This document shows, piece after piece, positions 1 to 64,000 of a stretch of 64,000 nucleotides of DNA. This DNA is from Yuukianura sp. NJ FZ-2021 (lineage: Eukaryota), in the NCBI GenBank assembly GCA_046563655.1, contig CM102283.1, positions 8,556,001-8,620,000 on the forward strand. The letters run 5' to 3'. Under the pieces are notes generated by a model. That model worked only from the letters and a program-made list of their open reading frames with translations, was not told the DNA's origin and ran no database searches. The stretch's first letter is position 1, and each line of letters opens with the position of its first letter. Made by a program: the position numbers and the translations under genes.

Positions 1-51
1 TATTTTTGTGATTTGTTAAAAAGTGCTTTGATTTGTGATTTTCTTTAAGTT

Positions 52-2191
52 CTAGTGAGAAGAGCAGGGCAATTGAGTGTATCGAAGGCAGAATCCGACT
101 TGTTCCGTTTCTTTCTTGGTGTATTCGTCGTCATCAAAGCATACTCGGATTGTAAATGGTTTCGTGTGACTCTCGACTGGACATGGGGCCTTGGCTTTCT
201 TGTCCAACGAGCAGAACATTGTCCCGCAGAAACGATTGGCACACGGAACACCTTTCTTCTTACCAGATTGGATCTGAAACGAAAGTTGAATTTTCAAAAT
301 CAGAAAAACGTTTTTTAAACGTTTGGTCAAGTTTTTCAGAGATCTATTGTTATTTACTTTGTTTCCATCGGTGGTTCCGCATGGTATGAGAACGTGATCA
401 GCTGATCCAGCTTTTTTCGGATTCAAACAGTCGTGGTCCGTTTGAGCTTTTTCTGGGAAAATTCAAAAACGATTTACGAGATTAGTTTGGATTTTATGAA
501 ATTTCAATTGAAATTTTGAAATTAAAGCTACTCACTGTCGTCTCTGGAGATACGGAACGTTCCTTTTTCGGGGTCACATTCCTCGTACTTGATTGCGCAG
601 AAGCCGGCTTCCATGCGGACGCAGATCGTGTACCATTGGTTGGCTAAATGTTGGTTCCAACCATCAAAGTTAAACGATTTAAGAACTCCTGATACACCGT
701 AGTGGTACTGCAGACATCCATCCGGTGCTCTGTCACAACATCGCACTTGAGTAATCTGAAAACGTTTTAAAAAACGTTGTTAAAACGTCTCAATTTTGGT
801 CATTTTGAACTAAAACCACAAAATTTTGATTTGAGCGATACCTTGATGTCCCATCCAGGATCTTTGTGGTATCCAGACGTTGTTATGGTCAGAGTGATTG
901 GACCGTAGTTGTGTCCTCCAAGGTCAATGTACACTAGAGGTCAAGGTCAAGTTTAATTTAGCTACAGATTTATATTGAATACCGCAATTAATTCAAGATC
1001 TTACTGTGCTGTCCAGTATTTTTTCCGCAGATGACTGGTGGACTGTAGGCAGATCCTGTGATGAGGAATGCGTCTTTGTTGCATTGTCCAGAATTTGGAT
1101 CCGGAGGTCCAAGGTCAAAGTGCAAAAAGTCCAACCGAAGTTGACATACGTCGTAGCCCCCTTTGTATACTTGCAGTTGACAGTTCATGACTGGACCACT
1201 GTGTTGAGCATAACCTCTGGCTTCTCGGGGACTCGTGAAGTACGTACAGTTTTCTTTCGTACTCTGACCGCAAGTTCTGGCAACTAAGGTAAAAAAAAGT
1301 TTAGATTTTCATAATTTTTGAAATTTTGAAACTTTAAAATTTTGGAAGTTTGAGCTTACAGACGCAGCAGACTCCAAATCCAGTTGCGCATGCTCCGGAC
1401 GGCGTCCCGCCACGTTCTCGACATTCTCTAGAAGTGTAGCAAACGCCTGCTCGTAGAGCATCTCCTGTCCAACAAGCGTCGTTTGGAAATTTGACGATAG
1501 TGAAGATATTTAAAACTGAAAATCAAAATTCTAAATAAGTAAAATTTCAAAAAAAAAAATAGTAAAGTAAGCCAAGTAATTTTGTTTTCATAATTTGCAG
1601 TTGCGAAACAGGCATGTAACATAGCGGATCATGTTGAATTTGCCCTCGTTTATGAAACACAACACACCGATTTTCCTGTTTGACAACTTTTTTGCAAAGA
1701 AATTTTTCCAAATTACGGGAATTTGCAGAAAAGAGTCCAACCCACACTCCTCCTCAGAAACAGGATTTTCTCGCTTACATCATTTTCCAGGTCAAATCCG
1801 GCCATTCAAACTCAGTTTCAAACTCGTAACTTTTTGTGTCACAAAATTTTTAGTTGTAAAATTCAGATTTTTCAAAATCATTGCAAATTTTGCTCTCTTT
1901 TTTCAGAATCTTTGCTATGAACGTAGCAGAATTTGTGATTTCGTGAAAATTATTCAAGAATAGCTTACGTTTCTCTGCTCTGGAAGTTCCGTTAGATGGA
2001 GCTACTGCGTTTGCGCTAATTGGCTGAATCACTTGTGCAGACGAACTGTCATTGGTGGGTTTGGGTGCTGCATATTCAATGATATGCGGAGATGCTGCAT
2101 AATCTGAAATCGTTGGTTCAGAAAGTATTGGAGATTCCGCTGCCGCTAAAACGATTGACCCCAGGAGAAAAATGGCCCTTGACAAGCCCAT
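52..2191 (-). CDS. Secreted CUB-domain protein of the arthropod-expanded family (about 6 exons)
   Basis: Signal peptide MGLSRAIFLLGSIVLAAA (ATG 2191). Exon ~1360-1516 reads IFTIVKFPNDACWTG...GVCYTSRECRERGGTPSGACATGFGVCC. CUB-like exons follow: CQLRLDFLHFDLGPPD...PPVICGKNTGQH and APDGCLQYHYGVSGVLKSFNF...YTICVRMEAGFCAIKY. Ends GFCLRYTQLPCSSH* at 52. GT-AG introns. Confidence 0.9.
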
Positions 2192-2938
2192 TTCTGCAAA
2201 CTTTGCAGAAATCTTGTGCAGAATTGCGGAATTCTGCACTTGAAGCAGGTACGTTGTTTATCCTTGGACTCGAAGGAACAGACTGACCTCACTGAATCCG
2301 CTCCCACCATTTTACAGTGGAGTGCCAATGTGGGATTTTAGGTGGGACTGAAACTGGTTCTGAGAAATGGGTCACTCTGACACCATAGTCGAGGTCAACC
2401 TGCCCTCTGGACTTCCGCCATCATCACTCAATTACATCTTACATATTATAACATAACATCTTATGTTATTCTAAACAAATGCTATCATGTATCATGTAAG
2501 ATGTATCATGTAAGTGCTCAGAATCACCATCCCTATAACATAGTACTTGGGAATGTCACATTGTGACGTGATTGGTCCCATTGTACTTGAATTAAAAAGT
2601 AGATTAATGGAATATTGACCTAATTGACCACAATACTTGACTGGTGTATCCAAGATGCTTGTGTATTCTTATAGGACGTCCATGTTCTATAGCGATGCTG
2701 GTTCAAGTTGCTCTGATTTGTGGTTACTATAGAACTTGGCGTCCTCCAAAAACCTAACCATACTATATCGATCCGGATCTCCAAAAGCGCTTTCATTTCA
2801 AACACAAACACAAATCTTACACTTAGCATTAGCACCGAATTTTCAGAATTTACAGATCACTTTCACCTGAACTTAATTACTAATTGAATGTAAACTGTAA
2901 CGTGACATACGGTTTTAGCCAAGTTGCTAAGTGTCATC

Positions 2939-3364
2939 ATGGTGTCTGTCGAAGATTCTCCAATGGCTGCTCCACTAAAGGATCCAGTCGTTGTTCACTT
3001 CAATCCTCGTAAGAACAAAACATAACAAAAACAATGAATATAATAAATTTATAATAAAAATAAAATAATTAATTGAAAAACAAATTAACAATTTCGGTTT
3101 CTAGCTGACGACGAGTTTAATATCTGGATGTATGCAATGATACTGGTCGGTTGTGCTTTCGTCCTGTTCGTGGTTGGTGGCGTATACGTCATTTGGTAAC
3201 GTTTTCAACTCGTTCTTTTTTGGTCATGATTTTCAAAATTTTGATTTTGAAATTTTGAAATTTTAAACAGCAAAAGTCCACAGACCAATGAACCAACGAC
3301 TCCCGTCAGACGCATGCCAACGATGCGGGGTCGGCAGGGCGGAAGGACCAAGGAGAGGCTTTAA
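2939..3364 (+). CDS. 84-aa single-pass membrane microprotein, 3 exons (2939-3008, 3105-3195, 3271-3364)
   Basis: The GT-AG introns have compatible phases and the exons total 255 nt. Product: MVSVEDSPMAAPLKDPVVVHFNPPDDEFNIWMYAMILVGCAFVLFVVGGVYVICKSPQTNEPTTPVRRMPTMRGRQGGRTKERL*. It has one hydrophobic helix followed by a basic tail. Confidence 0.75.
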
Positions 3365-3741
3365 CAAAAAGCAGTAGTGGCTGGACATCGCTCTTTCAAA
3401 AATTTCTGTTTTTCAAAAACGAAATTTAACTCATCGTCATTTTCAAATTTAGTGTATAAAGTGCAAATGTAAGAGTGTTTTCTTTTTGAAAAAAGAGGTT
3501 AACGTGACCTTTAAAGTCAAACTGGTTGTGAAAAAAACAAAATTTCGGTTAGTAGAGTAACAGACACTTTGACAAATTGAAATTGGCAAAGTTCCAGATA
3601 CTAAAAACATTTTTTAGGATCTGGGTTTCTGGCAAATGAAGAGAAAACTAATCGTAAATACTCACATTTTAATTGTAACTTTTTGATTTTTTATTAAATG
3701 GTTTGATTGCTTTTTAATTTACTTTTTAAGATCAACTTACC

Positions 3742-6700
3742 TTAGTTTTCATTTTCCAAAATTATAGCAGTAAGTTCTGCTTCTTCACCAACATCTTCTC
3801 CAAAGTACTCCGGGATTTCAGTTTTTTCGGCGGGAAGTTCCGGTTCTTCGATTTTTTCTGCACTTCCGGTATGTTCAGCTTCAGTTTCAACTAGATTTTG
3901 TTCTTCGGCAGCATTTTGTTCGATTTCGACAAGATCTTGGCATAACACGGGAGGATCTGTTGTGATTTGGGTTGCGAGGAAAACATGCACTGTTTTGAAC
4001 GGCATTTCCAGAACTCCTGTCAAATCCTGCCGCAACTGGAAGAACAAAATTCAAAAAAGTTCAAGTAATTAATTACAATTCAATTAATTGAAGTTTCGTT
4101 GTAAATCGATTGATAATGTTAGTGTACTTCTCCCGGTTTTTGGAAGCGGAGTGTCACTTTGAAGCAAACTTCTGATTGAGGCGGGACATTCATATTTTCT
4201 GGCGCCACTTTCATGTTAACCGTCTCCGATTCCAGTCCGCCCATGCTCAGTTTGATTGGATATTTTGTAGAGTTGTAGAAAATTAATCGTTTTTTGACCT
4301 GCGTGAACGCCATTCCAGTGCATTTCAAAATCGGAGGATCAAAAAAGCACTGGAGCAGCACACTGCGGAGCCAAATGCTCAGTTCGGTGGTGGGGTCTGC
4401 CGTGATTGGTGGAATTTCGAGTGGTGGCGGTTCGAAATACGCTGGAAAAAGAAAGAAATGCAGTGAGTATCGAAATTTTGAAAAACGTTTTTTGAACGTT
4501 TTGTTTCTTGACTTGCCTGAAATCATGAATGGATTGACTTTCGGCGGTTCTTTTTGGATTTTAAGTTGTCGCTGAATCTCATGCTGGACTTCTCTGTCTG
4601 ACATTTTCTCGAGTGCTGCCAGAGATGCTTGACTGAACTGGGAGACGTGCAAGCACAAGCGAGATGAATAAGAACCAAGTAGAGTTGGACACACGATGTC
4701 CAGAGAACAGCTGACTTCTGCGCAGCCTTTTAGGAATCCTTGTTCTGGACTTATCATCAGCGGAATTCCTGGAATTACTTCAACTTCCGGCTTATCTTCT
4801 CCTTCAAATTCTGCCTCCAGTATACTTTTCTTCCCAAGTTGAACTTTCGATTGGTCGTAAAGCTCAGCAGCACTTAGTGGTTTTGATGTCGCTGAATGAT
4901 GGATCCATCTGAAATATACTGGAGTACAAGAGGAGTTGCTAATTTTCAGATTCTGTTTCATCGGTTCCTCGGCACACATGTCACCCAGGTCCAATGTCAT
5001 CTTCGGTCCATCGCAAGTCCAACCGTCACCCTAGTGAAACATAACAAAACGTTGTCATATCGTCAACTCTAATAAAAATTTCTGTGAATTCTGATTGGTT
5101 CTCACCTGAATCGTGAAGAGTTTGTGTCTCTTGGCTTCAATTCCAAGACCTTTGAGTATAATCCACCGTACTTCGCCGTTGTCACAGAGAAAACAAATCC
5201 TTTCATGGAAGAACTTTGCTTCCAAAGGACTAAATCTGACCGTGACCTTGATTTCTTGACCTCCCAGGAGTGAAAAGCAGGCTGGAGACAAGCGGAATGG
5301 TGGAATGTCGAGTTGACCAGGTTTGACAGCCTTTTTGGCCTCAGCTGGAGTGTTCGGTGGTGGATTGCCGTCGTCCGAGTAGTCCTCTCCAGCAGCATCG
5401 CCAGCACCAGCAGCAGCACAACGACCCTCAGTTGGTGATTGGTCAAGCGTATCTTGTTTGGTTTCATCGAGATTCAGCTCAACTTCATCGCTGTTGGTCG
5501 CTTCTTCATTGGTCTGATCAGAAGTAAGTTCCGCTGGAGAAATATTCGTCGCTTCAACTTCAACATTTGCTTGGAGTTCTTCTTGTTCTCCAGGAATTTC
5601 TTCACCGAGTTCTTCAATTTCGGGTTTTTCACATAAAACAGGTTCTTCCTCCACAGGCACAGGAGGGACCCCGAATCGCTGAAAAAACGAAACAAAAACG
5701 CAAAATTTAGGAAAAAAAAACGAAAAACCTCGACTATTTATTTTAGCTGCTCAATTTACCTCGTTCATGAATTCGGATTCAGGAAGTAGCCAAAATCTTC
5801 CAATACCGCCGTCATTCCTAATCCGGAACGAACGCACAAACGTGTCTCCGACAAAGCAGCATCCAAGTGAAAAGTCATCAATGTCCAGCAGCGGTGGATC
5901 TTGAAGTTGTGTAGAAATTGGAATGACGATAGCCCCGTCTCCCTCAACTCGAATTGTCAATTCATCCGTAATTTCCTGTTCACTCCTTGGTGTAAATTGA
6001 ACTAAAATGTGTCGGTGGAGTCCTGGTGGGACAGTATTGTTTTCTTTTAGTGTTGCAGCCCAGACGACCGTAAAAGATTTGTTAAATGGCGGAACAAGGC
6101 TGAGACGACGAGTAGTAACTCCTCTGTTTTGAATCCGAATCCAAGCAAACTCGTCCCAAACACCGGATTCATGTCGCTTGAAAACAATCGATGGTGGGCT
6201 GGCGAAGAAGTCTTTGGATGGCGCGAACGTTCGTTTTTTAGGAACAGGAGGTTCAAGGGTAACACAAAGTCCGCTGGAATTCAAAATTTTTAAAAATTAC
6301 AGCAACTGTTAATGATAAACTAAAGAAAATGGAAGATATTTGTTACCTGGGGGAAGCATCAACTCCAGTTTCAGACGGCACTGATGAACAGACGTCCCAG
6401 TCAGTGGTGCATGCTGGTGGCCATTCCCAGAACTTTGGCCATTGAAACTGAAACTGCTTCCGGGCTTCTTCTTGTTCCGATTGATGAGAGGGCTGGAACA
6501 AATCATAAAGTTTGAATATGATAACAATTTAAGATCACAATTTTATCAATAGTGATTCTGTATCTTACCAAACTTTGTTCCTTTGTTAACATAAACCGAC
6601 CAAGAGGATCTCTTCTCGTGTTTGATGTGACATTGGAACAAGTTTGACACGAAAAACTTGAAAGTGACCAAGATTTTCCGTTGTCACTTGACTCCTGACA

Positions 6701-6763
6701 GCCACTTCCCACTGATTTCGATCTCCCATATGACCAATTGTCAAGAATTTCCAAGCAATCCAT
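3742..6763 (-). CDS. DLEC1/CFAP81-like protein with ASH/Ig-like repeats (ciliary central-apparatus family), multi-exon
   Basis: Exon 5751-6274 reads FFASPPSIVF...IQNRGVTTRRLSLVPP...VPPGLHRHILVQFTP...PPLLDIDDFSLGCCFVGDTFVRSFRIRNDGGIGRFWLLP, resembling the DLEC1 N-terminal repeat. PFRLSPACFSLLGGQEIKVTVRFSP...ICFLCDNGEVR is also DLEC1-like. The start (6763) and the 3' end are less certain. Confidence 0.75.
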
Positions 6764-7159
6764 GATCGATTAACGTTCGTTCAACGTCTTCGACGAATTG
6801 TGAAAATTACATGTATTCCATTTTCTTTAGGTCATAAGAATTACGTATGAGTTTTAATTCTTAAACAAACAAATTTCATTTACACGTATAAGATACTTGT
6901 TGTTATGGTGATCAGCCTTAACACGGAAAATACTTTTTTATGCATTTACGGTACAAATATGAACATTATTGGTATTTCTTAACAACCATACAACTGTTTG
7001 CGTGATATTTCGACCCTGGTTTAACATAAAAATGTCGATGTCTACTGAATTACTACTGAAATTACATAAGTATAACTAGTAGTAGTAAGTAGTGTAATTT
7101 AGCTAACTATAGTGTGCGCAATTAGCTATTCAATTAAATAATCTGAGGGATTAGATTAC

Positions 7160-7907
7160 CTAGTTATGTTGGTCTTGAGCCTTGGGACGACACTTATGAG
7201 TCAAGAGAACTTGAGGCGAAGTGTACCACTTCTTGCACAATTTGCACTGTTCCGGAAACTCTCCCGTGTGAGCCATAAGATGATAATTGAGCAAACGTCG
7301 AGATGTTGCTGCTTTGGAGCAGAAAGCACATTCGTATTTATGTTTAGTGAGATGCGTGTCGAGCTGCGATTCCGTCTCAAATGCCTCCTTGCATTCAGCT
7401 CCGGTACACTTGAACGGCAGATCCTCTTGATTAGCCAAACGCTGTTCCTCTCTGGCATGTACTTTCAAATGTGTGTTTAAGTACTGAGTCCGTAGGAATT
7501 TTCGTCCACATTTGGGACATGGATAATTGACCTATACATCAAAAGATAACGATTCAAAATATCAATTCTAACTGGTTATCCCCTGCAATGCTTTTCGTTT
7601 CAATTCAATCACATGTTACCTCTCGGGTATGACCGTTGATATGATCCCTTAGAGTACTCGCTGCTGACAATTTCTTCTGGCAAATGTGACATGTAAAACT
7701 AGAGTTTGGAGAAGACGGAGATACTGGAATGCCAGTTACCCCATTTTCTACCATAGAATCGGCATCCGTATCAGCATTCGGTACTCCGACAAAGGCGAGG
7801 AAATGAGGATGAGACTTCGGAGCTTGTCGGGATGGCCGGTAGAACGAATTCTTCCTCCGTTTCTTGCCCTTCGTCGTTTTAGATCCGGGTGGTCGTCCTC
7901 TCGGCAT
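7160..7907 (-). CDS. C2H2 zinc-finger protein with N-terminal AT-hook (2 coding exons, ~7620-7907 and 7160-7531)
   Basis: MPRGRPPGSK AT-hook core (GRP). Fingers: CHICQKKLSAASTLRDHINGH, CPKCGRKFLRTQYLNTHLKVH, CTGAECKEAFETESQLDTHLTKH, CAFCSKAATSRRLLNYHLMAHTGE, and a final C2HC-type CKLC...HKC. Confidence 0.88.
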
Positions 7908-8395
7908 CCTGATTTTCTTAAGAGCTCGTTCAGGCAACGGTTACCGAATTCGGATACGCTGAAACCAACCGAAAAAAAATGTATCAATACCGATTAGCTG
8001 GCATTACTAGTATCAATGTGGTCAATTACCTCAAATTATACCAAATTGAAATTACCCTTGTCTTACCAAAACCTAAGCCGATGATACCGATGATGATGTA
8101 ATGATCAATCAATTGATGTTTGTTGTTTGTTATGGTTTATGTTTAATTCTAGCAAATGTCGTTTTCGCTCGCATGAGTGAGTTGGAGAAACGGCTACCTT
8201 CAACAACTCTCATCACCCAGATCCGATATGGGCACAAAATGTTAAGTTTTCATGAATGACTTTCACAAGTTAATCATTAAAATATTAAATATTTAATTGA
8301 GCAGGAGAAATTTAATTGACCGGAATGAATTTTTGGAATGTAGACATTACAATAGAATTTAAGTTCCAGTTTTGTGGGAATCCGATGTTCATTTT

Positions 8396-10181
8396 TCAGT
8401 GGTCTTTGACGACTTCAAACGTAAGACCACTGGAATGAAGACGAGGAATAATCGTAGTTTTTGAGAAAGCTGCCGCGGTTGTGTACACTCCGCCCCTGAG
8501 ATATTGTTCAATTAATTGTAATTTAACTTGCCAGTTTTTAAGTACAGAAAACAAACAAGCCAAGTACTTACTTGGATGGCATCTTATCCGCTTCTCTCAA
8601 AACTGTCAAGGCGGCTTGAATCAGGCAAACTACGGTGCATCCATAAGCAGGATTTCTTCCACGGAGCTACAAAAGACACCAATTGTGATTAAAGTAATCG
8701 ATTAAAGTGAACAAATTAATTCGATTTCTTATCATGATAGTACCTTCACAGTCATCGTCTTGTTTGGAGGATCTTGGTGCTGATCAGTAGATGGTTCGGC
8801 TAATGCTTCAGACCAACCACTTCCAACAATTGTCAGCGTAAAGTCAAAGTCTGCTTGTTCACGAGTCGGACCAACGTTGGAAAAGTAGCCAAGCGTAAAG
8901 AACCTCGGATGCTGCATTTCATTTCAGAAAAAAAAATTGAAGCACCGCTAGACAGCATATCATACTTGTAATCAGCGTACCTTGATGAGGATATTTCTCA
9001 AAAACTTGAACTGCGCCATTACACCAATCAAAATTATCCCAATCATCAAGAAAATTGCTTGGAAGAAGCCATCCTGCTTGCTGTATGTATTGACCTGGGA
9101 ATTGTCAGCATAAGTTTTGCAATTTACAGCATGATGTCATGATTGATTGATTCATAACACGACGTACCTGGACAGGACGCTTGTGTTCTTTTTGGAAAAG
9201 GTACCTCTCGGTACGTTCCAGTACGGCCTTGTCTGTTCCAAGAAATGGGGTAACCCATCCCTTTACAATTTCGTTATAGTGGACAATTGACCTGTTTTTT
9301 ATTGGGTACTTTGGTTCTGGGAGGGGATAAGAAAATAGCTTGGAACGAATTGGCCGAAGTTCTTTGATATTGGCGATTATTTCCAAAGCAGAAGCGAAAG
9401 TACCCAAATTCGTAGTAGATTTCTGAATGAAAAAAAAACGTTGCAAAAAAAATTATACCTAAGCATACATTTTACATTTGTAATTAAGCATTACACATAG
9501 ATTATTACATACCATGGCTCCTTTGCCAAATTCCATGTAAGTCTCCACTGAATTGAGTTCACCTGCAAAATGTAAACTTTTAGCCAAAAGTGACAACTGT
9601 GTCACGCCGATTACCTTTGAACTTCTCTTTGAGGTAAGTGATCCCCATGTCAGAGGGAATGGAGTCAAAGCCACAAGCACCGATGACATAGACACCTTTC
9701 TCTTCAGCGTCGTCGTGATACACAAGTTGCATCTTCTCTAAAAACTGAGGTTCACCGCTAATGTCAAGATGATGAGTACCTTCGGCAATACATGCCTTGA
9801 CGACTTGTTCTCCAAAAAAGATGTAAGGGCCAACACAGTTCAGTACGACTTTTGCCTGTCTGGCCATCCGGTGCAGACTGTCCTGATCTTCGACGTCAAC
9901 TTCCAAAATTTTGACCGTTGTAACATCGTAGCCTGTTTAAGTAAAAACCAAATTACTTTGGTCATTGATTGTATGAAATCGGATTCTTGAATTGTCATAC
10001 CAGTGAACTTTGACACGGCTTCAAGAACTTTCGAGAGCTTGGATTTTGATCGACCGGCTACGGCCCAAGTGAATTGCTCCACTTTCTTTTCATGTAGAAG
10101 TTTTGCTATCTCTTCAACTGCATGTTTCCCAGTAAATCCACTTCCGCCCAGCACCACAATATCATACTCTCGTGTTGTCAT
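8396..10181 (-). CDS. SCCPDH: Saccharopine dehydrogenase-like oxidoreductase, multi-exon
   Basis: MTTREYDIVVLGGSGFTGK Rossmann motif; WAVAGRSKSKL; VVLNCVGPYIFFGEQVVKACIAEGTHHLDISGEPQF; GACGFDSIPSDMG; C-terminal GGVYTTAAAFSKTTIIPRLHSSGLTFEVVKDH* (stop 8396-8398). Confidence 0.92.
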
Positions 10182-11361
10182 CGTTCCTTTGGTTGATTGA
10201 TCCTCGAATTCGAAACAGTAAATGATCTAGTAGACAAAAATAAAATTAAGCTTTAGTGAATCCAAATAGAAGTACTAGTTTCATTATCAAAAGTACTACG
10301 GATAAGATTACCAGACAAAAAAAATACGGATGATGATTGACTTACGTGCTGATTTCGCGTATGTCTATGTACTTTATTTATGCAGTATATAAAACCAGAA
10401 GCAAATTAATAATTAAGTGTTAGTGTTAATCAAGTGCAATACAAAGGAAGCGAAAAATGTCTCCGACATGTCGGAATGTCGCCACATTCGTACATAAGGG
10501 TTTCAAATTTTTAAATGATTTAAACTTTGGCGCCTTTCATTTACCGCACTTTTCCTATGTTTTGCCTCAACTGCCCACCGCTAATTCAACAATCTCTGGA
10601 CAATAACAATTACTTTAGCTTTAAATGTGATTTAAATATTTACCCGGTAGTTAATTACACTAAATTAAATTCAACTAATAATCCAATCCAACTATTTGTA
10701 GATAAGATAAACTTCCTGCTGCTGGGTGCAGTGGTAAACTCATCTGCTCTCACAACTGACCAAGTGTAAACTCTGTAAAGAGTTTGAATACCGTGGGAAT
10801 TTTCCTCAAGAATTTCCCACGTACGCCACCACTGCCTTTTACGTACGATATTACTTAAGACTTTCTTTAATTCGACTAAATTTTAATTCATAGTAAACAA
10901 AATACTTTATTTTGCAACAATTTAATTTTTATCTTTCATCTTTCCGGCAGATTTCAAAATTTCTTAGGAAATTCCTCAGTTTCGCAAAACAATTTGACCT
11001 ATACGCCACAGCTTATTGAGAAATACGAGGAAACCCGCCTTGAAATTTTTTGTGTACTAAAAAAACATGGTGCTCGAAATTGCTAGTAAAACACCAAACC
11101 CTTGAAATAAAATTTTTCTTTTCAAACTTTAGCGCGGATTGTAAGATAAAGGAAGTCATAAGAACGATATAAACAATTCTTCTTAATATCAGTTGATCAA
11201 TGGACTCTTTCACTGTAGTTTCAAGGATGACCATAACTTCAATGTTTTTATTGTTGGTAGTGTTGAATGGCTTTAAAATAGGATATTTTCTCTATGTTTT
11301 CCCATGAACTTGGAATGAGAAAGGGGGAGGGGCAAGTGTAGAAAGCGGGAAAAACTGTCTT

Positions 11362-14300
11362 TTATTCCAAATGAAAACATTCTGCTAGTGGAGCAGCGTA
11401 GTTGTTGAGAGGCCTGGAGTAATGATAATTTATTGCAAGGAGAAGGAGACTCCAGACGACTGTCATACTTGTCCAGTAGTGTCCAGCAGCACCAGCACTG
11501 GAACTGCCTGGTTCCAGCCCATTTCCACCCTCATCCGTTCGCACAATGACTGTATTGTAGGGATGAACTTTGCCAGGGACTTTGTTTCCGGCGGAAGCCG
11601 TTGTGTGATGCGTTGGTTTCCGGTTGTTTCGGGACTGTTGTCTATTCAGAGGGTTGTTTCTGTCGTAGGGCCGCGTACTCGTGGAATTACGGTAATCAAG
11701 GGGGTTATAAGTGCCGGACTCACGTCCACGACCAATACTGCCAGTACTACTGCCAGTATTTCTGTCAACGAAATTATCTTCGTAGTCTTCTTCTTCATAA
11801 ACGAGGTTAGGCTGAAGTCTAATTCTGCCGGAAGAAGAGTCTTCCAGAAGTTTGAGCTCTGGGGACAAAAATTCCGGGAATTTTGAATAAAAAAGTTGAA
11901 AAAGTTCGCAATTTTGAAAAATTGGATTTTGATTTTTACTAACCATGAAGTTTTATAATGCTTTCGACGTCCCCAATCGAATTTTTGGCAATACAACTAT
12001 ACTTGCCAGTATCTTCTGGTTGAAACCGTCTAATTATCAAAACCATTCGAACTTCGAACATGGATTTTGTGATTTCCTGGACTTCATATCGGTCTCCAGT
12101 GATGATCATGCCACCTTAGTTCAAAAATCAAATTTTGAAAAAAATTTCAAAATAGATTGCTGGTTTTTGAAAACTTTTCAAAAGTAATTTGAATTTGAAA
12201 TTTACCGCTGTCCTTGATCCAGAAATGAATCGATCTTGGGTACGCCTCAACATTACATTCCAGAACAACATCAGTGTTGGTTGGAGCTCCGACGAGCTGA
12301 TTGGGCACATGGATGACTGGGTGAACTAAAGTTTCAAAAAATCAAAATTCAAAATCTGAAATTAAGTTTTATCCCATTTTTAAAAAAGTTCTAAATTAGG
12401 TATTTTAGAAGAGCCAATGAAGTTAGGCGTTGTTTCCTGATTTCCTTAATCTAAAACCTTCTTTCCCTCATTATCTCTCTAACTTAGAACTTTCACAATC
12501 CTTCTAGGGGGGGGGGGTCTCAAGTGGGGGGGGGGGTTCTAGTGGGGGGGGGGGGTGCGTGAAAGTGCATTAGGCCCCCTGTCTCTAGGAACATTAGCTT
12601 CCAGAAGCTCCTTCCAAGGGGACAACCAGAGTCACAGAAAGCGGAAGAAAGTAATTTTGAGGAAAATCCGATTTAACGACTCATTTCATCATCCTCTCCA
12701 CAACCTTGTAGGGAATCAACTGCTCTGATAGTACTTTCTTAGAACAGGCTTTTTTAGAACATGCTTTTTAGAACAAGAACAAAATTTTGAAAAAAGAGTG
12801 TTTCTTGGCATAGTGTTTTCTGAAATAGACTTAGAATGAAAGCGTAAAAGAGATTTCAAGAAATTCGGAATTTGTTTAGGTTCTTTCCGGATCCTTGGAG
12901 CTAAAAAATTTGCTAGCTAAACCTGCGTGTCACTTAATGTTTTACTTCCCATTCAAATTTTAAAGTTTACCGCGTTTTCACTCCATTCACAACATTCAAA
13001 AAAAGTTATTAAAAAAAGTATATATTTCAAAATTTTAGGTTCCCGTTTATCCATTTCTCGAGTGATTTTCATCATTATTGGATTTAGAAAGTTTTGACTT
13101 ACAGTGGACGCTGAGAATAATTCGTTTGCTGATGGAAGGAGGAACGCCGTTGGAGGCAACTGAAAAAACCCGCGAAATTCAAAATTTGTAAATTTCAAAA
13201 TTTCCTGTTCAAAATTGTTACTAAAGTGTTGTCGTTGTGTGCTTACTGCAAAAGTAGGGTCCCATGTCTGCTCTGGATACTTTGGAAAGACGAAGTACAT
13301 TTCCCTCGAAGACAGAAACTAAACAAAAGGAAGGAGAAGAGAATTAAATGGAAGAAGAGACTCTCATAAATCCCCAAATGAAGCCACAATCCTAACGTAT
13401 GGAAACCATCCACTTTCACCACTAACCTAACATCCTACCAAACCTAGTACTTCCCTAGTACAAAGCTAAGTCTAAATCATTCCAATTCAAATTTCCAAGT
13501 TCAGTTTTGGAAGGAAAGATTAGAGTTAAGTTTGTGCTGAAAGGTATCCAACCCCTTTGGATTCTGGAGGGAGTAACTATTACAAAAGAGAGAAGCCAGA
13601 GCAGGAGAAAGGTTAGTTGATGAAAAGAGAAATTGACAATGACGTGACATACTCCCCCTCACAGTCAAGTGGCATCGCTTTGAACCTAACCGCCATGTCA
13701 TCATTCAACCACCATCAAAAGTCGAATGTTGCAAAAATGTCAACAACAAATAGGTCAAAAACTTTCTGTCAAAACTAAATTCCCCAAAACTTGATTTTAT
13801 TCACATTGATCCTAAAATACTGTGACCTTGCCTATCGATTTTGCTTTTTATGACCTCATGACTACTCATGTGATCTTGAAATTCAATTTTGATTTATTCT
13901 TTTTGTTTTTGAATCAATAAATTTAAATCTCTTCATGTCTCCACTGCATTGATTTCATCGCATGAAAAACCAAAACAAAATTTGATTTTCAAATTTATAT
14001 AATCCATGACTGTTTGTAGTTTTCGAAAAGAAAAAAGAAAAGTTTTCTGCAATATTAAAAACTGAACAAAAATCGAAATTATGACTCAATCTACTGGCTT
14101 TATGAATAGTTTATAAAAGTTTTCGTTGAATACAGCTTGTTTAAAATAAATTTTATGAAAAAATGTTGTTGTTTTTTTCATGATTTTTTTTTTGAAAAAA
14201 TATTATTGGCTGCTGTTGATTTTTTGAGAATAGAGGGGGATGATTTTGGGGAGAAAGTTTGTGAGGCGTGTTGAGTGACAGACAAGAGAAAGGAGGGCAG

Positions 14301-17300
14301 AAAGTGTCTCAATGTCGCCTTTGATCTCACCTGAAGCTGTCACCAGCCCAAAGCAAACAACGAACAGCATTGATTACCCTATGCTCCCACCACAATGGCC
14401 TTATGAACTCCAGTTGTCATGACAACCACACCAGAATTCCAATATCCTCCAGCATCATCCTCCTTCCAGGAATACAGGATTTGGAATCCTTAGAGTAGTA
14501 ATGATATTAGTTTACATAACGTATCCAACCCTACCATTCTTTGTTTTCTCCAAGGCATGAACAAGGAGAAAGTACGCCAAAAACCTGGGAATTGGATTTC
14601 ACTCACAAAATTCACAAATGGAATTTGCTGCTGCTGCTTTCTCTCCTCTAATCTCCGTCTTACACCAACTGAACGCTCCAAGGCACAACCAAAATCTACA
14701 CACGGGGCGGGAAATTTCAACATTTTCAAAATTTTGAAATGTCCCGCTTTTTTTTTTTAAAAAAGCGGTAGCTGTGACATATCGGTGTCGACGGAGACAT
14801 TTTGTAATAAAGTGAGGAGAAACTCCGGAAATGATGAAGTGGAAATTTTTTTTTCTTAGTCGCTTTCTCTCTTTCTTCATTAAAATCTTTTAGGCGTAGA
14901 GAAAACTAGGAAGCCTATAATCTAACCTTAGCCTTAGAAAATTTCCTACAAAAGTTTGAACTTTGTCGGTTCTCGGTTTGGAATGATTCGAGCGCAGGAT
15001 GGAAGTGAAAGGGAGCCAAAATTCAAAATTATTTGAGCTTTGATCTTAATATAAAAATTCCTTGGATTTCTTTCTCTTTTCCCATCTGGACACTCCAGCT
15101 CTAACTTTCTCCTGAAAATGAACCCCGCCAAAATTCGAAAACGTCAAATTCAAAATCTGGAGCTGAAATTTTCTTTAAGAGAGTCTCGAGGAGCGAGAGA
15201 GGGTGAGAGCAGGAGCAAAAGGCCATAAATCTGGACAGAGAGGAGCAGAAAGGCTATGGTATTTTTTATGTTCGTGTTTCACAAGACGATCCAACGACCC
15301 CATCCATCATTTACCCCATCAGAACACGATTTCAAATGAACCAACTTCTCCCGCCAAAAATTTAAACAGGTTTTGACTCTAAGAAGCGGTACTTCAAGTA
15401 TATTGGATGCTGGATGCAGTTTTGAGGTGTTTTCCTGGTGAAAGTTGAGCTAAAATCTAAGTAAATTTTTGAATTTTTGAAACCTACCGTGCGTTTTGCC
15501 GCCAATGGCTGACTTGAGAGTAATGTTGAGCGCATTTTCCCGCTTCCAAATGATGGAAGGTTGTGGATGACCTCTGGCGTTGCAAGTGAGTTTTACGGTA
15601 CTGCCCTCTGGGGCCATGAGGTCACCTGACGTCTCTTCTGGTATAAAGTCAGGCGGAATCACCACTTCCAGGAAAGCCACCTTAAGGGAATCAAATTCCA
15701 CACAAAACAGAGTAAGAATCATGACGTTGTAAAACTTGATGGACTTTTAAAAAAAAGAAGAAGAGATTTTCAAAAAAGCGGCTTCTTCAACCTCTGTGGC
15801 AAATTGCATCTTCAAAATCCCGGAGAATAGCGAAAACAAAAAAAAATGTAAACTATTTTTTCTGTTGCTAACCTGGCTCATCATGGGATCTGTATTGACC
15901 TGGCACATGTATGATCTGGCACAAAACCAAAATTTTGAACTTTCAAAAACTAAAATTTCATTTTTTTTTGAAAATTCTTACCCTCTGTCTTCTTCCTTGA
16001 CTCCCTTGATGTGTAGGTGCCAAGTGGAGTGATCTTCATGTGATACGCTAACTCTCGGATTGTGCGTGATGACGTGCGTATGAATTGCTTGAATTGCTTT
16101 CGAATCTGCCCGGACCCAACCCACCTGAAATTGGAAAAAAAAACAATCAGAAACAAAAACAATCTACCAATTTTTGTCTTTTTCTTATAATTTTTGTCGT
16201 GTTCTTATAATTTTCTTTTCATTTTGTATCCGTTTTTGGTCCACAGAAAATGATGATGCTGAAGTAATTTTTTCTTTATAAAATTCATCTGATGAGATTA
16301 AGATCTTAGCCTAAATGACTCGAAATCTGTTTGTTCTTCATCTGTCTTTGTCTTCTTAATCTCTATTTCTTGAAATCATCCAACCAAACCAAAATAACAA
16401 CAATTCTCCACTTGGCTAACCTCTTCAACAACAGAGTTACACAAGGATTATTTCTCTCACCAAAAAGAGAGAAGAGAAAAGAGAAAGTTAGAGCAGAAAA
16501 ACTCCTTGTGATGACAACAGAGTTGGACAAGAGAGTGAAAACGGTTAGGTTAACTGAAAGTTAGGCTAACGTTAGGCTAAGCTATAGTTGTGTTAGGCTA
16601 TGAGGAACCATGGGGTGGGTAATTTCTGGCTGGTCGTAGATCAAAAGTGACGTGGTGGGAGCACATGTTTGGAGATGCTTTCTCTTCTCCATCTCCTCCT
16701 TGGAAAAATGTAGTTGAAGAGAGAGATGGTTTTTGCAATTGTCACGACTTGCTGAACGACCTCCTTCCGGAACACAATGGGCAAGAGACAATGGGCAACA
16801 AATGGGCAGTAGGCAAGGACATATACACAAATTCCACCATGTTCCGACAAAGTTGGAGTTGCTGAGGCAGGAGGCAGAGCGACTTGCATACAGATACTAC
16901 TAGTCAGTGCGTAGTTTTGGGGAAAGTGAGACAACAGTTGGTTCGGATGCTTTCTTCAAACGATCTCTTCCTGGAGACATGAACTGAATTTTAAGTGGAC
17001 AAACTTTTCATACCGCAAGAGAACGAGAGCCTCTATTTCCCACAGATTTCATTAAACAGAATTCAAACAAACTGTGCTTTTCTCTGCCAACAAAAGAAAA
17101 GGAAACGCTTTTCGACTCGTCAAAAATTTCTGAAAAAAAATGGCCGGTGAAACACCGGCTCAAACTAGAAGCATTTTCCGTTTCAACTGGAATAGACTTA
17201 GCACTTAAAAACAAAATAATCGACAGCAAACCGATCAACACTTCCCAGTTTCAGAGAAACAGAAAATGGAAACTAAAATTTTGCAGAAATTGTTCATAAA

Positions 17301-20300
17301 AAAATAAGAAATTTTGTGACCGGTTTTTTTGACAAAAATTTTTTGCCTAAGGCAAATTCGATGGAAGGCATTGACTAAGTTGCATTTTATTTAGATCGGA
17401 ATAACGCCAGTTGATGTTTTAACTTTTAATCAAATTCCATTGGAGGTATTGACTATTCAAATTCAACAAACAAATTTTTTGGTACAATTGTCTTTCTGTG
17501 TGAATTGTTTAAGAATGTGTTTGTGGGGGATTGGACAAGACAAATTTTTGCTAGTTTTGCTGTGGGTGTTTTTGCTGTTGATCAAAAAGGTTTGACCATT
17601 TTGCATGACATGTGGAAATACTAAAGCCTCTCATTCACGTAGAGGCACTTGACTTGATTTGAGACCCAAATCACTTTCTCACCGCACGACCAACCAAGGT
17701 CGTTTTTCCTTATTCCAACCATTTTGTCTAACATGGAACTCCCGAAATTGAGTCGCTCTGGTACCGTTTATTGCGTTTTCAAAGAATTAGAAACTACCGC
17801 TGCACTCAAATGCAGCCCGGAACAGAAGCAGTAAGGAATTTCAAAGTTTTTCCCATCAAAAACTTTGTGCGAGCAGCCTAAGATCAAACTTGTCTCTTCC
17901 TGGGAGACTTTCTCTATTCAATTCTCATTAAATCCAGAAATCCACTTCATATAGACTCCACCTTCACCAAAATTGAAAAAAATTCCCGCCAAGAACAAAA
18001 GCCGCTTGGACTTTATCTTCCATTTTGAAAAAAATTCAAACAAAGAAGAAATGGTTTACGCAATTTACATTCTGGAGTCAAAACTTGGCGGGAAAACGAG
18101 CGGGAGGAGGAAATGGTCCTTGTTTTTAAAACTACGCGCGCAAACATCATTTGTTTTCTGAAGCATCTGTTCCTCCTTCCTTCTTCTTCTAAAAAATACC
18201 ACAACTGCCACTGGAAACTTAAAGATTTGCAACATTCTGCTCAATTTGAACAAAAGAAACCAAGAAAACGACACAAAACTGCTCATTTCCATCCATCTTT
18301 TCTCCAAATTCAAATTTACCCCCAAATACACATTTTGAAATTTCCAAAACACGTTAACATAGCCTGAAAACTCACAAAATAGGCTGAAAATACTGAAAAC
18401 ATAACTTAAAAAAGACAAGGTTAGCCTAATCTAAGTTAGTCAAGCAAAGTGAAAGTGACATGGAGAAAGTTTGCTCATTTTTTGGATCGAAATTGGATGG
18501 ATTTTAGCCGAAACCCTTGAACCCCCATTCAGTCCAAGGCTTAGCTAATCCTACCTGTCATCTAACTAAAAACTTACCCTCTGGGGTAACACCCACCCCT
18601 CAACCCTTAAATCCCACAATCACATTCTCCAAATCCCGCGCTTTTCGGGAAAAACCCGCCATTTTTTCAAAAAAATAGAAAACCGAAAACTACCCGCCAC
18701 TTTTTCTCACTGGTGTTCCAAAGTGACATGTTGCAGAGCTAAAGAATTAATGACACAGTGACAGGAAGAGAACTTAGAAAGAGAAAAGTTTTTGGAAACG
18801 TCTTGGACAGTTTAAGTTTTTCGATTCATTTGAACAAGAAAAAAAGGCGGGAAAAGTTTTGTTTCAGGTTGTACGTTGCATGTCTTGGGAAGTTGAGAGG
18901 GTGTAATTGGAAATTTGTCGTAACAGGAAGAAATAGAATTAAACTTATTTGAACTTACGCGGTATCCGCCCAGATCTTTCACGACACACGTAAAGGTCGC
19001 ATCTCGCCCCAGTCTGAAAACAAAGATCAAACAGTTTCGTTTTTTTAGAAACTGGACAACAGGGACAATGGATTAACAAAGTTTTTCAGCACAAACAAAC
19101 TTTTTTCGAAAATTTGAAAATTTGGAAAACTTTTTTGTTCAAAAACTTACGGCACTGTGACATTGTCCAACTGCTGTGCAAATTCTGGTTGAAATTCGGC
19201 CACTGCTCCACCATCTACAAAAAAATTGAAAATTATGTTGAAAATTGAAATGATAAAAAAAATTACCAAATTCTTCAGAATTTTTTTTGTTTGCAGGAAT
19301 GCTTCTTAAGGCTTAGTTTGTGCATCAAAAGTTCAATGCACTTGAGTTAAAATTGTGCTCAAGCCAATTTTTTTTTAGAAAAGTGCTTTTAAAAACTCCT
19401 TTTTTCAAAAAAGAGAAACTAGGAAGCTTTTTTTACGTCTTTGTATCAGTGGCATTCCGTTGATGGGTATTTAGTGCCTCTGTTTCTATTTTTGTCTCAA
19501 TGTGGTTGTGTCTTCATAAGGAAAATTTAGTGTACTTTTCCATTAGAGGAGATTGATTCTTTCCTTTGTTCTGGTCGTGACCGGGGGAAGCCAAGGAAAC
19601 TTAAAACTTTCTCTCCTTTGACTCACCCCCATTGTCTCCCATGCTACTTTACGAGAACTCTTTTGATTGGGCCAATGGGAGCCAAAACTGGAGAGACACT
19701 GTGTAGTTTAGTCCAGAGACACTCTGTACTTTTCAGTTGCTGTTCTGGAGTAGTTACTTCCTCCAAAAATGCTACAAAGTGGGCTTTACACCCTCCAGAA
19801 TAGTTTCTCCCTTCAGAAAGAAGTCCATTACTTCCATGATTTATAAGAGACAAACCAATCAAGGAAGTGTAGGCATCATAATCACAATTCTGCCCAAAAT
19901 ATCAACTGAAATGAACCTCATAAATGACATCTCAAAGTTGGGGGAAAAGCAGTTGAGGGTTTCCCCCTCTTCTGAGGGGTGGGATGCAGGAGGGGGCGGG
20001 GGATGAAATGAAAAGAAAAATTTGGAAATGGTTTCTAGAAATAAAGTTGCCTTTCCACTCATATCAAATTTTCATTTTCAAATGAAATTTTGGAGGAGGA
20101 AAGTGACATGGAGAAGTTTTGGGGAAGTCGGGGAATCTACGGAGAATGAAGGAAATATCTGAGAAATATTCGGGGAATAAATAAATTACAATTGGAATAT
20201 GTTTGGGAAATGTAGAGAAGTAGTGGGGAAATTTTTGAGGAAATTTGCGGATTTTGGGAAAAATTGTGGGAAGTTGCTAATTTTAGTTGGGAAGTAATGG

Positions 20301-23300
20301 GAAGTTGATGATTTTAGTCGGGAAATAATGAGAAGTTACTGATTTTAGTTGGAAAATAATGGGAAGTTGCTGATTTTTGGTGGGAAATAGTGGGGAGTTG
20401 CTGATTTTTGGTGGGAAATAGTGGGAAGTTGAGCATTGTTGATGGGAAATTGGAGAGTTTTGAAGTTTTAAGTACGTATTATTAGGTATAATGTCGATTT
20501 GAAGTTCCATTAACTCCCGTCCGTGTCAAAGAAAGTGTTTTCTTGGTTTTGTTATGTTTGATTTGGATGGAAATGAGTTGGGCTGAAGTTTAGTAGTGTT
20601 GAAAGAGCAAGTCCTTCGTATGGCATTAATTGGTTTGGGGGATTAGACAGTTTCTGGTGGGAGTGGATCTTAATGGAATTGTACTTTTGTATTTGTGTTT
20701 CTGGTGGGGAAGTGGGAAGGTGGGTCTCTTTCTGCCCCTCGGGTGGGTCTCTCTCAAACTTCCAAATTGAAACTGAAGACAGGGAGAAAGTTGAGGCGGG
20801 TGGAATTACTTTATTCAAACAATGGGCCAAGAGGAGAAAGGTGAGAATTCCCTCGCCTTCTGCACTCAAAACTCCCTCAAAGGAATCCCACAAAATCCTA
20901 CTTCCTTCAAACCTGAAATTGAATAATTCCAAATGCACAAAACCTAGCCGACAGCACTTTCCAAACTTAAGTTTTACATAAAAAAAATTCAAACCTTAAA
21001 ATTTTGAAGAAAAAATGTTAAAAAAAATTTTGAGTCTTCGTGGCCGCATTAAACTTTCAAAATCCATAAAACTATTTCGCCTAATTTCTCAGTTCAGTTA
21101 AGTCGTTAGAGTCTTTCGCGAATGTTTTTTTAACAAATTTTTATCAAAAATTATGAAAATGACTCAAAATTTTTAGTAACTCTTGAATGTCTAGGTCATA
21201 GTTTTTATTTGAGTTAAATTTCTCTTTAGTTTCGAGACATTTTTTCTCAAAACTTTTTTTTTCTCAAAAAACGATGTTTTCAAAGTCATTTATTAAATTC
21301 TACCGTCACGACCGTCTTTTTTTTCTTTCTAAATTCGAAATGAAATGAAGATGGTCGTAGAGAGATAAAACCCGTTTTATTTTTTTCTCATTCGGATTTA
21401 GATTTTTGTAGTGACTTTCTCTTTCAAATCTCTGCTTTTTTGAAAATGACTAGAGAGAGTCTGTCGAATGTTTCTTTTTTCCCGCCTTTCCTTCCTCTGT
21501 CTTGTGTCTTGTGTCGGAATAATGGAGTTGTCTGAAGGAATTATGAGAATATTCAAGGATAAATTAGCTCCCATTCATTTCCACTGGGACACATTTCCTC
21601 TGCTACCCGGGCATCAGAATGCCCGGGTATTCTGGTGCCTCCCGCTCTTCAATGAATAGAAACAGCCTCTCCTCTTAATGTCTTGATTAGAATTCTTAAT
21701 CAGACAAAGAATTTCCTCTTTTCTCTTCACTTTCAACAAAGTACAGGGCAGCTTCAAATTCAAGAGATTTTGAAAATTCTACACTTTTTTAGATCACTGC
21801 CGCCAGCGAGGCGCATCGCAAGGATTTTTGGGCCGAAAAAATCAAGATTAAGAAGTGAGTCTGCTTTTTACTCATTACAATTTCTACGAAAACAACCCAA
21901 TTCACAAGAAATTCGCAATCTTAAAACTGCAAAGTTCAAAAAAGCGCGGAATTTTTGAAATTCCGCACTTTTTTGCTGAAATGGCGCGCTTTCTCTTAAC
22001 ATCTCTGCCTTATGACTTTGTTGCCTCTCCTGAACCGTATAATTGAACTCCCGGAACAGCTCCCCTGCCAAAAGTCGAGCCTCATTTGAGAAAATACTTC
22101 GGCAGTACATTTCAGTCTCTTTAAAATCCAAGTTTTCCCGCTCTTTTTCAAAAAATCTCAAAATGTAAAAAAAGTACTCTTCTTTTTCTTTAAATGTAAA
22201 AGAAAAGAACGACACAATTCCCTTGTTGTCCTTCTTTTCTTTACATAAAACCAAATTAAAGTTGAAAGTAAAAAGAACTTCCACGCGCCTTTCGCGCAAA
22301 GTGCGAAGCTCTACCGTCGGAATCTATTCAATTTTTGAACAAAAGAGATTGTTCAAAATCTCCCGCCAAAATTTTGGACCAACTCTCTCCAATTGGTTTA
22401 GAAGTAGAGTCGTAAAGGACTAATTAAATGTGACTTAGGGAAACCATAAAATGATTTTCTCTTTTGTCCCTGCCGTTTCAGTGGCTTTCAAAAAGTTTTT
22501 GTTCAACTTCTGTTTGAACATAAAGTCAAGATGTTTTCTACCCCGTGCTACCTTCACATTTCCAACTCCCAAGATTTTCAAAATTTCTGTTACTCGTTTC
22601 AAAATTTTGAAGAAATAACTTTTGGTGGTGGAACTGCTTATGGGTGGAGAAAGCAGTTAAGAACGGACGGAAAATGTCGTCGTTTAGTAAGATTCAAAGA
22701 TTTTGGATACCTCGAGAGATGGAAGTTGTGTAAGATGGGAATAGGGAGATAAAGAGACCATAGGCTCGACTTTCTCCTGATTTAATGACCTCATTTCCAC
22801 CTTTAATTGAATCCTTTCCTAAACAACTTCACACTACAGCCATGAGGTTAGGGTGAGAGAGTGGAGAAAGTTAGGTTATGGGTTCGAAACCTGCTCGGGG
22901 CTTAGGGTCAGGGAGAAAGTCGAGAGTCAAAATGACTTTTCCCGCTCTTTTTCCTCCCGTACTTGGCTAAGGTTAGGCAGTACTTGATCCCAGTAGGACT
23001 CTTACAAGCAGGACGTTGAAAGGAACTGACGGATCCACAATTCTTTCTCGAAGGCTCCATGTACAATTTACCGTAAAGCTCCAAATAGTGGCCCTAGGGC
23101 ACTAATTCTTCCTAACTAATTCTATCATCGGCTAAGATGAATTGTACTTATGGTAGGTACAAGGGAATGTTCCCAGAATGCGCAAGGTTCGTAAACAAAA
23201 AAAAATTTTAGACACCAGGTTGTCCAATAACTGGAAGTTTTAGAATTGTTGAAGTTGAAAAACAAAATCTGCCTTTCTATGGTAATTTTTTGCATGTAAT

Positions 23301-26300
23301 GTAAATGGGATTGGTGCAGAAATTTGTTTGAAGTAAGATGTTTTGGAAACTGATGTATTGGACAACCTGTTGTATTTCGGTTGTCGAGGAACCTTGGAGA
23401 ATGGGCTTCTATTTGGAGGTTTACGGTATGTACGTAACTTCTACTGTGTGTTGTTGTTTCTATGGGGTAAGAAATGAGTCCAGTGGGACAGGGGCTAAGG
23501 AGGCCTAGGAGAAAGCTTTAGCTCTTCTAGAGGCTAATGTGGCCTTAGACTCCAGGAGGGAGCGGGAAGATTTGAAACCTGGAGCGCCAAGCTTTTGAAC
23601 AACCTTAGGAGAGTCCTTGGAATGCATATTGAGTCTGTTCTATTAAATTAGGAAGAACATGAGCCTCATTTGTGCCAACATCCAGGAAACAAATGACCTC
23701 CATGACATCTCACTCTTGCTAAAACCACCTTCTACAAAATAGAGACTACTCTTAACTCCCTTTATCCCACACCTTAGATTCTAGATACGTTAGATGCTAT
23801 GTTAGCCTAACCTAATCTTAGAAGAGTTAAGGTAGAGAAAGTGTGACAACGATGCTAAATGTGCTTGGAGGTCACAAGATCTGCGTGAAACGCACGGGAA
23901 GCAATAAATATTCGTCAAGAGAAAGCTTTCTCCAAGAAAATACACTAAAAAAAAGTTTTGACAAACGCTTCTTTTTTTTGCATCAACACATGTAAAGCAC
24001 TTCTGCCAGTCAAATTTTTCCAAATTTAATAACAAAACAAAAAGTTCACAAATTTACAACAGTTTACTGAATGTTGGGCGACCAAGTGGATGAGGAATTT
24101 GGTGAAAACTGAAGTTTGAACGTAGTTAATTAAAATTTGGTCCATTTCCATTGAACTGTAAATTTTTTGAATTTGAAATTTTTTGGGATCGGTGCCAAAT
24201 TTGATTTTGGTTGCTACTCATGTAGTACTGTAGTAAGAGAGAAAGCAATTTGTAAGATTCAATTTGTTAGAGAAAAAGCGTGGGAATCGTACACGAACTA
24301 AAACCGTATCTGATTTCCATTGAAATGGACTTTTGTGGACCATGTTTCCATTTTGTTGGCAACAGGTTACTTTCACTCTCCTTTTTTCCTGTCGCTTTTA
24401 CTTTCACCAAATTCAAACTCTTCTACCCGCCAAATTCAAACTGTATCACCAAAAACCCGCCAAATTCAAATTCTCTCTACAAAAATTCACCAAATTCAAA
24501 CTCATACTACAATTTCCCGCCAAATTCGAGCTACTTGTTCTGCATTCTTTCAAAATCAAACTCCCTCTGCCATTTCCCGCCAAATTCAAATTCCTCATGC
24601 CGGATTCTTGTGTGGTATGAATTAGATGATGTGATTATGAGCGTGCGGAAGGCCAAGGGAAATGTGCATCTGGGTCTCATGTCACCAGTCCTGCCTTGAT
24701 CACCATCTCCCTTATGTGTCAACCCAGCTCCAAGACGTGTCCTCCACAATTCTTCCATTTTGAATTGAGAAAATGAAACTGTATGTGAGTGGGAGAATAC
24801 AAAAGAGAGGGGAGAAGTGCAGCTGACGCTGTCTCAGACGAAAAAAGAGAAAGTAGAAGAAGTGGTTTTCTCCATTGGATTAGGAAATGCAATCAGGGGC
24901 TCCACAACTCCTTCCTCCAACACAAGAGAGAGGAAAAGAGCGGCAAAGAAAGAATATTTGAAAGTCTAAATAGCCCCCCACTTTTACTTTGGTTCTAAAG
25001 GTATTAAGGGCATATAGACGCAATAAGGAAAAGAACCTTACTTTCTCCTTTTTTACTTTTTTGAGTCAGGGATAATCGGACGGAGGCTGCAGAAGAAGCA
25101 GCCGCTTCAAACAATTTCACTTACACTTCATCTTTTTTTGTTCATTTCCATACAACAGGTACGGGCAAGCCAAAAGAGCAAGTTCTACGCATGCGCAGAT
25201 CAAAAAATTGCATAAACTGTCCAAAAATTTTCATTTTTCAACTGTATTTTTTAATTCTAAGCCCAAAATTTGTCATTTCTGCTAGAAAATGCAGCAGAAC
25301 TTGAATTGATTGAGACGTTTTTTGAAAATTCTAATCAGAATGGAACAAAAAAGTTAAAAAGTATGACAAAAAGTACTAAATTTTGGAAGTTTTTGGAAGA
25401 CAGGAGATGACATTGGTCGTAAAATATGAAAATCCCCAATAGAGAGAGAAAAGTTTTGATCTTTGAGGTTTTTTGACGAAAGTCTATGAACAAAGTTTTC
25501 AACATCTATTTTTATTTTTCCCTCGCTTTCTCTCAAGGAGGGAAAAGCGGAGGAGGGAGGAGGTGGAGGAGGAGGAGGGGGAGGGAGGAGGAGATATTAA
25601 AAGCGACAGAAAAATTGAAAAAGTGGGGGGGGGGTTCGGAATTCTCAGGGGGGGGGGGTATAAAGTTTTGGGAGAAGGCCGAATGGAGACAGATGGACGC
25701 AGAGGAGCGATTAAGGCCTGATTGGGGGCAGAGTGAGACTCCATTGGATTGGATAACGAGAAAAGCGGGAAAAAAGGTTTGAAAGGTTCGCATTCCCTTT
25801 GCCTAATGGCTGGAAAACGCCTTTTCTATGCAAATTCTTTACCCAAAATAGTGCAGTTCCTTTTACTAGTGTTCACTTTTTTTAAAACTTAGTTTTAGAA
25901 CAGTAGGAGCTTAACTAGCGGTGGAGGGAGGGAGGGAGCGGGAAAATTTGAACTGAAAAAACGACAAAAGAGAAAGCAAAAAAAGCGTTCAGGAGTTGGT
26001 AGGCGTCCAAATTAGGAACAATTAGAGATAATTCTTTTCTCCGTTTTTCCAACTTTTTTCGTGCCAAAATATTTTTCAAAAAGTAAAGAAAAAGTGAAAG
26101 TAAAAAAACGAAATTTTACTTTTCGCTTTACCTGCTCTCCTGTTTCTAATGTTCTCATTTTATCAATAAAAAGACAAAGAGCGAGAAAAAGTTTTTGTGT
26201 TTTAAATCTTTTTGTTCCAAATCCAAAATCTTTTTCGAAACTTCTCGGATTTTGGCACTTAGCTGTTCCAGATTTTTTTCGAAAAAAAAGTTTCTCTTTT

Positions 26301-27265
26301 GTTTTTTGTTTCTAAAACGTAACAAAACCTTCGTAATTTGTGAATCATAAAGTATCAAGAGCTATAAGTTATGTTTTGTGGCTAGATTAGGTTAGGGGGT
26401 GATTAGGGTGAACCGAAAAGGAGTTAATTTATGTTTGGATGCTTGGATGCTGCCAGTACTTTGCTGCCAGTAGCAGAAGAACCTTTTGTTACTGTATAAT
26501 CCTAAACAATATTAATTAGTCTTCCTAATGCGCCTCATAATTAAAATCCAATTATACCCAAAACACAGTGGATCAATTACACTTTCCACAACTTTTGGAT
26601 TTCCAGAGGCCGGAGAGAAAGCGCGCGAAAACTTTTGAAAACCAAATTTGAACTTTCCCTCCCCCGCTTCTCTGCTGCTTTGCTTCTGTTTACAGCCGAA
26701 AAGTGTCCCCTCTCCTTTTTCCAAATTTGAAGAAATGAAGAGGTTTTCGCGCCTTTTGTGGTAAAACGCTTAACTTTCTCCACTGCTTTCTTCTTTCCCT
26801 TCCCTTTTAAGATGCATTCTGAAACACTGTTTTAGTCCCAAGAGGATGAGACCAATTAGGTTGAGCCTAACCGCATTAGGCTCCAAAGAGAAAATGCCCT
26901 AATCAACTTGTGCCTGCTTTTCCCGCTCTTTTCCACTCACACTTTTTGGAAAATTTGAACTTTTCTAGATTTTATTTACAAGTTCAAATTTTCCGGGGTG
27001 TGAAAATTCCAAACGTAAAAAACTCCATTTTCACAGAAATTTGAGAATTTGAGAAAAAGAAATTAAGAATTTTTGCGTTGCCGAAAGCTACTCGGGAATT
27101 GACATGCTAAAGATTGTATTCAGAATTTGCATCTACTCAGTTTGCATTTTTTTTTGTAACTTTTTTCAAAATTTTGAAAATGGCGTTTCAGCAAATGTTA
27201 CCTGATGGATGATTTCCGATAGTCATGAGAACGGTGGTGGCCATCCAGAACAGAGAAAGTGACAT
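11362..27265 (-). CDS. Dpr-interacting protein (DIP-alpha/beta-like)/lachesin-like IgLON, 3 Ig domains, probable GPI anchor; about 11 coding exons
   Basis: Signal exon MSLSLFWMATTVLMTIGNHPS (ATG 27265). Then FQPEFAQQLDNVTVP (~19151-19214); LGRDATFTCVVKDLGGYR (18959-19013); VGWVRADSKAIQAIHTHVITHNPRVSVSH..WHLHIKGVKEEDRG (~15982-16124); YMCQVNTDPMMSQ (~15873-15915); LEVVIPPDFIPEETSGDLMAPEGSTVKLTCNARGHP (~15489-15681); FEGNVLRLSKVSRADMGPYFC (13247-13318); ASNGVPPSISKRIILSVH (~13103-13160); HPVIHVPNQLVGAP..LECNVEAYP (~12206-12325); DTGKYSCIAKNSIG (~11944-12114). Hydrophobic C-terminus. Splice phases are consistent. Confidence 0.92.
12507..12555 (+). repeat. Three poly-G tracts (G11, G11, G12) in a DIP-like intron
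   Basis: Runs at 12507-12517, 12526-12536 and 12544-12555, separated by 7-8 nt spacers. Confidence 0.9.
20250..20432. repeat. Minisatellite, ~31-bp unit (GATTTTRGTGGGAAATARTGGGAAGTTGCT-like), about 5-6 copies
   Basis: Degenerate direct repeats visible at ~20281, 20312, 20343, 20374 and 20405. Confidence 0.85.
23216..23369. mobile_element. Short MITE-like element with 14-bp terminal inverted repeats
   Basis: CAGGTTGTCCAATA (23216-23229) and TATTGGACAACCTG (23356-23369) are exact reverse complements. No clean target-site duplication is seen. Confidence 0.55.
24402..24597. repeat. Minisatellite, ~30-bp unit with CCCGCCAAATTCAAA core, about 7 copies
   Basis: The core recurs at ~30-bp spacing and produces the spurious PPNSNS-repeat ORF 24280-24699. 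Confidence 0.85.
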
Positions 27266-30200
27266 GATGATGTTCCTGTTTACGGTTGAGGTTAACGTTA
27301 TGTCTGGTGGTGAGGATTTTTGTATTTTGGCGCCAAAAACCTCAGGGATGAAGGCAGATGCCTAAGGTTGCCTCAGTGCTATGTCACCACTTCCGTTTCC
27401 TTTTCCCGCGAAAACAGCAGCAGAAGTGTTGTCTCCTTGAGTTGTGCTGGAAAAAGCAGTAGGAAGTCATAAAATATTTATCACAACTTTCTCTTGGAAG
27501 GACACAAACACATTTGGAGAGTTCTGGAGTGTCATCGTCTTCTAGGAAAAAAAAGTTCGTGGAAGCAACAGTTTAGCGTTAGAGTCAAATAGATGACCTC
27601 GATCCAGGCGGTCCATTTGTTACTACCGCAGGAACTGCAGAGAGGCGGCAGCAGCAGCAGGCGGAAGTTTTCAAAATGGAAAGTTAGAAAAAATTCAAAA
27701 AAAAGTGACAGCAGACTTGGCAGTTTTTGAAAAAAAAAATTCAAGAGTCAAGAAATGATGAAAAGTGATGGTGTGAATTATTTGGCGGTAAAAATTGAAA
27801 CAATGAGGGGAGAAACTGCGCTTTTCAAAAAGAGAAGTTTTTTTTAGAAGTTCCGACCGCCGTCAGTTTCGTATCTCCAACTGTCATTTTCAAACTTTCA
27901 TTTTTTATTTACTTTTTACGTTTGTTTTTTGAAAATGTTATAATTCTGAACCTAACAGGCTTGAACTCGGTTTTTGGTTTACAGTTGGTGACATGGGGTG
28001 ACAGCAAGAAATAAAAAAAATGGAGGCTTCCGGAACAGAAGACTAAATTTTCATCCCCTCTTTCTTACACAGTAAAATTTAGTTGCAAAAATTAAACGAA
28101 AATTTTTTAACTTCATTTTGAGTTTTCAAAATTTTTACGTCGGGGAAGAAATTTTGTGATTCTTTAACTTGCCATGAAGATTCATTTTCTAGATAAGTTG
28201 GTCCAGTTAGTCCTCAACTTTTTTTATACCTCTTTTTCGAAAAAAAAAGTTTCGAAAAGAATGAAAACTGAAGTGGTTCGGATTTAGTTTTTTGGTTTTG
28301 TCTAAAAAAAGAGTGGAATGACTCCAACGAGAGCATATTTGAAATTTGAAATTTGAATTTGACTGGAGCAGGAGAGGGAGAAAGTTAAGAGGATTTTTGT
28401 CTCTTAATGGAAAATGAAGAGAAATGCAAATATCGGGACATGAGATCACTATCGATTCACCACTTTCACCAGCCTCTTCTTCGCTTTCTAACGCTAACTT
28501 CCACTTTTTTTTAAATCAACCTCATTCCTCAACACTTTTCAAAATCAAAAATGACACTTTGGAATTAAATTTTTACTTTCTCTGTTCAAAATCTTTCCGT
28601 TTTGACGCTTTCTTCGGGTAAACCACCCATAAACCAAAAATTTAGAGAAGAAACTTTCTAAAAACCTTGCTTTTTGTTCTTTTTCATTAGAAAATTGCGT
28701 TTTAAGAAAAAAAAACTCAAAAAAATACAACTGAATTATTTACAAAGGTCATAAATTATGGTCGTAAACATAGAACGTAAAAGTTAATAAACACAGATAA
28801 GCCAAAACATCATCGATTCTGAAGGTTTTATGTACAAAAGTTAATTAATTTTTTATAATCTGCAATTAATTATCAGTAACTAATTCGCACCAGAAATCTG
28901 CTTCTAGTCTAAGATGTAAACGTTACCTAAAAAAGGCTAAAATCATAATGTTTAAAAAGTTTTTTAATTTTTTTATGGAATGAAACTTATGCTGGTGATT
29001 TTTGGTTTTTAGTGGAAGAATCTTATGGTTTGTGACTCTTTGGCTTGAAGTTTGGCTAAGTTAGAGTCGATTACACTTTGGTAATTGATGAGGCGGAGTC
29101 AATGAAGAGGAAATTGAAGTTTGGCGGGGGTGGGGGTGACTTTATGACCTTTGGCTCCTTACTAAACTTTTTATGGACACTTCAAGCCAAAACTTCCTCA
29201 TCAACTCAACCGCAACGCACAAAGTCAATCTCTTGATCAAAACAGACGCGGGAGGGTGAAAGTTAATCACAATTTAAGTTCCCACGCTTCGTTCATTTGG
29301 CCAAAACCAGATGCTTTTTCATGCTCAATTCGCAAATTGAAAAAAAAATTAAGACGGATTAACACAACAAGCGAAACGTGCTAATTCTCAACTGTTTTCA
29401 TTCTTTTGAAATTTATTTACATGGTTTTAATTTTTTTCATGTGGTGAGTTCAAACGGGAGAGAAATGGAATAAAATCGGAGTTTTAGTGAAGAAAGAAGT
29501 TTTTTTGCGATTCCGTGCCCCTCCGTCGTTTGTTCCTTTTAAACGTTGAAGTTATGGAGAAAGAGAGCGGGAAAGTTTGAACTTTTGGAATTATTTGCCT
29601 TTGAGCAGTCTTTTGTTGAAGGGAGACTTTTGGTGGACATGGAGCAGCCTTAGGAACAAACAGGCCCTTGTCATTGTCAACCTAAATTAAAATCTACTCA
29701 AGAGGGAATGGATGGGAACAATGAAAATCCGAAATTTCAAAAATTATACCTGGACTGTCCACTTTCATCCCGAAAACGACCAATTTCAACAATCCATTTC
29801 AATTTCTAAAACTTTTTGAACTTTCTCTTCAAAATTCTCAAAAAAACACCTCCAGCTCCACAGAACTGAACAAAAAACTACAAAACATGACAGAAACAAT
29901 TCAGTAAAACATGAATTTTCCAAAAAAAAAAATTTCTTGAAAAATTGAATTTTTTACGAAAGGGGTGAGAAGTTGGTATTACCTTCGTGTGAAGTGAAAC
30001 TGTGTGAAGTTTTTGCACTTTTGAGTTCGTGTTTGAAAGTTGGCGCTTTCTCCACTTGATCTCCCTCTTCACCGGAGAAAGTGGCTCTTCACAAGGTAAC
30101 TCACCCCCTACACACCTTCCCTCTCCCGTAACTCTTTCCAGTCAAAATGTTACAAAGTGAACAACTTTATTTCAAAAAGGGAGTCTACAAATTTAAAAAG

Positions 30201-32876
30201 TCGTAAAGCTCTGTTTTTAACTAAATCTTCTCAAACTCCAATGAATTTAAGTTTAGAACAGGAATGTTTGACCTGGAATGATCTGAATTGCCTTGAAGTT
30301 GAAGTTGAGTGGTGTGGTTTTGGTGCGTCTGGTGAATCTGAGGGTTGCGAAGTGACTGAAACTGCGAAGGGAGAAAGTGGAGAAAGGAAGATCCAGAATC
30401 CACAAGACTTGTTCCTTGGCATCGGTCCATTTGACCCCAGCCTCCCTGGGTTTAGTTCTGGTGTTAATCAGACGGAAGGCTGATAGCATATCCTAGGCTC
30501 CAAATGCTCATTTCAGATTAATCGATTAGTGAACATGATGAATTGAAACTAGATTACAACATCCACTTCCAAGCGGAAAGTGACCGATGACACTAGCTGA
30601 GGTCAGCAGGTCAACACAAACTTTTGTCCAAAAGTAATTTTTACTTCAACACAAATTTTGAGTTGCTCTGAAGAGGAAAAGTCAAAGGTCGAATCTGCGC
30701 TTTCACTTTTTTTTTTTGAAAAAAAAAAAAACTTTAAGAGTAATTTTGAGTTGAGCTAAAACACAAAAGTTCTAAATGTTGACCTGGATGGAAAGGTTAA
30801 AGGTCAAATGTGTGCGTTTCGTTTTTCTAATTTTTTTTTTTTGAAATTTTGAAAAGACGGATGGATTTTGATATGGAAGCACCTGGGATGCTGTTCCTGC
30901 TTAAATTGGATTGGAAATGTGAAATGTGAGCTCAATCTCTGCTTCAGCCCATCCATCAATCGGCGGCAAAGTCAACTACCCGGAAAATAAACTCAGCTGA
31001 CACTCCACACATACGAAAAAAACCGAAAAAACGAAATAGAAATTTCAAAAAAAGCTGATATCCAAATATACCCATTGTTTGCTCTTCTGCGAAGAAAAGA
31101 CCAAAAAAACTCAAAATTGAAATTTGAATTTCCAAAACTTTTAATTGAAATTGTATGTGACATTAAACCGTAAAGAATCCAAAACTGCAACGTGAGTTGT
31201 AATTTTCGAAAACCAGTTTTAGACTTTCTAAAAATTGGAAAAATTCTGTAATTCCAAAAGTCTTGATTGCCTAACATTTTTTTCAGAAAAACTTAAGTTT
31301 TCTAAACCCCGTGAAGCATAATTGTGATTCTAATCCAAGTCTATACTCTGCTCTTATTAGTCCGTGTAACTTTTGTGACTGATTTTGGACTTTTCCCGCG
31401 CCAAAAGTAGGAAAGCCGAACTAATTGGGAAAAGCACCAAATCCCTTCATTAAGAACTCCTTTCTACTTTCACCATTTGTGAAATCCAGGAGAAAGCTCC
31501 AGAAATGACACATTTTGGAAAAGCTTTTTCCATTTTTTGAAAATTTGAACGCTCCGAGGTGCGTTTTTGAATTGAATTGGCGGTTTTTAAAAAAGGAACG
31601 ACAAGGAGAAGTTAATGAGTGAAAGCAGAGGTTGAACGTAATTGGCGGGTTTGGTTGGAGATCTGAGATCTTTTAGTATAAGAATCTAATCAACCCAAAA
31701 TACAAGGCAACTTTACTTCTCCTGTCCAATTTACATAAATGAATGTAGAATCAGCTGTACTACTGCTCCAGTATTAACTTGAACAGTGTCAATCTTACCT
31801 CAGATACTGGCAGTAGTTACCTTATCGCAGATACTGGCAGGGAAAGAGGGTCTTAATACTTAAATGTTCCCTCCAGGAGAAAGTTCAAAGTGTCTCACTT
31901 TGCCCCAGTCACAAGTCAAATATTCCTGTCAGATTAGTGTCAGGATGCTCCAGTTTGAAGTCAAAGTTGAGCAGGTTCTTCTGACACCGTTCTTAAATTT
32001 TACTTGATCTCTGACTACTGGAGCCTTCCAGGAAGAAGTGTCTCTGGAGAAATCAGGGAAGCAATTAGACCGTGGATCTTAAGGAATAAGGCAATTACCA
32101 CCTACCTTAAAGGCTCCTCTGACTTAAGTACTGGCAGTATGACTTAAATACTGCCAACTACTGCCAGTATGTTCTCAATTATGAAACAAGAACTTCAATA
32201 GACAAGGACTAAAGGGCACTTTGGGAAATTGGTAAGCTGCCTATTCTTCCTTGGATTATTTAGTAACTTAAATCTTCTAGTCTTCCAGAAATCTTGATTA
32301 GGTAAACAATTTTAAGGTAAATTGGCTAAAAATTTAGTAATTAACTTTAAGTTTTTGTTATCCTGAGCAATACTGTACACAAGGGAGTACACAGAAATTA
32401 ATTAACGCAACATCCCCCTAACACAGTAATGTCGAAGGAAGGCAGCGACCTAGTGACTGTAGGATCAAATTTTTGAAAGGCGCAATCGCACCAGGTCAAA
32501 GAAGTCACAGACTTGTTTGTACTGGTGAATTCCCTAATTTTAAAAATTTCGGGCACTTACCTGACTCAGTCAGTGTCCGAAATGTTAAAAATTAGGGAAT
32601 TTGAAAATTGAGAATGGAATGATGTAATTTTAATTGCATTTAAAGAATGGAATTGTAAGAGTTGGATACATTTTGTGTACAAAATATAAATAAGGTACCA
32701 AATCATCAACTGACTTTTCCTTTTGTTACTGACTTTGTGTGTTCAGGGGGGCGGGAAGAATTTAAATTCTGACAAATGGCGCTGGGACAAGGGGAGCTAC
32801 AGGAACACAGTCTTCTTCTCTTTGGAGCAACAAATCAAATCTTCACTTTGTGCCTGGGAGCCAAGGAAGAATTAAC

Positions 32877-34147
32877 TCAGGACGTTTTCTTTTCACGGGG
32901 GTCAATGTGCACTTCCAGAAAGTCGCCATGGGCAGTCACTGCCTTCGGAGTCACCAACCTTCACAAAAAATCCAATACAATCAAAAAATTTTTAAATTTT
33001 ACATGCTAAATTGCTATGGTCACTCACCAGGAAAACATGGCCAGCCATCCTATCAAAGTTGGGATGTAAATGTAGTCCCGTTCATACTGAATTCCTTCAA
33101 TGACTTTTCGAGCGACGAGTTCTGGAGTCACGATGGGAAACAGAAACGGAAATCTAGGAGGGAAAATCGTTAATTTAGTAATTATTCGATTAACTGTGTA
33201 ATTGATGTTAGGTTTACCGAGTGTGAGGTACGCCTTCCTCCAGCATCTCTGTCCGGCAGTAGAAGGGGTAGGCAGTAGTGAACTTAATTCTTGGTTTTTT
33301 GGGATGATGAAGAATTTCATCTCGAAGGGCATCCATGTAGCCTTGGACGGCATGTTTCGTTCCACTGTAAGGAACAATGTAACGAGTGGGCAAAATTCCA
33401 CATGCTGAGCACACTGAAACAATATGGCCGCTGTTCCGTTGGATCATTCCAGGAAGAAAAGCTCGAAGCACCTTAGACATCAGCATAAGTTCAACTCAAA
33501 ATGAAACGAATTCAATAAAAACAGAATCGTAGATTACCCAAAAATTTGAGAGGACGTTGACTTGAAACATGGACTCGATGTCCTCTGGAGGGGTATCCAG
33601 AAACGGGAGAATCCTCATGAGCCCGGCATTGTTTATGACAATTGTCACTTCTCCTATTTCTTCACGAACCTAAAATATTGAAATGCTGTACAAAACCAAA
33701 TCATCATCTTACTAAATTTTCATCTTACCAATGCAGCAGTTCGTTCTACTTGGAGTCTGTTACTGACATCAACAGTGTAGCCATAGGCTTTCCCACCACG
33801 ACTTCGTATTTTCTCTACAACTTCTTCATTTGGTTTGGCACTTCTACTCCAACAAACAATTATGGCTCCAGTTTTTGCCGCTTCGAAGCAAATCTCACGT
33901 CCAATGCCTCTACCCGAGCCAGTAACCTACAAAAACAGATTAGGTACAAAACTTTAGTCAACCGAAGCTGCAAAAAGAGTCTTACCAGTATGATTTCCTT
34001 TGAAAGTGACTTGGAGTGACCAGAAATTAGTCTGTGATACACGAATTCAAAATAATAGAGGACGGTGAAGAGAAGTACTACGGAGTACTGGCAACAGAAG
34101 ACAATAACCTCCAGCACCATTTTCCAAATGTCCCATCCTTCCGCCAT
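32877..34147 (-). CDS. Short-chain dehydrogenase/reductase, SDR16C type (epidermal retinol dehydrogenase 2/RDH10/17-beta-HSD13-like), about 6 exons
   Basis: N-terminal membrane anchor (VIVFCCQYSVVLLFTVLYYF); VTGSGRGIGRE cofactor motif; INNAGL; catalytic YSGTK (YxxxK); ends DFLEVHIDPREKKTS* (stop 32877-32879). Confidence 0.9.
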
Positions 34148-37100
34148 TGCACGCTCAACTTCCGTCCAGCACTTGAATCCAATATCAAATCAACTTCAGA
34201 ATCACAGTCCTCTAATACGATTGGATCCAAAAGTACGTGACATAGCTCCCCTCCTGTAAAGTCAACATAAAGAATATGACGCTTTCACTTTCACAAAATT
34301 ACACAAAGGCGTTAGGAAGGGAGAGATGATGTTACCTCTTATGAGAAGTGGGTCCTTCCTTGACGTAAATAAGGCTCAGCCAATGACCTCATCTTTAAGT
34401 ACTTCTTCCTGTGCAAGGTTAATCCTTTTCTGGAAGTGTTTTAATCCGGACGGAAGCCGAGATGGGACGATCAGCTACTGAATTTCCTTATTAGTGATGA
34501 AGATGACTAAGGAAGACAACAGAGCCAGTGTATGTCGATTGAGCAAAATCTAATTAATCGTCTAAACTCGTTTTTGTGGGAAAATCTTATGTGGTCATTG
34601 GTGTGTCTGTTATCTCCATCGGATGTTAGTTGACTTAAGTACCCCTATAGTACTTTGTACGCGTTCTTATTCACCTGTAAAGAAAACCAACAAGCTTTTA
34701 TGAACGGATGATTACTTATAGTTACTTCCTTCGAAAGAACTTATAAAAGTTACCTGTGAGGTGATAATTGCCTGAGGAGAAGGGCGACAGGTGAGTGGAA
34801 TGGATACAAGGTAAAATTCTTAGGAAGATGCGTAGAATGACGATGGGAAGGGAATGACCGGTACCCTCTGTCACTACTTGGCCAGTATATCCCATTCAGT
34901 TTCACGAAAGCTGCCATTAGATGCTGTACCTGTAGTGGTCTAGGTGTTACAAAGGATTAGAATGGAGGTAAGAAGATCTCGATTTAAGATGCACATTCCT
35001 CCACATTCCTCACATGAGATATCACTACTTGAGAGTTTACCTTTCCTTCTGACAGGGGGACAGGGTTAACCAATCCTCTGAAATCGGTTATTACTGCCGT
35101 CTTCAGCTACCGGGTATACCGGCTGATTTTGTAATAGCCGGCAGAAACAGAATTAGCTAATCCGACCACACAAAAGTGTAATTTACTTTACGTTTTCAGT
35201 TTTTTATGTGATATGACACCGAGATTCTCATATATTCAATAAATGTCCGCATCCTCACACGCTATTAGTTTACAGTTTTTAATCTTCTCTGCATCAACGA
35301 CTTTCAATAAATGTTCCAGTATTCATTTTTGAGCAGTCCTTGTTATTTTCAATAGTTTCACACATGTGGTCAATCACTAATAAAGTTGTTTAGTTCTATT
35401 AACATGTATTTAACGTATCTTATCTTATTTATCTAACCATTCTAAGTATTAACATTACGTTTCTGTGATAAAACTCAAACCTCGCAACACCAATCATATG
35501 GCAAGCAGTGATGTGTGTTGACGGCCGAATTTGTACTTTCATCCGGGTTTCGACCGGTTCGGTGAACAACAGAAATCATAGGCATAGCTAACCCTGCTAG
35601 ACTGCACGCCGCCTCTCCTTTGACAGTACAAAATTCCTCCTCTTCCAATGCCCTAAACACTAAACACAAGTTGTGCTGTTTTCCTTGAGATGATGATTGA
35701 GCCCCTACTTAATCTGTCAAGATCACTTGACTAGTGGAAGTGGCTCAAAGGAGCACACGAGATCAGTCCACAAACACCATCTTCACGTTTCAGTCATCTT
35801 TTAGTTCAAGTGTCAAATTCAGGTTACCAAGGTCTTCCGACGTTCCAAAGTACCTCAACAGCTGACACGCAAAACATCTATCCCACCGACATTACGGCGA
35901 CAGTAAGGTTCAGGTACCGGGTACTTCCCGTGACATATCCCTTGATCTGAATCATGATTCAATCATTACCAAAAATAACATTGCAAAAAATATCATGTTT
36001 GTTGTGTCAGCGTATCCATAATACATCTTGTTGTCACTTCCAGAACTGCACTCGTCGCTGAATCTCCCTTCTGCGTGGTCACAGACATAAACTACGATAA
36101 AGAAGGAAGTCGCTTATCAATTGGTTATCCTTTCAATTGACGACAGCAGGAGTGAAGAACCAATTAAACCAAATCGATCAATCTGAAAGGTAAATATTAG
36201 CATTGGGTTAAACAGTTATCATGCAAGTTAACGTTTTGGACATGTGGTTTTTGCCTGGTTTCGATTTGACCAAAAAGTACTGAGCAAGTATTCAACATTT
36301 AAAGTTTTTACTTTCAAATTGCACCTAACGAGCCACATGCCACAAAATTCGTTTAACAACCATATTTTGCTGTGGTCAACATTTAACAATGCGAACATTT
36401 GACATTTTAGTGATCCACTAAAGATTCAGATTCGGCCCAAGAGTGGGTCATTTCGTTTTACTCTAAATAGGCTTGAGACAAGCTTGTCATATCAATTTAA
36501 ACCATTCCTGTCGTGATCTGTGAAGTTTACGGTTTAGATTTTATACGACTAAGGACAAAGACGTTCATATGCAAAGGATTTTTAAACGCTTTCTCTTCAA
36601 TTTCACACTTTGGTAATTAGATTTCATTTCTAGCTACTAAAAAAGCTTTCACTATAAAACGCAGCAGTAGTCGTCAACCTCCGTCAACTTGAGTAAGTTG
36701 CCATGCTCGTTAGCGTTTTAGCTGAACGTGAGTTACTTTCCGTTTATAGTATGCATGTTGTCTCAAAACGTTTTTACAAAATTTTATAATTTAGTGAAAC
36801 CTGGGTGAAATGCAGGGTCACAGCGCATGCGCATTGTTACATTTAGCAAACTACTGCTGCCGTTTCTTGTTCTCAGTAACTTAAATTAACTTCAATTGAC
36901 AAAACCATGAAACCGTTGAAAATTACTACCAAGGACGTTAATTGTAGGTCTAAGGTTTACTCCTTATTAGGAAAATATCATAATTCAACGTATGAATTAT
37001 GGTATAAGAACAATCATTGTCATTGTTCTGAATACGGAAGTTTTCAATGTCGTTAATTGGATTATGACCATGTCAGCACGCAAAACGCTTATGTCGTTGT

Positions 37101-38284
37101 GTGTCCCAGGATTTCCCTATTTGGCCATTTCAAAAGAATAAAGTGAATCATTGGACAATTTTCAGCATAGACAAATCTAGTAGCTAATGTGAGTTATAAT
37201 TTATAGAGAACTTTTAACATTTGATTGCAATTATAATCTTGATTATAAGTGCTAATTGAAAGTGTTAATTGGTCGACGTCACGGCGTCATTGGTTTGACC
37301 TGTTCAAGGCGCGGAAAGTTCTTTTACGTTGGTCGATAATAAATTTGTGCAAAAATTGGGTTCTGGGCGTGGAGCATGAATGCAAAATTAAAGCACAAAA
37401 TTTTTATTTTGCGTAATTTTGACCTTGGGGAACTTATCACTTGCTAATTCGTGTTTCTCCCCCCATCCATTGTGTCTTTTATCCATTATTGGGAACAGTT
37501 TAAGCATGAAACTATAGTAAAGTTTAGTAAAAATGGTAAACTATGGTAAGTTGGCAAATTGTGAACCATAACCAAACGACGACTCGTGGTACGGAATCCT
37601 TTGAGGATAAAGTATTTATATTTTTAGCAAGTGGATTACTATAATAAGTAGTAGCGTCCCACTGATGTTAAGTAGTCATCAACTAACATATTGGTAAAGC
37701 AATTAACTAACATTGGTACAAGTGAGGTGTTATGTTGTAATAGGAAATTGTTTTGTTAAGTGTAAATTGTCGCCTAACTTTTCAAAAGTTACGGTCTGTT
37801 GACCAGTACAAAGTGATGACTAGTATATTTTCAGTTGAAGTGTAAAAAGCCTATAATTCGGTGAATTTTAGTTTGTAAAGTGAAAAGTGACCCTGTTGAA
37901 AATTGAGCTGCGCATGAGCAGCAGTGCAGTAAGTGAAGCCAAGGACAACTTTTACTCAATATTCTTAAATCAAAGTAGTACCCCCAATTTCCTGTTTTTT
38001 TCTGTGCTTTTAAGAAAATGTCAACCATGTCAAATCAATTGTTCCTCAAAGAAACAAATTCTGTTCGCTTTCAATCTTAATTCAATTGAACAAAAAATTT
38101 CGTCATCTTCCTCTTCTGTTCGATTTTGAACCTTGAAATTAGCAAATCTTTCTCAATTTGAATTTGGCAACTTTTTTAAGTAAACCAAATCCTTGCGTTT
38201 GCTCTCGCGTTTGTAAATGCTGTTTCGTTATGCCTGCCACTTGACATTCCTCTTCCTGTTCATATGTTTTGTGTATGTAATGAC

Positions 38285-38447
38285 CAGACCTGCCAAAAAT
38301 ATTTACTAAATACCAGCGAAATATTTAAATAAATACATTATTTACTGAAAAAGCTTGAGGTATTTACTAACTTTACATTAAGGGCACGGAAAAGAAATAA
38401 ATATTTAGCATTATAGGTATGGGAACTAAATATTTTTGGCAGGTCTG
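38285..38447. mobile_element. hAT-type MITE, 163 bp
   Basis: Perfect 21-bp TIRs CAGACCTGCCAAAAATATTTA (38285-38305) and TAAATATTTTTGGCAGGTCTG (38427-38447). Perfect 8-bp TSD GTAATGAC at 38277-38284 and 38448-38455. Confidence 0.9.
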
Positions 38448-39123
38448 GTAATGACATCAAAATTTACTATTTCCATTTTTCAATGAATAATAGTTTTATC
38501 CTTTATCAAATTGGGACGAGGTTGTTATGTTTTTACGCCAAGTTGTGACTAAGCTCTGCCTAAGTTTTTTGATTTAGTCGATTGATAAACTGTAAATGGA
38601 AAAACAGATTCGATTGTTAGAGTAAACGCGGAGATGAAACTGGGATCAGTGATACGCAGAGTACGTGGTAATTGATAATCACTGTTGACATGCCTTTGCC
38701 CGATAAGATACGATTACTAAGTTGATCAACGGTAGGCCTCTTGTTAGGGTGTGATAAAAGTTTACTTTAGGTCGTCATGTACTTAAGTTATAGTTTGTTA
38801 TTCTGTAGACGAGTTTTAATCTTCCAAATCTCTGTTGCCTAATTTCAGGTTGTTGATGACTCGTGTGCTGATTGGAATCGTTAACTACTCTTTTTGCGTC
38901 AGTATTAATTCAACTCTACCGTCAGAGATGCAAACGACTTGGTAATAGTTTCAGTATTGGCAGGAAAAAATAGAAAGTGATTGTCTCTTGTTTAATTTAA
39001 CTCACTCTGTAATTATTTCAGGTAATTTCTGAAGTGTGGACAACAAAAAAAGCGAAACCAGAACTTAAATAGTGCGTTTAACTCCAATTTTTGAAGCATT
39101 GTTTTTTTAAAAACGTTTTTGGC

Positions 39124-42100
39124 ATGACGGACATGCGGACTGAAACGTTTTCGGAAGAGGAGTTTTGGCGAGAAGTTGCCAGTAATGGGACAACTACGGT
39201 GGATGAAGACGAGGGAAGAGGAAATGTCACCGACGAAGGTGAATTTTAGCTTCACTTGGTTTAATTTTGGTGCCAATTTTGTGCCAAAAGTGAATTTTGT
39301 GAAGTGCAGAATGGTTTTGACCTGCTTTGTTTGGATTTGTAGGTGAAACTGAAGCTGATTGGCTGAACGAAGTAGGTTTTGGAGAAATGTCGCAGCAGTG
39401 GCGACAGGGCAAGAGTTTACCGGAGAGTGACCTTGGAAATGCTGTGTTGAAGTTGAGCTTGAGGCCGCATCAAGCGGATGCTGTTCGCAAAAGAATCCGG
39501 ACGCTGAATGCCACGTTGAAGAAACGAAGAAAAAATCAACGCAGACCGCCCGATGTCCGCAGTTTTTTTCAAGAACCTTCTGAGAATAAGGTGAAATTGA
39601 GCAAAGAACAATCGAATTTCTGTTGTTTTTAAGTTAACTAATTAGTAATTAAGATTTTTTGGTGTCAGGATTCCTCTAGAAGTGCTACGCCGGATTCATT
39701 GGACTCTGGTGAATTTGTGGACTCATCACCACCGCGTCGTCCGTCTACTCCGAACTACATGGAGAATTTTATGTAAGTCGATACTTATAAATGTATAACG
39801 CCTCCGATACGCAGAAAATTAAAAATAGATGTTTAGGTATTTTGATTTAAGCAGTAGCGGGTAACATGAGAACGCAATTAATTACAAAGTAGGTCAAAAT
39901 CGTTTACTTTGCATCCAAACTGAATCATGTTTGTTATTTTGCAACTTTCCTGATTGGGTGATAGTGATTCAAAGAATTTGTCCAGATGAGAAACTAATGC
40001 TATGCCGAAACATGATTCAGTGGGTTAAGTGCTTCGTGTTGCGAAGTCGAGGTCATAGGTCAAGTTAACATTAACTTTAAAGCAGAAGTTTTTGAATTGT
40101 GATTTAATTTTCGTTTTTTTTTCTTGGTTCAACAGAAATCGGTCGACGGACGCAGGCGTGCCTTCATTTGTGTCTGTTTTTGACAATCAACCGTTGAGTA
40201 TCACATCGTCGCAGTCACCCCGAAGCAATAACATCTTTAGACATGCTATTCGATTTCCAATTAAGGGCAGTGCTACTGACGAAGGAGAAATTGCATCTGA
40301 CGATATCACTGGTAAGTACTTTGACACTATTTCACAATATTTTAAACTCAATTGTCAGATTTTTCTGAAAAATAGTGTTTCTTTTTGGAAATTTCTAGGA
40401 ATTGAGATGATCAACTATCACAATGTTGGAACGATTTACATGAAGGGATACCTGCACAGCCGAAAACCAATTCCAGCTCCAATTCCTACTCCGTTGACCC
40501 CGCAAAACAACCATTCCAATAACATTGACCTCAATACTAGAACTTACAATGTGTCGTCTACCAACATTGGATTTGCTGAAGAGCTGGCCAAACAACAACA
40601 ACATCTCCAAAATGGCTGTATGCTGGAAGAAGAAACGTTTGTAAGCAGCGAAATTCGAATTTTGGCGGCAAAAGTAGCAGTTTCTGAAAACATGATTTGG
40701 TTTTCATTAATATCTTTTCCTAATTCTTGTTTGCAGACTGAAAATTCCTTTGTGGATCCTTCTGGCTTAACGAGACTCAGCGACTTGAGTGAAGACGATG
40801 TGAAAAACCTTAGACGAATTTTATTGATGGAACTGACAGCCCAATGTGATCATCTCAACATCCAAATCAGACGAAGAAAAATTCCGAAAGGTGTGAAAAA
40901 ACCGAGTTTCGGAGAAGAGCCACCTACTGGAGTCTTCGGTTTGAGTTTGGAGACGCTTCTGAACAAAGACCGAAAAGTTACTGGAGAACCCACTCTCCAA
41001 GTACCCATAGCCTTTGAAAAACTGCTCAACTTTCTTTGGAAGAGGGCGCTCAACGATGAGGTAAATACCAAAACTAACAAAATTTTTTTAGGAATTTTCA
41101 TAATTTTGAACAATTCTCATACTGATTTTGTACTAATTTTTTAAATTTTCGCAGGGTCTTTTGCGACTTGGTGGAAACAAGGCAAAGATAAATGACCTCA
41201 AAACTATTTTTGAATCTAGTCTTTACTCTGAACCAGAGCAAGTGAGTTATTTTTGGAAATCAAATGAATGGGGAAAAACGTATAATTGTGATTACTAATT
41301 GACTAATTTTGTTGTTTTTTAGGTGGATGCAGCGATGAGTCAGTGCTCGTCACATGATGTGGCTAATTTGCTCAAGCAATTTATTCGAGAGCTCCCGGTT
41401 CCATTATTAGGATACGAATATATCGACACGTTTTTTGACATTGCCGGTAAAATTGTGGTTACATTTTTTTTTTAACTTTTAAGTTGTTTAGAAAAAGTTG
41501 TCATTTTTTATGATTTTTTCAACATTTTTAGCCGATTTGAAAGATAGAAGCCAAGAAAGCTGTCTGCGTCTGCTTGTACTTTTGTTGCCGCAGAGTCATC
41601 AAGCAGTTCTGAGTCTTTTGCTGGACTTTATCCGAGATCTGGTCAAGAATTGTGAAGTGAACAAAATGGGCTTATGCAATGTCGCTATGATTTTGGCACC
41701 AAATCTCGTCCCGTCATCTGCTCTTAACATTAGATCACAGACCAAAGAGGTAAAAACCAATTTGAAATCAAAATTTTGATTTTGAAAAGAAGATTTTTCA
41801 ATTTTCAATTTCGATTTGTAGCTCAATCGAGCAGCAACTTGGGTTTGTCTGACTCAATCGCTGATTCGTACCGGTCCAGCACTGTTCGTTGTTCCTTCTG
41901 ATCTGTTGTCTCAAATGAGACAGTGTAATGACTTACTCCGGCAGAAGAAACTGAAAGGAATGAGAAAAACAGTATCGGCTCAGAATTCTTCATCTCTGAC
42001 CGTGTCAGCTCCGCAACTCGGATTTCCTGAATACTGTATTCCAGTACATGCTGGAACTACTGCCGGTGACATCGTTTCATAGTACGAAACCACAAGCATA

Positions 42101-44057
42101 TATCACATTTTCACTTTTGTTGATGAAATTTTCTGAAATATCTTTGAAAACTTTTTTTTTTGAATTTTCAGTTTACTGGAAGAGGCTGAACGAAATCTGG
42201 AAGAGAAGGGGACTGCCGTCACATCACCAGTCGGAGCTGGAAATCGTCGCCGCGGCGGTGGTCGTGGCGACATTGTGAAGGCTCCTCAAGGACCCAATTT
42301 GAGTTGTCTTCTTGCTCAGGTCAACAAGGACATAACGCTAAAGAGTCACGCTCTATTTGAAGTTGGCGGCAATGTTGGTAAGTTTGAAACTTTCAAAAAA
42401 AATCGTTTAATTTTTTTTACATTTTTGAAAATGGAAAAGACATCAGCACTTTTGTCTCTCTCCCAAAGTGAAATTCTGAAATTGAATTGAGCCAAATGAT
42501 TATTGAAATGGACAGAGTGTGGGGTTTTCTTGGAAATCAATTTTGTGAAACCGGAGAAGAAAGATTTCCCTATGGAAAAGAAAAGTTAACGTTAGGAAAG
42601 ATGTGTCTTGAGAATCTTCTCTGGAGACCATTGTCTCAACTCAGCCATTCAATGTTCTTCAGATGGAGGTTTCCAGCATAATGGATCCAGAAACAGCATT
42701 TTCCTGTTCTAGATCCAGCAACAGTATTTTTCCTGTCGGTTCCACCTGCTTTCGTCCTGTTTTTCAAAAAGTGTGAGATTGATTTCTGTTGAATGTTGAT
42801 CCAGGTCATCGCCTTTTCTCTTTTGTAGGTCAGGGAGAAAAGTTTGTGATTTCTCTCCTGTCGGTCTCAATTTCATTCAATGGAAATTTCAATGGTGGTG
42901 AATAATTGAGTTTTCGTGAAGAAAGAAAATGGCTTCTTTTTCACGCCAACACCATTCAGTTTCTTTGTTTTTAGCTTCCTGGAAAGCCTAAACTTTCTTT
43001 TCTGAATTGATTGAGGTTGAGTGCCTTTGGTGTTTCGGATTGGAAGTTGAACGGGAAAAGTTGAAAATGAGGCCAATTTGGTTAAGAGTGAAACAGAGAG
43101 TGGGAAAACTCTACCGGAAAATTGAGAAAATCGAAAACTTCCTTTTGTTTTCTAAGAATTTATGGGTGCTTTTGTTCTAATGATTATTTTAGGATAGGAA
43201 AAGATAGGCTTTTTGGGAACATCGCTTGACTTTTGTTCTAAAACAATGAAAAAGTGGCAGGAGAAAGTAAAATTGTGTTGTGTTCTTTAAAAACTAAAAC
43301 TTTTACACTTGATTAGTCGTTTGATGCTTTAAGTACAAATGGCTATCGGGCATTTGGGGAAAGTCAGAGCTAGAAGTACGTAGTAAAAGAGGCTGTTTCG
43401 TGATACAAGCAGTATCTAAATGGAACATCATTCAAACAGAACTCTTCGGTTTTCTGGTTTTGACAAAATGGGAGTAATCGGACTCCAGAATCGTGTTTTT
43501 CGGGTTAAAAAGCTTTTTCGAAGAGTCTTTGAGTCGTGACCGCAGAGGGAATTTGGAAAAAGGAGAAAGTTTTTCGGTTTGGAAGTGTCATTTAAAAGGA
43601 GATCGGGAATGTCTCTTTTGATTCTTTTGTTTTTTGATCTCCCGCTCTTTTCTTTTTTGAATTCTTGAGAGAGGTCAATGACCTCGGATAGATCAGTTGA
43701 CTGCGCATCGGATTTATTGCTTGAAAGGAGTATTTGCTGACAAGAAGACTTTTCTTTGAACATTGAACTTGCAAATGGAAAGAGAATTGGAGTAATTTGA
43801 GAAAATTTTAGTGTCAGGTTCAATTTGTTGACGGAAATGTCCAACCTAACCTAACTATTTTTGTTAGGACTCGTTTTTGGCAGAAATTTATGAAAAAATG
43901 ACATAACCTAATAAATTTTCATTTTTTTTTGTGTGATGCAGGCTATAGACGTGTGGATCCCTCTGCGCTTATCCCAGCGATCATCAGAGACAATCCGTCT
44001 GCAGCTTGGGTCCTCCGTTGCTCCCATAGACATTCCCAACCATTCCAGACAAACTGA
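39124..44057 (+). CDS. conu: Rho GTPase-activating protein, ARHGAP18/28/40 (Drosophila conundrum) type, about 12 exons
   Basis: N-terminal EEEFWREV...EGETEADWLNEVGF. RhoGAP domain: GVFGLSLETLLNKDRK...EGLLRLGG...HDVANLLKQFIRELPVPLL...NKMGLCNVAMILAPNL. C-terminal HALFEVGGNVGYRRVDP..AWVLRC, typical of this subfamily. Stop 44055-44057. Confidence 0.88.
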
Positions 44058-44828
44058 AAGAAAAGTGCAACGAAAAACTAAAATTTGGTACTCTAGGATT
44101 CCAAAAAGTAGGATTTTGTACTGTGAATTCAGAATGACCTTGAAAAATTGACAGTTTCTGGACGAAGAGACAATTAATTAATGAAAATTTTGTTACTTAA
44201 AAAAAGAGAGAGTTAGAGTTTATATTTATTTTCATTATGAGAACTATCAAAAATTTAACTTTTTTGGAATTGAATGTAATCTTGCCAGAGAAAGTTAACT
44301 TTAGTTGAAAAATGTTAGTGTTTTCCTTATTAGTTTGTAATTTAGCACCACTGTACTATGAAAGAGGTGGGAAAGTGTAAAATTTAGATGCGAAAGACGA
44401 TGCTGTTTCTTTTCTACTTTGTTGTTTGGTGCTTCAATACACTAAAGATAGAAAGTAAAGTGTAAATGATCACGAAAGGAAAGTTACACACTTTGAGTGT
44501 GTTTCAATTTTTCTGTTCAAGTTTCTGTTTACATGCGGCTATTTTGAACTTGGAAAAAAAGTTCGTTTTTCAAATAAGCTTTTAGGTGTTGAACTGTTTT
44601 CAAGCTTTTTCCGGCGTCGGATTTACAATTTAGTTTTGTTTACTTTTTTTTGGACAGTGTCACTTCTGCTATTTGTCTGCGAAATGGAAACTGAAACAGT
44701 TTTGTAGGTCACTGAAAATTGGTATTTAAGCGTAGCAGATTCAAGGTAAAGTGTGCAAGTATTTTTGAAATTAGTTTCTGTTTTGGTCAAGTTCAGCAAC
44801 ATTTTTGTTGTTTTTCGAAAAAACGAAA

Positions 44829-45887
44829 ATGCGTCTCTGGATTTTGTCTTTGGTTTGTGTGGGGCTTCTGTCTTTGACGCTGGAAGAAATCAGCGTCGAC
44901 GGAATTCCGTTCACCGGAGTAACGCCTAACCTTACCACAGGATGGTTCCATAAAACTGGGCCAACGGAATCTCTCCTGTTCGGTCTAATAGTTCTCAAGG
45001 TAAATTTATTACTTAGCCAATCAATCACTAACAGTCATTGATCGCTGGAAGCGTAGACGCTCCTTTTCCAGCCATTCCTTGACCTCCTTTTTACTAAATC
45101 TCTCCAGGGAGCTTTAACTTTTTTGATCTTTTCAATTTTTTGATGTTAGGTCATGGCACTTCGGATGGCTGGAGTCTTTCCGTATAATTTGAATAACTTA
45201 CTGGCTGAAGGGAACTTTCTGGACAACCAGCTCAAGTCATGGAGAAGGAAGAAGTCGACTAAGAGGAGTCAAAGGGACTTGGAAGCCCTTTTTAAGGGGT
45301 CAGAGGTCACGACTCTTGAAGAATCCGGAGAGTTCCAAATTCTGGAGCGAGTCCTGCTTGTAATTTTAAAATTTTGGCTTCTATGTGCTTTTAAACAGAG
45401 TTTTTTCCCTTTGAACAGCTCAAGTTTCAAAATGTTATTGAAATTTGGAAATGTTTTTGTCCTACTTTCAAACAGCACATTAGTTGTAACTATTTTGAAA
45501 AATTCTTGAAATTTTAGGGCTTGCGACGTATTGACTCCCACGACTGCTTTCTGGAGCACCTCTGTAACATGTCGCAGCGGCGACTGGCTGGACGCTCGAC
45601 GGCTTCAGAGGAACAAATTCTCCGAATTTTCAGGTTTTTCAAAACAAAATCCTCATTTTTTCAAAACTTGAGTGGGAATCTTGTATGCGCGTACTTCAGA
45701 TAAAAATTTTGAATTTTTTTTTTGAAAATTTTTCAGAATGAAGAACAAGCAAGGCAAGAGCAGCGTGTTGAACTTGTACGCTTCAGCACTGCACCCAGAA
45801 CCTACTGACTGCAGCGCCAAATTCAAACTCTGTCCGCTGGAGGACCAAGATTTTACGATGGCCAGCATCCTCAATGGACTTTTCTAA
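44829..45887 (+). CDS. Secreted 215-aa protein with a DM4/DM12-like four-cysteine C-terminal domain; 4 exons (44829-44999, 45150-45359, 45518-45633, 45737-45887)
   Basis: Signal peptide MRLWILSLVCVGLLSLTL; basic cleavage-like RRKKSTKRSQR; DSHDCFLEHLCNM and DCSAKFKLCP cysteine pattern. Exons total 648 nt in frame with GT-AG introns. The family call is from memory of the pattern. Confidence 0.75.
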
Positions 45888-47838
45888 TTTATTTATTATT
45901 TTCTTTATTTTTAATACATAAATTAGACAAATTGGACTTTTTCTAACTTATTACAATAACTTTTGAAATATCATTTGACCTTTGACCTTTGACTAAGAAT
46001 TGATTACCAGTAAAGGTCAACCAATGGAGTGCCAATTTCTCATTTCCTATTCAAATTCTATTCATTTTCAGTTCGTAAAGTAAGTTGAAGGGCCTCCTTG
46101 ACAGAAGGGCCCCCCAAGTGACCCCTTGGGAACAAAAACACCCATTACGAAACTGACCGTTTCCAAACAAGTCAATTGTTTTCAAATTACAACATTTTCC
46201 AAAAGTGGTCAATCCAATTGTGTCTATTGTTCCTCCATGCACCCTGCCCACCTTTTTCAAAAACTTTTCAAAATTTTGAAAGAGACTCTGGGGAGTATTT
46301 GACAATTTCGGACATGATGACCTGGGAGTAGCGATTTTTCAAAATCGGGATTGAGCATGCGCCTTTTCAAAATGCGTCACAAGAGAATGAAGTGGAAATT
46401 TTTGAGAGTCCATTCCACTTTGTAATTTTTGTGGTCTATTTTGTCCTGTTTTGGGTTTGTGTGTAATTTGAAGTGTTGGGAATCAATTGTTGACTTCTGA
46501 GTTGGAATCGGTGGCTCAAGTGGGCGTGTGGTGTGCAACTTGTTAAAGTGGAGCCAAAGTGAAAGTGGAAATGTGGAATGTCAATAATATGGATTCAGAG
46601 GATCCTTCTGGAAACGGGGATACTTGTCAAGTGGAAGAGAAAGTTTGGACCACTTAAACCACACTATTCTTTTCTTCTAACTGTGTGGAGACGGTGTTCA
46701 AAGGGCCTCTGAGTACTTGCCTAATCCTTCCTTCCACTACAAAAGTCATTCACCACCACTTTCCAGCATGTCACAGTCTAAAGTCTCTAATCTCCACTAA
46801 ATCTACCAAAAAGCGTCACAACATTACCAAGAAAAAAATAAAAAGTCTGTCTTTTTCCGAAAAAAGAGCCAAAAATGCATTATTTTTCAATTTATCTACT
46901 TTTTCTGTTCTTTCTAAAATTGAATCCAACAAAGAAAGGAAGCAGACGTGCGGAAAGCCATTTTGCAACTTTGGTTCTAAAAAAGTGAAATTTTACAACT
47001 TTTGTTTTTATGCATTTCGCCAATAATTTTTTTATGTAGTGCATCAGCTAATAAAATTTTGGAACAATTCCAAACAAAAAAATGAAACATGAACTCAAAA
47101 TTTCCAAATGCAAGTTTCACTTCTGAGTGAAAGCGCTAAGGCTTAAAATTCAAAATTAATTTTTTTTTCTAATTTTTTTTTGAAAAGTGATTTGTTCAGA
47201 TAATCATCGTCTATCATTTTTAGTCGTTTGTGATTGGACAGATCCTTTGAGCAGATAAAAATGGAAGTGCAAAGTGCAATATTGCAAGTCGTGTGACCTT
47301 TGTTCTCTCTCTCAAGGCTAAAAGTAAGCATTGGGCATTAGGCCTCGTTTGTTCATGTTAATTTGTTCATTCTGTGGTTTGTCATGGGAGAAAGTTCTTC
47401 CTTTCTCCCTCACTTTGTCCATTACCATAGGTTTACATTAGGTTTGGCTCCAGTGGGAAAGGGAAGTGGACGATTCTGTGCAATTATGGGACTGAAGGGA
47501 CGCTTGAATTGAATGGCAAAGGGCTCTGAGATTTGGTTCCTCCGAACTTTCCCACGCGCGACTCACACGCGTCATCCCCCTGTCAAAACGCACAAAAAAG
47601 AGATCCACCCTCTCTCGAACGACGCTCTGCTTTTGTTTTCAAAAGTTTTTCAAAAAAAAAAGTTGAAATTTTGAATTGTGTTTATTGCATTTACTTTTTT
47701 GAGATCTGTACATTATCTTACTTCTTAACGTGACTAGAAACTCGGAAAATGACTTTTATCCAATTCTATAAAAGCGAAAAAAATGAAATTTTTTTCAAAA
47801 GTACAAAATTTTGTTCTCATTTTTTGAGGTTAAACAGT

Positions 47839-50673
47839 TTAGTAGGATGCTAGTTCAGCTCCCCATGGACGGTAGGGTTTGCCACCATTTGGAACGTAGA
47901 GACTGGTGGTGGAGTTGGTGGGGCTTTGGTGGGGGAAGGCATATGGTGGCATTCCGTAGCCACCGGAGGTGGCTGTGGCATTTCTGTCTTGTGGAGATGT
48001 CATGGTGTGATTGAGCTGGTGGTGGCGCTGGTGGTCCATGTGGAGATGCTGATTGGTGGCCATGTACTGGTCGGGTGGGTCCATCAGAGGAGGTTGCTGT
48101 GGTTGAGGTCCTGCAAAAAGTCAAAATTTTAAAACAAGAATTGAAAAAGAAGTTTTTTGAAATTTGTAGGAAAGACAAAACGAAAGGTTGCCATCTAAAC
48201 TATCTGCAAAAGCATTTCAAAGTTGGTGTAGAATGAAAAGCTGCGAAGTCTTGCCAAAGGATTTGTCAAAAACAATGCATGGTATAATCCAAAACTCAAA
48301 ATTTCGAAACTCTCAACTTCAGCAGTAGTTTAGGAAGCAGGAATTCAAAAAAATGTTAAGCTTATGAAAATTTTTAGCAAAGAGAAAACTGAACGACGCC
48401 TGCCAACATTTTTGGAAAAAGTGTTTCAAAATCTTATCGTGGAATTCAAAGTTTTTTGGAGTCGTTACTCAGTCAAATTCAAAAACCGAGAAACCGGTTT
48501 GAATGTTTTAGAAGTTGAGGCGGAAAAATTCAAAATTTCAAAATTTGAAAAATCTCACCAGTATTTGTAGCGTTGAGATTATGATGTGGTAGGGTGTATG
48601 TTGGAGCTGGAAGTGTCCAGGATGATGCTGCTGCCTGTTTGTTAGCAAGTTCACGTTGTGCCAATGAGCAATGTAGGTGTGACATTAGTTTTTGACATAG
48701 TGGACTCTGTGAATCGTAGCCTTCTGAATGCAGTAAAGTTCCCGTTTCACGGATACATTCACGAAAACCAAGAGAGTGGTAGTCCATAGCAAATTTTTGA
48801 GGGTCATAAGCCAGGGCATCAAATCCTAAAATTTCAAAAAAAACTCGGCGTGACTACTTTTTTAAAAAAGAAAGTACGATATGAAACAATAGACCAAAAA
48901 AACTTTCTGAAATATGGAAGATTTAGCTCCTGATGCTTCCCATTATACACATTTTTAAGATAATTTTGAAGATCACGATAATTAATGTCTGATAGCCCAA
49001 AAATTCCGGTTTTTGGATCTTCCCGGACTTTTTCCCACGGAGTCAGTCTGGCGGTTTTTTTGAAAAGCAAAAAAAAAACAGTGTTTTGATGTTGTTTGGC
49101 TCCATGACGGTTGCTCCTGCTACTTTTTTTAAAAGCTACTTTACGCCTGCGTACTTTACTCGAACTTTTCATTTTAAGAACTTTTTTTTCCGGTAAAGTC
49201 TTTAGTGTGGATTCTGGAAAAGATTAATCTAAGAAAAACCGGATTTTGAAAAAAAAATCAAAATGAAGCAAAGTTCGTGATCTAAAGTTTGTACTTTACT
49301 TTCAAACTTTTTTTGAAAATAACCTTTTGTTCGTGATCTACGACTCGACGTAAGAAAATTACAACCAGAAATTACACCCGCCCCTTTGTGCTTCTTGGGA
49401 AGCAACAAGTATCCAGCAACTTTTTTAAAACATTTTTTTTTGAATTTTGATGAAAACGGTCTTTATGATTTGATGGCGGGGTTATTTAAAAATTTGGAAT
49501 TTTAAAATTGTGAAGATGCCCGTTTTGATTAAAAGTAAGGTCGAGAGTTGGTTTTCATTAAATAAGAATTTGGATGACTTTGTTGATTGTGTGGAAGTGG
49601 CAGGGGGCCCTTCGCTCTTAGTTGTAAGGGGGCCCTTAACTTCCCATGGATGAAAGTGTGTTTAATTGTTGTGTAATTTGGGTTGGCGCCGTCGGGAGGT
49701 CAAAGGGCAAGTCAATTGGGGGGAAGGGGTTAGGCCCTGGCCAAGGGCCCCTCCTTCGACAGACCCACATGACAACCTGCAATTACACAATTTGAACACT
49801 GTTTCATGTTTTTTTCTGGAAGGAACAACAACGGCTCATCAATCACAAGACACCTCATTACGAAACGCCACTTGAAAAAAATCTCAAATTAAGTTAAAGT
49901 TGTAACGTTCTTTCTTTTAGGTTTTTTATTTTCGGTATCGTCTCTACAAAGTGGAAAAAATCGGAGTTTTTAAAAAATTTGGCAAAATTTGTTTTGGTTT
50001 TGTGAAAACTGAAACACCGAAAAATCCGAAAACTTCTGCAGTAAGCGTTTTTGTAATAAATTTCAATCACGTTTCAAATTTTAGCAGAGCTGTTTGATTT
50101 TGTGTGTGTAAAAGCTTTGGATAGAAAAAAAACCGTTTTGAGAGAAATTGAATCAAAAGAGCATAAAGGTCACGGGGATCAAGATCAAGAGCCTAATGTG
50201 CTTGGAATTCGAAATTTTGAAAATTATTTTTGAAAAAACTTTTTTTTGAAAGTGTTACCTTTGGAATGAATCATCTTCAAGTGATCTACAGTCATTTGTA
50301 GTATCTCTGCTTTCTCTAGCTTTGCTGAACCCTGTTTCTCGAAGGCCGTGGGAACGAGACGCCGCAGTTCCGATAAACTGTTGTTGATCCGATCACGGCG
50401 TCGCTTCTCAATGATTCCACGGCGCTTCTTTCGCGTCTGACCTTGGTGGCCACAACTCTCTGGAGGCGTCAGACAACTGCAAAAAACATTCAAAATTTCA
50501 AAATTTTAAAATTTTGTATTTCAAAAAAAATAAATTCTTTTCCGTTTCACTTCAGGTCCTTAGTTCACTTTTGTAAAAAGTTTGAAAATTTAAATTTTGT
50601 TTAAATTTTACCTTGTTTTATGTTCAGAAAAGAGGTCATCGCAGTCACTGTCGCTGAGAGCTCTTTTGGCCAT
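47839..50673 (-). CDS. Hey: Hairy/E(spl)-related bHLH-Orange repressor with YRPW motif, 272 aa; exons 50612-50673, 50259-50476, 48559-48825, 47839-48110
   Basis: [15 protein letters not shown] start; b[56 protein letters not shown]; Orange domain [17 protein letters not shown]-terminal [13 protein letters not shown]. Confidence 0.97.
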
Positions 50674-53600
50674 TTTCGAAATTTGGAAATTTAGTTCTTG
50701 TGGGTCAGTTGACACTTTTTGAGTCTTTACAAGTTTCTTATTTGCACACTTGAGAACTTAAGGGGTTGGAGACTAACCACTTTTTGCTGTACTTTTAGTC
50801 AAGTCTTTAGCAAAAACGGATCTTGAGTTGAGGTTGATTATGTAAATATGCCAAAGAAAAAGAAGAAGACGTTCCCACGGTTCTTCTTCTCAAAAGTCCC
50901 ACTCGCAAAAAGTACTAAAAAATCGGTTATTGTCAATCACTTTAAATTAAGGAGGGACAATTCAAAAAAGTTTAAATTTTCAAAAATGGCGCCGCTAATG
51001 GCAGTTCCGCTTTTTGTGGGGTTATTGTCCTTAGAATTTGTGTACTTCCGGTGGCGTTTGGTGGTTCCTATCGGTCGTCGGACTGCCACGTGTCTGACGG
51101 TAGTTTGAGCAAGTGACGGGGACTTTGGCCGCCGGTCGGCCAGGGGGACCCTTAGAAGACTAAGTTAAGGGCCCCTCCAGGAAACCCCCTCTTTTACAAC
51201 CTAGCCTAACAACAATGGGGTTTCCAACGAGGCTATGGGATGATCACGTCGGTCCAAGGGAACAAGTGAGAGAGTCCGCAGTGGAAGATGATCGTGGGAA
51301 CGGGATCTTCGACACACAGAACAAACAACTGTCGTCGTCGTCGGCCACACCACCAGCCAACGTCAATTCATCACTCGCCAAAAGCACAAATCAAATTCAT
51401 CCGCGAGAAATGTAGTTTGAAATTTTCAATTCAATTTGTCCAAATTTTGAAAATTTTTAGTAACAATTTACACTCAAACAACTTCAACAATAGATGCAAA
51501 CTAGTTTAAAACCTTTCACAAAATTTCCTGAACAAAAAATTTTCTTCTTCCGATTAAAATTTTTTTCTTGTCACTTTTAAAATAGAAGCCGAACTTAGCT
51601 TGCAGGTGCATTTTTCAATATTTGTATTGAGCAAATTTTCAAAAACTTTTTTTTTTTTTGAAATTTCAAATTTTTCTGTTTTTGTTCTTATGAACTAGAG
51701 CTCATAAGTTATAACTTATAAGCATATAAAATTTTGAAAGGGGTGATTTTTTGTAGCCTGTTGCTGTTTTTTGTGGTCTCCGACATACAGCGTCCCTTTG
51801 AGTATAGAAAGAGAGGGAAACTTTTTCGTAAGTGTAATTGGTTCCCACCGTTTTCAAAAATCCAAGCGTCGCTAAATGGCAAGGACTTTCCCATAGTAGT
51901 GACAGCATTAGGTTAGGCACCTAACCTAAACTAATGTTACCAAGACGCTGCTCACACATTCACCACCGCCAGCCAACCGTATACCGACCACCGACCCACC
52001 GAACTTCGGTTTTCCACAAAACAGGAACTTGAATCAAATTTCCCAGAAAAAAAGTTTCAAAAACTTCAAGTTTTTGAACCGACACGTTCCTAAGATTATT
52101 CAAATCCACCCAGTTCGCGCGTGGCGGACTCTAAAATTTAAAGACGGTGCAAAAGATATGCGAGAGATCAAAGGTTGCCGACAAAGGTCAAAGGTCACCT
52201 GATGCAATTATCTCCATGTCATGTACATGTTTCAAGGAAATGCTAAAGTGAATTAAGATTTCCCGCTCTTTTGCAGAACTTCATCTCCGAAATAGCAAAA
52301 AAACAGGAAACAAAAGTTGGAAATTAAGTTTGAAAAATTCCGGAAAAAGAAGAAAACTTTTGTTTTCTGACGTTTTTGGTCTGGAAAGAAACAAAGACTA
52401 AAGTGAACGTACGATGCAGAGGTCATTGACCTCCGCCTTTGTAGTTCACAGAACAATCGAAATCCAACTAAAAAGTTTGTTTTTTTATTCAACAAATTTT
52501 CATTTGAATTTGATGTTATTCCAATATGAAAGTAAGAGTTCATTCTCCTCCTGTGTTTTACTACGCTTCTGTCAGTAAATATAAAGTTCAGAGAGACAGT
52601 AAAACGGGAGATTTCAAATTTCAAAGCCTCTGTTCCTAGGAATTCCAAAATTTCATCATTTCCAAAACAGCCTCTGGAGAAAGTGGCTGGTTGTGGATGG
52701 GAACTTTGTTAATTGTATGGATTTACAAGGATTCCAAGTCCTTTCACCTCCACCACTACAAACAAAAGGAGAGGTTTACATTAGGTGCATTCTTGGTTAG
52801 GTTAGGCTAACAACCTAACAGGAAGTGCTTAGCCTAACTTTTAGTACACGAACTCCTTCCAAGTCTATTTTTAGTCTCACCTGAGAACTTTCTCCTTGAT
52901 TTCATCACACCAAAGTAGAAGAGGTCTCACGGGAAAGCTTGGAAATTTGATTTAACTGAAAGAAAACAAGAGAAACGTGAACTGAAAGCTCGTGCCTTTC
53001 TTCGTTGATGAAAATTTTGGCGCTCAGAAAGTGTGTCACGAGATTCAATTGAACAAGTTTCTCCCATGGGGTCAACTGAGGTCATATTGAGTAGGTCATT
53101 AAGTGTCATCGTGCTACTAACTTCTGGAGACACTTTGAGTGCTAAAAGTAAAACTCAAACAGAAATCGGAAACTTTTAGCCTAACTTTTCACACTTCCAG
53201 CCAATCCCGCTTTTGTTTCATCAAGTGAAAGTGGTTTGGGCGGGAGTTTTTTAAAGTTTCGCTTCTGAAGCTTTCCATCTGAAATTTTAAAGTGAAGATT
53301 CTTTACAGAACTTTACAGTACAAAAGCAAATGAATCAAAAAATCAAACCCATTTTTTCTAAAACACCAAATTTTGAAAAAATTTGAATAAGGGCCCCCTC
53401 TTTCCAAGGCTCCCTTGAAGAAAAGGAAGACAAGGGTATTGTCTAGAGTTTGAATGGAGGAAATGATGTTTAAGGGCCCACGACCTTCTGAAGGGCCTCG
53501 ACAACAAAACTTCATTCATTCTTAAGGCACCCTCTCCTCATCTTCTGTTTCTAGCCTAGTTTCAACCTATCTCCTGGTTCTTATTACAGAGGAGGAGGGG

Positions 53601-54371
53601 AGAAAGGCGGTGATTCAGTGGATCTGTGAGGTCAAAGGTCATTTAATCTTCTGGAAGTGCTAAGGGGGGCCCTTGGAAGGGGAGACGGAAGGGATAGTGT
53701 TCCTTAACACTGTTTCCGGATAGTCTAACATTTCTACTTTGTTTGTAAATTGGACTCCCTAGGATGAATCAGGTGAGTTTTAAAAGGAAAAGATGAAATT
53801 GGAGTCTCTGGGCTAAAGGCTGGAAATTGAATGGCCGGGATGATTTAAAAAAAGCGTTTTTTTTGAAAAGTTGAGGGTTACAGTCCGTGGGAACTGTGCA
53901 ACTCCGTTGATCTTAAGAACAAAAGAGACAAAGTACCCCGGACCCTTAGACTTAAGGGTGCGAAGGGTCCGGGGTACTTCGTCTTTGGTAATAAGTTGGG
54001 CTAGGGTTAGGTTGGACGTGTTGCCAGACAGAAGGAGGTCACCGGGGACACACGAGACGGAACGACGGCTTTCCACAATCCAGGAAATCCAGAATAAAAT
54101 TAAGAAAAGACGACCGACGCGTGGTTCAAGGAGAGAAAAAGTTTTTGGAAAAAAAAAGTTAAGGAAGCCGGGCGACGAAAAAATAAACACTTTTACCCCT
54201 ACCATTTTCAAAAAAAAGACCATTTTCTAAATTGCATCTTTTTTTTTCCTTTTTTTGAAATTAATTCTTGGCATGATGCAGCCAATTGTACCAAAAACTG
54301 AATGAGGCCAAAGCAAAAAACTTTTCTTTCGGCTCATTTTTGGTCATAAAAATTCTAAGAATGAAGAAAAT

Positions 54372-55537
54372 AAACTTCTTGCAAAGACGATGTGAATAAG
54401 TATCGTCAGATCAATTATAGAGAATTCCCAAGCCGAATAGTTGACCTAGACCTCTGATATTGTTAGAGGTTACTTGAGGTCAAACAGCATTCGGCATTAT
54501 ATTAATTATTAGCAAACAGCAATGTTAATATTATATTAATTAATATTATTAATATTAACATTAATATTATGTGAATTAATATCAATATATATAATATTAA
54601 TATTAATTAATATAATATTAATAATATTAATCCTCGCGTCGTCAAACATCCATCCCCGAATTTCTGAATTGTGGGGAAAAAAAGATGACCTTGACCTTTG
54701 ACCCTGTTAGAGGTCACTCAAGCTCATCAAAATCTGATCCCCGCATATCCCTTCCGAGTCTGCCCATCCGTTTCCGTAATGTAAATGGAGCACAACCTTG
54801 ACCTATGACACGAATAGAGGTCACTTAAGGTGAATCCAAAAACTGATTTTTAGTCATCTGGTTTGTAGTTACTCATTAAAAAAGCTGCTTAGAAATCAGT
54901 GCAGTGGTTGTCGAGTTATAAGCATTACAGACGGACAGACGGACGGACGGATGGACAAAACGATCCCTATAAGTATCCGACGATACTTAAAAATGTACAT
55001 GACCTTGACCTTTGACCCGGAATTTGGAGACTTCCGATCAAACCAGAAACCGATTAGTCACCCCTGTACCATGCGAAGGTCATCTATGAAGACAGGTTGA
55101 AAATCTGTCCAGTGGTTCGTGAGTTATAGACGCTCGTAGAATGAGCGACGCCATTTTGCAACTTTCATTGTTTATATCTCCAGAACCGTAGGTCAAAGGT
55201 CAAGGTCACCTATAGCAAAGTTGTTCCTCTCATTGAAGTGAACAACTTTTGTAGAGGCCATGTGTCCAAATTCCGTCGAAAATGTACTTGACCTTGACCT
55301 TTGACCCGGAAGTTGGCCACTTCCGGTCAAACCGAAAACCACTGGTCCACCCCTGGACCATGCGTAGTTGATCTGTGAAGACAGATTGAAAATCGGTCCA
55401 GCGGTTCCAGAGATATTGTAGCTAGTATACAGACGGACGGACAGACAGACGGACAGACAGACGGACAGACGGACAGACGGACAGACAGACGGACGGACAT
55501 TACGATCCCTATAAGTATCTGACGATACTTAATAAAA
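54372..55537 (-). mobile_element. Composite non-autonomous Helentron/DINE-1-like element (HINE)
   Basis: Inverted subterminal repeats AAGTATCGTCAGAT (54398-54411) and ATCTGACGATACTT (55517-55530). End hairpin AAGTATC-N4-GATACTT at 55513-55530 and again at 54971-54988. GTCY microsatellites at ~54927-54957 and ~55428-55499. Duplicated internal repeat at ~54991-55128 and ~55280-55416. T-rich flanks on the minus strand. Confidence 0.75.
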
Positions 55538-56941
55538 ACTTTCACTTCATTCGAAAAGTGAACTTTTGAAAATAAGCTGCAAAACACGTTTCACAAAAAT
55601 CCCGATCAGGAAAACTACAAAATCAGTATATTTTTTTCCTGCTCTTTTTATAAAAATTCTATCCACGATTTAAATTAACTCAAATAATTTCAAATTTTTT
55701 TTAAAAATGGACTTCATTTTTCGAATTTTTTTTTTATGAAAGTTGCTCATTTTGATGGTCCAGAGGATATTTACTTGTTGTTTCTAAATAGTGAAATGTG
55801 GGGAGACATGGATTGAATTGTGGGAACCCTTGAAGTAGTCCCTGGGCCCTTCGCTGTCCCTGACTCTTTTGGTAGCAAGTGTGTAAGGGTTCCTGCGTTT
55901 TCGTGTGAACAGGGGGGAGCCCTTGGTTCCCACGCTTCAAACCCTACATCACCACCTTCATATCCCGCTTTCAGGTGACTTCCTTCCTCTCTGGAAGCTT
56001 ACCAAGGGCTCACTGAACCCGCCAAATCCAAAAAAAACCGAATTCGGATTTTAATCTTTTGGCAATTAAGCACCATGTGCAATAAACGCCAGAAGCATGC
56101 ACTTCATTTAAAAAGCTTCCCACGCTTCTTTAACTTTTTCCAACTTTAGCGAAGCTCGAAATTGGGAGAGGTCAAACTAGGTCAACAAAGGTCACTCATC
56201 TCCACGCTTTTTTTTTCAAAAGTTAGTTTTTTGGGCGTAGTACTACTTTCAAAGCCAAATATACGAATATGCTGGTTCTGTAAACGGAGTTCCAAATAGT
56301 GTGGAAAAGAGCGGGAAAAAATTCGGTTCTAAAAATAAACCCGGGAAAACTTTCTCCTCATTTGTCAACGTCGGTCTGTCGGGAACATTTTTTATTTGCC
56401 AAAAAAAATCTTTTGCTTTGCTCAGGTAGGAAAAGTTTTCACTTCTCTTGTTGACTGAAAGTTGGAAAATATTGTTATCCGACAAAAAAAATTGCAAGAA
56501 AAAATCTTGTTTTCCAAAATTTATGCGTGTTTTGAGTAAAACTGAAAACACGGAAGTGGAAAACAGAAAAAGAGTGATTCAAATGAGGCAAAATTTTGGC
56601 ATTCGAAATATAAACAATGACAACCAGGATTGTTTAGAATAGTAAACGATATGCAAAGACGGTTGAACTTTTGCAAAAGCACGAGAGTTTCTTCTTCCTG
56701 TTCAACTTTCACTTTCATTTGAACAAATTTGAACAAGAACAGAACAAAAAACTTAAGAAAGAAACATATAGTGTGAATTGAGGAGCAGAAGATACGATGT
56801 TTCTAAAATTACTTCTATTAGTTGCTTCACTTGAACACGAAAGGAATCGTTAGTCTCTCATACAGGACACTTCTGCACGGAAATTTCTACACCGCTGTGC
56901 TTATAGACTTACATCAATGTACCATAGTGTGCTACGGACGG

Positions 56942-57112
56942 CAGTCTTGGTGGATGGATAAAACTTTTCTTCCATCTCAGTCGAAATTGGTGGAAGTATC
57001 CGGATTTAATTGGATATATCCAATTTATCCAGCCATTTCAGCCGGATAAAATTGGATGAAACCTTCTATCCACTGGATGAAATATCGAAAAAGTGGATAT
57101 CCACCAACACTG
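56942..57112. mobile_element. hAT-like MITE, 171 bp
   Basis: TIRs CAGTCTTGGTGGAT and ATCCACCAACACTG (1 mismatch in 14). Flanking 8-mers ACGGACGG and TTGGACGG (6/8) suggest a degraded TSD. Internal TGGATA/TATCCA repeats. Confidence 0.6.
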
Positions 57113-57522
57113 TTGGACGGGACATGACATACGATCAGGAATTATGTATAAATGTCCGTCCACACTATTTTCGTCCATGAGTTAATCGTCCATGGCTATC
57201 CGTCCATGACCGTCCTGTCACTGGTCAGCTCTTGTGCAGAAGTTAGGGAGTAATCGTGCCTCAGAATTATTCTGGAAAGAAGCTTCCGCCTTGCCCAACT
57301 TCCCTTGGCGTGTCTGTGTGTGAGCTGGATGTTGATCTTCCACTTTCTCTATTTAAGGGCGGTTGGAAGCTGCTGGAGGAGAAAGTTCACTTTCTCTTTC
57401 CCGACAAGCATCTTCTCCAGTATTCAGCATCTTCTCCAGCATCAAGCATCTCCAGCAGCACAGTTCCTGGAGTCTCTGCTGGACCCAAGTTTCTGGAACA
57501 ATAATATTGTACGGCCAGAGTC

Positions 57523-60500
57523 ATGAGCTCTGCTCTGACGGCCGCCGGAATTCTCGGAGGAACCTTCTTTTTAGGAGTTCCACGTAAGCAATTAATTCTC
57601 TTCCGTTTGACATTGAGTTGCGAACGAACGGTTTTTACACATTTTTTAAATCGTAAAAACTAAAAAAAAAAATAGAACTGAAACAATTCCAACTTTGAAT
57701 TGCGTCTGATCCTAACTAACCGTAACTTTTTGAAAAAAAAAACTTTTTGGAAAATTTTGAAAAATCAACTTCAAGGTTGGTTTCTCTTCTCCCTGGTTTG
57801 TTTGTTGCTTGTTGTTTTCTGAAATTTGAAACTTTTGTTTTTGCGTTCGACGCAACATCTTAGAGTTTCATACGAAATTCACATAAAAAACAAAGTTATG
57901 TGAAACCGGAAACTTTAGCGATGGGACTGTTTTTGGGTTTAGAATTTCCAATATAAGCCGGAGAAAGTTTTTTTTTAAAAAGCATTTTGGTCAATTTTGT
58001 TATGTTTTTAATTTTCTAAGGTTAGATTAATTTTAGATAAGGTTATGTTTTTTTGTTAATTTTGTAAAGGAGAGGTCAAAATCCAGGGTCACAGACTATA
58101 CGTGTCCGTGACGCCCTGCAAAGCTTTAGCAATTGACTAAGCTCGTTAATCTTTTGGAGCATTTCAATTCCCAAGTGGCTTTATAAGAAGCAGAGCCAGT
58201 GGCCGCTTTACTTTCACTTTTTTGAAAAGATTTTTCCATAACCTTTTTTCTTTCCCGCCGTTGAAAGTTCAAGGCCGGTTTGTCTTTTCTAATTTATTCC
58301 CTGGAGAGCTTTCACTTTTCCCAGTAGTTGCTACTTTTAAAAAATACCAAACTGCCTAGTGCATTAAATGCTAAAAGGAAGCCTCCCTGCCGTCCAAAGT
58401 GCCTCTTTTCCAAAATCTTTTGATCTCTCGAACATGAAAGTTGAAGAAAATCTCTGCATTAGACACATTCGCACTCTCACAACATGAAAACTTTTACTCT
58501 TTACAAAATGCTTCACTTGAAGTTCAGTTCACTCTGCAGTGGGTTGTAAAGCGAACTTGATTTTCAAAAGGATATTTAAAGTCGATTTGGAAGTAGAGGG
58601 AGCCATCACAAATTACTTTTCTGTTCCAACTAATTTCAAAAGTGGGTCAATTGTGGAAGGTCGCAAATCTCAAAATGTTGGAAACAGAAAACCGAAAAAC
58701 TAGAAAAGTTTCTGTTTTTGGAAAAACACACACAAAAAAGTTTTCGGATAGAAAAACAAATTAATCCTTGTTTATGAAACAGTTTTCAAGGAAGAAAGAC
58801 AAATGGAGAAAGCGTGTTTGTTTCCTTGTTTTGTCTCCCACGACTAAAAAAAAAGTTGACACCAAAACACAAAACACAACTTCTAGTCTTTTTAGTCTTC
58901 ATGTCAAAACATTCATTTTAGGCTTTAACTTAAATTGTGTTAGGCTAGGTCTGAGAATTTCCTACACACAAACCAGTTCTAATTTGTGATGACAAAACTT
59001 TTTTTGTAAACAAGAAATTACATCGTTACGTAGCGACACTTTTGTCGCTTCGTTGCATTCGTTGTCAGCCTTACATAACATTAAACCAAAAAAAACTAAT
59101 ATGAAAGCTAGTTAACCTAAAAAACTAAAGTATAACCTGGCTTTCTGCTGCTGAGTCTTAAAAAAAGTTTTGTGACTTTCAGTAAACGGTGGGACGGTGC
59201 TGATTTTTTTACGACGAAAAAAGTTGCGACATTTGGTCAACTTTTTACTACTTTTGGACTCTCTGTCACATCTTCTGGTCACTTTCATTGTCATACCAAA
59301 TCGACTAGTCTCAACAGGTAAAGAAAAAATTTTAGAACAAAAACACAACGTAGTAGAAAAAAGTAGAAGAAACAAAAAATTTTTACTACTTTTGAACAAA
59401 ATTTGGAAAAAAAATTTTTTGTGATTCAAAATAGTTGGTTTAGAAGAATCCGGATCTCTGGATGTCGCTGAAGATTTTGTTTGTGATTTTGCCAACATTC
59501 ATGGAACGCTGCTGACCCTATCGATTGGAATCCTCAGATACAGGTTCAATTTTTGAATTTTTAAAACATAAGTTATGTGTTAGGCTATGCATAAGTTAGG
59601 CTTTACTGTCTGCGTTTTACCGCAAGGTAAAAACTAGAAGTTATTTTATGTACGGTGAAAGTTATGTGGGAAAAGTGCCAAAGGGCGCGTAGTTTCGAGA
59701 AAGTAAAGTTATAACCTAACGAAAAATGTTAGCCTAACGTTAACCTAACATTTGTTGTTGTTGTAGGCGTCTCTGCTGGAAAAAGAAAGATGGTTTCTGT
59801 CTAGTCAACGGCCTCAAATGGTCGCTGGGAAATTCCGCTCTTGCCCTTGGGCTCGTCGTAGCACAATCAACACTTTCAAATTTCGCGCCAACAGAAGATG
59901 GCGGCAAACGTCTCAATCTCATTTTTTATGCAATCAAAACCAGTCTATCCATATCATCCGTAAGAAAAAAACATTATTTCTCATTTTATTTTTAGAAAGA
60001 AAAACTTTCTTTTCGTTTTTTTTTTCATTCCAAATTGGATTTATTTTTCTCAAGCATCTCAAAATACAAAAATCTAATCTAATCTGAGTTTTCGAAATTG
60101 AAATTTTGTGAATTAGGTTTTTGTTGTTGTCTGGTGCTACGCCTGTGTGTGTTGGCGTGTCCTGAGGAACTCTTCGTCACAGGAGAAGTTGCGTAGATCT
60201 CGGAGCGTCCATATCCGAGCAATGGTCCATTCAGTAATTCAAATTGTACTTTTGGCATCCACCATTGCATCTTTTATTTATACCGAGACGCTTCAACTCC
60301 GCCCGGCTCTGCTTGAATCAGCGTCTCTCAAATTGAATCTCGTCTATGGAACGGCAACCAACTACGCCCTTCTTGTAACTGGGTAAGTAAACAAACAAAT
60401 ACAAAGTCAATCAATCACGAATTCTGCGTCTTCACAGAATTTCATTTTCTAGCGATTTTCAATTTCTGAATCCTGAGAATTATAAGGAAAGTAGAGTGAC

Positions 60501-63491
60501 AGGAGAAAGGTCTTGCATAACTTTCACCCTGGACTTCATCTGAGAATGACAAATTATAACATTTTGGTTAGGCTAAGTTTAGATGGTTAGGTTGGATTAG
60601 GCTAAAAGTAGTTAAAGATGTTAGGCTAACCTAGTTGGTGAAAGTAAGAGAAAGTAATTGGAACTGTTCCGTAACTGGAGATGTGTTGACATGACAGCTT
60701 TTCTTTGACCTTCAAGAAAACGAAGGACTTTGGGTTTCTTCAAGGACAAAAACAGAAATTTTCTAAGTTTCAAACTTGTGGTTTTAGATTACTGACATTC
60801 ACATGAAATCTGTAGGAGGTGAAAGTTTAATTTGGCACATTTGCTAAAATTCTTTGAAAATCTTTCAATCTAAACTTTGTTTTTTTGTGATTTGTGTTGA
60901 GAAGGAACAAAAGTTATTTTGAAATTTTGGAATTATTTCTCATTATGTTTACAATCAGGATGTGTAATAGCATTGTTTATTTCTATTCCTTTGTTTTCTT
61001 CCATTGTTTTTGTAATGTAATTAGAACCTTCTGGTGTGAGAAATTATGTAACTGCGAAGTTTTAAAAAAATAGGAACAAAGTTGGAGAAAAACAATTATG
61101 GTGTGGGAAAAACACAAGAAGCGCCCGTTCTCGTTAGAAGCGAATCACAACAAACTTTTCCAAATTCAATTTATTTTCTGAATACGAATCTGGGTTAATT
61201 TTTCGTTTTCCTAATTTTTCATTTTTTTATTCCTTTTGAAAATTTCCAGGTTAAACACGCCTTTTTCCAAATTGGCCTACATTTTAAAGTCAAAATTTAA
61301 ATCAAAAGTGGCACTTTTCTTTCGTTCTTGAAGTTTTTCGGACAAAGTGAACTTTAATGTGTGACTGAGAAAAACGCTTTTTAAAAAGTGCTTGTTTTTT
61401 CGAAAATCGTTTTCCTTTTAACGGCTTTTCTGTTTTTTGGTTTAAGCGTCAAAGTAAACGAGCGGAGAAAGTGTTGACTTTTGAAATTGACACGAAAAAG
61501 GAAGGACGCGCTGGTTGTTCAAAAAAGTCAATTTAGAACAAAAAAAAATTTGAACAAGGAACTTTCGACGTCACACGTTTGACTTACTTTTAGTACGTTT
61601 AAAAAGTAAGTGAAACTTTTTCCCGCCAGAGAACTGTTTTTGGTTGTAACTGTAGTAACTGCCCACAGGAGACTTTTGAATTTATAGAGACTGTTTTCCA
61701 GGTTAAAATTGGATTGACCTGGGTGGGAAAGCAAACAGATTTGAAAGAGGCGGGTTTGCATTTGGCAGTTTTCAAAAAAGGGCGCTTAAAAAGTGTTGAT
61801 TTGAAAAGAGGTCAATGACCTCCTGTATTTTTCAGCTTCAAAACCGACAGGAGTTACTCACCTCTTTCAACTTATTTTGAATATGACTGGAGTTTGATTT
61901 GTAGGCGGGTGGGAACTTTTTTTGGAAAGAAGGTGGAGGCGTACAGGGAATTGAGTTCAACGGTCTCTCAAAATTTTCTAAAATGGAAAAATGAAACAAA
62001 AGTTTTCAAATTTTCATTAAGAAGCCCTTTTTAACTTCTGTTCTGAACTTCCTCGAGCTTTTTACATTTAAATTCTTCAAAGAAAGTTAAAAAACGAGAC
62101 ATAACTTGACTTTTTAAGAAAAAAGAAAGCCAAAAGTAGAACATCGCCGCTGTCGTGAGTTGAATGAGAAAAAGAAAATTGAGTTCAACTTGATAAGGAA
62201 TTTGAAAAATGCTCAATTTTAAATTTCATTATGCTTTGTTGTATCTTCCAAACAAATTTATTCCAAAATCCCAAAAACTGGGCAAATCCAAAACAGCTCA
62301 AATTTTTTGAATATTCGACACTTTTTGGAACTTTTGAGCTGAACGAAGGTTGCTTAGCAGCCTAGATTTTGCAATGGTATATCAGATTTCAAAAGAAGAA
62401 GATTTCCCAACCTTTTTTTGAAATTCTGGATTTCGAAATTTCTTGAAAAAGACGCATTGACTCCAGGAAGTTGAATTCAGGTGTCGTAAAAAGATTTGTA
62501 AGGAAAGAGTGGACGGAAGTGTCGCCACTTTATTTCTTCCACTTCGTTTCTTCCTGGAGACATTGATGTCTACGGTTGAACAACTTGGAGAAAAAGTACA
62601 GTGTGAATGCCACTAAAAAACCGGGAAAAAGCCAGGGGTGAGAAAACTACCGGTGAACATTCAAAAAAAAGCGGTGAAAGTAGAGTAGGCTAAAGGCAGG
62701 AGAAAGACTATTAGGAAGAGAGATGCTATCACAAATCACAAAGGGAGGCACAAAGTTATGGAACGACCCTCCCGTGACCGTTACCCACCAACCCCCCCCC
62801 CACCCATCACATACACATAGACCCCCCCATTCCTCCTGTTACCCGGTTTTTTATTACCCGCTTCCCCACTTCCGTCATTTTCTAGAGCAGTAGGTCTCCC
62901 GGATCACCAAAAACTTTTGCAAATTTTAGTCAAAAATTTTCAAAGTAGGGTTATGCGTTTTTTAAACTTTTGAGAAATAAAGTAAAAGTTGAAAATGTTG
63001 AAAATTTTTAAGTTTCCCGCTTTTTTTTTTGCAGAACGCCATTGGCATACTTGGCTTCCTGTCATCGTTTCCGAGAGGAATTTACTTCCCTGTTCTTTGG
63101 AAGTGTCCCCAGAAGACTTTTTCAGAAGATTTCAACTGACAAGAAAGTGGCCTGTGGGCCCAAGAGTCACTTGATCATGCGCAGTGATGGGAAGAATATG
63201 AGACACAAAGTGGTTGCTAGGCGACCATCCACTCCAAGGACACTGACCTCTACGACATCTTCTTCGACGTCGTCCACTGCAGCTACTGCCACAGTGTCAG
63301 TCGTCCCTTGTCCAAAACCGGTACGACCACACCATCTACCGGCGGCAACTCAAAGTCGCTCCCCAGACCAGTTCATGTACCGGTTTTTGCAAAGGAAGCA
63401 AACGGGGTCACCGGCAGGTCACGTAGCGACCTACTTCAAACATCATCATCAGTCTGAGTCATCCAATCCTAGTCCCGTAGATTTCATTTAA
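57523..63491 (+). CDS. Divergent rhodopsin-like (class A) 7TM receptor; exons 57523-57583, 59435-59543, 59767-59959, 60117-60382, 63035-63491; 5' end unresolved (possible TM1 at ~57265-57384)
   Basis: All four introns are GT-AG with matching phases (1, 2, 0, 2). The joined protein has successive hydrophobic helices: ALTAAGILGGTFFLGVP; GTLLTLSIGILRYRRLC (DRY position); LKWSLGNSALALGLVVA; LIFYAIKTSLSISSVFVVVWCYACVCWRV; AMVHSVIQIVLLASTIASFIY; LVYGTATNYALLVTGTPLAYLAS (NPxxY position). A helix-8-like RFREEF and a Ser/Thr-rich tail follow. Confidence 0.7.
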
Positions 63492-64000
63492 ACTTTTCTA
63501 AAAAAATCAAAATTCAAAAAAATGTAAAAGTGAAAGCAAGAATTGTATGGACTGATCTCACCCTGAGTGGTGCTTTAGAAATTGTAAGAGAAAGGCAATA
63601 ATTTGCAATTTGCAAATTGCAAAAATGGCAAATTACTCAAATTTTAAAAAGTTACAGTTTGTCGTTTGCCAATGTAAATCAAAAAGTTATTGTTTGTGGT
63701 TGTGCACATAATTTTGTAAATAAATTGTATTCCATAACTTATTAAAATGTAATTTATCATTTCCAATCCATTTTCAATATTTCTCACCCTAAATAGTACA
63801 TAGTTGTGCATGTAATAATGTCAATGGTCAAATTGAAATATTTAAATATCTTTGTACATATTTATTAATTTTAGTTTAGTTTTAATTCAAAATTCACTCG
63901 AATCGTATAATGGAGTCAAAATTTCTCAAAATTCTTTATGCTCCAATCACTTTATTCATAAACCTGATGAAGGCCTAACTCTAATACTCTGATTAATGTG

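What the first reader, a model, noticed from the sequence alone, without database searches (positions are those of the whole stretch)
57265..63491. Hidden, highly divergent GPCR-like gene with rewritten activation motifs, head-to-head with Hey
Seen: five exons, mostly absent from or mis-framed in the ORF track, splice with consistent phases into a multi-helix membrane protein. Known: class A GPCRs carry TM2 LAxxD, TM3 DRY, TM5 Tyr, TM6 CWxP, TM7 NPxxY and helix 8 FR. Here DRY reads LRY, NPxxY reads TPLAY, the TM2 Asp and TM6 CWxP appear absent, and ECL2 has no obvious Cys, while the TM5 CY and helix-8 FREEF persist. Inference: an orphan or lineage-specific receptor (chemosensory-like, or with atypical coupling). 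It is transcribed divergently from Hey across about 6.6 kb full of Su(H) sites, so it may be a Notch co-regulated gene.
Basis: partly seen in the sequence, partly recalled or inferred. Interest (0 to 1): 0.75.

Follow-up and report, generated by a model that had tools for sequence, protein, structure and literature searches.

The report
Divergent orphan receptor gene beside Hey
A real six-exon gene lying head-to-head with the Notch-target gene Hey encodes a very divergent rhodopsin-type membrane receptor whose only named relatives are uncharacterised springtail proteins; its ligand and function are unknown.

Summary
The gene is real. Six GT-AG exons (57523-63491, + strand) splice into an open 406-codon frame. 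It aligns over all five junctions with an uncharacterised 519-aa protein of the springtail Allacma fusca (46% identity, 224 bits). Named relatives come from only three springtail species.

Profiles of the family match solved class A GPCRs (best E 7e-8) but stay below the Pfam 7tm_1 cut-off.

N1.50, R3.50, Y3.51, W4.50, Y5.58, P7.50, Y7.53 and the helix-8 Phe are kept. D2.50 is His, with an Asp one turn lower at 2.46. DRY is LRY and NPxxY is TPLAY. There is no CWxP, P5.50 or TM3-ECL2 disulfide. The hydrophobic lock positions 3.43 and 6.40 are Thr and Gln.

Corrections: six exons, not five. The family is annotated in relatives, so it is not entirely hidden.

Hey and the receptor are divergent, 6,850 bp between start codons, and linked on one contig in two springtail orders. 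The spacer holds six Su(H) consensus sites and one paired site with a 17-bp gap. Notch co-regulation of the receptor is untested. No expression data and no AlphaFold model could be obtained.

Verdict: an orphan, lineage-restricted variant of a known receptor class, of moderate interest.

The parts
57523..57583 (+). Receptor coding exon 1. It holds the ATG and the first half of TM1, with a phase-1 donor gtaagc.
   Evidence: One search gives the splice flanks and frame. Across the junction the protein reads G-x-P|L-N-G, matching the invariant G-L-P-L-N-G of relatives. This is the least supported exon: alone it has no BLASTP match to P0010, and no N-terminal profile hit.
59183..59317 (+). Receptor exon 2: N1.50, ICL1 (R-R-K-K-L-R-H), and TM2 with D2.46 and H2.50.
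   Evidence: 66% identity to P0002; tblastn. Pfam Srsx is sub-threshold at E 0.008. NPY1R alignment, E 0.07.
59435..59543 (+). Receptor exon 3: ECL1 and TM3, ending in L-R-Y (3.49-3.51).
   Evidence: (54% identity to P0002).
59767..59959 (+). Receptor exon 4: ICL2 (R-L-C-W-K-K-K-D), TM4 with W4.50, a Cys-free ECL2, and the start of TM5 with K5.43.
   Evidence: BLASTP to P0002, 50% over 40 aa, E 1e-12. Also.
60117..60382 (+). Receptor exon 5: TM5 (Y5.58), a short ICL3, TM6 (H6.36, S6.37, Q6.40, no CWxP), ECL3 and most of TM7.
   Evidence: 9 HMMER hits, E 1e-6 to 2e-4; 12-sequence alignment. In one search, 7 of 8 unnamed ORF fragments end at the same residue as this exon, which suggests a conserved intron position.
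63035..63491 (+). Receptor exon 6: T-P-L-A-Y (7.49-7.53), helix 8 F-R-E-E-F, a Ser/Thr/Pro-rich C-tail of about 126 aa, and the stop codon TAA.
   Evidence: 63% identity over the first 35 aa; tail composition.
57265..57522 (+). Presumed promoter and 5'UTR of the receptor. GC is locally 0.50. It contains a TATA-like octamer at 57350-57357 and a 19-nt tandem repeat at 57405-57451.
   Evidence: The role is inferred only. No transcription start site data exist.
55902..55934 (.). Su(H) paired site: two sites head-to-head with a 17-bp gap (CGTGTGAA on +, CGTGGGAA on -).
   Evidence: In one search, 3 of 1000 simulated windows contained any such pair with a 15-17 bp gap. The definition (head-to-head, 15-17 bp) comes from passages of PMC8494340 and PMC7685452.
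50872..56124 (.). Six single YGTGRGAA Su(H) consensus sites between the two start codons, starting at 50872, 51293, 53886, 55819, 55927 and 56117.
47848..50673 (-). The Hey gene (bHLH-Orange-YRPW), divergent neighbour. Its exons are about 50673-50612, 50476-50257, 48826-48551 and 48112-47848.
   Evidence: Exon ends are approximate.

Best explanation
SHOWN. Positions 57523-63491 (+) hold an intact six-exon gene for a 406-aa seven-helix protein. It belongs to a small, conserved, uncharacterised receptor family whose named members are all from springtails (Collembola). The family is a distant offshoot of rhodopsin-type (class A) GPCRs. The gene is divergently linked to Hey. Hey and this receptor also share a contig in two springtail orders.

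INFERRED MECHANISM (about 0.5 that it signals through G protein and/or arrestin at all).
- The protein keeps the residues that build the cytoplasmic transducer site: R3.50, Y3.51, I3.46, Y5.58, P7.50, Y7.53, the helix-8 Phe, basic intracellular loops and a Ser/Thr-rich tail. So it most likely still couples to a transducer.
- The upstream switch machinery is replaced. The sodium pocket (2.50, 3.39, 7.45, 7.49) reads H, G/S, L, T.
- Four of the six residues of the hydrophobic barrier next to the G-protein site (2.46, 3.43, 6.36, 6.40) are polar and invariant: D, T, H, Q.
- D3.49, the acidic 6.30 and W6.48 are gone.
- In model receptors, loosening 3.43 or 6.40 gives constitutive activity, and 2.46 contacts 2.50.
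- My reading (about 0.3): the polar core has moved one helical turn towards the cytoplasm. It then acts as a polar rather than hydrophobic lock. That would give either high basal activity or gating by a small polar or charged ligand.
- Invariant K5.43, N3.36, N7.41 and Y7.42 line the presumed pocket. The window protein has almost no N-terminus and short loops.

REGULATION. The Su(H) cluster and paired site in the spacer are most likely Hey's Notch enhancers. Sharing of these enhancers with the receptor is possible (about 0.25).
For: GENE.
- Canonical splice sites and an open frame.
- Spliced product against P0002 (Allacma fusca): 45.9% identity over 294 columns, model 18-280 against 45-334, 224 bits. 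Against P0010: 44.9% over 236 columns plus 68.8% over 32.
- tblastn of three relatives hits exons 2-6.
- In the 7TM core, 131 of 270 positions are identical to P0002.
- Exon GC exceeds intron GC for all exon-intron pairs.

FAMILY.
- HMMER of exon 5 against 1.84 billion representatives gave 9 hits at E <= 1e-3, all of this type.
- P0002 against 5.8 billion clusters gave 3 hits among 8000 scored candidates, all springtail.

CLASS A AFFINITY.
- Family profile against the PDB: 35 hits at E <= 0.1, every one a class A GPCR or a rhodopsin-derived chain. Best were SWS1 opsin 7.4e-8, CCK-A receptor 3e-4, rhodopsin 8e-4 and MT1 1e-3.
- P0077 alone: CCK-A receptor 2.9e-7.
- Window exon 2 alone: 10 of 10 hits are GPCRs, best E 0.07.
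- The ESM Atlas model of P0002 gives TM-scores of 0.67-0.78 to ten GPCR clusters.

TOPOLOGY. Seven hydropathy peaks. Lys+Arg counts are 5, 5, 5 and 8 on the predicted inside loops and tail, against 1, 2 and 2 outside.

RESIDUE TABLE. One search covers four sequences. Q6.40, H6.36 and S6.37 are present in 12 of 12 TM6 sequences.

LITERATURE (passages read).
- Sodium pocket, lock residues, the 2x46:2x50 contact and A2AR mutants: PMC6954041.
- Hydrophobic barrier 2.43/2.46/3.43/3.46/6.36/6.40: PMC5630584.

LINKAGE. The receptor and Hey proteins lie on one 186,043-bp contig in Allacma (accessions ...132 and ...135). They lie on one 5,166,756-bp contig in Orchesella dallaii (...077 and ...081).
Against: - No expression or junction-read evidence of any kind.
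- Pfam 7tm_1 is below its 30.5-bit cut-off in 4 of 4 long relatives (15.1, 15.5, 22.6 and 17.9 bits). No window exon reaches any 7TM model's cut-off.
- The TM5-TM7 half has no detectable sequence match to any solved structure: exon 5, 0 hits; start of exon 6, 0 hits; seven-sequence TM5-TM7 profile, 0 hits at E <= 10. The TM6 numbering therefore rests only on the Pro of relatives and on R/K at 6.32.
- The hydropathy peak count is not discriminating. Shuffled sequences give a mean of 8.1 peaks.
- Exon 1 lacks stand-alone similarity.
- The window copy is the family outlier. It is 33-47% identical in TM5-TM6, against a mean of 62% among the others. It alone lacks P6.50, which 11 of 11 others have. 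Relaxed constraint cannot be excluded, although Hey of the same genome is also unusually divergent.
- Residues that model receptors need for agonist response are missing (D2.50, N7.49). Loss of classical signalling is therefore a live alternative.
- An AlphaFold model and a Foldseek search could not be obtained.
Confidence: 0.85

Rival explanations
1. It is a non-canonical or 'silent' 7TM protein. It has the receptor fold but has lost ligand-driven G-protein activation. It would act as a scaffold, a decoy or an arrestin- or PDZ-linked protein.
For: D2.50, N7.49, W6.48, P5.50 and D/E3.49 are all replaced. In A2AR, D2x50A and N7x49A abolish the agonist response (PMC6954041 passages). All four C-termini end in a hydrophobic residue, and the tails are Ser/Thr-rich.
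Against: R3.50, Y5.58, Y7.53, I3.46 and the helix-8 Phe are invariant. ICL1 and ICL2 are almost identical between the window and springtails. That pattern is what one expects if a cytoplasmic transducer still binds.
Confidence: 0.2
2. It is a chemosensory receptor.
For: The best Pfam match of P0002 and of window exon 2 is the nematode chemoreceptor family Srsx, at 20.8 and 16.0 bits against a cut-off of 24.1. The extracellular parts are short.
Against: The match is sub-threshold. The search found a single member in each of the three named species (it was limited to proteins of 285-909 aa and 8000 scored candidates). There is one locus in the window. Position next to Hey is conserved and the intracellular loops are near-invariant. 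This is unlike expanded, fast-turnover chemoreceptor families. Arthropod chemoreception is known (recalled) to rely mainly on GR/OR/IR channels.
Confidence: 0.08
3. It is an opsin-derived receptor that is no longer light-sensitive, or that binds retinal at another lysine.
For: The best solved-structure match of the family profile is a cone opsin (8y02_R, E 7e-8 over the N-terminus to TM4). Rhodopsin entries follow. Lys at 5.43 is invariant, and the window has Glu at 3.28.
Against: Position 7.43, which carries the Schiff-base Lys of opsins, is A/T/A/A. Relatives have Gln at 3.28. With P0077 as query, the CCK-A receptor outranks the opsin. With window exon 2, NPY1R ranks first. So the opsin hit is not consistent, and much of it lies in the generic K-K-L-R...N segment of ICL1.
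Confidence: 0.04
4. The receptor is a Notch co-regulated gene. It would share the Su(H) cluster and paired site with Hey through the divergent spacer.
For: - Six YGTGRGAA sites lie between the start codons.
- Nine lie in 47.5-57.5 kb against 1.8 expected (post hoc P about 1e-4). Eight of the window's 12 CGTGGGAA sites fall there.
- A head-to-head pair with a 17-bp gap lies 1.6 kb upstream of the receptor ATG and 5.2 kb upstream of the Hey ATG. Such a pair arose by chance in 3 of 1000 simulations.
- Three further sites lie in receptor introns, at 59665, 61035 and 61102.
- Linkage is kept in two springtail orders.
Against: Drosophila Hey alone has upstream and intron-2 Su(H) clusters that are validated Hey enhancers. 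Its neighbours there are CG11191 and Dic3, not a receptor (PMC11353301 passages). No expression data exist. Two and three other annotated proteins separate the pair in Allacma and Orchesella by accession order. Gene orientation in those species is unknown.
Confidence: 0.25
5. It is a pseudogene, or a chance concatenation of ORF pieces.
For: There is no transcript evidence. The window copy is the most divergent member and lacks P6.50.
Against: The frame is open for 406 codons over six exons with canonical splice sites. The alignment to relatives is continuous. All 24 family-invariant numbered positions are retained in the window copy.
Confidence: 0.03

Closest known systems
Uncharacterised springtail proteins CAG7826132.1 / UniRef A0A8J2L5V0 (Allacma fusca), CAL8144077.1 (Orchesella dallaii), and XP_035706310.1 and OXA56962.1 (Folsomia candida)
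   Same: They share the same signature blocks: TM1-ICL1-TM2, L-R-Y plus ICL2, K-W-S, C-Y, S-R-S-V-H, and N-Y..G-T-P.A-Y..C-H-R-F-R-E.F. They share the same 24 invariant numbered positions. Hey lies on the same contig. The exon-5 end is probably the same too.
   Different: The window protein is only 46-49% identical in the core. It has almost no N-terminal ectodomain, about 2 residues against about 25-30. Its ICL3 is 6 aa shorter. It lacks the long low-complexity ECL3 insert and has Ser instead of Pro at 6.50.
Class A (rhodopsin-like) GPCRs, Pfam PF00001. The best solved matches are SWS1 opsin 8y02, CCK-A receptor 9bkk/7ezh, melatonin MT1 7db6 and the ghrelin receptor 7w2z.
   Same: Seven helices with N1.50, R3.50-Y3.51, W4.50, Y5.58, P7.50..Y7.53 and the helix-8 Phe. 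There is significant profile similarity over TM1-TM4/5.
   Different: D2.50 becomes H, with an Asp at 2.46. D/E3.49 becomes L and N7.49 becomes T. There is no CWxP, no P5.50 and no C3.25-ECL2 disulfide. Positions 3.43, 6.36 and 6.40 are polar. It scores below the Pfam cut-off. It cannot be assigned to any subfamily, because the top hit changes with the query.
Nematode Srsx serpentine chemoreceptors (Pfam PF10320)
   Same: This is the best Pfam score for P0002 (20.8 bits) and for window exon 2 (16.0 bits), over TM1-TM5.
   Different: The score is below the 24.1-bit cut-off. It is absent for P0010, P0077 and P0011. The phylum is different. One member was found per named species, not an expanded family.
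The Drosophila Hey locus with its Su(H)-dependent upstream and intron-2 enhancers (PMC11353301)
   Same: Clusters of the same YGTGRGAA motif lie upstream of Hey. One site lies in the intron between the bHLH and Orange exons (49032).
   Different: In Drosophila the upstream neighbour is CG11191, tail-to-head with Hey, not a divergent receptor. The paired site with a 17-bp gap seen here is not described in the passages I read.

Membership tests
Class A rhodopsin-like GPCR (Pfam 7tm_1, PF00001) | Score at or above the Pfam gathering cut-off (30.5 bits) | tested here: not met
   Relatives score 15.1, 15.5, 22.6 and 17.9 bits. None of the window exon pieces gave a 7tm_1 hit. The spliced window protein itself could not be submitted.
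Class A rhodopsin-like GPCR | Seven transmembrane helices, N-terminus outside, C-terminus inside | tested here: met
   Seven hydropathy peaks at the positions expected from the alignment. The positive-inside rule holds: 5, 5, 5 and 8 Lys+Arg inside against 1, 2 and 2 outside. The peak count alone is uninformative, because shuffles give about 8.
Class A rhodopsin-like GPCR | Significant sequence similarity to solved class A receptors | tested here: met
   Family profile: 35 hits at E <= 0.1, all class A receptors or rhodopsin-derived chains, best 7.4e-8. P0077 against the CCK-A receptor: 2.9e-7. This covers only TM1-TM4/5. The TM5-TM7 profile gave 0 hits.
Class A rhodopsin-like GPCR | Fold similarity to 7TM receptors | tested here: inconclusive
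   There is only the ESM Atlas model of the relative P0002 (pTM 0.51, pLDDT 0.55). It gives TM-scores of 0.67-0.78 to ten GPCR clusters. No AlphaFold/Foldseek result was obtained for the relative, and none was possible for the window protein.
Class A rhodopsin-like GPCR | N1.50, W4.50, R3.50, Y5.58, P7.50, Y7.53, helix-8 Phe | tested here: met
   All are invariant in the window and three relatives.
Class A rhodopsin-like GPCR | D2.50 (sodium pocket), with S3.39, N7.45 and N7.49 | tested here: not met
   These positions read H, G/S, L and T. The register of TM2 was fixed by four alignments.
Class A rhodopsin-like GPCR | (D/E)RY with an acidic 3.49 and an acidic 6.30 | tested here: not met
   L-R-Y. 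Position 6.30 is H/H/H/A (the TM6 register is inferred).
Class A rhodopsin-like GPCR | CWxP in TM6 and P5.50 | tested here: not met
   The window reads T-I-A-S at 6.47-6.50. Relatives read T-L/V-S/T-P. Position 5.50 is S/S/A/S.
Class A rhodopsin-like GPCR | NPxxY | tested here: not met
   T-P-x-A-Y in 4 of 4 sequences. Pro and Tyr are kept; Asn is lost.
Class A rhodopsin-like GPCR | Disulfide between C3.25 and ECL2 | tested here: not met
   Position 3.25 is D/L/V/A. The window ECL2 has no Cys.
Opsins | Schiff-base Lys at 7.43 | tested here: not met
   Position 7.43 is A/T/A/A.
Nematode Srsx chemoreceptors (PF10320) | Score at or above the cut-off (24.1 bits) | tested here: not met
   20.8 bits for P0002 and 16.0 bits for window exon 2. 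No hit for P0010, P0077 or P0011.
Springtail orphan receptor family (A0A8J2L5V0-like) | Family signature blocks and invariant positions | tested here: met
   Continuous alignment at 46% identity, 224 bits. All 24 invariant numbered positions are shared. Exon-by-exon identity to P0002 is 39-66% for exons 2-6.
Springtail orphan receptor family (A0A8J2L5V0-like) | Linkage to Hey | tested here: met
   Window: start codons 6,850 bp apart, divergent. Allacma and Orchesella dallaii: same contig, with accessions 3 and 4 apart. Orientation in those species was not testable.
Springtail orphan receptor family (A0A8J2L5V0-like) | Pro at 6.50 and a long ECL3 | tested here: not met
   The window has Ser where 11 of 11 others have Pro, and its ECL3 is short.

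The most novel reading that the evidence does not exclude
This would be a receptor family in which the whole polar core of a class A GPCR has slid one helical turn towards the cytoplasm. The Asp moves from 2.50 to 2.46. Thr at 3.43, His at 6.36 and Gln at 6.40 replace the hydrophobic barrier. The former sodium pocket becomes H/G/L/T. The result would be a new kind of activation switch: a polar or pH-sensitive Asp-His lock, or built-in constitutive activity. Under this reading the gene has stayed beside Hey since before the split of springtail orders because both are driven by the same Notch-responsive paired Su(H) site. The receptor would then be a Notch-induced surface marker or effector of Notch-ON cells.
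Probability: 0.1. Interest if true: 0.65.

Novelty: new variant of a known kind. Interest (0 to 1): 0.35.

Why it matters
If it is functional, this family is a natural experiment on class A GPCRs. It shows which microswitches can be discarded (D2.50, N7.49, W6.48, D3.49, P5.50). It also shows which cannot (R3.50, Y5.58, Y7.53, helix 8). It offers a set of coordinated polar substitutions in the hydrophobic lock that can be tested by mutagenesis.

The conserved Hey-receptor pair, with a paired Su(H) site in the spacer, gives a concrete candidate for a Notch-regulated surface receptor in an early-branching hexapod lineage.

On the practical side, multi-exon receptor genes of this kind can be missed or truncated by annotation. 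The Folsomia GenBank model OXA56962.1 lacks TM1-TM2, while the RefSeq model is complete.

Otherwise this is one more lineage-specific orphan GPCR, and many of those exist.

Tried and rejected
The one accepted job (alignment A3) failed as 'interrupted' after repeated collection attempts. So there is no AlphaFold model, and fold search was never run.

SEARCHES THAT FOUND NOTHING.
- Word-indexed search with exon 5, longer proteins: 0 of 108 candidates.
- Exon 5, the start of exon 6 and a TM5-TM7 profile against the PDB: 0 hits each.
- Pfam on single ORF or exon pieces: no 7TM family except the sub-threshold Srsx hit.
- Search for an upstream N-terminal exon with a profile of the relatives' N-termini over 220 + strand ORF pieces (51000-59182): best E 0.19, so none found.
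- Rfam at gathering thresholds and a tRNA scan of the window: nothing.
- Pfam on 14 ORFs in the receptor introns, the antisense strand and the spacer: nothing, so no nested gene or recognisable transposon protein.

HYPOTHESES REJECTED.
- Opsin: no Lys at 7.43.
- Nematode origin, suggested by tttcag acceptors: dropped once the relatives proved to be hexapod.
- My first reading that the TM2 Asp was D2.50: rejected by spacing and by four alignments.

TAXON PLACEMENT. treekit was unavailable (searches did not run). A neighbour-joining tree of Hey used 132 columns and 29 named arthropods, leaving out all unnamed hits. It puts the window on a long branch beside Allacma with only 51.5% bootstrap support. 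The species stays undetermined.

LITERATURE. These searches found nothing on this family:
- 'Collembola' + 'G protein-coupled receptor' + 'orphan': 1 paper, irrelevant.
- 'springtail' + 'GPCR': 21 papers, 15 listed, none relevant by title or abstract.
- 'Folsomia candida'/'opsin'/'G protein-coupled'.
- Six accession or locus identifiers: 0 papers.

No eukaryotic genome collection was available. That ruled out tBLASTn of other arthropod genomes and checking gene orientation in springtail assemblies.

Full report
WHAT IS THERE

Reading the + strand between 57.2 and 63.6 kb and splicing by script gives six coding exons:
- 57523-57583
- 59183-59317
- 59435-59543
- 59767-59959
- 60117-60382
- 63035-63491

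Every intron starts with GT and ends with AG. The phases are 1, 1, 2, 0 and 2, and the product is an open frame of 406 codons plus TAA. Intron sizes are 1599, 117, 223, 157 and 2652 nt. Each exon is richer in G+C (0.40-0.54) than each intron (0.21-0.35).

In a default bacterial-style ORF list, only exons 2, 5 and 6 show up, and then as truncated in-frame ORFs. Exons 1, 3 and 4 are absent or covered by another frame.

IS IT MORE THAN CHANCE?

The spliced protein could not be handed to the search tools, so I searched with single exons.

Exon 5 (88 aa) gave nothing in the word-indexed search (0 of 108 candidates). Full HMMER against 1.84 billion representatives gave nine hits at E 1.4e-6 to 2.2e-4. 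Eight are short ORF fragments from unnamed contigs. One, P0002, is a 519-aa protein of the springtail Allacma fusca.

In a script, the spliced window protein aligns with P0002 at 45.9% identity over 294 columns. The alignment runs from model residues 18-280 to P0002 residues 45-334, scores 224 bits, and crosses all five exon junctions. It aligns with Orchesella dallaii P0010 from model residue 7.

tblastn of three relatives against the window finds exons 2-6 and no second locus. Exon-by-exon identity to P0002 is 66, 54, 42, 39 and 63% for exons 2-6.

Exon 1 is the weak point:
- Alone it matches nothing.
- A profile of the relatives' N-termini finds no better upstream exon among 220 ORF pieces.
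- Its support is the ATG, the phase-compatible donor, its hydrophobicity, and the junction, which recreates the invariant G-x-P-L-N-G of TM1.

Seven of the eight unnamed fragments end at the residue where window exon 5 ends. This is what a conserved G|GTAAG donor would produce.

WHAT FAMILY?

P0002 has only two other long relatives among 8000 scored candidates: Orchesella dallaii and Folsomia candida. A complete Folsomia RefSeq model is P0077. The three species belong to Symphypleona and Entomobryomorpha.

Pfam 7tm_1 matches all four long relatives, but below its 30.5-bit cut-off: 15.1, 15.5, 22.6 and 17.9 bits. P0002 also gets a sub-threshold Srsx match. Window exon 2 gives Srsx at E 0.008.

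Results against solved structures:
- Family profile: 35 hits at E <= 0.1, all class A receptors or rhodopsin-derived chains. Best were SWS1 opsin 7.4e-8, CCK-A receptor 3.1e-4, rhodopsin 8e-4 and melatonin MT1 9.5e-4 (similar).
- P0077 alone ranks the CCK-A receptor first, at 2.9e-7.
- Window exon 2 ranks NPY1R first, at E 0.07, with 10 of 10 hits being GPCRs.

The top hit changes with the query, so no subfamily can be named.

The similarity is confined to TM1-TM4/5. Exon 5, the start of exon 6 and a seven-sequence TM5-TM7 profile each find nothing in the PDB.

The ESM Atlas holds a model of P0002 (pTM 0.51, pLDDT 0.55). Its nearest structural clusters are all GPCR families, at TM 0.67-0.78. 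Feature-space hits for exon 5 alone are leads only (0.89).

I could not obtain an AlphaFold model.

TOPOLOGY AND MOTIFS

Hydropathy gives seven peaks where the alignment predicts helices. Shuffled sequences give about eight, so the count by itself proves nothing. The charge distribution is informative: 5, 5, 5 and 8 Lys+Arg on the predicted inner loops and tail, against 1, 2 and 2 outside.

I numbered residues from these anchors: N of P-L-N-G (1.50), R of L-R-Y (3.50), W of K-W-S (4.50), Y of C-Y (5.58), P of T-P (7.50), and the Pro that relatives have in TM6 (6.50).

The TM2 register is fixed two ways. The gap from N1.50 is 28 residues. Four independent HMMER alignments (SWS1, CCK-A receptor, rhodopsin, NPY1R) each place the family's Asp opposite L2.46 and its His opposite D2.50.

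The table covers the window plus three relatives.

Invariant and canonical:
- N1.50, N2.40, I3.46, R3.50, Y3.51, W4.50, Y5.58, P7.50, Y7.53, and the helix-8 Phe.

Invariant but non-canonical:
- D2.46, H2.50, T3.43, L3.49, S6.37, Q6.40, T6.47, L7.45, T7.49.

Other observations:
- Positions 3.39, 5.50, 6.30 and 6.48 read G/S, S/A, H/A and I/L/V.
- There is no Cys at 3.25 and none in the window's ECL2.
- H6.36, S6.37 and Q6.40 occur in 12 of 12 TM6 sequences.
- Invariant K5.43, N3.36, N7.41 and Y7.42 face where the ligand pocket normally is. That placement is inferred from numbering, not from a structure.
- Position 7.43, the opsin Schiff-base site, is A/T/A/A.

The 'missing TM2 Asp' is really an Asp displaced by one turn.

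HOW IT PROBABLY WORKS (INFERENCE)

Passages of PMC6954041 describe the common class A activation pathway:
- a sodium pocket (2x50, 3x39, 7x45, 7x49);
- a hydrophobic lock (3x43, 6x40, 6x41);
- then Y7x53 and R3x50;
- 2x46:2x50 is one of the pathway contacts.

In A2AR, D2x50A and N7x49A abolish the agonist response, while 3x43A/R and 6x40Y raise basal activity 2- to 28-fold. Passages of PMC5630584 define the cytoplasm-side hydrophobic barrier as 2.43, 2.46, 3.43, 3.46, 6.36 and 6.40.

In this family, four of those six positions are polar and invariant (D, T, H, Q), and the sodium pocket has lost its polar residues. The transducer-facing layer (I3.46, R3.50, Y5.58, Y7.53, helix 8, basic ICL1-3) is intact and is the best conserved part of the protein.

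My best reading is a receptor that still engages a cytoplasmic transducer. Its internal switch has become a polar network one turn lower than usual. It may be constitutively active, or gated by a small polar or charged ligand or by protonation of the Asp-His pair. The window protein's near-absent N-terminus and short loops argue against a large peptide ligand.

None of this has been tested. The main rival is a protein that has lost classical signalling.

THE WINDOW COPY WITHIN THE FAMILY

It is the outlier. Core identity is 46-49% to the springtail proteins, against 60-70% among them. In TM5-TM6 it is 33-47%, against a mean of 62%. It has Ser where 11 of 11 others have P6.50, a 6-aa shorter ICL3, and no long ECL3 insert.

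Hey of the same window is also unusually divergent. It is 78% identical to Allacma over 132 columns, where Allacma-Orchesella is 92% and cockroach-tick is 85.5%. So the genome's lineage seems fast-evolving in general.

A neighbour-joining tree of Hey places the window beside Allacma with only 51.5% bootstrap support. The species is therefore undetermined. It is a pancrustacean, most likely a springtail or a near relative, because the receptor family is otherwise seen only there.

HEY AND THE SPACER

Hey is confirmed on the - strand:
- HLH domain, E 2e-16, and Orange domain, E 1e-6;
- YRPW motif;
- best named matches are springtail Hey proteins;
- ATG at 50673.

The receptor ATG is at 57523. 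The genes are divergent, with 6,850 bp between start codons.

One search gives linkage in two other species:
- In Allacma fusca, the receptor (CAG7826132.1) and Hey (CAG7826135.1) lie on one 186,043-bp contig.
- In Orchesella dallaii, the receptor (CAL8144077.1) and Hey (CAL8144081.1) lie on one 5,166,756-bp contig.

So linkage is conserved across two springtail orders. Orientation and the intervening gene models could not be checked.

Counts of the Su(H) consensus YGTGRGAA:
- 20 in the window against 11.5 expected; 2 of 100 shuffles reach 20.
- Six fall between the start codons.
- Nine fall in 47.5-57.5 kb against 1.8 expected.
- Eight of the 12 CGTGGGAA copies lie in that same 10 kb.

These interval tests are post hoc.

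With the broader motif, a head-to-head pair with a 17-bp gap appears at 55902-55934. Only 3 of 1000 simulated windows contain such a pair. Head-to-head sites 15-17 bp apart are the cooperative 'paired site' of Notch targets (PMC8494340 and PMC7685452, passages).

In Drosophila the same motif clusters upstream of Hey and in its second intron. Those clusters are validated Hey enhancers, and the neighbours there are CG11191 and Dic3 (PMC11353301, passages).

The economical reading is that these sites serve Hey. Whether the receptor shares them is open. The paired site lies 1.6 kb from the receptor's ATG and 5.2 kb from Hey's.

NOVELTY

The family exists in databases as unnamed or uncharacterised proteins. 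I found no paper on it (main texts only, supplements not searched). It is a rhodopsin-type receptor by descent. It fails most of the class's defining microswitch features, and it fails them in a coordinated, conserved way.

I therefore file it as a new variant of a known kind, of moderate interest. Lineage-specific orphan GPCRs are common. The displaced polar core and the conserved Hey linkage are the two points worth following up.

Noticed in passing
window 10792-10821: A second head-to-head pair of perfect CGTGGGAA sites. Its gap is 14 bp, outside the 15-17 bp range for cooperative Notch complexes. It lies about 570 bp beyond the last detected exon of a saccharopine-dehydrogenase-like gene on the - strand.
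   Followed up: partly
window 54440-55540: A repetitive block in the Hey-receptor spacer. It contains (ACGG/ACAG)n arrays at 54919-54965 and 55429-55511, a duplicated 161-nt unit (54990-55150 and 55279-55439, 80% identical), five copies of a 35-nt unit, and an AT-rich palindromic array at 54521-54631. No Pfam hit was found in its ORFs.
   Followed up: partly
window 47848-50673 (-): The Hey protein of this genome is unusually divergent for so conserved a factor. It is 78% identical to springtail Hey over 132 bHLH-Orange columns, where cockroach against tick is 85.5%. This suggests a fast-evolving lineage.
   Followed up: partly
window 47549, 49032, 50347: Three further CGTGGGAA sites lie in and around Hey: one about 300 bp 3' of its stop codon, one in the intron between the bHLH and Orange exons (reminiscent of the Drosophila intron-2 enhancer), and one inside the bHLH coding exon.
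   Followed up: partly
window 4119-6296 (-), 7160-7940 (-), 9580-10226 (-), 40059-42490 (+): Other genes in the window by Pfam on long ORFs: DLEC1/CFAP65-like Ig-domain exons (all below cut-off), a C2H2 zinc-finger protein, a saccharopine-dehydrogenase-like protein (E 5e-13), and a RhoGAP-domain gene (E 1e-10) just upstream of the 3' end of Hey.
   Followed up: partly
window 57405-57451: A 19-nt unit repeated 2.5 times lies in the presumed 5'UTR, 72 bp upstream of the receptor ATG. A TATA-like octamer sits at 57350-57357, and the local GC of 0.50 is the highest in the spacer.
   Followed up: no
window 63477-63488, and the C-termini of P0002, P0010 and P0077: All four receptors end in a hydrophobic residue preceded by a short conserved-looking stretch. 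Three of the four share D-x-G-x-x-V. This could be a PDZ-type ligand. The window tail also has a run of about 13 Ser/Thr residues, typical of receptor-kinase and arrestin regulation.
   Followed up: no
P0011 (OXA56962.1, Folsomia candida): The GenBank model of the Folsomia orthologue lacks the stretch from N1.50 through TM2 that the RefSeq model P0077 contains. This is probably a missed exon, and it shows that this family is easily mis-annotated.
   Followed up: partly
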